Source of the DNA: Neophaeotheca triangularis
Taxonomy: Eukaryota
Reading direction: 5' to 3'
Assembly: GCA_054600435.1 (NCBI GenBank)
Contig: BAAIJX010000028.1
Span: forward strand, 124,001-188,000
DNA: 64,000 nt
Below, piece after piece: positions 1 to 64,000 of this stretch (position 1 is the stretch's first letter; each line of letters begins with the position of its first letter). Made by a program: the position numbers and the translations under genes. A model generated the notes under the pieces. The model did not search any database. It was not told where the DNA came from and saw only the letters and a list, made by a program, of their open reading frames with translations.

Positions 1-308
1 TGCGACCCGTGGACATCGCCAGTCGCAGAAAGTCACCAATCGGGACATTGCCGATGACTGTCCGACTGACTCATGACAGTACTGAACGACTGCCTTGCTG
101 TCGATCAATGGAAACTTATAGACTGGACTACCTTACCGTAGATACTTTACATGAATGTCCAGTCTTAAAATACATTAATGAACCAACTTACTATCGCCTA
201 TCGCCTAGCGCTAGACGAGTGATCGATAGCAACACCCTGAGGACATGACCTCCGATGCTGGGACGAGACTCTCTTTTGAGCGAGGCGACCTTACCTCCAT
301 AACGTAGT

Positions 309-2588
309 ATGAACTCGGCAGAAGCACCAGAAATCGCCGCACACCGCGCTTGCGCTACCTGCCGGTTGCAAAAGGTCAGATGTATACCGCAAGACGGAAG
401 CCCGGACGTCTGCCAACGATGCGCGAGACTCGGGAAGCATTGCGTCTTCGCGCCATTGCAAAAGCGCAAGCAGAGGAAAAGGACTGACACCAGGGTCGCG
501 GAGCTTGAGCGGGAGATGAGGACGATGAGGACGTTGCTTGATAGGAAGGACAGCGAGAATGCAAGAGTGGAAAGTATGGCAGCTGAGAACAATGGCGGAA
601 ATGCTCAAAGAGGCCACGCAGTTGGGTATCCGGGACATGGAGAAGCGACGCCGTCGGGTCGAGATGACCCACCTGATCAAGATGAAAGTGATAAAGAGAA
701 GGTAGGGTCGATCGCGGTTGAAGATGCACCGGGGAGGCGCATTGATGAGAGCTATCAAGATGACTGCATGGACGTTGTAGAGCGAGGCGTCCTGTCCCTG
801 GCTACCGCAAGGCATCTCATCGACTTGTATAAGAACGATCTTGTTCATCACTTCTACTTCGTCGTCATCGACCCTTCTGAGACGGCCGACAAGTTGCGAC
901 AGACAAAACCAACGCTATTTCTTGCGGTTTTGGCAGCGGCGTCTGGATCTTTGAACCCACAGCTCTCCAAGACTCTAGACCAGGAGATTCTCCAGATGTA
1001 TGCTAACAAGGTCCACATCAAGAGCGAAAAGTCCCTCGAGATTGTGCAAGCTCTGCTCGTAAGCTCAGTCTGGTATTCTCCACCAAACAAATTTGAGCAG
1101 CTCAAGTACTATGAGTATATTCACATGGCTCTTACAATGGCTCTCGACATTGGTCTCGGCAGTAGGGCAACAAGCTGCAGCCAACATTTTCCTCAAACTC
1201 GGACTTCACCCAGCACTGTCGCCCACCCTTGGAAAGATTTAAGCAATCGCGATGTTTCAATGTCGTCACGAGATTCTTATTCATCTCTGCAACACCAAAA
1301 CGCCGCGGCTGAGCTCGAGAGACGCCGCACCCTTCTGGCTGTGTACGGCACGTGTGCTGGCGCGGCTATGAGCCTGAGAAGATCGGCGATGCTCCGCGCA
1401 ACCAGCTACGTTCGTGAATGTATCGAGTACATTGAAAACGCGCCTCATTCATTAATTTCAGATGGAATATTGGTCAATTGGGTCAAGTTGATCGTCCTTG
1501 GCCAAGAGATAACCACTGCATTCTCATACGATGACACCGGATCAATCGCCTCCTTTGCCGACCGCAGCACTCAAGGCATGCTTGAAGACTTTGATCGACG
1601 GCTTACTCAAAGCTGGGAACAAATTCATACGGAGCACCGCAGTCTCTGTCTGAAGATCAATTACTACACCACTCGACTATACCTTTACGAAATCGCTCTC
1701 CACATTGACCACACACCAGAAGACTTTAAAGCCCCATACCAGCTAGGCACGGTAAAACCACGACAACAATGCAGCGCCGAGATACCAACTCGACCCCTAG
1801 CCAGCGCTGTTGCCGACATCGTGGACAGCTGTCACAGCCTCTTGGAAGCCTTCCTCACGCCAGAACCAAAGACAATGCGCGGTCTCCCAGTTTTCATCTA
1901 CGTCCGCCTCTCTCTCGCCGCTTTCACTTTAGCCAAACTCACACTGTCAGCATCGCACCCCGAGAGCAGGATTGGTCAGGTCCTGGATCATAGCTCTCTC
2001 GAAGTCCGGCATTATCTAGACCGCGTCATCACGCATGTCTCGGGAATTGTTGGCGATTTAGGATGCCGTGTTCCTTCTATCTTTTTGGGCCTGCTGCTCA
2101 AGCTTCGCAAGTGGTGCGCCCATCCCGAGCTCATAACTCAAGCTCCCGCTGCAGATTCCTACCAAGCGAGGTTGACGGAAACGGAGGTTCCGTGGAAGAG
2201 CTCATATGGGAACTACGGCGATGCTATGAACGACGAAGGTGTGCGCATTGCCGCCATTGCGGAGACTCGGGCGTCGTCTGCCACGAGTAGTGGAGATGTG
2301 AGTGGGAGTTCTCGGACTGTGGCTCCTTCTTTCACCGACTTGGTCAATGATCACCACGCTCAAGGCCACCTCCCGGCCATCTATGTGCCACAGTCGCCGA
2401 ATGGAGATGGCCCAGATCCGCAACTTGATCTTTCTTGGCTCCCAGCTGGCGATCAGATGGAGTGGGATCCCAGTTTCCATGATTTCTTCCAGAGCGGCCA
2501 GACTGCAGATTTTCTCGCAGGGATGGATGCTGTAGACACGTTTGATCCTATCTACGACGCAGCTCATACTCGCATGCCTGGAACTTGA
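309..2588 (+). CDS. Zn(II)2Cys6 binuclear cluster transcription factor with a fungal TF middle region
   Basis: 759-aa single ORF with N-terminal CATCRLQKVRC-x9-CQRCARLGKHC, a basic linker (KRKQRKR), a coiled coil, a helical middle region and an acidic C-terminal tail. Confidence 0.93.
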   Translation: MNSAEAPEIAAHRACATCRLQKVRCIPQDGSPDVCQRCARLGKHCVFAPLQKRKQRKRTDTRVAELEREMRTMRTLLDRKDSENARVESMAAENNGGNAQRGHAVGYPGHGEATPSGRDDPPDQDESDKEKVGSIAVEDAPGRRIDESYQDDCMDVVERGVLSLATARHLIDLYKNDLVHHFYFVVIDPSETADKLRQTKPTLFLAVLAAASGSLNPQLSKTLDQEILQMYANKVHIKSEKSLEIVQALLVSSVWYSPPNKFEQLKYYEYIHMALTMALDIGLGSRATSCSQHFPQTRTSPSTVAHPWKDLSNRDVSMSSRDSYSSLQHQNAAAELERRRTLLAVYGTCAGAAMSLRRSAMLRATSYVRECIEYIENAPHSLISDGILVNWVKLIVLGQEITTAFSYDDTGSIASFADRSTQGMLEDFDRRLTQSWEQIHTEHRSLCLKINYYTTRLYLYEIALHIDHTPEDFKAPYQLGTVKPRQQCSAEIPTRPLASAVADIVDSCHSLLEAFLTPEPKTMRGLPVFIYVRLSLAAFTLAKLTLSASHPESRIGQVLDHSSLEVRHYLDRVITHVSGIVGDLGCRVPSIFLGLLLKLRKWCAHPELITQAPAADSYQARLTETEVPWKSSYGNYGDAMNDEGVRIAAIAETRASSATSSGDVSGSSRTVAPSFTDLVNDHHAQGHLPAIYVPQSPNGDGPDPQLDLSWLPAGDQMEWDPSFHDFFQSGQTADFLAGMDAVDTFDPIYDAAHTRMPGT

Positions 2589-3034
2589 GTGCCTACTGTG
2601 GCAATGGCCCCGCTTCATACGATGCCCATGCAAGCGTAGAGGCTTTCCTCAACGCCATATCCGTAGGGCTGAATTAAGTTCACTAGCTCAAATATCATCT
2701 GATCGTCAACGTCCAAGGTCCGGACCGAGGACCAGCATCGAGTGATTGTCTTCTTCAAACAACATGCGTCCTGCTCTTGCGCGATTTTTAACGTGAAGCG
2801 ACGTTTTGTGTATTGTAATGGAATGATATCTCCGAGGCTTGCATGCGGCCTTGAATCCCCACCATCCCGACGATCAATTCAGGGAGTGCAGCCGACACGC
2901 TACTCATTAACCATTTATTAACAGCAACCTCTCTAAAGGCTACATCCATTACCACCCCAACACGCAGCGATCAACAAGAGCTTCTAGTAAACACTCCATT
3001 TCAGGCTCATCATGTCTGGCTCTTGCCTCCCCCC

Positions 3035-3596
3035 TTATTTCCTCTTCATCTGAATCAAGCTAATGACCGCGGCGCCAGCAGTAGCAGCAAAAGCCAAGAA
3101 CAGAAACGCCGTGTCCGCTTTTGCCATGTGACAACGCCCTTCCACCTCATCCTCATCCTTGAAAGAGCAAAAGTCGCCGTTATTCGTGCAGCCGCCGTTG
3201 ATGAGGTGGTTGTTGGATTCGGCGTAAGTGTCACCACAATCGGTATTGCGCATTCCTACAGCAAAAGCCTGCGATAGAAATCCATAATCAGCGAAATGAA
3301 CAAGTCAGGCGGAGTTCGTTTTGGGCTGAACTCACAATGCCACCAGCGACGAGCAACACCGCCGCCAGCGTGTCAAATCCCGCCATTATCAGTCCCGCGA
3401 GCTTATTGATCCAGACGGCAGCGATTCCTATCAGGGCGACGAGCATGCAGAAAGCGCCCGCGAAAGCAGAGTAAGAGGTAGTAGCGGGTGCACCGCCTAT
3501 GGCTTGCCATTGAATTGCGTTGATGGAGAGACCGAGAACCACCGCGCCGAAGACGAGTTGGAGGCCGCGAAGGACCAAGTTGATGAGGGATAGCAT
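3035..3596 (-). CDS. MARVEL-domain (membrane-associating) four-TM protein
   Basis: Exon 1 reads MLSLINLVLRGLQLVFGAVVLGLS...; GTGAGT...CGCAG intron at about 3335-3269; exon 2 ends ...RCHMAKADTAFLFLAF...QMKRK*, which fits the fungal MARVEL pattern. Confidence 0.8.
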
Positions 3597-4381
3597 GTTT
3601 GGCGGTAGCGCGGTTAGACACTGGTGGATTCGAGGACTATCGCTTTGAATTAGAGGTAAGTCGTTTGTTGCCCGTCGCAGTTTAACGGTAAGTCGTTCCT
3701 ACGGGTTGGGCTTGAAAGGATAGAGACGAGGATCAATCCTTGTTGTTGTTGATGTCTCGAGAGATAATTCCAAGACTACGCGTGGAAGTGCATGGCCAGC
3801 ACGGTGATCGGGCTGGTGCCAGCATGCTTGGCGTTTTTACTGTCTCCATACATGTGCATGTTGTGAAACCGGGTTTCCGACCTGTTGGGTGGCTGCATGT
3901 TGTAACTTGTGAGATTTATATTCACGTTAGCTAGCGTCACGGGTGATGATTTTGTCAAGCTTCAAAATTCGACTTTCTTTACCTTGAAAGGCAAGTCGGT
4001 AAGTAAGTACCCTCAGAACTGCGAAAAAAACTTTCTGTCGTCGATGTCGCTGTCGTCGCATTGTTATCAGCCGGAGGCGAATAGAAGTCGTATTCTCCAG
4101 CACCACACCACTCAAGGAGTATACGTGACTTGCGCATGCCCACATCTGTTACTGCCTGCCCCTACTCATTGAAGTCTCCGGCTGTGTTCGGCTCAACCCC
4201 AGCAAGTCAAAATCACTGAAAACCATCATATTCATCACTGGCGGCACCAATGATGAGACCGCAACACACTGCCTACCTGACCTTGCTGTGCGTAGAATAT
4301 ATGCCACATACACTGTGCTGTACAACCACAAATTCACCCTCCCCATCAACCAACCTCTACCCTCCCGTCAAAAGGATTTCC

Positions 4382-4720
4382 CTACTGTTTCCCCTGAGGA
4401 TGCTCCTTCTCAGCCTTCTGCGCAGTCTGCTTCTGTAAATCCTCCATGTGCTCTTCATGATCCTTGACATTCTGCCTATCAGCCGCGACACCCGCCTCGC
4501 CCGCACTGGCCAACTCCTCATGCCAGTGGCCTTCACCCTTTTCCTGCTTCTTGAGCTGCTCCTGCTTCACGCGCTCGACTTCTTCGGGGCTACGGTCTTT
4601 GTCCTCTTTGCCGGCAGAGAGGCGGGTTTGAGTGGTGAAAGATCGGCTGGAGAGCGAGGTAGCGCGGAAGGTGGGTTGAAAAGCCCTGGGGGTGGTGAGG
4701 AAACGAAGCGAGGTGCGCAT
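4382..4720 (-). CDS. Small, probably mitochondrial protein of unknown function (112 aa)
   Basis: Arg/Ser/Thr-rich, acid-free N-terminus ending RSFTTQTRLS (presequence-like), then a charged helical region with GHWHEELAS. Confidence 0.7.
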   Translation of the reverse strand: MRTSLRFLTTPRAFQPTFRATSLSSRSFTTQTRLSAGKEDKDRSPEEVERVKQEQLKKQEKGEGHWHEELASAGEAGVAADRQNVKDHEEHMEDLQKQTAQKAEKEHPQGKQ

Positions 4721-5439
4721 TTTGGCGAGTTGTGTTTAGAGGTTGTTTTGAATTGGAGTGGCTGTTGGTAATTAGCTGTAGAGCTCTAGGGTGCTGGAGA
4801 GGCGGCGGGAAAGCGCACCTGTCTGGACGGAAAAAGTAATAGTAGATGATCCAGGGGAAATTCGCCTTGAAAGTTACTTATCGTAGCAATAATAGGTTGC
4901 TGTCGCAGACAGAAAAGAGAAGTGTTTCGTCTCGACTTGCACCTGCCAACTGCCCCAAGCTCCGTGCCCGTCTCGCTCAGGGTGACGTCGAAACGTGACC
5001 GAGGTAAAACACCTCCCTACAATCAAAGTGTGCGCCGCCCGACCTTCTCCCGATGCATATCTTTCCAACAATTTACCCCTTCACTCTCACCATTAAATAC
5101 TCGTAAGCACGTATCATTGAGGAAACCCACATCGCTCGAGTTTTCATATACCGCTTTAACCCTCAAATCGATTGGTCTCTCGACCGCTGAATGATAAAGG
5201 CCGCCTCAAGTTCCAATCGATAAAATGAAAACCAACACATACAATAGCAACACGTCTTGCGGACTCCTTAACCGTCGAGTTTCTTCTGGGCGATATTGGA
5301 AACGGTTGCTTTAAAACGACAACCTAATAGGGATTGATCTCGTTGATTTCGTTACCAAGACTAAGAAAGAGCGCCGTAGTATTGCCAAACCTCGCCACTA
5401 TCAACCAACAACCTCATGGTCCTCTTTACCATACCACAA

Positions 5440-5503
5440 CCATCTAGGCGGCACACCCATCTAGGCAGCACACCCATCTAGGCGTCACACCCATCTAGGC
5501 GGC
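5440..5503. repeat. 17-bp tandem repeat (CCATCTAGGCRKCACAC, about 3.8 copies) overlapping the cutinase stop codon
   Basis: Units start at 5440, 5457, 5474 and 5491, read directly. Confidence 0.95.
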
Positions 5504-6388
5504 GGAAATGCGGTTCCTCAAGAACGTGACACCTTCAGGAACATTGACACCATAAGTAAGGTGAACGGCAGTGACAAGGAGAGCGCCGTTACAGACCCCA
5601 TCACCAAACTTGCAAATATTCAAGACATTGGCGGCCGGGTAGTTTGGGATTCGCCCATTCTCTTGGCGGGTTCGAGTGGATCCGAAGAGAACGACACCAG
5701 CGGTCCTATTACGAACGCCAGATGCGAGTCTACGGACAGCGGCAGTGATGACGGCGGCACCTTGACTGTAATATCTTGCGGTTAGCCTCGGGCTGCAGAA
5801 GTGTCGTATGATGCTCCTCACCTGTATCCACCAGCGACAATGACAGTGTTGGGGCACCTGCTCGCAGCGGTGTTGAAAAGACCGATCGCCTCGTCGTAAG
5901 CAGCCGAGGGGGTACCTTCTGGGAAGCTGTTGCCTGCGAGCGTGGCCCTGTACGAACCTCCAACGCCCTGGCAGGCTACATTCCCGGAACCATACGCGCG
6001 CTTGAGGCCGTCGCAAACTGGTCCGCCGAGAGTTCCCTAAATCGATGCATCAGTAATCCACCCCACGAGAAAATGAGAAAGGGAACAGATGCAGGCTTAC
6101 CAAATTGCCCGACTCAGTGGAGCCCCTGGCGTAGATGAAGGTGTAAGCCCTGCATGGGCCGCTCAACTCATTGGCCGTGCTGCCAGTGGATTGGCGAGCT
6201 TCGAGTGTGCCAGCATCGGCATCACGGGCTGCGAGCATCATGGCCTCTTCCGTCACATTTACGACATCTGGGTCCAGGACGAGCGAAATATCCTCCGTGT
6301 CGGCATTCGCAATATCGATACCCGGGAGAGCAGCGGGCACAGCAAGGACCGAGCTGGCCAAAAGTGCGATGATGGCAAAGGACTTCAT
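5495..6388 (-). CDS. Secreted cutinase (CE5), 3 exons
   Basis: Signal peptide, propeptide ending [24 protein letters not shown] nucleophile elbow split by an intron, C-terminal CKFGDGVC...HLTY (Asp/His). Confidence 0.95.
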
Positions 6389-7403
6389 GTTGATTGCTGA
6401 TCTGAAGAAGGAGATGGTTTCAAGAACGATTGACAGTTGAGGTGAGTCGAAATTCTGGGATGCTCGAGTGATGCTTCTGTTTCCTTTCCATTCTGGTGGT
6501 CCATTGCGCGGTTTTTATATCTCGCATCCCCATCAAAGGCCTCGGTCTGGCGCTAGGTGAGATTGCATTCTTTCACCTAGTTGCAAGGTCTTGTTGATTA
6601 CGACACCATCAGCTGCCAGCGGTAGGTTTGTGAACGAATGCAGCCAAGGTTTTTCCAGAGGCGGTTCGGTGTTCGCGGAGCTGGTATCGTTGGTATACAG
6701 GTCAAGAGCTTTCGCAAAACATTGGTATGAAGCCGAGGGCCTCGTTCAAAGAAACGACCAAATGCAAACGATTGGATCAATTGGACGACATTGCCGATCA
6801 ATTGTGGAGGGGGTCACTTGAGCTGGCTCGGATTGAAGCAAATTCGTTGGTCAGGATGGGTCCGCCTTCCAAGGTTAATTTGGATCGGGCAAAATGCGTC
6901 GCGACGGTACGGGGGTCGGCACGAGTCTGTACGTCGTCGCGCCGGCTCGAGTAGCCATTTGTCCAAATTCCAAGAGGTAACTCAGGTAAGTAGGTACTAG
7001 CAATTTCCCTGGTCCGCCGTTGGGTGTCTTGTTTCATCTTCCAACTCATGCAAGCCACGCCTTGCCATGTTTGTAACGTGTGGGGAAAACGTCCCGGCTA
7101 GGTTAGTTTTGGATCTTTGGTTGTTTAATATATTACTTTCCCCCGCGTGACCGATATTGGCGTTCTTTCAATCGAATACAAGACCATCGATTGGAACACT
7201 TCGGCTCCACTCATCCACCTAGGACCTGCACGTCGCTCGTGTTGGCATTACCGGGAGACACATCTACTAGGATACTCCAGATCAGCCCATCAATCTTGGT
7301 CGTGGACCGAGGCAGGCGTATTGAACCTACGACGACTACTAGCATAAGTGCCCATCCAGAAGCAGTGAAGCACTTCAGCCAACACCACTGCACAACCTCC
7401 GCA

Positions 7404-8316
7404 ATGCCCGACGAGGAAGAACAACCCTTTATTAACGAAAAGTCCGAGGCAGATGGTCTGCATGAAAGACACTCTGCGCTACTGCGGTCTCACCGCCGGC
7501 TTGGGCGGTGGACAGTAGCATCAAATGTGGTATTAGCGGCAATTGTCGTTACATTGGTCGTCTTGAGGGTCACATCCCACGACGGCGACCACTCTTCCCC
7601 GGTCCCCACTTGTAAGTCTCGATCGCATCCATTCACTCAAAGCTCAAAGCCGCAGCAAATTGACAAGCTACTAGTCCCTACCAAACGAGTTCTTTTCGAG
7701 CAAGACGATCTCTTTGCTGGCGAGCTCAGCGCAGAGAACGATGCAGCATGGGGGTCATTGAACCCAGTAAGCTACCTCCAACACCGTCCCTAAGCGCGGC
7801 AAGCGACACTAACCCAACCACTCTCTCTCTCTCTCAGCCGGGCGACGGTTTCGTTCTAATTGCCAACCCCCGCAACCACAACCTCCCGCCAGGCATCCAA
7901 ACGGACCAAGGCGAACTCTACGACATCTCGCTCTTCCACCAGCTCCACTGCCTCGGCAACATTAGGACCTACCTCTACACCATGAAGGACTCGATCAAGA
8001 GCAACACCACCCAGCAAGCTCAAGAGCTGGTGCTAGCTCACGAAGGTCATCATATCCATCATTGTTTCGATTATATTCGACAGGCGCTTATGTGTGCCGC
8101 GGATATGACGCCGGAGTGGCCGATGGAAGGTCCGGAGGGTGAGAAAAGTGCTGTGAATGGTTGGGGCATCGAGCATGAGTGTAAAGATTGGGTGAGTACT
8201 TGATGCATTACCTTTGCCGTTGTGAGGTGTACTGACTTGTGTGTGAATAGAGCGCTGTCATGAAGTACATGGAGGAGAATAATGTCATGGCCCACATGTG
8301 GGACGAGCCGTTGTAG
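7404..8316 (+). CDS. DUF3328 / UstYa-like oxidase (type II membrane protein), 4 exons
   Basis: One N-terminal TM helix and two HxxHC motifs (FHQLHCL; HIHHCFDYIRQALMCAAD), plus GWGIEHECKDW; introns 7612-7674, 7767-7837 and 8192-8250. Confidence 0.93.
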
Positions 8317-8693
8317 ACTCGATATCTTCGTTTTCATTTCTTGAAAGGGTGTTCTTTCTAGCATCTAGTGGAAGCTAGAATTACATCGTCCAGTTTGTCT
8401 ACCGTTCTTGAGTGCGAACGCCTCGGCCTTTGCTACCTCCACCACCGCGGCCACCTTGGTCGCCTCGCGATCGGGGAAAAGCAGGCTGCTTGCTCCGGTC
8501 AATCACATGTCGGAGTGTCCTTACCGGTCAATCGATCAAGTCAACACTGCCGCTGCCAAGAGAAACACGGAGACAGAGTCAGAATGATAGAGCAAGAAGC
8601 TACCGTACAATAGTTAAATAAATCAAATCAAGTAAATATCCAAACCATTCGCCCTAGCACAAAAAACAATGACTTAACACCCCTTTGACTACT

Positions 8694-9229
8694 CTAATCA
8701 ATACAGTCAAAGTACAGCTTCTTCTCGCGCTCGCAGTCCTTGCGGTTGTCATCGCACTTCTTCTGCTCATTCTTCCAGTTGCGGTCAAAGTCGTCACACT
8801 CGTTCCTCTTCTTATCGTACTTGTCCTTATCATCGCGGCACTTCTTGTCGTCATACTTGTAGGTCTTCATGCAGTTGTCGTAGTCGTTCTTGAAGTTATT
8901 CTCTTCGCGCTTGCAAGTGTCGAAAAGGCCCTTGGATCGGTCGGCATCTTGGAGCCATCGTTAGCCGGATCTTGTTCACGATAGAGCTTCCCGTTTCGAA
9001 ATTGGAAGGAGATTCGCTTACCCTTTTTGCACTGGTTGTAGTCCCAGATCCACTTGAGTTCGCTCTTTTGGCAGAGAATGTAGGCGGCTTTCTCCTTGAG
9101 GCACCAGTTGAAGTCGAAGATTTTCAAAGTCCTGGCTTCGATGTCGTTGGGGGATGCCTCTGGAACGGCGGCGGGAGCGGCGAAAGCACCGGCGATCATG
9201 AGGGCAGTGGCGACGATGGAGAGCTTCAT
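8694..9229 (-). CDS. Secreted 153-aa cysteine-rich (10 Cys), highly charged heptad-repeat protein, 2 exons
   Basis: Signal peptide MKLSIVATALMIAGAFA and propeptide ending EAR; GTAAGC...GCTAAC...AAG intron 9021-8948 joins an open exon ending LYFDCID* at 8694; exons of 208+254 nt give 154 codons; strong C/G-ending codon bias. Confidence 0.88.
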
Positions 9230-10974
9230 GTTGATGGAGAAAGTTGGGTTGGGGGTTGGGGTTGTGTTGCTGATGGAGTGGCAGATAAGTTGACGAAAGC
9301 GATTGACTGCTTAGCGAGTGGATGGAAATGCTGGTTGAAGTGTTGGAAGTGCTGGTGAAAGACAGTCGTTTATCGAGGAGTGAGCGTCTCTTTTATCTCT
9401 AACCAGTTCGTCTTCTCGGTCATGGTCGCGGTTTTTCCATCGTACGCTGCGTGCCCGTCTCTGCCACCACCATGCCGCCTAAGTTATGCCCAGCGACGCC
9501 AGTTCAGCCTGGATGGTCGATTCGAGAGCCAGCTTCTCACTAGCGATTGCGGGTGGAGGTTTGTTCGAGCAAAGTTCAATACTGGTTTGCATAGCCAATA
9601 AAGAGGCGCTGAGGTAAAGTCCAGACAATTCTTTCGATCCAGCTATTGAGTTCCTACACTACGTTTGATGGTCTTTTAGCCGTCTGACATTGGTTGCGTA
9701 TCTCAGTCTTTGCATTCCCCCGCAAGACACCAACAAAGTTTGTATAGTGGCTTAATTGTGGCGTGTTTATGTCTCCGAATTAGCCTTGATCAGGATACTT
9801 TCTTCAAGGATGAGATTTGCTGAGATCCGTTGCGACTGAAATTTGTGAGGTGTTAGGGCGCAGTATGCTAGCTTACCGTTAAGGTAGGCCAAGATACTTG
9901 CCCACGATCTCTTCGAGAACTGCCTCAGATCGAAGGGTCATCGCCGGAAGAAGTTCAGGAGGAAAAAGAGAGGTCAGGATAATACTGATACCATTTCGTC
10001 TACACACGGCAGTCGTTGAGATCCGCCCGGTAGCTACTACACCTGCCGAACTTACCTCTTGCGAGCCGCGTCTGGGTCCGGGTCTGCTCTGTAGCCATAG
10101 AAGGTAAAGACCAAACCTGGAATCGAGCAAGGTAGGAAGAGGAGCAATGTCGCTTGTCGAAACCAATCCAGACTGTAAGGATGGCGGCAGACTTCTGATG
10201 CCGGACGGTGCCCAGATCGATCGTTCCCCGCAGTCCCGCAGACTCTCCATAAACTTCTCTGCGGGTGCGGGATCTCTGCAGAACTTTCCGGGTACCTACC
10301 TGAATCTATGGGGCTGCATGATGCCTTGTACCTGACGAGATACTGACATCAATTGGAGTCCAGGGCCAGACTGAGTGGCTCAATCGCCATTCAACAGCAC
10401 GCTTGTGCCTTGTGAACAGCATTGTGTGATGGGAGATATCAGACTTCGAACTTGTCGAGCGTGGCTGGAATATGTTTAGATGTATCGTCTTTCCAGACTG
10501 AGAGACGCCACCGTGTACGCAGCAACACATTCGAACGCGGGTTGGCTGCTATCGTCAGCATAGCCTCGACCCCTGGGCTAAGTTACAGAGATGTGATAGA
10601 GAGGGCGGCAAGATGAAACATGTGGCTTCAGTTTGCGTGCAGTGTAACTTGTTCCTTGTAACTTCATACCGTGTGCCCCGCTCATTAGCTTAAAACATAC
10701 TTTCTTGGATATGCTGGGCGACTTCTTCAGGAGGATTCCCTCGCGCATTATGGTAGTCGGCCGCGAAATCAAAGGCGGGCAAAGCATTTCGATAGCGTAA
10801 ACGGCTTTTTTCCAGGCCTGCCTGCGCGTCGTGGCTGTCGAGCTTCCGTCTCATACGCTTCATTATTATTGATAAGTGAAAAGCTTCCCATGCCTTCGTC
10901 CGACTCGATCAACGTGAATCAAATCAAGCACGAAGCCCGACCTCTCATGCGAAGAGAACGGCGAGATGCGCAGC

Positions 10975-11667
10975 CTACAAGTCTTTTGGTGGCCTGGTGG
11001 CAATTGTAGCATAGTCTCCGTTCAGCGTCTTCATCACCTTGCCTAGCCCCTCGTGGCTGTAATCCTTTTCGTTCCACTGATCTTTGTGGTACTTGACCCT
11101 CTCATCCGGCCCTTCACCATCCTCCTCCTTTGCTTTCTCTAGCGATAGGGTGACGAAATGGTTCACATCAAAGGTCTTTGGGCTCAGCTTCGGGGTCCAA
11201 GCACGCTTCATCTTGAATACAATGGTGGCGGGATCTTTCGCCGGCCCTTGTTGTATAGGCGTCGAAGATACAACCTCGACTGCCTTTGTCTCGGACGACT
11301 TCATCACTACAGGTATCCCATACCATTGCCCAGCGATTTTCTCCCGGGTGTCGCAGTAGGAGAAGATGTCGTCGTAGATAGCCCTCTGCGAATATACTAA
11401 CATATCCTGTCTGCCTGTACTCTTTTCATCGTGCGTTGCCGACCCGCTATACAAACGGAGGACAGAGTCCATGATGCGTTGTCTTCCGGGATCGAGTTTG
11501 ATCGAGTTGACTGGGTTTGGTTCATATGGCGCATTCGTTGAGTCTGATGGGCGATTGCTCGACTGAAGCTGTTCATGCTGTTGTCGTTCGCGAACCTCGT
11601 ACGTTAGAGGATTGTTTGGGTCAAGTTTGTTCTCGGCCTGCTGGCGAAGCTCTTCAGCCGAAGGCAT
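10975..11667 (-). CDS. Hypothetical protein, possibly SnoaL/NTF2-like fold
   Basis: 230-aa ORF; YSQRAIYDD...IAGQWYGIP and KYHKDQWN segments resemble NTF2-like pattern; the fold is inferred. Confidence 0.65.
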   Translation of the reverse strand: MPSAEELRQQAENKLDPNNPLTYEVRERQQHEQLQSSNRPSDSTNAPYEPNPVNSIKLDPGRQRIMDSVLRLYSGSATHDEKSTGRQDMLVYSQRAIYDDIFSYCDTREKIAGQWYGIPVVMKSSETKAVEVVSSTPIQQGPAKDPATIVFKMKRAWTPKLSPKTFDVNHFVTLSLEKAKEEDGEGPDERVKYHKDQWNEKDYSHEGLGKVMKTLNGDYATIATRPPKDL

Positions 11668-12396
11668 AGTGTCGATGGACTGGATTGAACGGCAGAAAGA
11701 TTATCGGTATGGGAGACTGGTAGACTGAAATTACCGTGACTTGATAGAAAGGGCGAATGACTTTTTCTTGAGATGGAAGAGTCTACCTACCTTTAGGCAT
11801 TGTGTAGAGGATCGAGAGTGCGGGTGGTGGATGTTGGTTGCGATACGGTCAGGTAACAGCCCAGTGGTATCCATGTCGTCACCACATCTAGATCACAGCG
11901 CTGTAATGCCAAGAATACCACACGACGTTTGACGTTCCAGACTTTTGCAACGGCGGAACAAACACAGAAACAACAAGGCATATCTCCAGACTTTCATCGC
12001 ATGGTCGCCACCCTCGTCATTTCCACGGTACGAGCGTCGAATCCCGCGTGCGGCAGGGCAGTAGCGCAAAGTCAATGGCCAATATCACCGTCTGGACTGC
12101 CATTTGCAAGTCTTTTCCCCCACATGAGCTTGCTTGTTACCCTTTAAATAAGCACCATCTTGACTATCTTCGATGGCCGTTGACCTCATCGGTGGCGGTA
12201 CGGCGGAGTTTGTAGGGATTTGACAACAAACGTGCGCGTCTTGAGAGTATGTATAACTCGACATTGGTAGTACCGAGAAAGGTAGGATCTTCTCCCGTTC
12301 CTCGTCTTTTGAAGTCAGATTCTTCCACCCGTTACTGTCTGGCTCGCTGTCTATATCGCGTGGTCGACAAGTCACCCGGTAGAGGACCAACAAAAC

Positions 12397-13739
12397 ATGA
12401 ACATCAACGTAAGTCTCATCTTATAACGCTACTACCACTTCTAGGCGAACACTAAACCCTTCAGACTCCGCTCCAAGGCGCAACCCTTGCCATCCCTTTC
12501 ACCAAAGCAGCCGACCCCGAGAAACGTGATGAAGCTCACGCTGAAGCGTTTCGGCTGCCCTTTATACGACGCATCCCCGATGGGATCCGCAACCACTTCA
12601 TCGCCATGTGCGGCGAGTACGTCGGGACGGTGCTTTTTCTCTACTTCGCCCTTGCTGGAACACAAGTAGCAAACAACGTACCGACATCCTCGGGAGCCAC
12701 GGTGGAAGAAGTTGGCAGTAATCCGCAGCAATTGCAGTACATCGCTTTGAGCTTCGGTTTCTCGCTCGCGGTCAACGCCTGGGTCTTTTTCCGAATCTCA
12801 GGAGGTCTTTTCAACCCAGCCGTCACATTCGGAATGTGCTTAATCGGAGCCTTGCCCTGGTTTCGTGGTGTGCTGCTCTTCTTCGTGCAAGTACTAGGTG
12901 GTATCACGGCTGCTGCGCTGGTCTCTTGTATGTTTCCTGGGCCGTTAACTGTGCGCACTTCCCTTGGTGGCGGAACTACCGTCGTTCAAGGCTTGTTCAT
13001 TGAGATGTTCCTTACCGCTGAGCTCGTCTTCACAATCTTCATGCTGGCAGCGGAAAAGCACAAGGGCACATTCATTGCGCCCGTTGGTATCGGGTATGTC
13101 TTTCTTTTTCCCCCTTGTTTGTCTCACACAGCGCTCCTCACTAACACGAAAAACAGCCTCTCTCTCTTTGTTGCTGAGCTCGTAGGGGTCTACTTCACCG
13201 GCGGCAGTCTAAACCCTGCTAGATCCTTCGGCCCCGCCGTAGTCTCCCTCGACTTCTACAGCTACCACTGGCTTTACTGGGTCGGACCCTTCTTAGGCTC
13301 CATTGTTGCAGCAGGTTTCTACAAGTTCATCAAATTCCTCGAATACGAGACTGCCAACCCCGACCAAGACATGGACCACATCGAGCCCAAAGCCTCCCCC
13401 CAGATCGCTAACGCCTATAATGACCCCCGCCGTCGTAGCGGTTCGAGCCACACTTACGGCGACTTTGCCGATCGCAACAACGGGCCAACGACGATGAATC
13501 CGCAACAGACGGCGAGCAGAGTAACCGCTAGTCCGGCTATGGGGACTGCAGATGATGCTTTTGCGGGGCTAGAACGTGGTGGCATGCATGGTGGACAGCA
13601 AGAACATTCCCATCAGTTGACCGGTAGTCCGGCAATGGTTGTGAGCGATGGAATGGCCAGTACGGCTACCAGGCAAGGTCTTGTGAGGAGGAAAACGGAT
13701 CGGATGGATGGTGGTGTGTCGGATTCCAGGCCAGCGTAA
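12397..13739 (+). CDS. Aquaporin (MIP family) with a long disordered C-terminal tail
   Basis: Two NPA motifs (SGGLFNPAVT, GGSLNPARSFGP), six hydrophobic helices and WLYWVGP; short first exon MNIN, introns at about 12409-12464 and 13094-13156. Confidence 0.95.
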
Positions 13740-14870
13740 TAAGGTCACGTACCTGTGATATTTGTTAAGAGCCGTCGGTCAAAAAGTCAAGTAATTTGAG
13801 CTCATAGGTCCTCTACTCCGATCCCCTGTTGAAGATCAGACCTGGCAGCCTTGATATTGTCGCTGGAAGTGGTAGGTCGCGTTCACCGAGGGTACCAATA
13901 CTGGTTTCCTTCGTGACGACCAACGAAGCATCTCCATATCTACATCGTCGAATGGTCTTCCAACTAGTCGCGAGCAACGAAAGGGCCCAAGCTCTGACAC
14001 TCTGGTGGTACACGGAAAACTCTGTCCTCTGACCGAACATGACCGAGCGCCACGAGAATGTTCGCCTCGTGAGACGGTGAACAACAACAATAATACCATC
14101 TTCCACCTCTTAACCCCTTACAAACTGCTCCTCTCATATCCATTGGCCCTTTCCTAATCTTCGATTCTATGCGGGATGTGCATGGGACAGCAGCGCCAAT
14201 TCAAGGCCTTCAACAATTCCTCAGCACGCTGCCCATAGCATCGCGCAAGCGGCGTGGTAAGGTTATGCGGTGTGGAGAAGTCCATAAACGCTGGAAATGA
14301 ATATCGTGCGAAGCGTCTTCAAAGTTGCAATGCCTTGCAGCCGAGTATCTCGCAGTCTTCCTACATCAACCGAAAGAACCCACAACCTATTTGCTCGTCC
14401 CGCAAACCCGGCATGTAGATCCTTCTCTAATCCGAAGGTAGCAAGATCACCACGGCGTCGAGGACCGCATTTGAAACATGGATCGAAAAATCACTTGAAT
14501 TTCGATCATTTCTCATGAGCTCGATGATCAACCATATGCACGCTAGCTTGGTGCACCATCATGCGATAGCTAGCTCAAGACCTCTTGTGAAACTTCGACA
14601 GCGGGAACTATCGAGAATGCCATCTAGCAGTATGAGTAGTAGTGGGTTGCATGAAAGCAGTACGGGAAAGGCCGTGGGCATTGTAGCCAAGTCTCGCCAA
14701 GGAGAATCAGCCCAGTAAGGTACAGTTACAAGAAGTTGGTATGCGAGACATGGGTTAACAAGGCGTCACCGGTGTGATTACACAGGCCCAGGCTGAAAAG
14801 GAGAGAGGGAGGCTTGAGGGCTGGTTAAAGCAAGCCGGACAAACCACAAATATTTCGATGCCTCCTTGGC

Positions 14871-14895
14871 CGTCGTCGTCGTCGTCGTCGTCGTC
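14871..14895. repeat. (GTC)n microsatellite
   Basis: About 8 consecutive GTC units. Confidence 0.9.
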
Positions 14896-16413
14896 ATGAC
14901 GTAAACATGCTGCATAGTGGTGTAACGTCGAGAAGACTTTCAGTACCAGGTCCGGTAAGGAAACTTTGGTCTGCGGCTTGTAGCTTGGTAGGGGCAAATA
15001 GGTCGTTGATACGTGGGCTCAAACAGCCGTTGGGTATGGGATTTGGAAGATCTTGGGACTTTGTGCTGCATATCTTTTGACGGAAATGAAGATAAAAGCG
15101 TATACAACAGTCGTGGCGGGGGGTGGAAAGAGGTTTGTTGACACTCAAATTAGATTGTCGTGATATGGTCACTGGCAGAAGGGCGAAACCAGGATTATGA
15201 CTTCCCACAACCATCCCTGTTGCGCCGGGTATGGCCATGAAATTCATTCGAGAAATGCTTGACTGTCTCCCATGCAAACGATGAAGCTTCCACACTGTAA
15301 GAACAAAGACTCTTCGTTTTAGTCTTGATCGAGGAAATCCGAGGCAAATGCACGTCGTCTGTGGGTAAAGTTCTCAACAGTAGCAGTGAGCCATACACTT
15401 GCTGCGGAATCGTGTTGTTGCCGGGTTGTGTTGATGCTAGATGAGTCTATATCATCGGTACCGAGTAACGATTGACGCAAGGTAAACGCGGCGCAGCGAA
15501 TGAAGTTGAAAGTAAGGGTCAGCTGCCTGACAGCCAACCAATGATCGGCAGGCTGATGACCTTGGGCCGCGGACAGTCAGGGCATCAGGAACATGAGCGT
15601 GAGGGTGACTTGCCATGAAGTTCAAGGTGGAATACTTTCACAGAGATTGACTACATGGCTGACATCTACCAGCATTTCCGGTATCTTCTCATAATGATTC
15701 ACGCCTTCTCGTCGAGGTGTGACGGACGAGGTAATGGCTAACTGATGGCTGATGCCTCATCAATCGATTATTAGATACAGGGATGAAAATCAAATATGGA
15801 CTGGTAGGTTAGCAGCCACTTACGTGAACGGTAAAGGACCCTGCTGCGTATCTAGGTACTAGAGGGTTATGTGGCGGCGGGCCGAGGTATGCCTTCAGAC
15901 AAAGACTTGTCGACGTCTTGGGGTCTTGAGAGGAGAGGGGTGGGGTGAATCGGGTGAGGTTGCAAGGAAATGCGGAGAATTGTCAACTTGCCTCGGTGGG
16001 TGTATTTCGATACCCCAAACTGATGTTCAAGGTTTAAGCTTATTTGCAGATCTCCCGCCATCCTGCTCTACTTCCACCACTCCGTGCAGACGGAGAAGTG
16101 ACAGTGCTCGGTGGATCGTCATGCATCCCCATTTCATCCAATGGATCGACAACCATGTGTGGATCCTCACATACCTATCCACCTGTGGAATGCCCAAAAC
16201 GTTGCCTCCACAATGGACAAGTACATTCCCGTCACCACCTTACGCCGAGGATCGATGATACGCCAGTCACGATCCCGGGAATCCGGCTGACGAGGATTTG
16301 CTCATCGTTTTTATTGTGTCGACCCAGACATATATGAAGCCGTCTTTGTGCAGTTTTTCCCTTCCAGCAGCAAATTGCCATTCGCACTCTACCAACACTT
16401 TATCTCTCTCATA

Positions 16414-17789
16414 ATGAAAGGAACTATCGCAGCGATCGCTCTCGTGGGCAGCGCCTCAGCCTTTCCCCAGTATGGCTTCGAAGGCCTCAACAAGAAGAGG
16501 AGCCTCGACTCCATCATGAACAGCGAGAACATCGAGAAGCGTCAGACCGAGCCTCCGCAAGGCGCTGGTGTCGCCCCTCCCGTTCCTCCTCCATTCGATG
16601 CCGACCTCCAGCTTGTCAGCGTCAGCGGCGAGCACGAGTTTGTCCCACCTGGCCCTGGCGACGCTCGTGGGCCATGCCCTGGCCTGAACGCCATGGCTAA
16701 CCACGGCTACATCCCCCACAACGGATTCGCTACCCAGCAGCAATTCATCGACGGCACTCAAGAAGTGTTTGGCATGGCGCCTGATCTTGGTGGTTTCTTG
16801 GCTATCCTCGAGAGTATCATCGCTCGCAACCCTGCCGGCTGGAGCATCGACGGCGACCCAACCGGTTCCAACGGTGGTATCGGTGGTAGTCACAGCTTCT
16901 ACGAAGCCGACGCCTCCCCTCTTAGGTCCGACTTGCACCAGTACGGTAGCAACAAGGAGCTCATCCTTTCTCAGTGGGAGGCCCTTAGTGCCCTCCAGCC
17001 AGAGACTGGCGAGAACTTCAACATCCCAGTGCTAGGGAACTTCAAGTCGCAGCGATACGACGAGTCTATCAACAAGAACCCATGGTTTTCATACCAGGTC
17101 TTCTCCGGTCAGCTGGTGTCTGCTGCTGCCTACTCTTTCCGCTACCGCTTCATGGCCAATAAATCCGCCGAGTTCCCCGAGGGTATTCTTGACCGCAATG
17201 TTATGAACTCTTTCGACGCCATCACCTACGAGAACGGTGAGGCAGTCTGGAACGAGGGTCACGAGAGGATTCCTGAGAACTGGTACAAGCGCCACCCTAC
17301 CGATGAGTACAGCATCCCTTACTTCTTCTCCGATGTTCTTTACTTCCAACAACAAGACCCACGCGAACTCCTCGTTGGTAAGTAATGATATTCTTCGAAC
17401 TTTGATTGTCACACTCTAACACACTCTCAGGCTGCAACCAAGGCCAAGTCAACAGCTTCAACGTTATCCAGACCGGTATCGCCACCAATGGCGTCTACAC
17501 CCTCCAGAGCCTCCTCGACAACCCTGCCTGCTTCCTGTCTGGGTTTGCAGAGCTAGCCGTGCCCAAACTTCTCGGTACTGAAGGCGGCAGCGATGGACCC
17601 CTCAGCGGCCTTCTAAACTCCTTGACTGGTATGCTCACTGACCTTACCTCGACCTTGTCCGGTGCTGTTGGTGGAGAGTCGTGTGAGGGTTTCCAAGTCA
17701 ACGAGACTGCGTTCGCCATTTGTCCTGGCTTCGCTCTTTACGGAGGACCTGAGGGTGAGATTGCTCCTGGTGCCGTCCAAACCAGGTAG
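16414..17789 (+). CDS. Secreted heme-thiolate peroxidase / unspecific peroxygenase (long type), 2 exons
   Basis: Signal peptide, KR propeptide sites, RGPCPGLNAMANHGYIPH (PCP heme ligand), EADASPLRSD, GHERIPENWYKR; intron 17378-17430. Confidence 0.93.
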
Positions 17790-18498
17790 ATGGTTTGAAG
17801 ATTTTGTCAAATAATTCGGCTGGACATGTTGGCAATGTCAGCTTGTCGTTACAACCGGTGTGTATGGATTTTACGAAGATGAAGATTGTCATAGACAGAT
17901 AGAGTTTTAATACGTGAGATGTATCACCTTACATCCTACCGATAACTAGCACATTTGGTTTCGAAATATTTCTTATAGCATTATTGAGTATCGAGTATCT
18001 GTGCAAGAAGTTTTTGTTGCTTACAGTGTTTCATAGCGTCTATGCTTATTGATTGTTGGAAATGTTATTGTTGTTGTTGTTCCTAGATTGTCGAAGTTCG
18101 AGACCATGTTGCCTTTCATAGAACCTAGCTCTACCTGACTGCTTAAGCCCGCTTTCTCGCTGCCTGCAACTGCGCATTCACGACTGGATTCGACAAGTGA
18201 AAGCAAGCGTGTTGTGTAGCCTGTAGGTCAGCTTCGCATACTGGCAAGCACGCCAAGCCAGCTAGCGTTATGTAAAAGTGCCGTTACTGACATTCACCTA
18301 TAACACTAACTGAACAAGTTTGCCTAACCTTGAACGATTACTACAACTTTGGATGCATGTTCGCCGCCGAGACTTCTCAACAACACCAACAAAACATTAA
18401 CGAGTTTTTTGCTTGAAGTTGCTTGGTCCCGTGCCTACGTCCAAAGACAAGCTAGCGCTTTTGACTGGAGATTTGTGGAAAGGGAAGGCTCTTGCCAC

Positions 18499-20502
18499 AT
18501 GGAGACCACGAAATTGAAAAGAAGGGAGAGCGGGGAAGAACACAAAATGAGGAAGGAAGAGGAGAGGCGTTGCGTGCGGCTGGGAAAAGTATTCAAGACG
18601 GCGTTCAAGATATCAAAAACGAAGAAGCGTTTCGCGGAGTTCACGAAGGAGGTGCTTAAAGCAGAAAAAGACGAACAAGTTTGCTCGATATACGAAAACG
18701 CCTCCACACAGAAAGAAAAGCGAAAGCAGTCGAAACATGACTTACATCGTCCTGCCACCTATGTCCCGACTGGTATTCCAGGGGCGCACGCAACTCAGGA
18801 AAGCCGAGCTTCATCAACATCAACGACTTACCAAGCGACCATGAATATGCAAACCGGATGCAGCAATGTCACCACCAGCTCAGGCTTGCCCTCTACGGAC
18901 TTGGGTGCAGCTGCCGCTCTCGACGTCTCGCCTCGCACCGGCCTCACCGAAAGATCCGCGATGAAAGTCGAGGACGTCGAGAAACTTGGCGCAGCAGGCC
19001 ATATTGTCGAGGTCAAGATTCGTGGGGAGATCCATCAGCTCATCACCACAACTCCCACTTTCCTGGCAGAGCTGAAGATGAAGATCATCAAGAAACGAGG
19101 GATAGCTGATGACGATTACGACATTAAAGAGGAGGGCACTGAACTCGAGGACAAAGCTTGCAGTATCCGGCGCAGGCAGTGGATACTCCAGAATGAGATC
19201 AACAGGCTAGAGAAGCGGGAGGACTCTAGCGAGCGCGACGACCTTGCTTGCATGCGCGAGGCTTATGCAAAGTTGGTCGATGAACTGCTCGTCCTTCAGA
19301 AGCAACGGGAGTCGCTTGACGAATGCTTGCACGAGTTGCGCGCAAGAGCGTGTCATCTCTATCTGGGCTGCCTCGACACTTTCGACGACGTGTTGGTTAC
19401 CAAAGGCATGCTTGAGCCATTGGCCGCCGAGTCTCCAACGAAAGGACATCAAGGCGTCGACGAAGGTCCTTCGAGTGGTTCGGTCGAGCCTCATCTGCGC
19501 CGCAAGGAAAGCTCGGGGGATCTACGCAGCCAGAACAGCTCCGAGGAGGAAGGCGAGGGTCAAACGAAAGCGCTCCTATCCGGGTACCAGCACGCATTGA
19601 GGACACTGCGATACTGTGAAAACTACCTCAAGGAGAGGTCTGACGAGGCATTCTACGAGCTCCACGACCGCCTCGACATGCTCGAAGCCGGCGAGGAAGT
19701 AGAGTCCGAGCAGGCTTTTGCTGTAAGGCAGTTCCGAGAGACCCAAAAGGCCACTCAAGACGTCATTGCAGCTGAGGAACGTTACTTGGCCGCAAGAGCG
19801 GCGGCGATCCATGCAGGAGTGAAGCCGGGATCCGAGGTTGAGAGTGGTTTCGCAGATGATACGGACGATGGTTATTCGTTGAGCCTCGAAGACGAACTCA
19901 TTAGATGTGTCAATCGTGGAAGCATCGAAAGGTGGCTCAAGCGCATTCCCTCAGTCGCCGTGTCATCCAAAAGCGCGGGAGAGCTTGATTTGAAAGCCAC
20001 GCCAATGAGCTCCATAAACTCTGGAGCAATGGACGATTGGGATCTCGAATCTATGAGCGTGTGGGAAACCTGGTCGAACAAAGCAAATGGAGACGCACGA
20101 ACGCGCATCGACGACTGGAGGGTTACGGCGGAGCTCGCGTATTACGTTACGGGAGAGGTGTTGGGCGACACTGCGGAAGAGAAAGATTGCGAGGGGATTT
20201 TGGGCACGCACCAACATGGCGACAAAGACCTTGCGCCAAAGCCATCTTCAGCCTCCAGCGGCGAGAAAATGGTCGACGGGGTTGCGACGCAGGATACCGA
20301 GGAGCCAGATCACGACGAGGAAACGAGCAGTGAGGCGTCCATCTTCATCGAAGGGGACAGTTTCGAAGAGGCGCCAGTGGCAAAGAATCTGATCCGACAA
20401 ACTTCTTCCAGAGGTTTCAGACGGATCTGCATGTGTAGTCGTGGTCGTCTCCCGTTGAGGATGAGGCACAAGAAGCACGTTTCGCTCTTCAGAGCTTGCT
20501 AG
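18499..20502 (+). CDS. Hypothetical coiled-coil, acidic protein; start codon uncertain
   Basis: Uninterrupted ORF of about 2 kb with heptad-like charged helices and no recognised domain; first ATG at 18499, alternative at 18841. Confidence 0.6.
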   Translation: METTKLKRRESGEEHKMRKEEERRCVRLGKVFKTAFKISKTKKRFAEFTKEVLKAEKDEQVCSIYENASTQKEKRKQSKHDLHRPATYVPTGIPGAHATQESRASSTSTTYQATMNMQTGCSNVTTSSGLPSTDLGAAAALDVSPRTGLTERSAMKVEDVEKLGAAGHIVEVKIRGEIHQLITTTPTFLAELKMKIIKKRGIADDDYDIKEEGTELEDKACSIRRRQWILQNEINRLEKREDSSERDDLACMREAYAKLVDELLVLQKQRESLDECLHELRARACHLYLGCLDTFDDVLVTKGMLEPLAAESPTKGHQGVDEGPSSGSVEPHLRRKESSGDLRSQNSSEEEGEGQTKALLSGYQHALRTLRYCENYLKERSDEAFYELHDRLDMLEAGEEVESEQAFAVRQFRETQKATQDVIAAEERYLAARAAAIHAGVKPGSEVESGFADDTDDGYSLSLEDELIRCVNRGSIERWLKRIPSVAVSSKSAGELDLKATPMSSINSGAMDDWDLESMSVWETWSNKANGDARTRIDDWRVTAELAYYVTGEVLGDTAEEKDCEGILGTHQHGDKDLAPKPSSASSGEKMVDGVATQDTEEPDHDEETSSEASIFIEGDSFEEAPVAKNLIRQTSSRGFRRICMCSRGRLPLRMRHKKHVSLFRAC

Positions 20503-21379
20503 GTAGTGATTTTTTAGCGAGAGTATTTGTTGCGTTTTATAGATTTGACAACCAATTCACGATCATGTCTCGACTATTGGCGTGCGGTATGATGTTCCTT
20601 CGTGAGGTATGAAGTATCATGAAGCAAGAAGACTGACTACTGAGGTGAGGTTGAAGAAAGGTAAGCAGTAGTGGCCGAGGAGAAGCCGGGGATGGAGCCT
20701 CTAGCCGCTTTCGAAGCGCCAAGGCATGTTCTCTCTGTGAGGCATTCATCTTCTACTATCAAGACACATTTGCGGATTACAATAGCCGAGTAGCATCAGT
20801 TGGACCTTAAGTATGTCTTAGTAGGAGAGTGGATATATCCCTTTCTACAAGCATTAGAACAGACTGCCGGCTTTGGCGCCCAGTCCTACTACATTAGCGC
20901 TCAAGTAACGATTACTACCTTAATCATTAATTACTCGACTGAGAACATAAGTTAGATCTTGCAGCTACGTAAACTATATAGATCTTGTCTTACGCCCTTG
21001 TTACCTTTATAATTAGCCGCTTTGTCGCTATTAATCTTTCGTACTTCATGAGAGTAACTTCCTTGCTCACTGCCTGCGCGTGCTATGAATGCTTATACTT
21101 CATTTCCCTTGACTGTAATGCTCTCAGCTCTCCTCTAGTCCTATCAGTACCCACGTTGACTGCATCAGTTCCGTTGTTGGTCACGTCCACGATTAAAGGA
21201 TTCTGATCAGAAGATTTGGTGAAATTGCTGGGGTATGTACAATTGCTTTGGACTAGCTCTGGTATCACTGATCTATCTCGTGAACGTAACTCGTATTCCC
21301 CATGTGCCCAACCACTCCAAAACGACCGTCGCTGTGAAAACTTTCTCAAAAACTAAACCCAAACGAAAACATGCCCCGT

Positions 21380-23062
21380 CTAGTGGTTCCTGTGGATCCC
21401 ACCGGTGACACCGTTAACCGAGCCGGCGTCGACACTGCTCTTGCGAATCTCATTCTGATCAACGACAGAGAGCCTCTTCTGGTCGTAGTGGACGGTCTCA
21501 ACGACACCTCCGACAGCACCACCCTCGAGCGAGGCAGCGACGACAGTCTCACCCTTGATGCGGAGGATGTGGAAACCGTGGCGGGCCCAGTGGTATCCAA
21601 CGTAGGCCAGGACGAAGACGAAACCAACGAGAGGCACAATGTAACTGGTGCGGGTAGAGACGGCATCGGCAATCGCACCTTGGATCGGAGGGAAGACAGC
21701 ACCTGGAGGAATGTTAGAAGATGAACGAGCTTGAATGATTGGAGATGAGTTGGATCTTACCTCCAGACACGCCCATGACGAGGATACCGGAAGCGCGACG
21801 GGTGTGACGGCCCAGATTTGCGGTTCCGAGAGCGAAGATGGCCGGGTACATGGGGGCCTCGAAGAAGAAGATGACGATGAGGACGGCGACCGCGGACACA
21901 CCCTTACCGGCGCAAATGTAAGCGTTCATGGCAATGGCGATGATGGCGTAGGCAGTCAGCAGGAAGTTGCTCTCGAGGAAGTACGAAAGACCGGTAGCGA
22001 CGAAGCGGCCAACTGTGAAGGTGATAAGGGCGTAAGACAGCATCTGCGCAGCCTGCGTGGCCGTAAGATCTGCGTTCTCGGTCGCGTAGTTGATAAAAAA
22101 CGTGGCGATCGTTACTTGAGCGCCAACGTAGCAGAACTGGGCGCCAAAACCGGCAATCATGTTCCACTGCTTGTAGATGGGGCCGGCGCCGATTTCTCGG
22201 CCGTTGGCGTCGACAACGGCCTCGATATCGCCCTCAGAGGCGACGGAGCTACGGCGTTGGGGAGTCTCTGCGACTTCAGGGATGCGGGCGAAGAAGAACA
22301 TGACAGCAACTGCCACACCTGCGCAGGCGACAGCCAGGTATACGTATTGGACATTGGTGAGGCTGTCGGCATTTTCGCCCTCGAAGAAGTACTCTGTGAA
22401 TGTTGTTAGTGGGCTGACCTTTGATGACGAGGAGTGGGAAGAGCTGCTTACTGGAGGCGATCAGAGGTCCGACGAAGGAAGCCAATCCGTTGAAAGACTG
22501 GCAGAACTGGAGACGTGCAGAAGCGAGGGAAGGCTCGCCAATGACAACTGCGTAGCTGTTTGCGCTGGTCTCAAGTGTTGCAAGACCGCAAGCGATGACA
22601 AGGGTGCAAGCAAGGAAGCCACCAAAGGCAGCAGTGCCGTTGTTGGGGTCGGCGAATTTGGCGGTCGGCCAGAACATGACAGCTCCGAGAGAGTAGAGGG
22701 AAAGACCCATAAGGATGGTGAAGCGGTAGCCTTTGCGCTTGAGGACTTCAGCCGCGATGGGGGAGAAGCAGAGGTAGCCTCCTCCAAAGTACATGACCTA
22801 TGGGTGACGTTAGTGGGTTTACGGTCGATTATCGGCTCAGAGAAGCCGTGGTTGGAGGGAAAGGTACCTGAAGCCCAGTGCTTTCAAGACGTGTGATGCC
22901 GAGGACCTCTTGGAAATGCTTGTTGAGAACATCGAGAAGACCGTAAGAGAACCCCCAGAGGAAGAAGAGCGAGATGACCAGGGAGAGGGGGAAGATCAAG
23001 GCCTTGCCAGTGAGGTAGCCGCCTGCGACTGGCGCAGTATTGATAGGAACGCCACCACCCAT
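21380..23062 (-). CDS. MFS sugar:H+ symporter, FucP (L-fucose / glucose-galactose permease) family
   Basis: LFFLWGFSYGLLDVLNKHFQ, LATLETSANSY, RLQFCQSFNGL, AQFCYVGAQV and GAVFPPIQG across 4 exons. Confidence 0.92.
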
Positions 23063-24739
23063 TGTGATGATTGTAAGGCGAGAGAGGTTGAAGAGGTTGT
23101 TGTCGAGTGGTCTTGATTGATGATGGTCGAAGATGTGGCGAGACGAGTTGTCGTTGAAGAAAGACTGATACAGGCGAGTGATGCTGTATATTTAACGAAT
23201 GTTGCTCGAGTCCTGATAAAGAACGATCAGGTAGAAGGAGCTGTGTTTGCTTGGTGTGATGATCTCCAACAACTGGCGGGCACAAGTGATGATCTTATAC
23301 CTAGAGAGCCCCCAGGTGTTCCAGCTCTAGCCTTGGGGTATCCCCATGGTGTTTGTGGATGCTGATCGCGAGACCGTAGTCTAGCTCACCATGTGCGGCT
23401 CGAATGGTTAGAGTTCCGTCTACAAGCGTCGAACTTCGCCGCTACTGTACAAAGGTCGGTGCTCGTGGCTGATCTTTTCGCCTCCCAATCGGCCCGTCAA
23501 AGTCCATTGACAGCACTTTTGGTCGCGCATTGACATTCGCCGCCTCCAGCCGCTCTGGTCCTTGGAGTCGGAGAGCCCCGCCAAGATTCACCCCATTGCA
23601 ATATCATCAATCGCTCCCACTCCCATGGGGCTCCAAGTCTCACAGTGGGGCTAGCAACGGGCGTGCGCTCGGACATGGTGGAGTTGGAACAAACGATAGT
23701 AGGAATTAATTCACCCTCAACAGGATTTTCTCGTGCTCGTGCTCTTCGAATGCAGAAAGAGCCGGCCGTCGCAGATCACCTTCATCGTCTGATGCTGCTG
23801 CTGATCGACTGCTGCTTTCAGAGAGGCGAAAATGGCGAAAAGAAGCAAGCCCTCTCACGTGGTCGTTATGACGCTCAATCTATCGTGCAAAGGCCCGGGG
23901 CTAGGTCCGTAAGCTCTTCGTATGGTGCAAATCTGTAACAAAACCTCGTGCGTCTCCCACACCAAAGGCAATCTTCAAACTCCGCCAGTACCAATCTCTC
24001 CATAGTGCGGGGCATTGTCCGGGATGTGGATGACAATCAAAGACTAAAGCAGAACACGGCGTAATTGCTCGGCCTTATTATGCGTCAAGTGTACATGATG
24101 CAGGTGGGATTGATGGCGGTTGTAGACGCGAACAAGCAACAGCCACTGGCCAGGTTTGACAACCTTGGAAGATTGATGAAGTTGTTCGCATGCGACGCAA
24201 CGAGTCTGGAACCCGCGCTAAGGTAGACGAGCAACCTTGCACGTGAGCTTCGTTTCGGCCCTTCTCTGCATGGAAGGTTTCGCAGACCAATCAACAAAAG
24301 AGGCTGGCCCGTCTTGCGTTTCTAGCGTCTTTCTAGCGCAGATCTGATCTTCGGAGTCCGGACGGGTCTCGATCTCTATATCCCAAGGCAGACGGGAATG
24401 TCAAAGCTTCATCGTTGACGGCTGGGGTTTTGGCCAGGCGAATAGCCATACCTCGTTCGTTGACAATGCAATCTCATCAATGTCAAAAGAAATCACGTTG
24501 AATGTGGGCCTGATTATGCCGAGTCGTATGTTTGCAACTATGCTGGAGGGATGAACCAATGCTTCCGCTAAGAGAAGGCAGCAGTGAGGAAGCGCTTTAG
24601 GCATCTCGTCTAACAGAAGAGCTCAGCGTTCGATAAATCACAAGAGGCAATAGCATTGCAACGATCAAGTCACCGCCGATCCAGATCCACCTCATACTCG
24701 CCAACTCGCACCATCTCATAGCCTTCGCAAGACCCTACT

Positions 24740-25705
24740 CTAAACACCACTCGCCACGCAAAATGGCTTGTGAGCCTTCCAGTCTCCCTTCTGGCATTGC
24801 CTGCTGCAGTACATAACCTTCAGGCACTTGGCGCACTTCAGCAAAGGGGCCTCCCCAGCGGCTTTCTCCTCCCAAGCGACGGCAGTATCCTTCCCACAGC
24901 CTTCGCAAGCGTCGTGATCGATCTTGACTGGACACGGGATAACGAGGCCTTCGTAAGGGTCGTGCTGAGGGTGTTGGGCGATGTCTTTGGCGCGGATTCT
25001 GGTAGGGGAAGGTCAGTAAGCTTTTCATGGACTATAGACATCACTGACTATCGAGCTTGCCCTGCGGGGTCTGGGCGGTCGTGAAATGTCTCTCGGATGG
25101 CTTCTCGCAACGTACCGTTTGAAGAGGAGCTTGAAGTGAGTCGGGTTGACCTTGGCGTATTCTTTCTTGGCAGCCTCGAGACCTCTAGTGAGCAGCGCAT
25201 AACCGATGGCAGCTTTGCGCTCTCTCACAAACTGGTCGAAAGCATCCAGATGCACGACTTGGAGCGGGAGGGCCAACTCGTCGGTCAATTTGATTAAGAC
25301 CCCGCCCTCGACGCAGATGCCGGGTTCCCCAAAGTTCGAAGACGCTGGGTCGAGGTCGCTTGTCAGCGTTTCGAGGGATTGGTTTAGTTCTCCGGGTTTG
25401 CGGAAGAAGGGGTGGTCGTTGCATTGGCTTGCTGTGAGATACTCCATGGGAACGCCGAGGCGGGCTGAAAGGGGGAGGGGTTGCCAGACTGGAGGCGAGG
25501 GCCCGAGTTTGTTGATCAAACTCAAAGGCATCCCTCCCATGCTTGCGTTGATGTCGTCGACGTGCGGCCCAACACGCACAAAGTTGACCCACGAGACGCA
25601 AGGTCCCTTGGCTTTGAGGTTTTCCTCCGCCGTGACGTGGGTCGCAGCCTCCCCCATACTCTTGAATCCCATCTCCGCCAGAGTCTTGAAGGTGATGGAT
25701 GACAT
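24740..25705 (-). CDS. MYND-type zinc finger protein, 2 exons
   Basis: After a GTACGT...CCAG intron, exon 2 reads CEGC...KCAKCLKVMYCSRQCQKGDWKAHKPFC; start taken at MSSITFK. Confidence 0.85.
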
Positions 25706-26478
25706 GATGCTGATAGCGCCGTGACTCTCGATGATCGGTTGAGGTGATGACGGGCCAAGATTGCGAGCCGATGATGTGGGAGATACCGGGACTTGGGTAG
25801 TAGTGAACGGCCACTGTAGAAGAGAGCAAAAGATCGAGATAAAGAGGAGAACAGAAGGATACATACAAAGGGCCGGTTTGCTCAGTAAATTCAGGCGGCA
25901 GCTATCCAAATTCACGCCGCCATGCTGCGTCTGCTAGACAGAAAAAGAAAGGCGCCCAGCTGGTGCAAAACGTACCCATCTCTTCGTAGGAGCCATGCAT
26001 GTTGCCGATTGCGCCAATGCGGTAGGCCGCCGTCGCTCAAAACATCCAGATAGAGCACCGTTGAGAGATTATTAGCTGGGGGTATTGTTCGACGGTCGTG
26101 AATGCCCAGACTCTCTTTTTCTGAAGGTCTACCCATCGCCAGGAATGCCCAATCGCTGCGGTTACAAAAGCTCCATGCAACAGCAAATTCGACATGGCCC
26201 GCACGTGAGGGTCGGATATTCACTGGGGCGCTCAACAAGTCCAATGCCAGAGTGAAGTTGCAACCATCCACTTAATCGAGGGCGTGGTAAAGGCGCTTCG
26301 CGTTGTGCACTCAGAGCGAGCAGTCCTCAATTGAGCTTTGCCGCCTCTGGAAGCTATGTATCCAGGAGGGATGAGTCCGTCAATGCTGCATCACCTACCG
26401 CGCAATTATCGGATCGCCAGTGCGTGTGTACAGATATATTCCTGTTAGTACATAGTATAGCAAACATACCGCACTCGT

Positions 26479-27331
26479 CTACTTGATCTTCTTGGCCTTC
26501 AGCTTGATAGTCTCTCCGTTGACGAAGATGCCCTTCCCCTTGTACGGCTCCGGCTTTCTCCACGCCTTGATTTCCGCCGCAAACTGCATAACAACCTCTC
26601 TCTCAATACCCTCCAGTAGAATACGTGTTGGCTGGGGCGTGCTAGCCTTGACCCCCTTCGGTAACCCAAGCTCGATCGGGTGTGAGTAACCGACCTTGAG
26701 AGAGACGAACTTCTGTCCGGGGTACGCGGGGGACTTCGTGATCGCGCTGTCTTCGACCGTCGCTCTGTAACCAACGCCAACAAGTCGTAGAATCGCGGTA
26801 TGGCCTTCGCTGACGCCCAGGATATGGTTTGCGAGATTTGCGCGGACGGTACCTAAACTGCTATCAGCATGCCATCTCGCCTCACCCCCTCATGGCAAAC
26901 AACCTACCCCACATCTCTCTCTGATGCCTCTCCTCCGCATCCAAGATTTGCAAGTTGTAGTTCCGCCCAGTCTCGTCCGGTAATATGCTCATGTAATTTG
27001 GTATCGACATTGACATGTTGCCGAGAGGGCCATCAATCTGCACGCTGGGCCCGGTCTGGCCCCTTGAGACTTTGCCTTGCCTCCGAGCGACTGCTTGCGA
27101 GATGGTCAAGTTGACTTCCGAAGGTAGTGAGAGAGTCGCGCGTCCTATTTTTGAGCGACATTGCTGCGTCGTAGAGAAGTTGCTGGTCTGGTTGGAGGTT
27201 TTCGAGGAGGGTGCGAATGCCGGTACGAGGAAGGCCGGAAGAGTGGTCGTCGCATTTCTTGGAGTGTTGCTATTGTGAAGCAGAGGGTTCAGCGCCCTCC
27301 GACAGCTACGTGTGCTTGATGAGCATGCCAT
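26479..27331 (-). CDS. MRPL6: Mitochondrial ribosomal protein uL6m
   Basis: Presequence, SKIGR, GPLG, REMWG|TVRA, LRLVGVGYRA, GYSHP, WRKPEPYKGKGIF; one intron at about 26905-26853. Confidence 0.95.
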
Positions 27332-27859
27332 TGCGATGTGCTTCAATGTAAGAGACGGTACAGTTAGTAATGTCGCCAGCCCAGACTTGTCTGTCTGCGG
27401 AGTTCGTCTCGGGGAAGCCGCCGCGCCAAGACCTTCAGCCGACCGCGTCTCCTTCGTGAAGCTTCAAAGCCGACTTCATCGACTTCATCTCTCCCCGGCG
27501 CCGACACCTCGAGTCCCCACCAATCTCTCACTCTTGCCACCGCCGGGAGCTCACTCTGACATATCAAAGTGAACCAGCATCACATACTTACCTTTAGATC
27601 GTCTTCTCGCCGCCTGTCACTCTTGACCTCATTCCGAATGCGGACAGGCGCGTGAGCCTCGTCGACCTCTCGACCTTTTCTCCTACCACTTCCAACTTCT
27701 GTGCTCCGATTCAACCTCGAGGCTACAACAACACCACCACCTCTACTATCCACCGCGAGAGATACACCCTCCTCCGGTCTGGATTACAGAACACAATCTT
27801 CACGGCTTCTCTCTGCTTTTCCTGCTATCTCTGCTTTTACGCGTCTGATATTCAACACC

Positions 27860-29801
27860 ATGCAAACCATCACTTTGACTTTTGTTATCCTTGCGTCTTC
27901 GGCCCTTGCTTCCGCCTTCCAACAAGGCAGCAAAGTTCAAGGTCCGAGACTTGACTCCGATTTCAGTCAGGCAGGATCACTAACCGTGAACAGATGTTAT
28001 GGGCAAGGCCGGTCTCAAGACACCTGCCGATTATGAGCTCTCAATATTCGACGAATACGGACTCGATGTACCAGGCCCCCTCCAAGAAGTCATGAAGATC
28101 ATAAAGGACGTTGAGAAACTGCCTTCATGCAACAAGATGGCTTCCCAGGCTCTGCTTAACTCGTGCTCGGCTCTCGAAACTCCTCAATCCAACGATGGCG
28201 AGCAGAGAGGCCCGGACACGATGCTAGATGAGGCCAAGTCAATTTACGCTGCTCGACTGGCGGTGTGTGAGCTGTCCGGCGCCAGAGCCACAGTACCTCC
28301 AGGCTGCACTTCATTCCTTCCTACGGCCAACACGGCCAGGAAAACCGGGTTTCGCGGCTTCATCGGCCGTAACGGTTTAAGCGCACCAACTACCACCTAT
28401 GACCATTACGAAGACGTCACTGAGCAAAACCTCGACCAGTGTCTGGGGGCCCTCGAGTCGAAACCGCAATGGTGGACAAGCTACAGCAATTCCAGGCAGA
28501 ATGCTGTGGTCATGTGTCATGCAATGCGCAGCGAGGTCGAAAAAGATGAGCAGCTGCATCTTTACAAAGTGCTTGCCGGGCTCACCAACGATATCACCGG
28601 CTCTCTCTCTGGTTCGAAGCAGGAATTTCAAGCTGTGCGTGATGCCTTTGGTGATTTAAGCAGCAACATGCGCCAATTCCACCTCGACCTTTACCAAGAG
28701 CAGCAGGATAAACAAGCCGAGATAGCCCGATTTTGGGCAGTCATGGTCGACAAGGTTCAGCAGACCTTTGACGGCCTGACGAAAGGGGCAGATGTTGTCC
28801 AGGACAAGCTCGCGGAAGCAGCTCGCCAAGCCGACTCTAACCACAATCAGCTCCAGGACACCTTTTCGTCAGTTTCTCAGCAAGTTTCCGAGGTAGCTGT
28901 CAAACAGCGCCGAGAAGCTGCTGAGTTGTCAAGCGACATGGTTGGACTTTCTGAGCTGACTTCCTATCTACGTACAATCATGCAAGAGGAGATTACTAAG
29001 AGTCTGCTCAGCGTTGCAAACGGTCTCGAGGCAGCCAACTCAATGGGTCTCGCGGTGCAAAACCAGCTTCAGCAACATAGTGATGGGATCGTAATTGCCG
29101 CAAGAGAGATCGCTGCACTTGCGGACAGGGTGGTTGACATTGATCAGCGAATGGATGAGATGCACCGAGATACAGGCGCCAAACACCTTCTACTCCAAGC
29201 ACAAGCCAATCGTACAATGGAGACTCTCGAGCTTGCCAATGCACATGTTGAAACGTGGACTGCAAGTATGGCGTCGGTTCTGTCTTTCCTCGACGGCAAC
29301 TGGGTAGAAAGCGCCATCTACGCTACTGGGCTGATGGTGGCCTTTACCATCGCGACCCTCTTCTCCTTTGCGTTTTGGTCTGGCAAGATGGGCCTCCCAA
29401 TCTGCAGTGCGCTTTCAGCTTCGCTTGCCACTGGATTCGGTATGTTGATTTCTTTACCTTGTTGTAGTGACTCGATTACTAACAAGCAATCAGCTCTCAC
29501 TCTTATCTCGACGGCACACCAAGACTCGATTCGACCTGCCTACAACGCCATCTCTACAATGAGCCCACAAGCTTCCCTCATCTTTAGTTTCGTCGGCGTT
29601 GCCATGACTGTGGGCTTGTTTTTGGCTGTCAAATTCTTCTTCGGAAGAAAGCAACACACCTCTCTGCAAAGCATCGACCAAGAGAAGGAGTATCTGCCTT
29701 CCTTCACGGCCAGCGTCGATACCAAGCCACGGGCCGTTAGGCTGCCGGTCAACGACCCCAAGTACTTTGCCAGGCAAATGTCTCGTCGCAGCCAGATGTA
29801 A
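27860..29801 (+). CDS. KAR5: Nuclear membrane fusion protein, Kar5/Tht1 family
   Basis: Signal peptide, Cys-rich domain (AARLAVCEL...C...CLGALESKPQWWTSYSNSRQNAVVMC), long luminal coiled coil and C-terminal TM helices; two small introns. Confidence 0.85.
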
Positions 29802-30393
29802 GCCGCCGCGAAACACGTTCCGATCAATGTACTCATCACCACGACTCTCTTCTCCATACCGGCACCACGGTAGAAACGACGGGACTAGACAATCTCGTGA
29901 AGACTGCGATTTGCCATTCGAATTCTTGCTCTTAACACCTCGACTTTATACATAACGACTGGCATGAGCTTTTGCTTTTCATTAGCGATAATGGCATGAT
30001 ACCTTTCAGCTTCTGCACTGCGCAGTAGAGCTTCATGGTTTGATGATTTTAGCGAGCATTCAGCATTGCGATGGGAGGAAGGAGTGGGGATTTTTGCTAT
30101 TTATTTCAATACATACCAGAGCTATGAAGTACAGTATATTGTCTTGCTTTTAGTGCCTCCAATGTGCTCTATATTTGCCTCTCTGTATCAGCAGGCCGTC
30201 CCTGTTGTATATTTGTATCCTGCTGTCCTACCTTGTGATGTTGTGCAAGCATTTATGCAACTTCATGTCACGTCACGTCAACTACCGACGCGTGCCTTCC
30301 TATTTCATACACATGTTAAACACCTCTTCCACCTCAACCTTTCCTCTACCAGCCCTCAACCCATCAACCACCTACCTACCCAACCTTTTCACA

Positions 30394-32097
30394 ATGCCCG
30401 AAAGCCTAGCAAGCCTCAAGCGCAAATTCTACAAATCCCTCGACCAATTCACCTCAGCCTCACAACCCTCCACAGACATCTCCCCCACAACCTCAAACTC
30501 CCACCTCAGCGCCCGCGAACGCCTTCAAACCCTTACCGAAGAGCTCAAACGCCCGCCTTCCGAGCGCGCAACCAAACGCCTCCGCCCCAGCCCCTCAAAC
30601 CGCTCCCTCAACTCTTCCAGAGTCACCCGCTATGCCTCTAAGCAGGACACACTACCTCGGAAAATACCAAGCCGGCTGACTTCACCCAGACGACAAGAGG
30701 AGGGTGGTGAGGTTGTGGGTACGGAGAGGGTGATTCCTGCTTTTGCGCCCCAGTCGCAGGATTCCTTCCTTGCCCGGTTGAAGACTTTTGCGAGCGTGAG
30801 CCAATGGCATCCCAAACCTGAGGTGCTTTGTGAGGTCGAGTGGGCGAAGCACGGGTGGGCTTGCGTGGGTGTGAATACGGTGCAGTGTAAGAGGGGGTGC
30901 GAGGCGAGGGTGAGGGTGGAGCTTGAAGGGAGGGGTGGGGATGGTGGTGATGAGGCTGAGGATGTGGATGAAGAGGGGGACCGGGCGCAGGAGATTCGGG
31001 AGAGAGCGAGAGAAGCTGAGGAAGAAGCTGAAGAGGAAGATGTGGAGGTCGAGGTTTTGAAGAGGCAGATTATTGAGGGGCATGGGCAGGATTGTTTGTG
31101 GCGGAGGCATTCTTGTCATGATGATATCTATCGCTTGAGGCTTACGCAGATGGCGGTTTGGCAGAAGGAGCTGAGAGAAAGGTTTCTGGCGCTTCTTGAG
31201 TTTGGGGACACGCTTATGGAGTTTGAGATTAAGACAACGGAGCGCACGCATCGCGAACTGTATTCTGGTCAGGAAGCTTTGACTATGGGGCAGGTATTGG
31301 CGGAGCTGCCTAACTCTGTCGTACCTGCGGCTACCTCTACAGAAGAAGGGGAAGACTCGACATCATCCTCTATACCCCAACGTCGCGAGAAAGCTCTCAC
31401 AATCGCCCTCCATGGCTGGTCAGCAACAACAACCAGCGATAACGCACTCCTAGCCTGTCCCGCCTGTTTCCAACGCATAGGCCTCTGGATGTACACCTCT
31501 CAAGCCGAATCTACCAAGACCAACGACCCCAGCGATCCCGACACTCCTCCCTCAGTAGATCTACAACAACTCCACCGCGACTACTGCCCCTACACCAACC
31601 CGCGCACGCAAAACGAGACCGGTGATTGGAAGACCTGGTCGGGTGTAGAAGTGCTGCACCAAGTCGTCGAAAACTTCGCTCGGCAACAACAACGACGCCG
31701 CCATCGCGAGGCTGTGGAAGAACGACGCTCTCTGCGACGCTCGACGGGCCCAGCCACTCCCCGTCAAAATAACACCACCGACGACGACGAAGATTACGAA
31801 GATGATGACAACCTCACCCCTATCACCCGAGATGAAGACGGCTACACTGTTCCCCGCCTTCAAACTCCTGAGCAAAAGGCCGCGAGCGTTGCCAAGGATG
31901 ACGAGCTGATGGGCCGGATGCGGAGGATTAAGAGAATGTTTAGTATGACGAGGAAGTCGAAAGATCGTGGGGTCAAAGGTAAGGGGTCGGCGGGGAGTCT
32001 GGCTGGTGGCGGTGGCGACTCGAGGAGAGGGTCGGTGGCTACGGGCGGGTCTGGGCTGGGGTCTTCGAGAGCGGGAAGTGAGAGGGCCGGGTCGTGA
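30394..32097 (+). CDS. C3HC zinc finger / Rsm1 (NIPA-like) protein
   Basis: FLARLKTF...WHPKP...WAKHGW...C...C...H...CLW (C3HC) and a second ALHGW...CPACFQRIGLW...HRDYCPY module; start taken at MPESLASLKRKFYK. Confidence 0.88.
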   Translation: MPESLASLKRKFYKSLDQFTSASQPSTDISPTTSNSHLSARERLQTLTEELKRPPSERATKRLRPSPSNRSLNSSRVTRYASKQDTLPRKIPSRLTSPRRQEEGGEVVGTERVIPAFAPQSQDSFLARLKTFASVSQWHPKPEVLCEVEWAKHGWACVGVNTVQCKRGCEARVRVELEGRGGDGGDEAEDVDEEGDRAQEIRERAREAEEEAEEEDVEVEVLKRQIIEGHGQDCLWRRHSCHDDIYRLRLTQMAVWQKELRERFLALLEFGDTLMEFEIKTTERTHRELYSGQEALTMGQVLAELPNSVVPAATSTEEGEDSTSSSIPQRREKALTIALHGWSATTTSDNALLACPACFQRIGLWMYTSQAESTKTNDPSDPDTPPSVDLQQLHRDYCPYTNPRTQNETGDWKTWSGVEVLHQVVENFARQQQRRRHREAVEERRSLRRSTGPATPRQNNTTDDDEDYEDDDNLTPITRDEDGYTVPRLQTPEQKAASVAKDDELMGRMRRIKRMFSMTRKSKDRGVKGKGSAGSLAGGGGDSRRGSVATGGSGLGSSRAGSERAGS

Positions 32098-32261
32098 GAG
32101 GGCCGGGTCTGTGGGGGGCTCTGCGGTTGGTACGCCGTCGCGGGGTAGGAGGGAGTAGGTTATTGCGTCGCCGAGAAACGAGTAGACTGTTCGCCTCACT
32201 CGTTTTGTGCGAACCAGCAGAGCATTGGCGAGGTTCTGCTCTCTCCAACGACATACGAATC

Positions 32262-35208
32262 TCAAGGGCGAGGCCAAGTAGCAGCATCACAGCTCAATTC
32301 CTCAAAACGGTGCAAAACATTACAACCCATGGCACTGAGGCTTTCGTTGCTGTTGCTGTCAATCTACATCCTGTCAGTCAAGTGTCCGGCGGAAAAACCC
32401 GTGCCACAGCCTACTCACTTGATCCAACAGACACGCACTATACCCTTGCTGCTTAAGCTGCCTCATACTCATTAGAACCAACCCTCGCAACAAGGCCGAG
32501 TAGTGCTCCACGGACGGACTAATCACAGGCGCCGAGATGCCTCCAACAACTTCGCCTCCAGCCTCCTTCATACTGGGAACGAAACCAGCCAGTGTCGAGC
32601 GCGGGTGGAACAAGACGACCGTCCCAACGATTGCAGCGTCGGTCGGTCTCTTGGCGCGAATGATGCCGCTCGTGGGGTCCGCCAACACCAGCTTATACAA
32701 CTCAACAAGGTCCGGCCGCTTGCTCGCCTCGATATGTTCAAGCAGCTTTCCCGCGTCGTCGGGGCCGTAGACGAGATCAAAAGCAACCTTGAGACCCTGG
32801 AGACTGCTCACGGTGCCTTCGGGCGGTGTCCAAGTCGAGAGTCCGGGCGCTAGCATACTGCAAACGGGCCGTGGTTTCGCTGTGGTCCAGCCGCGGTTCG
32901 CGAACCAAGATTGGAGTTGCTCGCGCTCGTTGTTGGTCGGGAGGCCGGGGAAGATGCCCGGGAGTTTTGAGCCGAGCTGGAGATGCTGGATGTTTTCCCT
33001 TTGTAGCAAGGCTCTTATAGCGCGAGCGTGAAGAGAATGGCCGATTGAGAGCCTTCGTCGTCCTGGGTCGACGAAGATGGCTCCGATGACACCTGTGCCG
33101 CCGTCGTTACTTGAGGTGAAGAAGTAGGTCGAGCAGAAACCGTAGACTGCTTGCGTCGTACTGTTCCGTACGACGAAGTGAGACTCGAGGACGTTTGGAT
33201 TCTTGAGGAGGAAGGAATGCGATGTTGCCCCTGACAAACCAAACTGGCCACGCGTACTGATCACTGTCTGGATCAGCATGTCTAGTCCACGCGAATCCCG
33301 GTCCTCGTTGTACGGCTCTACTAGCCAGTGCTGTCTCGACGTCGAAGGCTTCCGACTTTGGCTCTTACGACGGCCCTGGCTCAGGCTCAGGCTTCGCATG
33401 GTGCCTGGCAAGGTTCCGATAGGCGTAACCTCTCCGTAGAGGACTTTGACCAGGGATGCCAAGGCGGCCTCCGTAAAGTCGTAAGTGCAGACGTACGTCC
33501 CGATGGTCGACTGATCGAGAGCGAAATCGTAAGGTGAGCTTACAGAAATCACGACCAGCGGCTTCTCACGCTTTTGGCCGCCGGCTGTGTTGTTGCAAAT
33601 CATCGAAACATGCTTGGTAAACCCGTTTTGATAGAGGTTGCGGTTGGAATCGGCAGTGACTACGACTACCGCTTTCGCGCGATTGATGAGGTTTTCGTGC
33701 TGTGGCCGGATGCCCGTGGCGGTGTAAGAAGTATGCAGCACTCTACCACGCTGCCGAGCGAGCGATCGGCCTAGTTCACGGAATACGCGCTCGCCGCTCA
33801 TTAGGGAAGAGTTGCCATCTGGGGGATCTGAGGGGAGTTGCGCGGATGCGGTGGAGGCTACCAACGGATTTACCAGAGGCGTGAGTAATAGAAGCTCATC
33901 TTGTTGCTGAATGACGTTGGACAACGGCAGCAGTCGATTCTTGTCGCGGACCACGGTAATAGACGAGTCATATGCTTTGCTGGAGAGCCTCCTGTGTGAC
34001 GGCTGCAGCTGGGACAACAGACGAGTACCACCCTTGGGTAAGTGAAGGGCCTTTTCCCAGTCGGTGCGCTTGCTTTTCATGGCAAGAACCCTTTCCAGCG
34101 ACTGTTCCACACGCTGACTAGTGATGATGCCGTTCTCAAGACCAAGTTTGAGTCCCTCAATAGCCTCTTGTTGATGGGCAAAAGAGCGGCATAACAGGAC
34201 GATATCACAACCAGCGTTAATTGCCATTACAGTGCCGCCGCCCACGCCAATATTGTGACTAAGCGCCTCCATCTCTAGACAATCCGAGACAACGACGCCC
34301 TTGAACTTGAGATCGTTTCTTAAAAGATCGTGAACGACTTGCTCGGATAGGCAGGCGTGCATTACGTTCAACCCAGTTGATGACATGGCACAGCCGCCGA
34401 CCAACACTGCGTCTAGTCCCTCTTTAATAGCATTGCGGAACGGGACTAGAGCATTGAGCTTGAGTTGTTCTAAGCTGTCGGTAATTGTTGGCACGTCAAG
34501 AGAACAACCGAGAAAGCCTAGGCTACCATAGGACGGGAAGTGTTTGCCCATCGCGGCGACTCCAGCCTTGTGATAACCCTTCATGCTCGCTACACCGTAC
34601 GAGGAGACTTCCTTTGGGTCGTCCCCCGCAGTACGGACGCCTAGGGGCTGACTGCGAGCATTCGCCGTTAGTACGTCCAAGCAGGGTCCCATCATGAGAT
34701 TAATGCCACACGCGGAAACCTCCTCGCCAGTGGCCTTGGAAACTTCGTGAGTCAACTCTAGAGACCCGGTAGCTGCTAAGCCCATGGCAGAAGGATACTG
34801 CCCGATAAAGTCGTCGAACAAGCTGTTCACGCCACCGTTTTCCTGGTCAATACTGATGGCCAGTGGTACTGGATGGCCAGCATCGTAGGCTGTTTTCTGT
34901 AGATCGTAAACAAGCTGGGTAGTTTCTTCGGCCGCTGAGGATGGTCAGTGGCGAACTCGACCGCCTTGGAAAGCACATACATTTCATATTCTTTGCGCTC
35001 AGAAGTATAGACCCGATGTGGTGTTCTTGGATCAGCTTCCGTATTTGGGGGGTGACCGAGTTGCCTTGAAATCCCATCTATATGAAGCATTCAAAGTCAG
35101 AAGCAGGCGAGTATACGCAAAGCCAGGACTATATAGACTCGCCATGAACAGTTGCCCAAGTTTCCTATCCATATCCGACCACAAATGGTTTCCGCTGTCG
35201 AACGCCAT
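32262..35208 (-). CDS. nag3: GH3 beta-N-acetylglucosaminidase-like domain fused to GNAT domain(s) (Nag3 / Ngs1 type)
   Basis: LGQLFM|MGF, IDQENGGV, KHFPSYG, SDCLEM, then GNAT-like IGAIFVDPGRRRLSIGHSL; 4 exons, last one ending ...WPRP*; lies in the GlcNAc cluster. Confidence 0.9.
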
Positions 35209-36098
35209 GACTGCGCGGAGTAGCAATGACTGACGTCTTCGGTGTGGTAAAGTTCAAGAATTTGCAACAAGAACGAAAGCAGAGACGACCTCGACAGCGA
35301 CAGGAGTCGGTGTTGGCAGCCTACCTGAGTGACCTTACTACGGGTGAGTCGTGCATCCCACACATTATTATTGCGAATGTACCTTACCGGGAATACCGGA
35401 GGTACTGTACCTAACCACTTTGTATCTACTTTATTAGTCGTTAAATCACCTGAATATTAGTAGTAGTAGGTAGTGCTTCGTGATGTGGGTGCAGGTGTTA
35501 AGCCGCAAGTGTGGATGGTGGGCGCCTGCATAGAAAAGATTTCTGAATCGCAAGAGCCCGAGCAAGAACCCACTCTCCACCTAAGTTAGAATAGGTAGGA
35601 TTAGCTCACGATAAGCCAAGCCAAGTAGAAGTAACGTACGTGACAAACACACGTTGCAGTCGATGGTCACGATAAGCATTCATTATTAATTACAGACATA
35701 CGCGATGTAACCCTGATAAGCATTCTATCCTGGAGTTGCAGCTTGCCTGGCACTTCTTCTTTCTCGACGACCAGTTGAGCCGCAATAATAATGTAGTAAC
35801 GTAGCAGTGCCACCATTCCAACGTCAACGCTGATGCTTTGCGATGCAGTGGCATGGTACTCTCGTAGATGGTCAGAAGACGCCGGCATACCGACAACTAA
35901 GTACGGTGACATGTCTAAGGTATTGCCGCTTAGTGACTGATGATCTTCATGTACCTCTTCGATTTCAACTAGATTCCTTTCTTCTCACCAGCACCGCCTT
36001 GCCTTTGGAACGATATTGACAGTCTCCTCAACCTTCGACATTCGCTTGCCTTGCCAGCAACATAGCCAAAAGCTTCATAGAGAGCTCACCACATCAAC

Positions 36099-37433
36099 AT
36101 GCCCATGGCAGTTTCTCCCGAACGGTCTACGGATCACGACAAAACTGGCATCACCAAATTCACTGGAGCTCGCCTTGTCAAAGGCGACAGATTGGTTGAG
36201 GAGGACCTCTGGATCAGCTCGGTGACTGGCAAGATTCTCGACATGCAAGAACTCTTCTACGAACACCAACTCATGCCGGACCAAGTCATCGATCTCAAAG
36301 GCAAACTCCTAGCGCCAGGTTTCATGGACGTTCAATTCAACGGTGCCTTTGGTTTTGACTTTTCTACAATTCCAGAGGACATGGCGACATATCACAAAGG
36401 CTTGAAGCATCTTAATCAACAATTAGTCAAGACTGGTGTCACCAGCTACCTGCCAACTATCCCTAGTCAAGGACCTGAGGTCTACCACAAAGCTTTGAAA
36501 TTTCTAGGACCGTCTGGAGCTGGCAGACGTGCTGCAGATGGTTCGGAGTCTTTGGGTGCGCATTGCGAAGGGCCATTCATTTCCCCAACCAAGTCTGGTA
36601 TACATAGCCATTCCGTGCTACAGGAAGCCCCAAACGGTTTCGCGGATTTGGAAGCTTGCTATGGCGTCGAAAACCTGCCGCCCCCCGGCAAAGACAATGC
36701 CCAATCTCCCATAAGCATGATCACCGCCGCTCCCGAAGTCCCTGGTATCTCCTCAGCAATACCCGAGCTCACAGCACGCGGCATTCGGTTCTCGCTTGGT
36801 CACTCGGAAGCAACGTACGAGCAAGGCAGCGAGGCAATTCACGCAGGTGCGACGATGATCACGCATCTTTTCAACGCCATGCGGCCCCTACACCACCGCA
36901 ATCCGGGACTCTTTGGCGTGTTGGGCAAAGCAGAAGGCGCCAACCGTCCTTACTACGGGGTAATCGCGGATGGTATCCACCTGCATCCGACCTCGGTCAA
37001 GATAGCGTGGGCGGCGCATCCGGCCGGTTTCATCCTCGTCACCGATGCGATGAAGACGGTCGGTCTGCCTGACGGTGTATATAACTGGACCAACGGCGAC
37101 AGTTTCGTGAAAAAGGGATCGCTGCTCACGTTGGAAGGCACGGACAAAATTGCCGGTAGCTCGGCTTCATTGATCGAGTGCGTTAGTAACTTTTGGAATT
37201 GGAGCCATGCTACCATACCAGAAGTCATCAGAGCTGTCACGGCAACTCCTGCGCAGATGCTTGGTTTGGAAGGAGTCAAAGGAACGTTGGAGCCAGGGGC
37301 GGACGCGGATTTGCTTGTGCTGGACAAGGAAACGGATGGCAGTGGCGAGAGGAAGCTTAGCGTCGATCAGGTTTGGAAGTTTGGGGCTTTGGTTCATGGG
37401 AGGTCGGGTGATGGTAGTGCCGACGATGTATGA
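36099..37433 (+). CDS. dac1: N-acetylglucosamine-6-phosphate deacetylase
   Basis: APGFMDVQFNG, GAHCEGPFIS, GHSEA, THLFNAM, IADGIH, LVTDAM, KIAGS; single exon of 444 aa. Confidence 0.96.
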   Translation: MPMAVSPERSTDHDKTGITKFTGARLVKGDRLVEEDLWISSVTGKILDMQELFYEHQLMPDQVIDLKGKLLAPGFMDVQFNGAFGFDFSTIPEDMATYHKGLKHLNQQLVKTGVTSYLPTIPSQGPEVYHKALKFLGPSGAGRRAADGSESLGAHCEGPFISPTKSGIHSHSVLQEAPNGFADLEACYGVENLPPPGKDNAQSPISMITAAPEVPGISSAIPELTARGIRFSLGHSEATYEQGSEAIHAGATMITHLFNAMRPLHHRNPGLFGVLGKAEGANRPYYGVIADGIHLHPTSVKIAWAAHPAGFILVTDAMKTVGLPDGVYNWTNGDSFVKKGSLLTLEGTDKIAGSSASLIECVSNFWNWSHATIPEVIRAVTATPAQMLGLEGVKGTLEPGADADLLVLDKETDGSGERKLSVDQVWKFGALVHGRSGDGSADDV

Positions 37434-38025
37434 TGTTCGCTTGAATACCCAACACGAGATAAAGAAATATGCCTCAATGTCGATGGTCTTGGGACGAGGC
37501 ATTGTCTATTTAAACAATCTCTTCAATTCCAGTTTGGACGACTCTGGCTCATCACGTCGGTGTATTAGCTATACTCAGAATTGCCAGGGACAGTACACAA
37601 GTAAGCTATGGAGTTGAACTGCAACCAATTTTAAAATGTAGACGAGTACATTTGTTCTCAAATATGTTGACCCTAGTAAACATCGCCCTCTGGCCCAGAC
37701 TTTCAATGCTTCCCCGCGATATTCTCATCACGAACCGACCAAGCGCCATTTCCAAAATTGCTTTAACTACCAAGCGTGACGTGTGTTGCTCACTCCCCTA
37801 CTTACTCAGACCAAGACCCAACTACCCACCCGCTTAGTGGGTTCTCGTTCTGACATCTTGACGGGATTCCTCACCAACTTGGCTTTCGACGCCCTTTCAT
37901 CGTTCTTGCGTTGCCTGCCATTGATCTGCCAGAGACTCATCTCCTCTTGACCAGTCTCGCCGAGTATGCAAAGCTTAAAACCACCCAAGACGCGACACCT
38001 CGCCTCTCGCAGAGCTTCCACACGA

Positions 38026-39356
38026 CTACAGCGAGTCCACACGCTCGTGTATGTTCGTAAGCGGTACATCCCCCGGCTCCAGACCATGCAAGTGATTCTC
38101 GACTCCAGCCTTGGCGGGCAGTCTCTCGTGCATCGCGTCCGGAATCAGCTCCGGAGTCGTGGATCGAGCAATCTGGGGCTCGGGGATGGTGAGAGATTTC
38201 AACGGACTGGGACCCGCCGAGGTCGGTGTCTTGGGGCTACTGCTCTTCGGGCTGTCGAGTTCTTGCAGCACCGAGTCGCGCTTGCGGAGAGTGAATTCTT
38301 TCGTCGCAAGCGATTGCCCGAATCCTTGGGATGTGGCCACTTGTTCGATTGATTTGAAGTACTGGATTTTGGTGAGTTGAGGGTTAGTCACTGGGCTTGT
38401 GAGGAAAGTGCGGGCGGCCATGGGCATACTTTTACGGTCTTGACTTTAAGTTCTAGCGTTGCGTCCTCGTCCACGACCATCAGAGCGTGGGGGTGCATTT
38501 GCAGACTCGACAGCGTCCACATGTGGTTGACACCTTCTTCCACGCATTTCTTCAACGCGAGAGCTTTGTGCGCGCCCGAGATGACAATCACCACCTCTCG
38601 TGCCTGATTAAAGGGGTCAGTGATCGATCCGGCATCTTCAACAGACTGAGTAACAACTCACATCCATGACGGTCTCCACACCAACGGTCAGCGCCATCTT
38701 TGGTACCTTGGCAAGGTCATTGTCGAAAAACCTCGAATTTGCCAACATGGTGTCGTAGGCAAGGGTCTTGACTCTGGTTCTACTCCTCATGCTGCTTCCG
38801 GGCTCGTTAAAAGCTATGTGGCCATCCGGGCCAATCCCGCCCAGGAACAGCTCGATACCGCCAGCCCGACGGATCTTCTCCTCGTAGGCGATACATTCGG
38901 CTTCCAAATCTGGCGCGTTGCCGTTCAGGATGTTGATGTTGGCCGGGTTGACGTCGACGTGGCAGAAGAAGTGCGTGTACATGAAGGAGTGGTATGACTC
39001 AGGGTGCTCGCGAGGAATACCGACGTACTCGTCCATGTTGAAAGTGACGACATTGCGGAATGAGATGCGGTGGTCCTTGTATGCGGCGACGAGGTGCTTG
39101 TAGACCGGCTCAGGGGAGCTACCGGTTGGAAGTCCGAGAACAAAAGGCTTGCTTGGAGTCGGTTCATAAGAGTTGATACGGTCTTTTGGTCCGTCAGTAT
39201 TATAGTCGTTATGGTTTACGATCAAAGTTTCCTACCTATGATGTAGTCGGCGATGTACTTGGCGGCATTGGCCTTGTCGTCTCGGATGATGAGTCTCCTG
39301 CTATTCGTCAATACAAGACTTTAATCTCATCGTGTGTCGGCTCATTGATCCTACAT
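38026..39356 (-). CDS. dam1: Glucosamine-6-phosphate deaminase
   Basis: MRLIIRDD..., [35 protein letters not shown]; 5 exons with the ATG split by the first intron; Ser/Pro-rich C-terminal tail. Confidence 0.96.
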
Positions 39357-40664
39357 GTTTTGAGTTTAGTACCCGCCAGCAAGATGGAGATTATTCGATG
39401 GTAGATTACCGAAAGATACGATGAAAGAAGGGACAGGCTATGTGGCAGGATGGGGAAGGGAAGTTTCTATTGCTGTTGAAATGTGATGACTCCAAGGACG
39501 TGTAAAATTCCTACCTTTCTGATATACGATGACTTTATCGAAAGTCGTACTGTATGATGAGAGGCTGCTTGTCCGGCATTGCATTGTGCGGACGTCACAG
39601 TGGTAACAAGACACACCTGGGTACAGGGTCCAAGGCAATGCAACGTGGGAACGTCAAAAAAGAGACTCTGGGTCGATGATCGTCGTCCGTTAGATATCAC
39701 CTCAGATAGGCTGTGCTTTCTTCAGTGCTTTCTCCAGTGCTACATAAGTGCCGTGTGGACACGGGTGACCACACGTCGCTACGTAAGAAGCGCACAGCGG
39801 ATAATGATAGTAATAACAATAAAGTGATGGTGTGGAGTGGAGATCAGATGCTACCTCGTTAGTATTATAGTTACCTTAGCCAACCTAAGTTAGTCACCAT
39901 TTCTAGAATCATGTCGCGTGGGCCGCACGAGTAAGTGGAGTACGGCAAGGGCAAGGTAGCATGGCTCGGCATGGATGTAGCCTCAGCCGCATTGTGGGGA
40001 AGGGCAGTATCTTCGTCGCTTAAATGTGGAACTTAGGTAGTCAAGTTAAGTTCCTGATAGGCACGGCACGGCACCTTGTCGAACTCGGATAAGGTAACCA
40101 CCACTCTGGCTGATAATAAGTTAGGAGGAGATAAGCCTTCCGACCCGCGACAATAGAACTGGTCTTGAGTCGACGCACTACGGCATGTTGGGGTTGCACT
40201 CACTACTCCACCTTGAATGCCTCCCAGTGGCGCTGAATGCATTATTGCTATCGCCAGCACTGCACTGCAATAGCCGACCCCCAATCCCCGTGGGAGGCCG
40301 AGTAATCCGGGAGAGACGATAGCGAATGCAGGCGTGTGAAACGAACGAGGACGCCGCGAAGAGAACGAGATGCCAATCGCCCCAACTGTCGACCCTCTGG
40401 GCAGACATAGGGAAGCCGATAACCACAGCCCTCCTGCTTCACCTACAAGTACGGGGTTGCCGCACTATATGGCTTCACTGCTGACATTGATGTTTTGACT
40501 GCTCTCACTCTGCTTTACCATTCCGCAGTTCGGGCTGAGTTCTTTTGCCCTTGCAGCTCCCAGCATCCCTGTAAGTGTCTCGAGATAAGACTATATTGTA
40601 AGCTCAACAACTGACACTATCAACAGCAACCCTCGACTACCACCTCCCTCGCTCTGCTTCGAAA

Positions 40665-42402
40665 ATGTCCGACACTTCGGTTGGCAAGGTCGACAAAGGG
40701 TCCGAATCGTACGAGATGCGTTCACCCTCCCGTGAATCAAACAAACCTACCCAGGCGGTTCGTCCAGCAGGATGGAAGTACAAAGACTTCAAGCTCGGTC
40801 CCATAACTATACCTTACTATGCAAGTCCTCAAGCCCAGCTACTGTTGGTCTCGCTGGTCTGTTTCCTTTGCCCGGGTAGGTTTCAGTCGATGCAAAGATA
40901 ACCCTGCAACGAATCATAACTGACTTGTGACTCTACAGGCATGTTCAACGCCGTCAACGGTCTAGGCGGTGGCGGTCAGGTCGATCCCGAAGCCAGTACC
41001 GCCTCAAATACCGCACTCTATGCAACCTTTGCCGTAGTTGGCTTCTTCGCCGGGACCATTGCCAACAAGCTAGGAATCCGCTATTCCCTGGCTTTTGGTG
41101 GTTGTGGCTACAGCTTGTATGTCGCATCATACCTTAGCTACAACATCAACCAAAACTTTGGCTTCGTCGTGTTTTCCGGCTTCTTCCTAGGATGCTGTGC
41201 GGGTGTATTCTGGAGCGCTCAAGGAGCTATCATGATGTCCTACCCTCCTGAGGGCGCCAAAGGCCGATATATTGCCGTCTTCTGGGTCAATTTCAACATG
41301 GGTGGAGTGATCGGCAGTTTGGTTAGTTTCCCACTTATGCTTCCTCCTGAGCTGAGGACTCGAGGAGTAAGACCACTAACATCGGCTCGACAGGTTCCTC
41401 TCGGCCAAAACATCAACACTACTACCGACTCCACGGTCTCCAACGGGACTTATATCGGATTTATTGCGCTCAGCGCTGTCGGAGCGGCCCTGGCCTTTAC
41501 CCTTTGCGATGCCCAAAACGTGATTCGCTACGACTGCTCGAAGGTTATTGTAGCGAAGAACCCAACCTGGAAGAGCGAGCTTCTTGGGCTCTGGGAGACC
41601 ATTCAGACCGATCCTTATGTCGTTTTCCTCTTCCCCATGTTCTTTGCGAGCAACTACTTCTACACGTATCAATTCAACGACGTTAACCTCGCGCAGTTCA
41701 ATACCCGTACTCGGGCATTGAACAACGTCATCTACTGGCTTGCGCAAATGATCGGGGCGACTATTTTCGGATATTTGCTCGATGCTGGGCAGGTTCGCAG
41801 AAGCATTCGCGCACGAATCGCATGGGTTGCTTTGTTCGTCCTCAGTTTCGCCATCTGGGGCGGTGGCTATGCATTCCAGAGAGGTTATACTCGGGAGGAG
41901 GTCGCTCAGGAGGGATACGAGAAGATGGACTGGAGTTCGTCCGGTTTCATCGGGCCCCACTTCCTTTACCTTTTCTACGGCTTCTTTGACGCCGTATGGC
42001 AGACTATGGTCTACTGGTAAGTCGACGCTTCATCCCCAAAGTTTTTCCAACTTTTCAAATTTTTCGAAAAAGGGCTTAGCCTCTAACTTTCTCTCCAGGT
42101 TCATGGGAGCCATGACGAACAACAGCCGCAAGCTGGCCAACTTCGCCGGCTTCTACAAGGGCATCCAGTCAGCAGGAGCGGCAATCATCTGGCGCCTAGA
42201 TGGCCTCGACAACCCGCCTCCGTACATGAATCTCTTCGCTTCGTGTTGGGCCTTGCTCACCGGGAGCTTGTTGATCGCTCTCCCCGTCATCATCATCAAG
42301 ATCAAAGATCATGCTGATGAGGAACAGGATCTTGAGTTTGCGGGAGAGAAGGCTGAGGATGTGAAGCCGACGACTCTTAAGAATAATGATTCGGAGGCTT
42401 GA
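40665..42402 (+). CDS. ngt1: N-acetylglucosamine transporter (UNC-93-like / DUF895 MFS)
   Basis: CFLCPG|MFNAVNGLGGGG, WSAQGAIMMSYP, FASNYFYTYQFN, RTRALN, AGFYKGIQSAG; the substrate is inferred from cluster context. Confidence 0.88.
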
Positions 42403-43247
42403 AGATGAGGGCGAAAAACGAACGCTGGGAGCGGGTGCTATGCATTTGAGATAGCTGATGACATTCCAAGACCGTCACCGAGCTAGGCAGGTGCTACAAG
42501 AACGATCACCCCTGTTCTCGTTCCCCGAGAGCAAGCCGCGAAAAAGTCAGGAGAAACTCTGTCCCAGCTCTCACGCGCTTTGCAAGCCTCGCGAACGGTC
42601 TACGCCAACTCTTCGCCGTAGCCTATCTAGCTCTTCACGAGAAACTGTATTCCACACCTTGTGACTCCTCAATCACTCCCCCTACTTGCTAGGGAAAATA
42701 CGACGTCGGATTTTAGCAGTCAGATGCAACGAGTCTTACATCTGCACCGCGACTCTGCACTTGATCCAGTCCTCACCACTACAATTAACATGCACCGCAT
42801 TCGACTTCCGAAGCCGGTCAAGATGAACGACCAACGATCCCTCGTAGCGTGAGCCAAGCGATCTTCCGAGATGATGTACCGACTTCATGGTGCAATTGTC
42901 AACGCTTCCGACTATCAAGCTGCCGATTCTGTCGTGGGCAGATACTGCTACTAGACCAACTATGTCTACACTGCCGCGAGTGCGGCTGGCAAGGCCCTAG
43001 CTAGTACTCTGAAATCTCGCAAAAGTTCATTATGCAGTCTAGAAGCGGGCGGAAGGGGAGTTGGCTGACTGGGAAGTTGGGGAAATGGAAAACATCCAGC
43101 TGCCTGACACTGACTAGAGCTGGATTCTCTGAGGCTGAGAGTCCCAACCCGGAAAGATCTCGCACGGTATATCACTGCATTCTAGGCTCACTCATTTCCG
43201 GCTCAAACCTCCCTTCACACTGCCTACTAGCATCTCTCGGATTTTAT

Positions 43248-45091
43248 CTAGCAGTCCGGGAAGCTAAGATCCAATCGAATAGAAGGCTGCCCAGTAAAGT
43301 CCGCCGGGAGCGTATACGTGAAATTGTAAAATTCGAAATCGCTATCGGACGAGAGGGGTCAGCAGACGCCTTGACATGACATGCTTTTCCTGGAAAGACC
43401 ACTGTACTCACTGTATCGGGTCACTCGCACCACCATACATGCCGGCGAAGGTCAAGTTCATCTCCATCTCCGGGTAGGTGGTGACGGTGACACTGAGCCC
43501 TTCGGCGCCTTCCCAGCCGGAGATGGTAGGGTTTCCTGTCGGAGGCGACAGCATCAGGGTGAAGATGGAGGAAGCGTTACCACGGGGGTATGTGAGGTTC
43601 AGACCCATTGGCGAGACTTTGGCGTCAAGGGCGGATTCGGTGGCGTAGTACTGCGTTGATGTTCGGTTATTCTACTGCTTGAATTCGAGGTGGAGCGATG
43701 TCTTGGGAGCTTACCACGAGGTATCCGATCTCCGAGGACTGCGCATCGAGCCATTGAATCACGGCGGGGCTCCACGATCCAGGAGCGAGTGAAGTACCAC
43801 CAATTACATCCTGATCGAACGAGACGCCGCCGATGCTGATGTTCTCGCTCATCCATGTTGTGTAGTTGCGAAGGGCGTAGTCGTAGGGAGGCGAGAAGGC
43901 TGAAATCTCGAATGTATGCTCCCCTTGGAAGTACTGGAGCTTTTCCATGACATCGGGTGTGACGAAAGCTTCCTGGTCCCTCGACAAGATAGCCATCAAA
44001 GGGCCTAGAGAGAAATCGGAAGCATGTGACATGAGTTCGGGCTTGGTCACTGATCAGCGCTGTTTGAGATGATGGACTATGTCGCCTTCGCAGCATACCT
44101 TCTCGTAGACGGATGACTTTTCTTTACCAACGAGCACCCACAACCAACCAGCCATGGCGGCGAAGTACTTGTTCATATCGTACCCATACGACCTGTCCCA
44201 TGGACCGGCAATGTTCTTCATACGGGGGTTCCACAGTTCGCCGACCGCTTCGTAAGTTTTCTGGGCCATGCGCTTCCCGTTCTGCTTCATCACAGAGTCC
44301 GCGGGCAGATACTTGTCCCAGAGCGTGAGAGCAAACAGTGAGATGCCATTATAAGTAGGACCGTTGAACTCTGAAAGAGCGTCGGTCATGTTGAAGAGCG
44401 TTATGACCTCGTTGGCATCGTGTTCTCCCGCCCGGGTCATGTTGGAGTCGCCCAGCCGGCGGCCAGTCCAGCCGGAGACAAAAGCACGCATGAGGGAGGG
44501 ATTCGTGTAGGCCGGATAGAGGTTGTCGCCGTCGACGCCTCCGACGCGGTACGAGTCTCCTACCGTAGCGTTGTACAACGACTCCAGCATAAGACCCTGA
44601 AGCTCGTCGCTAAGAAGATGAGAGTACTCTTCCAAGCCGATGATAAACGCAGTTCCGACAAAGCCTCTCCAGTTCGGATCCCAGCTGGAATACATCTCGG
44701 CAGGGTAGATTGGACTGCCTACCCTTGGCTCCTCTGGTTGTTTCTGGTAAGTGGCATACCATTGATCGGCTGGGTCCTTGTATTGGCCGTGAATGACGTT
44801 GGAGATGGCCCTTTCGGCGTCTTGCACATCGTGGCCTTGGTTGCGTGCAAGCAACCCAATCGCATACCAGGAAGACGTTCTTGTGTCATGCCGCATGGCC
44901 GCGGGCTCGTTCAGATTGAAAAGGTAGCCTGCCTCCGGATCCCAATGATTATCCAGATACGCCATGGACTCGGTGAATAGGGAACAAGCATTCTCGGAGA
45001 ACGCTTCGGGGCAAGTTGTATGGGCATGGGCATGGGCATGAGAGCCCCAAACTGCTGCAGCGCACAGAATAGTCTCTAGATTCAGCTTCAT
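43248..45091 (-). CDS. Secreted protein of unknown function (about 550 aa), 4 exons, embedded in the GlcNAc cluster
   Basis: Signal peptide; motifs HDTRTSSWYAIGLLARN, WDPNWRGF, NLYPAYTNP, SEFNGPTY and GPWDRSYGYDM; GT-AG introns at about 44098-44042, 43714-43651 and 43411-43342 give an open frame ending SFPDC*. Confidence 0.85.
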
Positions 45092-45679
45092 GTCGATTGA
45101 TTTGTAACGGATAAACTTCTTCCATACTCCTGTGTGGAATGGGAGAGCTTCTTGTATTCATTCGATGCACTGTAGTTATATCCTGTTTTCTCCACTTCTC
45201 CACTTCCCTACATGTCTTTCAGTGTCGGCTGGATGCGAACCCCGCTCGTCCTGATAGCGAATGGGAGTACTGTTCGACATCCGTACTACCTTGGTATGAT
45301 CTATCTCCTCCGCCCCCAGGCTGTCCTTACTGCAACTTGCGTGGGCATAGAGGCCGGGTTTTTCGAAGATGCGTTCTACTCTGCCTCTTGAGTACCTAGG
45401 TAGTCGTGGTATAAAAGACCTCAGCTGCTTAATCACGCCCGGGACAAGATGATTGCGAAAGGTTTGGGAATAGTACTTGAATGATAATCATCCCGCCAGG
45501 CTGATATTACTGCGACGAGTTTACACCACAACAGGTGAAGAGGACGGGAGGAGCAGGCGGGAATAGTACGGAGGTAGGAAGTGGAGTATGGCGGGTATCC
45601 CCGTTCCTAGCGGTCGTTTATGCTACAAGACACAGCCCTTTGCATATCTTGCATAGACGTGCCGTCCGCTTATCAAAAA

Positions 45680-45745
45680 CTACCTAGGTAGGGTTAACTT
45701 ACTAGTACTAGTAGGAGGTAGGTGGACATGTAACGTTAACGTTAC
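45680..45745. promoter_or_regulatory. Cluster of three perfect palindromes in a divergent promoter; function inferred
   Basis: CTACCTAGGTAG (45680-45691), TACTAGTACTAGTA (45700-45713), GTAACGTTAACGTTAC (45730-45745). Confidence 0.5.
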
Positions 45746-46368
45746 GTTGATGTAACATACTGTATACCATGTCAGGTCAGCCTGGTATCAATTCACCGTA
45801 ACACTGCAGATACTACCTCCAGCCGTCCACAAGACTTACAATTGATTATTGCCTTACCCTCTCTGCAGCTGCATACATACATGCAACGCCATATCCACAA
45901 TACATCGATCCGCTCTGGCAAACGTGCGGTCCCTGGCGTCTTGTGCCTTGTCCACCATCAAAGGGCTAGGTAGCCGTTACGCCGAGATTTCTTCGACGAA
46001 TTGGTTTCTCGCAGAGTAGTCAGGCGTTCGAGGCACCTTCAATGAAACCTCAAGCTCGCCAGACCACTGGGAAACTGTCGACACGATGACCGGCTCCAAT
46101 GCCAACCCGCCATGAGCGTAGCAGTTTCACCCATCTCCACTGCCCTTACCTGGCTCCAACTGTTGTGTAGTGCCGGCTCTAGTAATTGCGAGTCACTGTC
46201 TACGAACCCTGCTGTCTTTTAATGCTTTCAGTACCGTCGCCGAGTGCAAAGCTTTGTAGCCTGTTGTTGGAGAATTGACGAGGCCCCCTACAATACTACA
46301 ACAACTCCAACAATACCAACAATACCGCTTCTGCTATTCCATTCTCTTCTCACCTCAATATACCCCCA

Positions 46369-47967
46369 ATGGCGTCAGTCGGTCGCTACTGCCTGTCCCT
46401 CCTCGTGGACTTCTGGACATTCCCGAAACTGGGCCAAGCAATAGCTATGGCGGCCATCCTTTCCTCCATGATCCACGTGATACGGCCAGACCTGGAATTG
46501 CCGCGAAAACATCACCGGCAATCACTCGATCGAAAGGGCAAACAAAGCCTCGAAGATTTCGCAGCCGAGGTGCGCGAGCTCTTCGAACGACCTCTACATC
46601 GCCAGAGTCTCCTGGCCATCTCGAAGGAGATCCGGGCGGAATACGCTGCTAAGCTGCAATGTCCTTCGTCGATCTCCATGCTTCCTTCCTACCAACATAC
46701 GCTACCTACCGGCCGGGAGCAAGGTGATTTTCTCGCCTTGGACGTCGGGGGCTCTACTTTCCGGATCGCTTTGATCAGATTGCAAGGCTGGGAGGAAGGG
46801 GGCGGAGGCGGAGGCGGGTCGGCGCAGATTATGCGCATCCGTGCCTTTGCCATTGACAAAGATGTTCGTAATTTGAAAGGAGGGGAGTTCTTCGATTGGA
46901 TGGCCCATCGGATAGGAGACATAATTGCCGAGTACGGTTCCGTCAAAGGGAAAGAAGAGACATTGGCTATGGGAATGGCATGGTCTTTCCCGCTGGAGCA
47001 GACATCGCAGCGTAGTGGAAAAATCTTGCCCATGGGGAAAGGGTTTCGAGCCACCGATGGTGTCGAGGGTGAGGATCTCGGCGAGCTCATCATGGAATCG
47101 TGCAAGCGACAAGGTCTCAATGTGGAAATGAAGTCGATTGTAAACGATAGCTCGGCGACACTGTTGTCGCAAGCTTATCGGGATCCTACCACCAGGATAT
47201 CGCTCATCCTCGGCACCGGAACGAATGCAGCAGTCTACTTACCTACCTCTGCGTTGGCAGCAAACAAGTTCGGAGAGAGACCGGACAGCTGGCGCGCCGC
47301 TGCAAAACATGTCGTGGTCAACACCGAGATGAGCATGTTCGGGAGACATGCTTTGACTTTCACGCGGTGGGACGATGAGCTGAACACCAAACATCCCTTG
47401 CCCAATTTCCAACCATTGGAGTATCTGGCAACCGGCAGATATCTTGGCGAGATTGTTCGACTCATCCTGTTGGAGGCAATCACCAAAGCCGAGCTTTTCG
47501 GCGGAGAAATGCCCAAGAGCCTCGAGGAGCCTTACGGCCTGGATACTCGCATCCTTGCCATCTTCGAAAGCGACAAGTCTCCGACAATGACAAACGCCAT
47601 GTCCGCATGGCAAGCGGCGCATCCGCTCCGCTCAAGGCCTGGTTTGGCCGACCTCAACTTCATTCGGAGCATCAGTCGACTGGTTTCCAGAAGGGCTGCC
47701 GCTTACCTTGCATCCGCTCTCCATGCGCTTTGGTGTCTGAGAACGGAAGCCGAGGGCTTGGAACCGGGAGAGGCCACCCACGTCACTATTGCCTGCAACG
47801 GAACTATAGTTGAAAAGTATCCTCGATTTCGCTCGTGTTGTCAAGAATACCTCGACGATCTTTGCGTGCTGTCTGGAGCTAGCAAGGGCGCCGTCACACT
47901 AGAAATGGCCCCGGAGAGCTCGATCTTGGGCGCTGCTGTAGCCGTGGCTAGTATGGAGGGGACCTGA
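46369..47967 (+). CDS. hxk3: Hexokinase-family N-acetylglucosamine kinase
   Basis: SMLPSY, LALDVGGSTFRI, WSFP, MGKGF, VNDSSA, ILGTGTNA, VNTE, GRYLGE, SSILGAA; the substrate is inferred from cluster context. Confidence 0.92.
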   Translation: MASVGRYCLSLLVDFWTFPKLGQAIAMAAILSSMIHVIRPDLELPRKHHRQSLDRKGKQSLEDFAAEVRELFERPLHRQSLLAISKEIRAEYAAKLQCPSSISMLPSYQHTLPTGREQGDFLALDVGGSTFRIALIRLQGWEEGGGGGGGSAQIMRIRAFAIDKDVRNLKGGEFFDWMAHRIGDIIAEYGSVKGKEETLAMGMAWSFPLEQTSQRSGKILPMGKGFRATDGVEGEDLGELIMESCKRQGLNVEMKSIVNDSSATLLSQAYRDPTTRISLILGTGTNAAVYLPTSALAANKFGERPDSWRAAAKHVVVNTEMSMFGRHALTFTRWDDELNTKHPLPNFQPLEYLATGRYLGEIVRLILLEAITKAELFGGEMPKSLEEPYGLDTRILAIFESDKSPTMTNAMSAWQAAHPLRSRPGLADLNFIRSISRLVSRRAAAYLASALHALWCLRTEAEGLEPGEATHVTIACNGTIVEKYPRFRSCCQEYLDDLCVLSGASKGAVTLEMAPESSILGAAVAVASMEGT

Positions 47968-48360
47968 GCGGTGACGCTACCCTGAACAGCTTAGGTTAAA
48001 GGCCAATGTCGAGGTCGAGACGCATTAGAGACGGTCAATGGTGTTCGTTGTAGATGCTAGTGCCGTGTCACCTTCCGACGCCTAGAGTTCTGTCTGAATT
48101 CTTGGAGCACGACTTTCCGGATCGGTCTCCGCCCATCTAGGGTACTGCCTCATCCGATCCCCGCGGCGGTTGAACGGTTGTGCAATGAGACTTTCAAGGA
48201 CATTCCACTCCATTCGTCACTCCATTCTTCGCGAGCTTCGGACTCAATATGAGAAGGGCGCCTCTTCCCTCGTCTCGTCCATCGTGGTATCTAGTCTAGG
48301 TCGTAGAATCATTCGCATGTATCAAAGAAGTGCAACACACCATGGCAACGAAAGCAGCCA

Positions 48361-50011
48361 TCAAAACACGCCCTCGCTGAAATAACGCTTATTCCGCGTG
48401 CCTTTTAAGCTTGTCCTTGGGTCGTTTGGATCCGTGGACAGCTTCCGGTGATGTACAAAGTGTGGCCTGTATACTGCGTCATCGGGCGGTTGCCAGTCGT
48501 CCAGTCCCAGCGGAAAGTATTCGTACACTTGCCCGGCGTCCTCGTCAGGGCTGTTGACACTGTTCAAGGACAGAGATAATCGGCGAGGCGGAATATGCAA
48601 TCTCTTAGCAGGCGGGGATGCGTCGATGGTATTGCTGGCTGTCGGCGAGACATTCTCATCGAGGGAGAGATTGATTGGGGCTGTAGACGGAGTCGGTTCA
48701 GGCATACTGGAACGTGAAACTTCGGACTGAGAGTTGCGAGAGTTGGCAGCTCTAAAACCTTCCCCCTGACTGATGTTGGCGACATGTTGATCTGCGCTCA
48801 CACTATGGCGGTCAGAACGAGCACTACTCGCAATGGACTCCTGAACATGTAGAGAAGCACGCTGGACAGGCACGTTTTGCGCCGGAGACTCTGAAGTAAG
48901 ATCAATGACCGAAGTAGTGACACTGTCTCGCCCCTTGGTCAAGTCTGGAACGGCGATTCGACCAGACTGTGCTGCGAGCTGAGACGCTGTTCTGACATGT
49001 CCACTTCCATTGAGGGGCAGATCTTTCCGAGACTGGAAGTTTCTCGGACTTCGACCTCTGACAACAATTGCTCCGGATTGGACTTGACAAATGGGAACCT
49101 TGTAACCTGTTGCCAACGTAGCCATCACCTGTAGTCTCACGACAAAATGCTGCTGTAATTCTTTGCGCCTTCCATTGTGAGCCGTCGCGGTACGGAATTG
49201 AAGACGTTCCCAGCGAAAGGGAAAAGTCGCGAAATCCGAGTCGACATGCGACGCACTCAAGGGGTTAAGAGGTATCGCTGCCGGCTCTCGCTCAGCCTTA
49301 TCCTCGTGCGCTTTCCATGGCACTGAAATGACTCTGACTTCGGTTCCTTCTGTTGATTCTATCGCGCTAACAGCAAGCTCTTGCCCAATGATCGGGACTC
49401 CTCCGCCTTGCGCGGTCGAAATGTATTTCAGAGTCTTCGGTAGCGTTATTTCGCCAGTTACCTGAAAGAGGTTCCTCCGATAGCAAGTTAACTTCTTGGG
49501 CGGAGGCTGTAGAGACAACTCTCCTGCAGATACCCATGGAGATTCCGCAAGGAAGAACATTCCATGTAGTTGCGCCGTTAGAGCGATGGTAGTTCTTCGC
49601 TGCAAGGAGTCGTGTAATGCATAGTCAAAGGTTGGGGTGGTAAAGCTGAGTAACTTGTGATCTCGGTGGATAGAGGCTGTCTCAAGGTCATGCGCATCAT
49701 TGGGAGGCAATTCAGAGGCAGTAGCAGCGTCGGGAAATGGGTCTTTCAACGGAGGAAACGGATCTAGGGAGGGATTGCTGGTAGTCTGATACTGTGTCAT
49801 TCCCTGACGGTGAAGCTCGTTGCTCCTGGTATCGTTATTAGCGGGTTTGGGCCAGTACCCCACGGGCATGTTTGAAGACTGTGCAGAAGGTCTTGGTTGA
49901 GACCACGTACCCTAGAAGGCCGTAGTCCATAGGGAGCAGCATGTTCGCAAAGGGGTCTTCGTTAAGAACAGCGCTTGGATGCGCCGTTTGCGTAGTGGCC
50001 AAGTAATTCAT
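48361..50011 (-). CDS. ron1: NDT80/PhoG-family transcription factor (RON1/XprG type)
   Basis: AQLHGMFFLAE, LTCYRRNLFQV, WERLQFRTATAHNGRRKELQQHF, IVVRGRSPRNF, YEYFPLGLDDWQPP; probable first exon from ATG 50011 with an intron at about 49910-49827. Confidence 0.93.
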
Positions 50012-50163
50012 GGTGGCCTAGTTAGGAGTAGGTAGTCGAAGGGGTCGAACTGGAACCCCGACAGGTGTTTCCCTTCCAGTGTAGATGTGGTCTTTTCGAG
50101 ATGGGCACGATTTAGATGGTTTGTTAGAAATCCCCGCAGGCAGGTGGCGAGGTCTTCTGCGTC

Positions 50164-50196
50164 GTCACGGCCGGGTCACGGCCGGGTCACGGCGGG
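50164..50196. repeat. 11-bp tandem repeat GTCACGGCCGG x3 in the ron1 / Zn2Cys6 divergent promoter
   Basis: Units at 50164, 50175 and 50186; the last has one mismatch. Confidence 0.9.
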
Positions 50197-50566
50197 GATG
50201 GAATGGGATGGAATGGAGTAGTAGTAGGTTGGAGTTGAGTTAAAGTTGGGTATGAGTTGGAGTTGTAGTGGGGTTTGGCCCGTTTGGGATACCAAAGTTC
50301 ATCCCAAACTCTCGCCCTTAAACAGCCTTGGCAAGTATCATCGCGCGATAAAGGATGACTGACCTTTTCCCATGATCACATCAATGGCCCTTTGGGTTTA
50401 TGGAGGCGCGTCTGTATCAAAATCTGCTTATGCAACATGCGTCAAGCAGATGGCCAAAGGAATTCAAACATTCTTGACATGTCTTCGTTGGTGCTTGTCC
50501 CAGGCTGCTTTGATGACGACTCGACTGTAAATGGCAAAAAGAAGCAGCACCACCATCAGCACCACC

Positions 50567-53077
50567 ATGGCCTCTAGTGACACCTCGGCGAATGTACCAA
50601 TGCATGGCGACGCCGACTACCAACCGCATAACATCCGCCTGGCCTGCCAAGCATGTCAGCGGAGGAAGATCAAATGCGATCGCACTTTTCCATGTGGCCA
50701 GTGCCAGCGATCTCATCTGACTTGCGAGTCAAGTAGCCGCAAGCAGCGGGCGCGAAAGGTCAATCGACAGGCCGTCGACTCTCATTTAAAGGACCGCATA
50801 GCAAAGCTCGAGGCGCTCGTCGAGGCGCTGAGTGGCGAGGTCGACTGCCAGGACAAGGACAGCGCCGTCTCTCCAACAACAGATGATGGATCGACGACAA
50901 GCCCTACAATTTCCCCGCGCGCGCTCGCCCAGCGGTACATAGGGAGCGACTTCTGGGCGGACATTTGTTTTGAGGTTCAATCACTTCGCGATGCGCTCGA
51001 GGAAGATGGGTCCGAGGACGAGCAAGACTCCTATTCGGCCACGTCAGACAGCCAGCAGCAAGAGTTTGGCCTCTTCGTTTCTCCCCCTGGAATTGTCCAT
51101 GTCATGCCCGGGGCGATACAAGAGCCAACGTCACAGCAAGTCGGTTACCTATGCGACGCATATTGTGCGAATGTGGACAGGGTGTTGAAATTTTGCTACG
51201 CTCCTATGCTCCGCGATTTCCTGAAGCGAGGCGCACCGTACCTTGGATTGGATGCTCTTGCGCCGTCGAATAGGGCATTAAAAAGCGCCGTCTGCTTTGC
51301 CGCTCTGACGAGTTGGTCTGACAAGGATGTTCGATCGGTTTTTGGAGTATCAAAACAGGAGCAGATGAGCCTGTTCCGGCGATGGGTGGATGTCTCATTC
51401 GCCCAAGTCGATTTATTCAACACGAGTGATCTTGCTGCCGTACAGGCAATGACTGCATACGCGGTAAATAAAATTACTACACAGCTCCCAATATCTCCCG
51501 ACTAACAAACGCCACAGGCTACGGCTAAGATGTTCGACACGACTCGCAGACCCTGGACCATGTTGGCGTTGATTGTACGTATTGCGCGAGCGATGAATCT
51601 ACACCACGAGGCCAGCACGGCTTCCCCATTTATCAGAGAACTGCGACACCGCCTCTGGCACACTATCCGATTCCTCGATCTATACCACTCCATGGACAGG
51701 GGCAGCGAGCTCATGATCAGCGCCAACTCATACACCACACCACCACCTTGCAGCATCGACGACGCAGACTTCGGCCCAGAGTCGACGCATCTCACACCCC
51801 GAGAAGGCTTGACAGAGATATGCGTCCTTAATACCGCCCAAGCCGCCGTTTCAGCTCTCGAGCAACTCTCCCAAAACCCCCCACCAATCCGCAAAGGCGT
51901 GGACATCTGGCAAGAGCGACTCGACCTCGCGAAAAGAACGGGCGAATGGATCGAGCGTAACATTCTCCAGTACTGCGACCCGAACGACCCTTGGGAGCGC
52001 ACCGTCATCGGCCTGGGAATGGCCATGAGCAAATCCACAATCCTCCGGGCCGTCCGGCCCGTAGCCCGCCCGTATCAACTCGCCTCTTCACCCCCACGCG
52101 TCGAAAGCCCCTGGCTTTTGCGATTCGCGACGGACTCTTTGCGCTCCACGCGTATCGTCTACGAAGAGACGCAGACGAGATGGAACTGGATGGTCTGGGT
52201 GCCGTGGTACACGCTTGCCGTGGCTCTGGCGGGCTTATGCGCGATCCGAGACACCGAAGCGAGTAGGCAAGCTTGGCTTGAGGTCGAAGTCGCGTATCAG
52301 CGGTACCCCAGGCATATTGCCGACGGCGAGGGCGGCATGCTATGGCGGCCGATCCAGAAACTGTATCGACGGGCTGCCGCCTTTAGGGATGAAACGGATA
52401 CAAACGCGATGACGAGCACTGATCTGGCAACTCTACAAAACCAAACCGCAGGGCCTCGGGCAGACTCATTGCGTCTGGGCGAGGACATTGACTATCCGAT
52501 GCAAGTTCAAGAGCAAGCGTACCAGCCCACACAACCGCATTCACAATCACAGCCTCAAGCGCAACAACTACAGCAAATACCGACCCAGCAACTACCTCAT
52601 CAACAACTCTTACACCAACAACTTCCACATCAACAACCTCCACACCAACAACTTCCACACCACCAACTACCTCACCACCAACTACCTCTCCACCAACTAT
52701 CTCACCACCCCCCACCGCCCCACCAACAACCCCCCCAGCAACCCCAAACGCACCCCTTCCCACACCCCCCAACAAACCCCCCAACCAACCCCAACGCCCA
52801 CGACCCAGCACCCCGCCCCCTCCCCCTCGACCCGACCACAACAACCTGGCTCACCCAACAACAACAACAACCCCAACCCCAACCCCCAGTGCTAAATTTC
52901 CCCCCCCTCCCCCTCAACTTCCAGCCCTTCGACCCCGCCGCCACTTCGGCAGCAGCGCCCAGTTGGTGGGATTGGGAGCAGATACTGGGGGAAGTGGATC
53001 ATCGCGCCGCGGAGATGTTTGGGGAGTCCACTGGCTTGGGGATGGGGATGGGGATGGGGAGGGGGGGAGGAGGGTAG
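50567..53077 (+). CDS. Zn(II)2Cys6 transcription factor with Fungal_trans region and Q/P/H-rich tail
   Basis: CQACQRRKIKCDRTFPCGQCQRSHLTC, RIARAMNLH...ELRHRLWHTIRFLD; one intron at about 51464-51517. Confidence 0.93.
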
Positions 53078-53656
53078 GGGGGAAAGCGAGTTGGTGGGGA
53101 AGAGAGGGGGGAGGGCAGTGGTGGTAGTGTGGTAGTGAGAGAGAGAGAGAGAGGGGGGAGGGGAAGGGAAGGGATGGAGGGCGCGGTTTGCGCTGTGGAG
53201 GAAGGAGGTATACCCGTGGGTTTTTTGGGGGGGTTGTTTATTGCTCTGGCGTTGGAGTGGGTGGGGGGAAGGGATGGAGTTTTGTATGTATGGGAGCATG
53301 TATGTATGTAAGTATATATATACGAACAAGATAAAGTGGAAGCACATACCGCGCTTCCCTCCCTCTCTCTCTCTCTCTCCTTCTCGAGAGTGAGTGTCTC
53401 AATCGACCTGGTGCGTACTACAGCATCTAACCCATCCATCACCGAGCCCCCGAGTCGCACTCACCGTATCCATCAGCCTTGTCGGGTCGGCAACACAGAT
53501 GGGGGATTCTTCCAACAACGTCAGCCCGTCGCCAGACCACCACCACCACAATCACCATCATCATTACCATCACCATCACCACCACCATCGCAACCACGAC
53601 GCGTAAAACAAAGTCCCAGACCGCCCAGAGCAAGCAAGCAAGCAAGCAAATCCACC

Positions 53657-53692
53657 AACCTACCTACCTACCTACCTACCTACCTACCTACC
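53657..53692. repeat. (TACC)n microsatellite, with (CAC/CAT)n and (AGCA)n runs just upstream
   Basis: Read directly. Confidence 0.9.
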
Positions 53693-55541
53693 ACGACACG
53701 AGACCCTACCCCCTAGGCCACACAGCACAGCACATCACAGCACAGCATACCAAAACATCGCACCTCCCCTCCGACAGCAGCCATCACCCTCCCGCTCTCA
53801 CCCGCAACCCTCTCACCTCCAAACCCCATAGCCCGCCCAAGAACCAAGAGCAAACCGTCGCTCACAAGCACGCCAACAGTGACAGGAGCCAACAACCCAC
53901 GACTCCCGCAACTCACTCCCGCAACTCACTCTCGCTCCCGCTCTCGCTCTCCGCTCCGCATGCGTCCGCCCCCTCGTCCACGAAAGGCCCGGCGTGTATA
54001 ACCGAGAAGAGCCGGGAGGCAGACAGCGGAACGCAAGCGGCGAGCGAGATTTTTTCTTTCCTACTAGCGAAGCCCGGAGCCCGGAGGGTTTGCGAGATTC
54101 GGACGCGGGAGTTGGAGGAGGGAGTGGAAAGGATGGGTAGAGGCGGCGGGGGACGCGCTCGGATGGGTGGTGGGTGGATGGGAGCATGCACGCACTTGTG
54201 GCACGCGCTGCACGCACTTCTAGCACGCGGTGTCGGTCGTGAGGGGACGCGGTGAGTCGGTTGAGTCGGGGAGGTATTGGAGGGACTAACTACTGCGAGG
54301 CACGCGCGCAACGCAACGCACGCACTCTAGCTCTGGCAGCACCACGCGGCGCGTTTTGGTCTGGCGTGATGAGGGTCGTGTGAGAGGGTAGGTCGTAGCG
54401 TAGCGTCGAGACTAGAGTAGACTAGACTGGACTACCTACTAGGACGGATAGACGGTTCGCTTGCTAGGGGACGTGGCTAGACTGGCTGGAAAGTAGAGTA
54501 CTAGAGAGTGGTTTTAGTAGAGGGTTCGGCTCGGGCAGGAAAGGTTCGGGGCGTCGGAGTTCAGAGGGCAGGGCTTAGAGGGTTCGCATGCATTGGGGAT
54601 TGTTAATAGCGCGAGGATGTCTGGCGCGCGCGCGAGGTGGTAAGGTGTTCGCATGAGGTTGTTGGTGGGTTTGGTTTGGTTTAGTATGGGGTTCGGATGG
54701 AGGATAAGGTCGGCGGGGGGGAGTTGTGGTGGAGTTTGTTAGCTAGAGTTGGGAGTTTGGGTGGTGGTTTGGACTGCTAGCTTGCAGCAGCTTTTGTTAG
54801 GCGCGGTATGGAAATGTCAGGACGAACTATTCGGAGTAGGTTGGTAGTAGTTGAGTTGTTAGTGGCCGGCTCACACAGTAGTAGTGAAAAGGGCATGCGG
54901 CTTGACGTGAAGTGCGCGCGAGACTTTGGCGACTACTGCGAGCTTCTTGTTAAGTTTTGGAGTTGGCTGGAAGGGTTGCGTTCGCAGCGTTCATGGCCGA
55001 CGTTTGAACTACTGTGCGTATTTGCGTGGGTTTGGAGACTAAGGTATGTAGTGTGTAGGTGATAATGGAGGAGGTTGGTGCGTTTGGCGGTAACTGGTGA
55101 ACTGCTGGGGTGTTGGCGTGTTAGTTCGCATACCATCCAGATGCGTACTAATTATTGCGTGTTTTTCGGAGACGGGAACGTGGTGGCTGGCTAGGATGAA
55201 TACTTGTAATGATGTGGGAACGCGATTCATGTAACAGTACGGGAGTGTAAGTTAGGGAAGGCAATATTACTGTCTCGTTCGTATGGAAGTGTAAGGTAGG
55301 TACTTGATGCATTCGTGGTGGCGGACTCTACTTGGTTGCGATGGAGCTGACACCTGAGGCATTAAATATTTACGATTGGTGCTCACCATAAGAGCAACTT
55401 GTAGAGGCAATAGAACCTCGTAGTTAATTAGTGAAACACGCTGTTCGATTATCTAAACTTACAGTCATCTGCCCTCCACTGCCTCTACAAAACCTTCCTC
55501 CCATCAACGCCATCGGACCGCACGGAAATCACGATTGTAAG

Positions 55542-55577
55542 AATAATAAAAAATAATAAAAATAATAAAAATAATAA
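55542..55577. repeat. (AATAATAAA)n AT-rich minisatellite
   Basis: About 4 units, read directly. Confidence 0.85.
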
Positions 55578-57828
55578 GGGAGGCTGTACAGCCTGCAAAA
55601 GATGGAGCCAACAGCTACAAATGGAAAGGCACAGACAGCGGCAGAAAGACCAAAGAAAAAACCGGGTACTCAGATCTGGCAAACCTTTCCGGCAAACCTT
55701 ATCAATGAAATGGCAGCCCAGTTCCAAAAGACAGCCCGCATGTGAGAGCCGCCGCGCAAGCGTCGTAATAATAACGTATCGAGAGGGTTTTGCATTATTT
55801 TTTTTTAAATGCATGTAGCGGAGTGGTTCGTACTATAGTAGGGCTTTTTTATCGGACTACTGTACGGTGTCGTGATGATACTACGGTAGTTGGTGTGGAC
55901 ATGATCGCGTGGATCTTAATTCTTGACAGGATGTTCACGGTGTCGCCGAAAGGAGACGGGACGTTGGAGAGGGAAATTTGCACCAGGGCGAGAATAGTGC
56001 AGAGGGCAAAAGGAAGAGGAGGAGGCTCTGCAGATTCTAGGGCATCAACACAACCGAATTGAATCGTGGGTAGTGACGATGGCCATAATCGCGGTATTCG
56101 TGTTAGCGGAGCAACGCGAAAACCATGGATCGAGGGTGTGTTGGCCGTGAGACGATGTCGTTGCCAACTGGGGGAAGAGATTAATGTTTACCTATTGCGA
56201 CGACTCGCGTACAGCAAGATGCCAAGCACGAGGAGAAGGGTAGAGCTTGTAACTTCAGGTTAGGTGGACGGAGATTATTCACAGAGGTAAGACGATGACC
56301 TCGATTAACTTATGGTGAGAGACGGAACCTCAGGTGAGAGCAAAAGTCGGATTCCCGCGGCGATGGCACGCGGTACACGGCGTCAGGCTTGGCTGGGATT
56401 TGCCCGGCAACGAGACGAGTACTTGGAACTTAGTACTACTTTCTGCACGTCAGGGGCAGCTCTCAGCCATGCCGTCCGGGCTGTCATCTCATCAACCGTT
56501 GGCTGGCTGGGTCCATCGCCCGGGTAACCTCCTATGGACTGCTTTTTTCAACATCAACCGTCGTGGCTGGTCGGAGGTCGGCAGCGATTCAGAAAGAAAG
56601 AAGAATAGAAGAGGACTCGTACTCCAAGATTGCACCCTCGTGATGCTTACCTAGCAGCCCTAATTATTACTATTAAAATTGTTATTATTATTATTATGAT
56701 TATTAACAGCTAGCGACTTTCATAGTTACTATGTATGCGCGCGCCTTGTCAAATCTGCGCGGTACGAGAAAGGTAAGACTGTTCGCAGGGGGCTAGCCTC
56801 TAGTAGGTAGGAGGTAGGGGGCCAGGGCAGGCCGTGTTACTAAAACTGGAAAAAGGTACTAGAATAATAAAATCTTAGCCGACTTGCGCTGCCTCTCGCC
56901 TCTCGCTTCATTGCCCGTTTCTCCCCACTGTTATCTGCTCCACCCTTCCATCATAGCAGTGGCGCACAACTCACACATCCTCGTTCAAGGTTTGGGGGTG
57001 CATAATTCACGGCCAATGGGAAAAGCCGGATCAATGCGAGTTTTCACCTCCTGTCCGTCGTTTTCTCTGGGGGTGATACTGTGATACAGCGATACCCGTG
57101 GACTCCATGCACGACGGTCGGCGTGGCAGCGTCATCGTCATCATCCCCCATCACCACGCCGACCGGTTACATCTCCATACAAGAAAGAGTAAAAGAATAT
57201 GTGATGGATTATGTAGCAGTCAAGGACTCTCGCTGTAGGGCGGGCAATAATGGCCATTCTTTCACGAACTAACCCTTCCTTTCCGTGGGGACTCGGGAAC
57301 AGCAATCTCTTCCCTCGCTTGCCAAAGATACCCGCGAACCGGCGGACCAGGAGCTGCACAGAAACGTTTCGACTTTTCCTAGCACACTCCGGCGCCAAGC
57401 TATATCTGGTTGAAGATCCACCGGCAGCCGCCGCTAGAGCAATAGGATGATGCAGGAACCCGCCGCTCCGAGGCCGCTGAGTCGTCGAAAGGAGAACAGG
57501 GCGGAGTCCAAGGTGTCGTTGCACAGGAAACTAAATAACCCATGCGCTCGACTCTTGTTGCCTGCCCGTTTTCCTCGTTCGCCCCTACCGTAACTACCTC
57601 ACCACCCTTTCCCGTGCCTTCCACTCTTCTTTTTTCTTCTAAATACCCGCCGACCGACCCTACGCTCACTTTTCTTCCTTTTCTTACTATCCCTACTTTA
57701 CCTACCTAACTTCTCCGTTAATACCACCTCCTCCCTCCAGACAAGCGCCGTCGTATAATAATCCACGTCTGCGCCTGCCTCGAGTCCTCTTTTTCCTTCC
57801 GCAGCATCATCTGCGATTAGTTGAAACC

Positions 57829-60417
57829 ATGCGTTTCGACGTGCCACTCGTTTCCGCTGGCCTCATCGGCGCGGCCACTGCCTCCTGGGTTCCCGCCCCC
57901 GAGGGTGCCTACAAGCGCCACGACGACAAGAAGCCTCACATCGCCCCTCACTGGGGTTTCGCTCAGAAGCAGTACGATGCTCCTCAGGGCTACGCCCCCG
58001 AGGGCACCGGCAGCGCTGGCCCGACCGCTCCCGTCGTAGGAAGCAGCACCGATGCGCCAGTTGAGCCCGTCGAGACTGCTCCCCCGGCTCCCGTTACCGT
58101 GACCGAGACCGTCGACTCGACCATCTACGTCTGTCCCACCGGCGCTCCTTTCGAGCCCATCGTCTCCACCACCGTCATCCCTCACGTCTCGACCATGACC
58201 ATGAGCGAGAGCGTCCCGGTTGTCACTGGCGAGCCCCCCGTTGACGGCCAGCCCCAGGAAGATGTCACCTCGACCGAGAACATCATCTCCTACATCACTA
58301 CCACCAGCTTCGAGACTCAGATCACCACTTTGACTTCTGATGCTCCAGTGGTCCCTGTCCCCACCGACGACGAGTCCCCCGAGGTTCCCCAAGAGACCGC
58401 CACCCCCGAGGTCCCCGCTGACCAGGACACTACCCTCACCACCACTGTCGCGGCCACTGAGACCCAGCGCGCTACCGAGTCCTTGACTTTGGTCGGCACT
58501 CAGTCCCAGGCTCCTTCCTACCCCGTCGTGAACGGCACTCAGGGTGAGGTTATCCCCACCACCTCTGATGCCTTCTACGGCACTGCGCCCAACGAGGTCA
58601 CCACCTCTGAGCAGTCCGCCGTCGTCACTTCCGGCACCCAGGTCATCTCCACCGACGACGCGGTTGTAGAGACCACCGCCAGCACCGCCCCTGCCGTTAC
58701 CGTCAGCAGCGTTGACGACAACAGCAACGTCGTCTCCACCTCTGCCGTTGAGTCTTCCAGCGTTGTTGCCAGCAGCACCACTGCCAGCGCTTCCGCCTCT
58801 GCCACCGCTGATGCCACCAACGGCGACTGCTCCGAGCTGTGCTCCAACATCGAGTTCTCCAACCCTGATGTCCGCGCCTGGACCTGCTCCCGTGTCGCTG
58901 CCAACACCGAAACCGACACTGCTGAATTCCAGTCTTCCGTTGGCTGCGCCGCCACCTTCACCCCTCCCGTTGACATCTGCCGTGTCACCATGACCATTGC
59001 CACCTCCGACCAGACCACGACCTACATGGAAGTCTTCCTTCCTGACGGTGAGGAGTGGAACGGCCGTATGATGAGCTCCGACAACGGTGGTGTTAACGGC
59101 TGTGTTCACTACGTCGACATGACTTACGTTCTCGGCAAGGGTTTCGCCGTCGCTGGTGACAACGGTGGCCACAACAGCTCTTCCTTCGACGGCACTGCCT
59201 TCAACAACAACGTTGATGCTGTCGTTGACTGGTCTTACCGCTCCCGTCACGCCGCTGCCGTCGCCGGTAAGGAGGTCATCAACTCCTACTACTCCAACGA
59301 CTACAGTTACTCCTACTACCTCGGCTGCTCCACTGGTGGTCGCCAGGGTCTCAAGTCCGCCCAGGAATTCCCCAACGACTTTGACGGTATCATTGCCGGT
59401 TCCTCCGCTGGTGACTTCAACAACCTCGAGTACTGGTCCGGCCGCTTCGTTCAGATCACTGGTCTCGACGAGAGCAACCCCAGCTTCTTGACTTTGCCCC
59501 AGTGGGAGCTTGTTCACCAGGCCAACCTTGACCAATGCGACGAGGCGCTCGACGGTGTTGCTGACGGTATCATCGAGGACGCCACTCTCTGTTTCCCCAC
59601 CTTCGAGTCCATCACTTGCGACCAGAGCGACGACGAGAACTGCCTGTCTTCCACCCAGCTCGAGACTGTTAACCAGGTCTTCAGCCCCGCTCTTGACCCC
59701 GATGGTGGCCTTATCTTCCCCCGCCTGCAGCCTGGCTCTGAAATCGACGCCTGGAGGCTCGGCACGCTCTCCGGCTCCGTCCAGGGCATCGTCCAGGACT
59801 GGTTCCAATACGCTGTGCTCAACGACGACAGCTTCAACGCCGTTGACCTCACCTACGACGACTTGCTCCAGGCCCGCCAGATGGACGCCCAGAACGGCTA
59901 CGTCTCCTCGTACGACTCTGACCTCTCTGCGCTCGAGGCCTCTGGCTCCAAGCTCCTCATGTACCACGGTCAGGCCGACCCCAACATTAGCGGTCTCGGC
60001 AGCCAGCGCTACTACCTCGACGTCGCCCGCACCATGGGCTACGGCTACGAGCAACTCGACGACTTCTTCCGCTTCTTCCGTATCTCTGGCCAGGCTCACT
60101 GCAGCATTGGCGGTGTTACCGGCGAGGGCGCCTGGGCTATCGGTCAATCTGGTCTCGCTTCCGGCGGTGAGGGTAACGTCATCGACTCCCTCGTCGACTG
60201 GGTCGAGAACGACAACGCTCCCACCACCATCCTCGGCACCAAGTTCAACGACCTTAACGACAAGTCCGCCGGCTTCGAGATTGTCCGTCCCCACTGCCGC
60301 TTCCCCTTCCGCACCACTTACACTGGTGGTGACGCTTCCGGCCCCGACGCCTGGGACTGCGTCCTCATCGAGAACTGGCAGTCGTGCGACGGCAGCGACG
60401 GCGTTCGTCTCTGCTAA
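57829..60417 (+). CDS. Secreted tannase / feruloyl esterase family enzyme with a long N-terminal Ser/Thr/Pro/Glu-rich stalk
   Basis: Signal peptide; catalytic region with DNGH-like DNGGH, YYLGCSTGGRQG, KLLMYHGQADP and FFRISGQAHC (CS-D-HC arrangement); 862 aa, intronless, strong codon bias. Confidence 0.95.
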   Translation: MRFDVPLVSAGLIGAATASWVPAPEGAYKRHDDKKPHIAPHWGFAQKQYDAPQGYAPEGTGSAGPTAPVVGSSTDAPVEPVETAPPAPVTVTETVDSTIYVCPTGAPFEPIVSTTVIPHVSTMTMSESVPVVTGEPPVDGQPQEDVTSTENIISYITTTSFETQITTLTSDAPVVPVPTDDESPEVPQETATPEVPADQDTTLTTTVAATETQRATESLTLVGTQSQAPSYPVVNGTQGEVIPTTSDAFYGTAPNEVTTSEQSAVVTSGTQVISTDDAVVETTASTAPAVTVSSVDDNSNVVSTSAVESSSVVASSTTASASASATADATNGDCSELCSNIEFSNPDVRAWTCSRVAANTETDTAEFQSSVGCAATFTPPVDICRVTMTIATSDQTTTYMEVFLPDGEEWNGRMMSSDNGGVNGCVHYVDMTYVLGKGFAVAGDNGGHNSSSFDGTAFNNNVDAVVDWSYRSRHAAAVAGKEVINSYYSNDYSYSYYLGCSTGGRQGLKSAQEFPNDFDGIIAGSSAGDFNNLEYWSGRFVQITGLDESNPSFLTLPQWELVHQANLDQCDEALDGVADGIIEDATLCFPTFESITCDQSDDENCLSSTQLETVNQVFSPALDPDGGLIFPRLQPGSEIDAWRLGTLSGSVQGIVQDWFQYAVLNDDSFNAVDLTYDDLLQARQMDAQNGYVSSYDSDLSALEASGSKLLMYHGQADPNISGLGSQRYYLDVARTMGYGYEQLDDFFRFFRISGQAHCSIGGVTGEGAWAIGQSGLASGGEGNVIDSLVDWVENDNAPTTILGTKFNDLNDKSAGFEIVRPHCRFPFRTTYTGGDASGPDAWDCVLIENWQSCDGSDGVRLC

Positions 60418-60881
60418 GCGACTCACCCGGTCAAGCCTCTTCTTTTCCTATGTCACTGTGTAAATCTCGCTACATATAGAAAGATGAGTGGAGGATAGAG
60501 CACATGTATAAGATGAGAAGAGGAAGTGCGTGGAGGAATGCATATGGATGGGAGAGGGACGATGGAACGAAGCATGTCCAAGACTTCCCTTTTTTCTCCC
60601 CAGAGCGAGCGAGCAATGCAAACACATTAGCTGCTGCTAGCTTCGTTTTGCATCTCTTATTTTTACCTTTTTTCTTATATATATTCTTCTTTAAACTGTT
60701 AGTGTAATCCTTCTTCACTTCTCACGTTTACCCTGCACATTGGTGGTGGGCGATGTACTTGTCTCCATTTACCTCATTTCCCTACCTACCTACCTACAGC
60801 CCTCAAAATGACAGCAAAACCCCACACTGCTACCTAGTGAGTGTGAAGCGTACACCCGTCCCCGATCGGTTGGTCGGTCGA

Positions 60882-60960
60882 TAGGTAGGTAGGTAGGTAG
60901 GTAGGTAGGTAGGTAGGTAGGTAGGTAGGTGCCTCGATCGGTTTCAAAAAAAAAAAAAAA
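60882..60960. repeat. (TAGG)n microsatellite followed by an A15 tract
   Basis: About 12 TAGG units at 60882-60930 and poly-A at 60946-60960. Confidence 0.92.
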
Positions 60961-61079
60961 CGTCCGTCTGTACAATGTCTCTCTTTGCTGCTGGACTTTC
61001 GGTCGCTGTCGCTGTCTCTCTCTCTTCTGTCTCTCTCTCTGTGGTGGGTATGCTATAGTAGGTATGCTACAGCAGGTAT

Positions 61080-61175
61080 GCCGTAGAAGGCACGCTGTAG
61101 AATGCTTGCTGTAGAATGCTCGCTACGGAATGCTTTGCTACGGAATGCTCGCTACAAGATACTTGCTTTGCTACA
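61080..61175. repeat. Degenerate 14-15 bp minisatellite (GCTGTAGAATGCTY / GCTACGGAATGCTY)
   Basis: 4 clear units plus 2-3 degenerate ones. Confidence 0.8.
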
Positions 61176-61492
61176 AAACCCTTATTGCATCCAAACCTCC
61201 TAGCAGCGAGCGAGTCGTCCATGCCGTCTTCTTCCAAGACAGAGAGAAAGGGGAGGAAAAAAGAGAAAAAAGGACGAATGCATCGACAGCGAGCGGTGCG
61301 GTGACGCGGTTTAGCGCGTCCTCCAACCCCAGCGATCACTCTCAAGACCTCCCTCCGATGCCAAAGTCCCTGTGCTGCGCCGTTCTAACCCCTCCCATCC
61401 TCCCCTACCAACCTTTCTTGCTAGTTCAGTACCAACATATAAGTAAACACACTCCCCCCACGTCCAGCTCGCCCGAAAAGGCATTCAATCCC

Positions 61493-64000
61493 TCAACCCG
61501 ACAACTTCTCCAACTCGCCCACAGCCTTCTCCAACTTGCCCTTCTCCAAAACCAACGTCGCGCGCCTCAACCCCCTCCCGGCATCCTCGGCCAAAAGCAC
61601 CTCGCAAGCCCCCTCATCCCACGTCCGCAACTTCTCCCTAATCTCCAACCCCAAGCCCTTGCGTAAAGTCTCCACAAGCCCCAGCTCAAGCTGTCCCACC
61701 ACGGCGTCGACGAAACGCGCAGAAGCGAGGTCGTAGTACGCGAGCGGCGTGACGAGAGCTTCGAGTTGCGTGGCGAATGGGTCGGCGGGGAGGCGGTGCC
61801 AGCCTGGGTTTTCGAGGGTTTTCTTGCGCCGTTCGCTTTCCGCGGGCAGTTTGGAAGTGCTGGCTATGTTTTGATGGTGCTCGAGGATGCGCTGGTCGGT
61901 GCGGTCGGCGACGAGGCTGGCGCGGACGAGCTCGCGGGCCGGGCGCATGTCTTGGAGCGTGGCGGGTTTGAGGCGCTCCACGGCGAGGAGGTGGTCGAGC
62001 GCGGTTTTTTGGACTGCCATGATCGTTTCGAAGTAGGCGAGGGCGGATTCGGTGGTTTTCTTTGAGAGCTGGGTGTGCTTGCGCGTGGTCAGCGTTTTGG
62101 TGATGGTGGTTTTGAGCATTCTGCTGAATAGAGTGGCGACGTCGTGTTTTACTTTCTTTACGAGACTGGGCCAGCCGCGCATGGTCATAGAGATGATGTG
62201 TTCGGTTACGAGAGGTGAGATTTGCCCTGGGATTCCAGAGGTGGATCCGTTCTCGTAGAGGTCTTTGATCTCTTGGATGGTGATGGTCATTGGCGTCTTA
62301 TCGGAGGCTGGCGTGGAGGGAGTAGTAGCTGACTCGGTGAACTCCCGCTTCACATTGACGCCGTTTGCGCGAGAGGCTGCCGGAGTCCGAACAGGTGTTG
62401 CGCCATTGCGGCCATTGGTGCGAGCTGGTGGAGTCTTGCGCTTTGAAGGAGTCGAGGCCATGCTTTCGTCGTGTTCATCATCATCATCATCATCACTAAT
62501 TTCTGTTACCGCAGCGACGAAGCCCGGGCTAGCGAGTTTGACTTTCGGGCGGGCATCGAGTAGAGATGCTTTGAAGTTCCTGAGTACCTCCTGGTAGGCG
62601 GTCCGGAACCGGTTGGTGAGTCCGTCGCCGGCAAGGTGATTGTCGATCTCGCGGATGACATCGCTGAGCTCGGATTCGACGGTAAGACGAGTGTTCTGAG
62701 GTTGCTCGGGGAAGCCGGCTAGTTCATCGCAAACAACCTGGTACTGGCGGTCGACACGTTCAGTAATCTCGGGAAGATCTTGCAGGATGAAGCTTCTCAA
62801 CGTCTGAGACATTGCACTCTGCAGGTGGGTGATGCCGAAGAGCGCTGAGAATTGACCGAGAGCGCCGCGTTGGCCCCAGACATTCGAGTTTTTGAAGAAT
62901 GCGCGTTCCATGTCACGAGCACTTGCATGGGTGACGCCGCTGTCCAAGTCTTGCTGCGAGGCGCACTTGACCACCATCCAGCCCTGCTCGAGCTTGAACT
63001 TGTCGCCCTTCAACACGTCTCTCACGAAGCCCACTCTAGCAGAGTTGAGGAGGTCAGGTTTCGTGAGGACTCCCATGCAGCGATCAACGGCTTTACAGTG
63101 TCTGATGAAGCGGAAAGTCGTCGAATTTTCAAAATCCTGGTCTGCAGAGCACGCTAGGAGGATGAGTGTCTTGGCTTGTTCTAGGTATGTCTTGATCAGG
63201 GTTTCGACCGTGTGGACGAGGTAGTCGTCTGCGGCATCCTCGGCCACATTGATTGCACCCGGGAGGTCGTAGAAACTCATAGGTAGGAGGCCAGGACCTT
63301 CAATGTCCAAGGTAACGACGTTGGGCGAGAACATCGCTCTGTTCTTCTTGACGGCTTGAGGAGTGTTGAAGATCTTGTGTGCATCGTCGTTTGGGTTAAG
63401 AACGACCATCTGCGCTCTACGAAGCGTCTCGGCAAGCTCTTCTTTGGCATAGACAGTCCTCAAGTGCGTAAGCTCGGGGGTCTCGAGGCGCCACCAGTGG
63501 TCAAAGGCATTCTGTTCGTCTGCACGGACGCTGGAGTCGAACGAATACGCCTTGCGCACAGACACGCTGCAGCTCCATTGCGTACCTTCTTTCGTAGTGA
63601 TCTGGAAGGGGCAGCGAGTACAGGTGCCGGCAGCACGTGGCAAGGTGATGTCGCAGGTAGCCTCAATGACTGAAGACTTGCCGGCAGATTGATCGCCGAC
63701 AACAACAAACCTGGGCAGGGAGGGAAGAGTGTTGTCAATACCCAAATCTTCCAACTTCTGAATAGTCTGGATGAACAGGCTGGAGTCGCGGCCAAGAGCC
63801 TTGAGGTGGTCGTCTTGATCTGAGCGCAGTGTTAGATAGTGCCCAAGGCCTACTTGGAAGGCAGTCGACTTACTGTTGGTCGTGGCATCGCCCGTAGTAG
63901 TCGTGCCTGACATGTGCACATCACCACCACCATCGGCGACCGTGTCACCTGGAGAAGCGAAAGCCTGGCACTCAAGGGTAGGCGTGTTGCGCGCAGTGAG
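61493..64000 (-). CDS. Dynamin-superfamily (Mx-like) GTPase; N-terminus may lie beyond the window
   Basis: G1 GDQSAGKSS, G2 GTCTR, G3 DLPG, G4 TKPD and a C-terminal GED-like YYDLASARFVD...LLAED; the frame is open from 64000. Confidence 0.92.
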   Translation of the reverse strand, partial: LTARNTPTLECQAFASPGDTVADGGGDVHMSGTTTTGDATTNSKSTAFQVGLGHYLTLRSDQDDHLKALGRDSSLFIQTIQKLEDLGIDNTLPSLPRFVVVGDQSAGKSSVIEATCDITLPRAAGTCTRCPFQITTKEGTQWSCSVSVRKAYSFDSSVRADEQNAFDHWWRLETPELTHLRTVYAKEELAETLRRAQMVVLNPNDDAHKIFNTPQAVKKNRAMFSPNVVTLDIEGPGLLPMSFYDLPGAINVAEDAADDYLVHTVETLIKTYLEQAKTLILLACSADQDFENSTTFRFIRHCKAVDRCMGVLTKPDLLNSARVGFVRDVLKGDKFKLEQGWMVVKCASQQDLDSGVTHASARDMERAFFKNSNVWGQRGALGQFSALFGITHLQSAMSQTLRSFILQDLPEITERVDRQYQVVCDELAGFPEQPQNTRLTVESELSDVIREIDNHLAGDGLTNRFRTAYQEVLRNFKASLLDARPKVKLASPGFVAAVTEISDDDDDDEHDESMASTPSKRKTPPARTNGRNGATPVRTPAASRANGVNVKREFTESATTPSTPASDKTPMTITIQEIKDLYENGSTSGIPGQISPLVTEHIISMTMRGWPSLVKKVKHDVATLFSRMLKTTITKTLTTRKHTQLSKKTTESALAYFETIMAVQKTALDHLLAVERLKPATLQDMRPARELVRASLVADRTDQRILEHHQNIASTSKLPAESERRKKTLENPGWHRLPADPFATQLEALVTPLAYYDLASARFVDAVVGQLELGLVETLRKGLGLEIREKLRTWDEGACEVLLAEDAGRGLRRATLVLEKGKLEKAVGELEKLSG

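Follow-up and report, generated by a model that had tools for sequence, protein, structure and literature searches.

Does the position of a gene inside a fungal GlcNAc catabolic cluster make its product a part of the pathway? This question is raised by a gene of Neophaeotheca triangularis, here called the target, which lies in the 64,000-nucleotide stretch of DNA that we analyzed (referred to below as the window). Pfam searches of the window gave the gene order nag3-dac1-dam1-ngt1-X-hxk3-ron1, in which X is the target (Table 1). The placement first read from the sequence was thereby confirmed: the target is located between the transporter in the ngt1 position and hxk3, is divergent from hxk3 across a spacer of about 1.3 kb, and has cluster genes on either side. 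Six members of the fungal GlcNAc cluster (hxk3, dac1, dam1, ngt1, nag3, and ron1) have been described, and in the available text of that description the target, although physically inside such a cluster in the window, is not among them (Kappel et al. 2016, PMC4950302). According to the same text, single unrelated genes are interspersed in the GlcNAc clusters of certain species and are deemed unlikely participants (PMC4950302).

The target is a real fungal gene. Its exons were derived from stop-to-stop open reading frames and the minus-strand sequence, with all three introns being of the GT..AG type, and a scripted splice of the four-exon coordinates yielded a coding sequence of 1653 nt for 550 aa with one terminal stop. 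The start and stop coincide exactly with those given in the sequence-only reading. An NCBI protein of N. triangularis (P0001; 478 aa, 100% identical) supports introns 1 and 2, begins at M43 of the 550-aa model, and is without intron 3; it stops early at ..SDPIQ because this intron was missed in the public gene model. The reading of exon 4 is backed by homologues such as P0006 (..HDFEFYNFTYTLP..), in which HDFEFYNFTY.. continues.

Table 1. Features of the target gene and of the surrounding GlcNAc cluster in the window
Feature	Coordinates	Strand	Remarks
GH3+GNAT gene, nag3-type	34944-32374	-	Pfam
Amidohydrolase, dac1	36081-37433	+	Pfam
Glucosamine_iso, dam1	39231-38638	-	Pfam
MFS/UNC-93 transporter in ngt1 position	40941-42402	+	Pfam; upstream neighbor, convergent with target
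Target gene, complete CDS	43248..45091	-	Four exons, 550 aa; stop TAG 43250-43248; P0001 100% identical over residues 43-519
Exon 4	43248..43341	-	Last 31 residues and stop; predicted final beta-strands
Intron 3, 70 nt, GTGAGT..TAG	43342..43411	-	Absent from public gene model; reading from homologue P0006
Exon 3	43412..43650	-	Residues 441-519 plus two bases; minus-strand translation and splicing
Intron 2, 64 nt, GTAAGC..CAG	43651..43714	-	Junction GYLV/YYATE backed by P0001
Exon 2	43715..44041	-	Residues 332-440; predicted final helical hairpin and start of beta-sandwich
Intron 1, 57 nt, GTATGC..AAG	44042..44098	-	Junction YEK/PELMSH backed by P0001
Exon 1	44099..45091	-	Residues 1-331; leader and most of predicted (alpha/alpha)6 toroid; all five quoted motifs
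Probable signal peptide, about residues 1-20	45032..45091	-	Suggested by hydropathy and homologue leaders
Divergent intergenic region common to target and hxk3	45092..46368	.	Candidate bidirectional promoter; from gene positions
Hexokinase in hxk3 position	46369-47967	+	Hexokinase_1 E 2.5e-46, Hexokinase_2 E 1.5e-59; downstream neighbor, divergent from target
NDT80/PhoG regulator in ron1 position	49869-48361	-	Pfam E 5.2e-35

The encoded protein is probably secreted and N-glycosylated. The signal peptide proposed earlier is suggested by a hydrophobic stretch at residues 5 to 15 in the hydropathy profile, by clear N-terminal leaders in homologues, and by nine N-x-S/T sequons, and an H-A repeat (residues 18 to 24) stands just after the probable leader. 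Besides, all five motifs quoted in the sequence-only reading were found in the exon 1 translation (HDTRTSSWY at residues 68-76, WDPNWRGF at 137-144, YPAYTNP at 192-198, SEFNGPTY at 240-247, and GPWDRSY at 296-302), and they fall on invariant columns of the family alignment.

The target belongs to a large, uncharacterised family with members among fungi, bacteria, and a small number of archaea, for which there is neither a Pfam model nor a solved structure. We obtained 610 related proteins at E ≤1e-3 and 1347 family representatives at the same threshold, 257 of them at ≤1e-30. The family is spread across Pezizomycotina and is also found in smuts, Mucoromycota, Thermomicrobiales, and Promethearchaeia, and a prokaryote collection with one genome per species contained 557 confirmed family stretches. 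The Fusarium member FGSG_03545 is the 'OrfH' gene adjoining the trichothecene cluster; it is mentioned once in the available text of PMC4198257. As anticipated from the sequence, many relatives bear the automatic UniRef name 'Linalool dehydratase/isomerase domain-containing,' while some are named 'Six-hairpin glycosidase' and one member of a 90% cluster is named 'Polysaccharide lyase family 8 protein.'

None of these names was matched by a domain model. Pfam gave no family in the three window exon translations (E ≤0.1), in 45 fungal members (E ≤1), or in 17 divergent members (E ≤0.1), and the same library detected Hepar_II_III_C in a neighbor protein at the bacterial locus L047 (31.6 bits). 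The models of heparinase II/III-like lyases (Hepar_II_III_N/C) and Lyase_8 were unmatched by the window protein and 62 relatives; as for the Ldi family, these proteins had no match in Pfam at all, and Glyco_hydro_8 had no match in the window exons or the 45 fungal members. When two family profiles (A1 and A2) were run against the sequences of every PDB chain, no match was significant (best E 0.066 with one profile, none at E ≤10 with the other), and no PL8 or PL33 chain appeared at E ≤10. An hhalign comparison of A2 with the adjacent heparinase II/III-like protein of L047 had a probability of 0.2, and this insignificant alignment set DPNWR against NPHYH. In the ESM Atlas, only the family's own unnamed clusters were found, and the nearest Pfam-bearing clusters were of Ulvan_lyase_N at 0.80 and 0.78, a level that amounts to no more than a lead.

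A survey of the literature was similarly uninformative. No mention of the locus tags An01g00210, Bcin02g04320, VDAG_06162, and ATEG_02855 was found, nor was anything relevant that links linalool dehydratase names with fungal glycoside hydrolases, nor a functional paper on YPO2471 (7TEM). Among the best 120 matches of a Hypocreales query, there was no Trichoderma homologue. Trichoderma reesei 111245, which we take to be a 'PL8' candidate, was dropped as a family member, its membership not being demonstrable. This protein is a DEG-list entry with a log2FC of 1.09, and the terms lyase, linalool, and six-hairpin are absent from the T. reesei RNA-seq supplement (PMC12176254). An01g00210 is likewise absent from a supplement file of PMC5617896.

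For the fold, we used an AlphaFold2 model of a 60%-identical Hortaea protein (pLDDT 85.9). In this model, 12 helices (residues 30 to 367) are followed by a beta-sandwich (residues 373 to 547), so that the helical N-terminus and beta-rich C-terminus noticed in the sequence correspond to a predicted alpha/alpha toroid and a sandwich. With the whole model, Foldseek placed BtPL33HA first (E 3e-8, TM 0.41-0.47), followed by GAGases, PL8 hyaluronate lyases (E 5e-6, TMq 0.44-0.46), PL17, heparinase III (4fnv; TMq 0.52), and PL15; the PL33 and PL8 matches are of moderate strength. Two-domain matches in VIA were headed by dermatan-sulfate epimerase 1 (Z 14.6, 433 aligned), and next came chondroitinase (Z 13.7, 414 aligned), GAGase II (Z 12.6, 419 aligned), and PL17 (Z 11.8, 423 aligned). 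When the C-domain was modelled alone (pLDDT 90.4), the top rows were mostly lyase C-domains, namely, those of PL8 8fnx (Z 7.7), chondroitinase ABC (7.3), PL33 (7.0), xanthan lyase (6.8), heparinase II (6.8), heparinase III (6.6), and PL40 ulvan lyase (5.9); none of these matches reaches Z 8, galactose mutarotases are scattered among them, and a Foldseek search with this domain by itself was empty at E ≤1e-3.

The likeness to toroid lyases proposed in the sequence-only reading is thus supported at the level of a model, by the toroid-plus-sandwich architecture, by the leading Foldseek families (PL33, PL8, PL17, PL12, and PL15), and by C-domain matches of Z <8. The predicted order of a toroid and then a beta-supersandwich is the same as in PL33 (8r6z), GAGases (8khv), PL8 (1egu and 8fnx), PL12 (4fnv), PL21 (3e7j), and PL15/PL17, with whole-model Foldseek E values of 3e-8 to 2e-4 and C-domain Z scores of 5.9 to 7.7, and Asn, Tyr, and Arg are likewise conserved in the target family where the inner helices begin. 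However, there is no sequence similarity to these lyases, the TM-scores are just 0.4 to 0.5, and the complete six-hairpin barrel of the target fits the barrels of glycoside hydrolases better.

Indeed, the toroid alone gave Z scores of 17.1 with 7tem (unknown function), 16.2 with the GH15-like domain 9ju0, and 15.9 with GH8 1kwf, the GH8 cellulase and chitosanases as a whole lying at 15.3 to 15.9 over 293 to 299 residues. Cellobiose 2-epimerases (14 to 15), GH76 (14.9), beta-1,2-glucanases (14.2 to 14.8), and GH15 (about 14) followed, and many other GH barrels stood at 13.5 to 16.2, such that no single match stands out; Z values of this size are common for helical repeats. Compared with the (alpha/alpha)6 glycosidases (GH8 CelA, chitosanase, GH15, GH76, and GH144/162-like) and YPO2471 (7tem), the predicted toroid superposes over about 270 to 300 residues at Z 14 to 17 and an rmsd of about 4 Å, whereas identity is 4 to 11% and those proteins are without this C-terminal sandwich in this position. 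Ldi, the name of which is attached to many relatives of the target, is a single-domain periplasmic terpene enzyme with an (alpha/alpha)6 barrel, and no Ldi structure was among the matches listed in the whole-model and toroid comparisons.

Conserved residues point to a candidate site within the toroid. Fungi (≥90%) and bacteria (≥80%) share 48 conserved positions, among which are four Arg residues, five Tyr, and four Asn, and these positions concentrate where helices 2, 4, 6, 8, 10, and 11 begin. Invariant from bacteria to fungi are R71, R83, R142, R300, N140, N197, N243, Y76, Y195, Y247, and Y302, as well as the acidic residues D138, E241, D305, and D340, and the sandwich contributes a Q/H427-W428 pair, in which fungi have Q and not H at position 427. 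PL15, PL17, and PL21 have an N-H motif, and the heparinase-type site consists of a catalytic Tyr/His and an Asn neutraliser in a cleft. In the target family, N140 and Y195 are both invariant and lie 55 residues apart, whereas the N-H catalytic pair is replaced by N-W, W following N140. At five of the 48 conserved positions, the window protein differs from its family (S244G, T248N, W280Y, H288N, and P359T), and for this reason it may have an activity altered or reduced relative to that of the family.

The position of the gene was then compared with that of its relatives in other fungi. We searched 80 fungal metagenome loci, 58 of them distinct, by tblastn with six proteins of the window cluster; these loci have an anonymous taxonomy and may include paralogues, and the flank was at least 5 kb on both sides in 14 loci and at least 5 kb on one side in 24. 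No hxk3, ngt1, ron1, dac1, or nag3 was nearby in any of the 58 distinct loci, and dam1, near a relative at one of them (L147), was the sole match to a cluster gene. The closest fungal relatives (L083, L087, L104, L129, and L144; 60 to 69% identical) likewise had no cluster gene nearby by tblastn. On these metagenome loci, the linkage was therefore nearly unique to the N. triangularis genome, with the lone dam1 in L147 as the exception. On our reading, the placement of the target beside ngt1 and hxk3 is peculiar to this lineage and does not belong to what is conserved in the GlcNAc pathway. Since relatives elsewhere do not adjoin the GlcNAc cluster, a role of the protein in amino-sugar use is unproven, and the release of amino sugars for the pathway, which had been suggested from the sequence, is not supported, given this single fungal linkage and a NagB-like gene near a relative in only 1 of 80 bacterial loci (L049).

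The same 80 bacterial loci offered a different context. By raw count, a uronate or lyase-pathway gene lay within 10 kb in 13 of them: GH88/105 in 7, KduI in 3, UxaC in 2, a directly adjoining heparinase II/III-like gene in 3, and GH28 in 1. Through GH88/105, KduI, and UxaC, the family thus shares loci with processors of lyase products, as do toroid-plus-sandwich lyases. Rhamnose genes were present in six of the 80; uronate or rhamnose context together accounted for only 14 of the 80, and the remainder were heterogeneous. Chloroflexota had a recurrent operon, target-GFO-GFO-(TIM)-(GH3)-FGGY-GH88/105, with RhaA, GH28, or an aldolase, and Acidobacteria had the arrangement TonB OMP-target-OMP-GH88 x2-KduI. 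Furthermore, GFO/IDH/MocA oxidoreductases and xylose-isomerase-like TIM barrels directly adjoined the gene in at least eight bacterial loci. An apparent 1274-aa fusion in L015 was rejected, its C-terminal extension being Arg/Pro/Gly-rich out-of-frame text, and the real heparinase-like gene is directly downstream in a different frame. In L047, the relative and a heparinase-like part share one open reading frame, which we counted as adjacency only, and N-terminal extensions of the frames in L012, L066, L067, and L072 had no Pfam match.

Our preferred reading, which we believe about as readily as we doubt it, is that the target is a carbohydrate-active enzyme of the lyase type that binds an acidic uronic-acid glycan, and that its position in the cluster is incidental. 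The secreted, N-glycosylated protein would comprise an (alpha/alpha)6 toroid and then a beta-supersandwich. An acidic, uronic-acid-containing glycan or oligosaccharide would sit in the central toroid pocket, which may be lined by the invariant Arg, Asn, Tyr, Asp, and Glu residues at the inner-helix N-termini and by Q/H427-W428 from the sandwich, and it would be cleaved by beta-elimination, as in lyases, or by a reaction close to it. A different chemistry would follow if the protein belonged to a new (alpha/alpha)6 family of glycoside hydrolases, either inverting or retaining, and had its sandwich as an accessory domain at the C-terminus, two of D138, E241, D305, and D340 being catalytic, e.g., a rhamnosidase, glucuronidase, or unsaturated-uronyl hydrolase acting alongside lyases. 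The fact that the highest toroid scores are those of glycosidase barrels and of the uncharacterised exported protein 7tem agrees with such a hydrolase, as do the retention of all four acidic residues from bacteria to fungi, the 'Six-hairpin glycosidase' names of some relatives, and the presence in bacterial operons of rhamnose catabolic genes, which need a rhamnose-releasing step. Arg, Tyr, and Asn residues are typical of uronate-binding sites in polysaccharide lyases, however, and the numerous Tyr and Asn residues of the target, together with its four conserved Arg residues, would suit such a site better; besides, no toroid match rises above others at scores common for helical repeats, and the two-domain order and C-domain matches favor the lyase class. 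We consider a hydrolase unlikely.

It is quite improbable, in our view, that the target serves GlcNAc catabolism in this lineage as a secreted accessory enzyme, controlled by GlcNAc/RON1 through the promoter that it shares with hxk3. Such an enzyme would break down a polymer that contains amino sugars, such as chitosan, a microbial exopolysaccharide, or a GlcNAc-uronate glycan resembling hyaluronan, heparosan, or chondroitin, and its products would feed NGT1, HXK3, DAC1, and DAM1. Cluster genes on both sides and the divergent region common to the target and hxk3 speak for this proposal, and so do the top whole-model matches, which are lyases of GlcNAc/GalNAc substrates (BtPL33HA, GAGases, and PL8), the GH8 chitosanases among the toroid matches (Z 15.3), and the genes of the glucosamine-6-P deaminase family near relatives in the fungal L147 and the bacterial L049. 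Nevertheless, none of the 14 fungal loci with at least 5 kb on both sides had hxk3, ngt1, ron1, dac1, or nag3, the 13 bacterial loci with uronate-pathway genes contrast with the single NagB-like one, and unrelated genes are known to be interspersed in such clusters (Kappel et al., PMC4950302, available text). A search for an Ndt80-type MSE, with the consensus taken as GNCRCAAAW, found the pattern 3 times in the window where 9.0 occurrences were expected, and this signal was dropped; the target-hxk3 intergenic region has no match to that consensus. Very unlikely, finally, is a protein that cleaves no glycan, whether an isomerase/hydratase, a uronate epimerase, a sugar epimerase of the AGE/cellobiose 2-epimerase type, or a non-catalytic binding protein. 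The linalool dehydratase/isomerase names, the first rank of dermatan-sulfate epimerase 1 among two-domain matches, and the toroid scores of cellobiose 2-epimerases are in keeping with it, and the adjoining GFO/IDH/MocA and TIM-barrel genes hint at sugar modification over depolymerisation. On the other hand, no Pfam family was found in the 62 members scanned, the nine sequons of a secreted fungal form would better suit extracellular attack on a polymer than isomerisation of a small molecule, and few His residues would be left for AGE-type catalysis because H288 is gone from the window protein and position 427 is Q in fungi.

For the GlcNAc field, these results advise caution, as location inside the cluster is insufficient to name a gene a pathway member. 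It would be a long shot that a new polysaccharide lyase family, spread over most Pezizomycotina and hundreds of bacterial species, has in the target its first eukaryotic representative and that the GlcNAc regulon of this extremotolerant black fungus has captured the gene; if true, the fungus would mine GlcNAc from acidic polymers (hyaluronan-, heparosan-, or chondroitin-like, or microbial exopolysaccharide), a route undescribed for fungal GlcNAc clusters. The family itself is present in most ascomycete moulds, including the plant pathogens Fusarium, Botrytis, Verticillium, and Colletotrichum and industrial Aspergillus, and in many soil bacteria. Its bacterial neighborhoods (GH88/105, KduI, UxaC, rhamnose, and heparinase-like genes) provide a concrete substrate panel for a possible new CAZy family.

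The gene under study was spliced by script from four minus-strand exons (see the table), giving a coding sequence of 1653 nt with 550 codons and one terminal stop. The start and stop of this model match exactly the ends claimed in the sequence-only reading (43248 and 45091), and the introns of 57, 64, and 70 nt each run GT..AG. The window is fungal: exon 1 found its best database match, at 100% identity, in P0001 (478 aa; isoform 't2'), a public Neophaeotheca triangularis model annotated as hypothetical protein, which also supports introns 1 and 2. P0001 starts at M43, reads through the third donor to end in SDPIQ, and misses intron 3; thus, the deposited protein lacks its leader and 31 residues at the C-terminal end. 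In full-length homologues the sequence goes on as HDFEFYNFTY, and exon 4 reads likewise. A signal peptide is predicted on the grounds that residues 5 to 15 are hydrophobic by hydropathy, that the protein carries nine N-x-S/T sequons, and that its homologues have obvious leaders. Directly after the hydrophobic leader stands an H-A-H-A-H-A-H repeat (residues 18 to 24), which was not found in the four homologues inspected. Among the 39 bacterial representatives, 23 begin 12 or fewer residues from the first helix and thus have no leader, and about 11 carry a hydrophobic one.

Coordinates of the target gene and of other features, in window positions unless a locus is named
Feature	Positions	Strand	Remark
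Exon 1	45091-44099	-	minus-strand reading
Exon 2	44041-43715	-	minus-strand reading
Exon 3	43650-43412	-	minus-strand reading
Exon 4	43341-43248	-	minus-strand reading
Public-model discrepancies	43342-43411 and 44963-45091	-	P0001 versus spliced target
H-A-H-A-H-A-H repeat	45020-45040	-	
GH3 gene at nag3 position	32374-34944	-	also GNAT domain
Zn2Cys6 transcription factor	50531-53077	+	two ORFs
Tannase/feruloyl esterase ORF	57643-60417	+	924 codons
Overlapping ORF	57817-60447	-	876 codons, no Pfam match
Amino-acid permease, fungal locus L083	7354-8697		opposite strand
Amino-acid permease, fungal locus L087	7628-9064		opposite strand
Amino-acid permease, fungal locus L147	3996-5215		opposite strand
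Chloroflexota operon example, L023	10001-19858		

No Pfam family was detected in the window exons of the target (E ≤ 0.1), in 45 fungal relatives (E ≤ 1), or in 17 divergent relatives (E ≤ 0.1), and two family profiles searched against all PDB chain sequences returned nothing significant (best E of 0.066 for one, none at E ≤ 10 for the other). A word-indexed protein search yielded 610 relatives at E ≤ 1e-3; among the best 120 of them, all named ones are from Pezizomycotina, and full-length members have about 540 aa. Exhaustive profile searching yielded 1347 representatives at the same threshold (762 at ≤1e-10 and 257 at ≤1e-30). The family is also represented in Thermomicrobiales, Promethearchaeia, smut fungi, and a mucoromycete. 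Furthermore, 557 confirmed stretches were found in prokaryotes, in a collection with one genome per species, and span Chloroflexota, Actinomycetota, Opitutaceae, Acidobacteriota, Latescibacterota, Trueperaceae, and Myxococcota. The automatic names of relatives conflict: 'Linalool dehydratase/isomerase domain', 'DUF1793-domain', 'Six-hairpin glycosidase-like', 'Polysaccharide lyase family 8', 'Alginate lyase domain', and 'alpha-L-fucosidase'. No characterized relative was found in Pfam, PDB, or the literature covered, which lay mostly outside subscription journals.

The orthologue P0006 from Hortaea werneckii, which shares 59.7% identity with the window protein as spliced, was modeled by AlphaFold2 with a 45-sequence alignment. 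In this model (pLDDT 85.9, pTM 0.88), twelve helices (residues 30 to 367) precede a beta-sandwich (373 to 547), in agreement with the helical N-terminal part and beta C terminus described earlier. The top Foldseek ranks against PDB were toroid-plus-sandwich polysaccharide lyases, with BtPL33HA first (E of 3e-8, TM 0.41 to 0.47), followed by a chondroitinase, GAGases II and VII, PL8 hyaluronate lyases, PL17, heparinase III (TMq 0.52), PL15, and dermatan-sulfate epimerase 1. Using VIA, a structure aligner independent of Foldseek, we obtained two-domain matches to dermatan-sulfate epimerase 1 (Z of 14.6 over 433 residues), a chondroitinase (13.7, 414 residues), GAGase II (12.6, 419 residues), and PL17 (11.8, 423 residues). 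The sandwich was checked separately with the natural C-terminal fragment P0149 (214 aa, model pLDDT 90.4) against 48,161 representative chains. Lyase C-domains of the same class dominated the best rows, interleaved with galactose mutarotases and all below a Z of 8: PL8 (7.7), chondroitinase ABC (7.3), chondroitinase 9o3q (7.2), PL33 (7.0), xanthan lyase (6.8), heparinase II (6.8), heparinase III (6.6), and PL40 ulvan lyase (5.9). Foldseek with this fragment alone gave no match at E ≤ 1e-3. The architecture is thus lyase-like, as was proposed from sequence. The modeled toroid by itself does not discriminate among lyase, hydrolase, and epimerase: in VIA, whose emphasis differs here from that of Foldseek, it matched many six-hairpin barrels at Z of 14 to 17 with none standing out, including an uncharacterized exported protein (7tem, 17.1), a GH15-like domain (16.2), GH8 cellulase and chitosanases (15.3 to 15.9), cellobiose 2-epimerase (15.0), and, within the same range, GH76 and beta-1,2-glucanases. 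By sequence the target does not belong to heparinase II/III, PL8/PL33, or Ldi, and at fold level it does match the heparinase II/III and PL8/PL33 lyases; thus, it would at best 'work like' a toroid-plus-sandwich lyase while standing outside these families. We rate its family as unassigned, with a known architecture.

When 45 fungal sequences were compared with 39 bacterial ones, 48 positions proved to be conserved in the two groups alike; window and P0006 numbering coincide at these sites. Those with polar residues are R71, Y76, R83, D88, Q103, D138, N140, R142, Y195, N197, E241, N243, T246, Y247, H288, N293, R300, Y302, D305, Y309, and D340; in the sandwich, W428 is invariant and follows a Q in fungi, an H in bacteria. 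All five motifs quoted in the sequence-only reading were found in the target, on family-invariant columns. In the P0006 model, conserved residues lie at or just before the N termini of helices 2, 4, 6, 8, 10, and 11, presumably where six-hairpin enzymes form their pocket. With four arginines and numerous Tyr and Asn residues among the conserved positions, the ligand may be an anionic sugar.

ORFs were called in 61 of 80 bacterial loci; Pfam was run on 219 ORFs, chiefly the two neighbors on each side, in 54 of the 61, then on 61 more from selected loci, and homologues of informative neighbors were counted by tblastn in all 80. The contexts are heterogeneous carbohydrate-utilization loci with sugar ABC systems and LacI and GntR regulators; in four Acidobacteria a TonB-dependent receptor lies directly upstream of the family gene. 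In 7 of the 80 loci, a GH88/105 gene lay no more than 10 kb away; a random 20-kb window would hold a GH88 gene in some 1 to 2% of cases, a rough estimate rather than a computed background. KduI was present in three loci, UxaC in two, GH28 in one, RhaA in three, and a GH106-like rhamnosidase in three, and a heparinase II/III-like gene was directly adjacent in three actinobacterial loci (L015, L064, and, in the same ORF, L047). Altogether, 13 of 80 loci had a uronate or lyase-pathway neighbor, and 14 had such a neighbor or a rhamnose gene. An operon recurring in Chloroflexota (L008, L023, L037, and L046) reads target-GFO-GFO-(xylose-isomerase-like TIM)-(GH3)-FGGY kinase-GH88/105, with RhaA, GH28, or class II aldolase as extras; its two oxidoreductases are of the GFO/IDH/MocA type, and L023 and L037 have, upstream, a hybrid sugar-sensing kinase/AraC regulator. 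The Acidobacteria L063 and L070 show TonB OMP-target-OMP-GH88 x2-KduI-IclR, with MFS-SDR-TIM-GFO upstream. A NagB-like gene occurred in only one bacterial locus (L049). Besides, Amidohydro_3 and DUF4037 genes flank the family gene in four related loci (L017, L021, L032, and L036; L017 and L032 are named Caldilineaceae), and Pfam also detected a 'putative cyclase' gene in L021 and L032, as tblastn did in L036.

In the window, Pfam gave the order GH3+GNAT (nag3-type), amidohydrolase (dac1), Glucosamine_iso (dam1), MFS/UNC-93 transporter, target, hexokinase (hxk3), NDT80/PhoG (ron1), and Zn2Cys6 factor. This agrees with the claimed site between ngt1 and hxk3, divergent from hxk3 and with cluster genes on both sides, the transporter being a candidate ngt1 by position. 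The GH3 gene (Glyco_hydro_3 E of 5e-54, Acetyltransf_1 E of 8e-5) has the same architecture as the GlcNAc sensor NGS1, which appears in the title of PMC5063960 and, as TrNGS1, in the text of PMC12176254; we infer nag3 and ngs1 to be one gene. The Zn2Cys6 gene (Zn_clus and Fungal_trans) stands at the cluster edge, divergent from ron1; farther on, the tannase/feruloyl esterase domain (E of 7e-71) lies in a region of strong skew and G+C up to 0.61, overlapped by an ORF on the opposite strand.

The fungal GlcNAc cluster, as set out by Kappel et al. (2016, PMC4950302), comprises hxk3, dac1, dam1, ngt1, nag3, and ron1; in certain species, these authors remark, single genes of no relation to the pathway stand among its members. 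The six window products were used as tblastn queries (E ≤ 1e-8) against 80 fungal metagenome-contig loci, or 58 distinct at 97% identity, with flanks of at least 5 kb on both sides in 14 and on at least one side in 24. The only match was dam1 in L147, where 3 kb and an amino-acid permease gene separate it from the relative downstream; a permease also lies just upstream in L083 and L087, and in L147 the dam1-like gene adjoins it. None of the six was found by tblastn in the closest relatives (L083, L087, L104, L129, and L144), which at 60 to 69% identity are no more distant than the closest orthologues from named species. Fungal neighbors varied (Pfam, 129 flanking ORFs in 25 loci): amino-acid permease, MFS transporters, GH10, GH2, polymerase eta, and AAA ATPase. 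The position of the target inside the cluster is real in N. triangularis but not conserved, because cluster genes are nearly absent from these loci. The Fusarium orthologue P0386 (FGSG_03545) is the 'OrfH, unknown' gene beside the trichothecene cluster, another instance of the family beside an unrelated gene cluster.

The proposal of a new GlcNAc-cluster enzyme is thus not supported, with one dam1 match among 58 distinct fungal loci and one NagB-like gene in 80 bacterial loci; that the protein is a genuine accessory of the GlcNAc pathway with amino-sugar polymers as its substrate, to which the position in the window would point, is unlikely. Slightly less so is a new six-hairpin glycoside hydrolase, which the GH8, GH15-like, and GH76 toroid matches would allow and which the lyase-favoring two-domain and sandwich matches speak against. 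The epimerase matches would suit non-depolymerizing chemistry (an isomerase, hydratase, epimerase, or binder), which we consider improbable. The window protein departs at 5 of the 48 conserved positions (S244G, T248N, W280Y, H288N, and P359T), so that its activity may be altered or weakened; outright loss of function takes the little probability that remains.

We give about an even chance to the reading that the target is secreted, belongs to a new lyase-like CAZyme family whose substrates are uronate-containing glycans, and stands in the cluster only incidentally. A new GlcNAc-cluster enzyme would have been the more exciting claim; a new family with a testable substrate panel would be of value to the CAZyme specialist.
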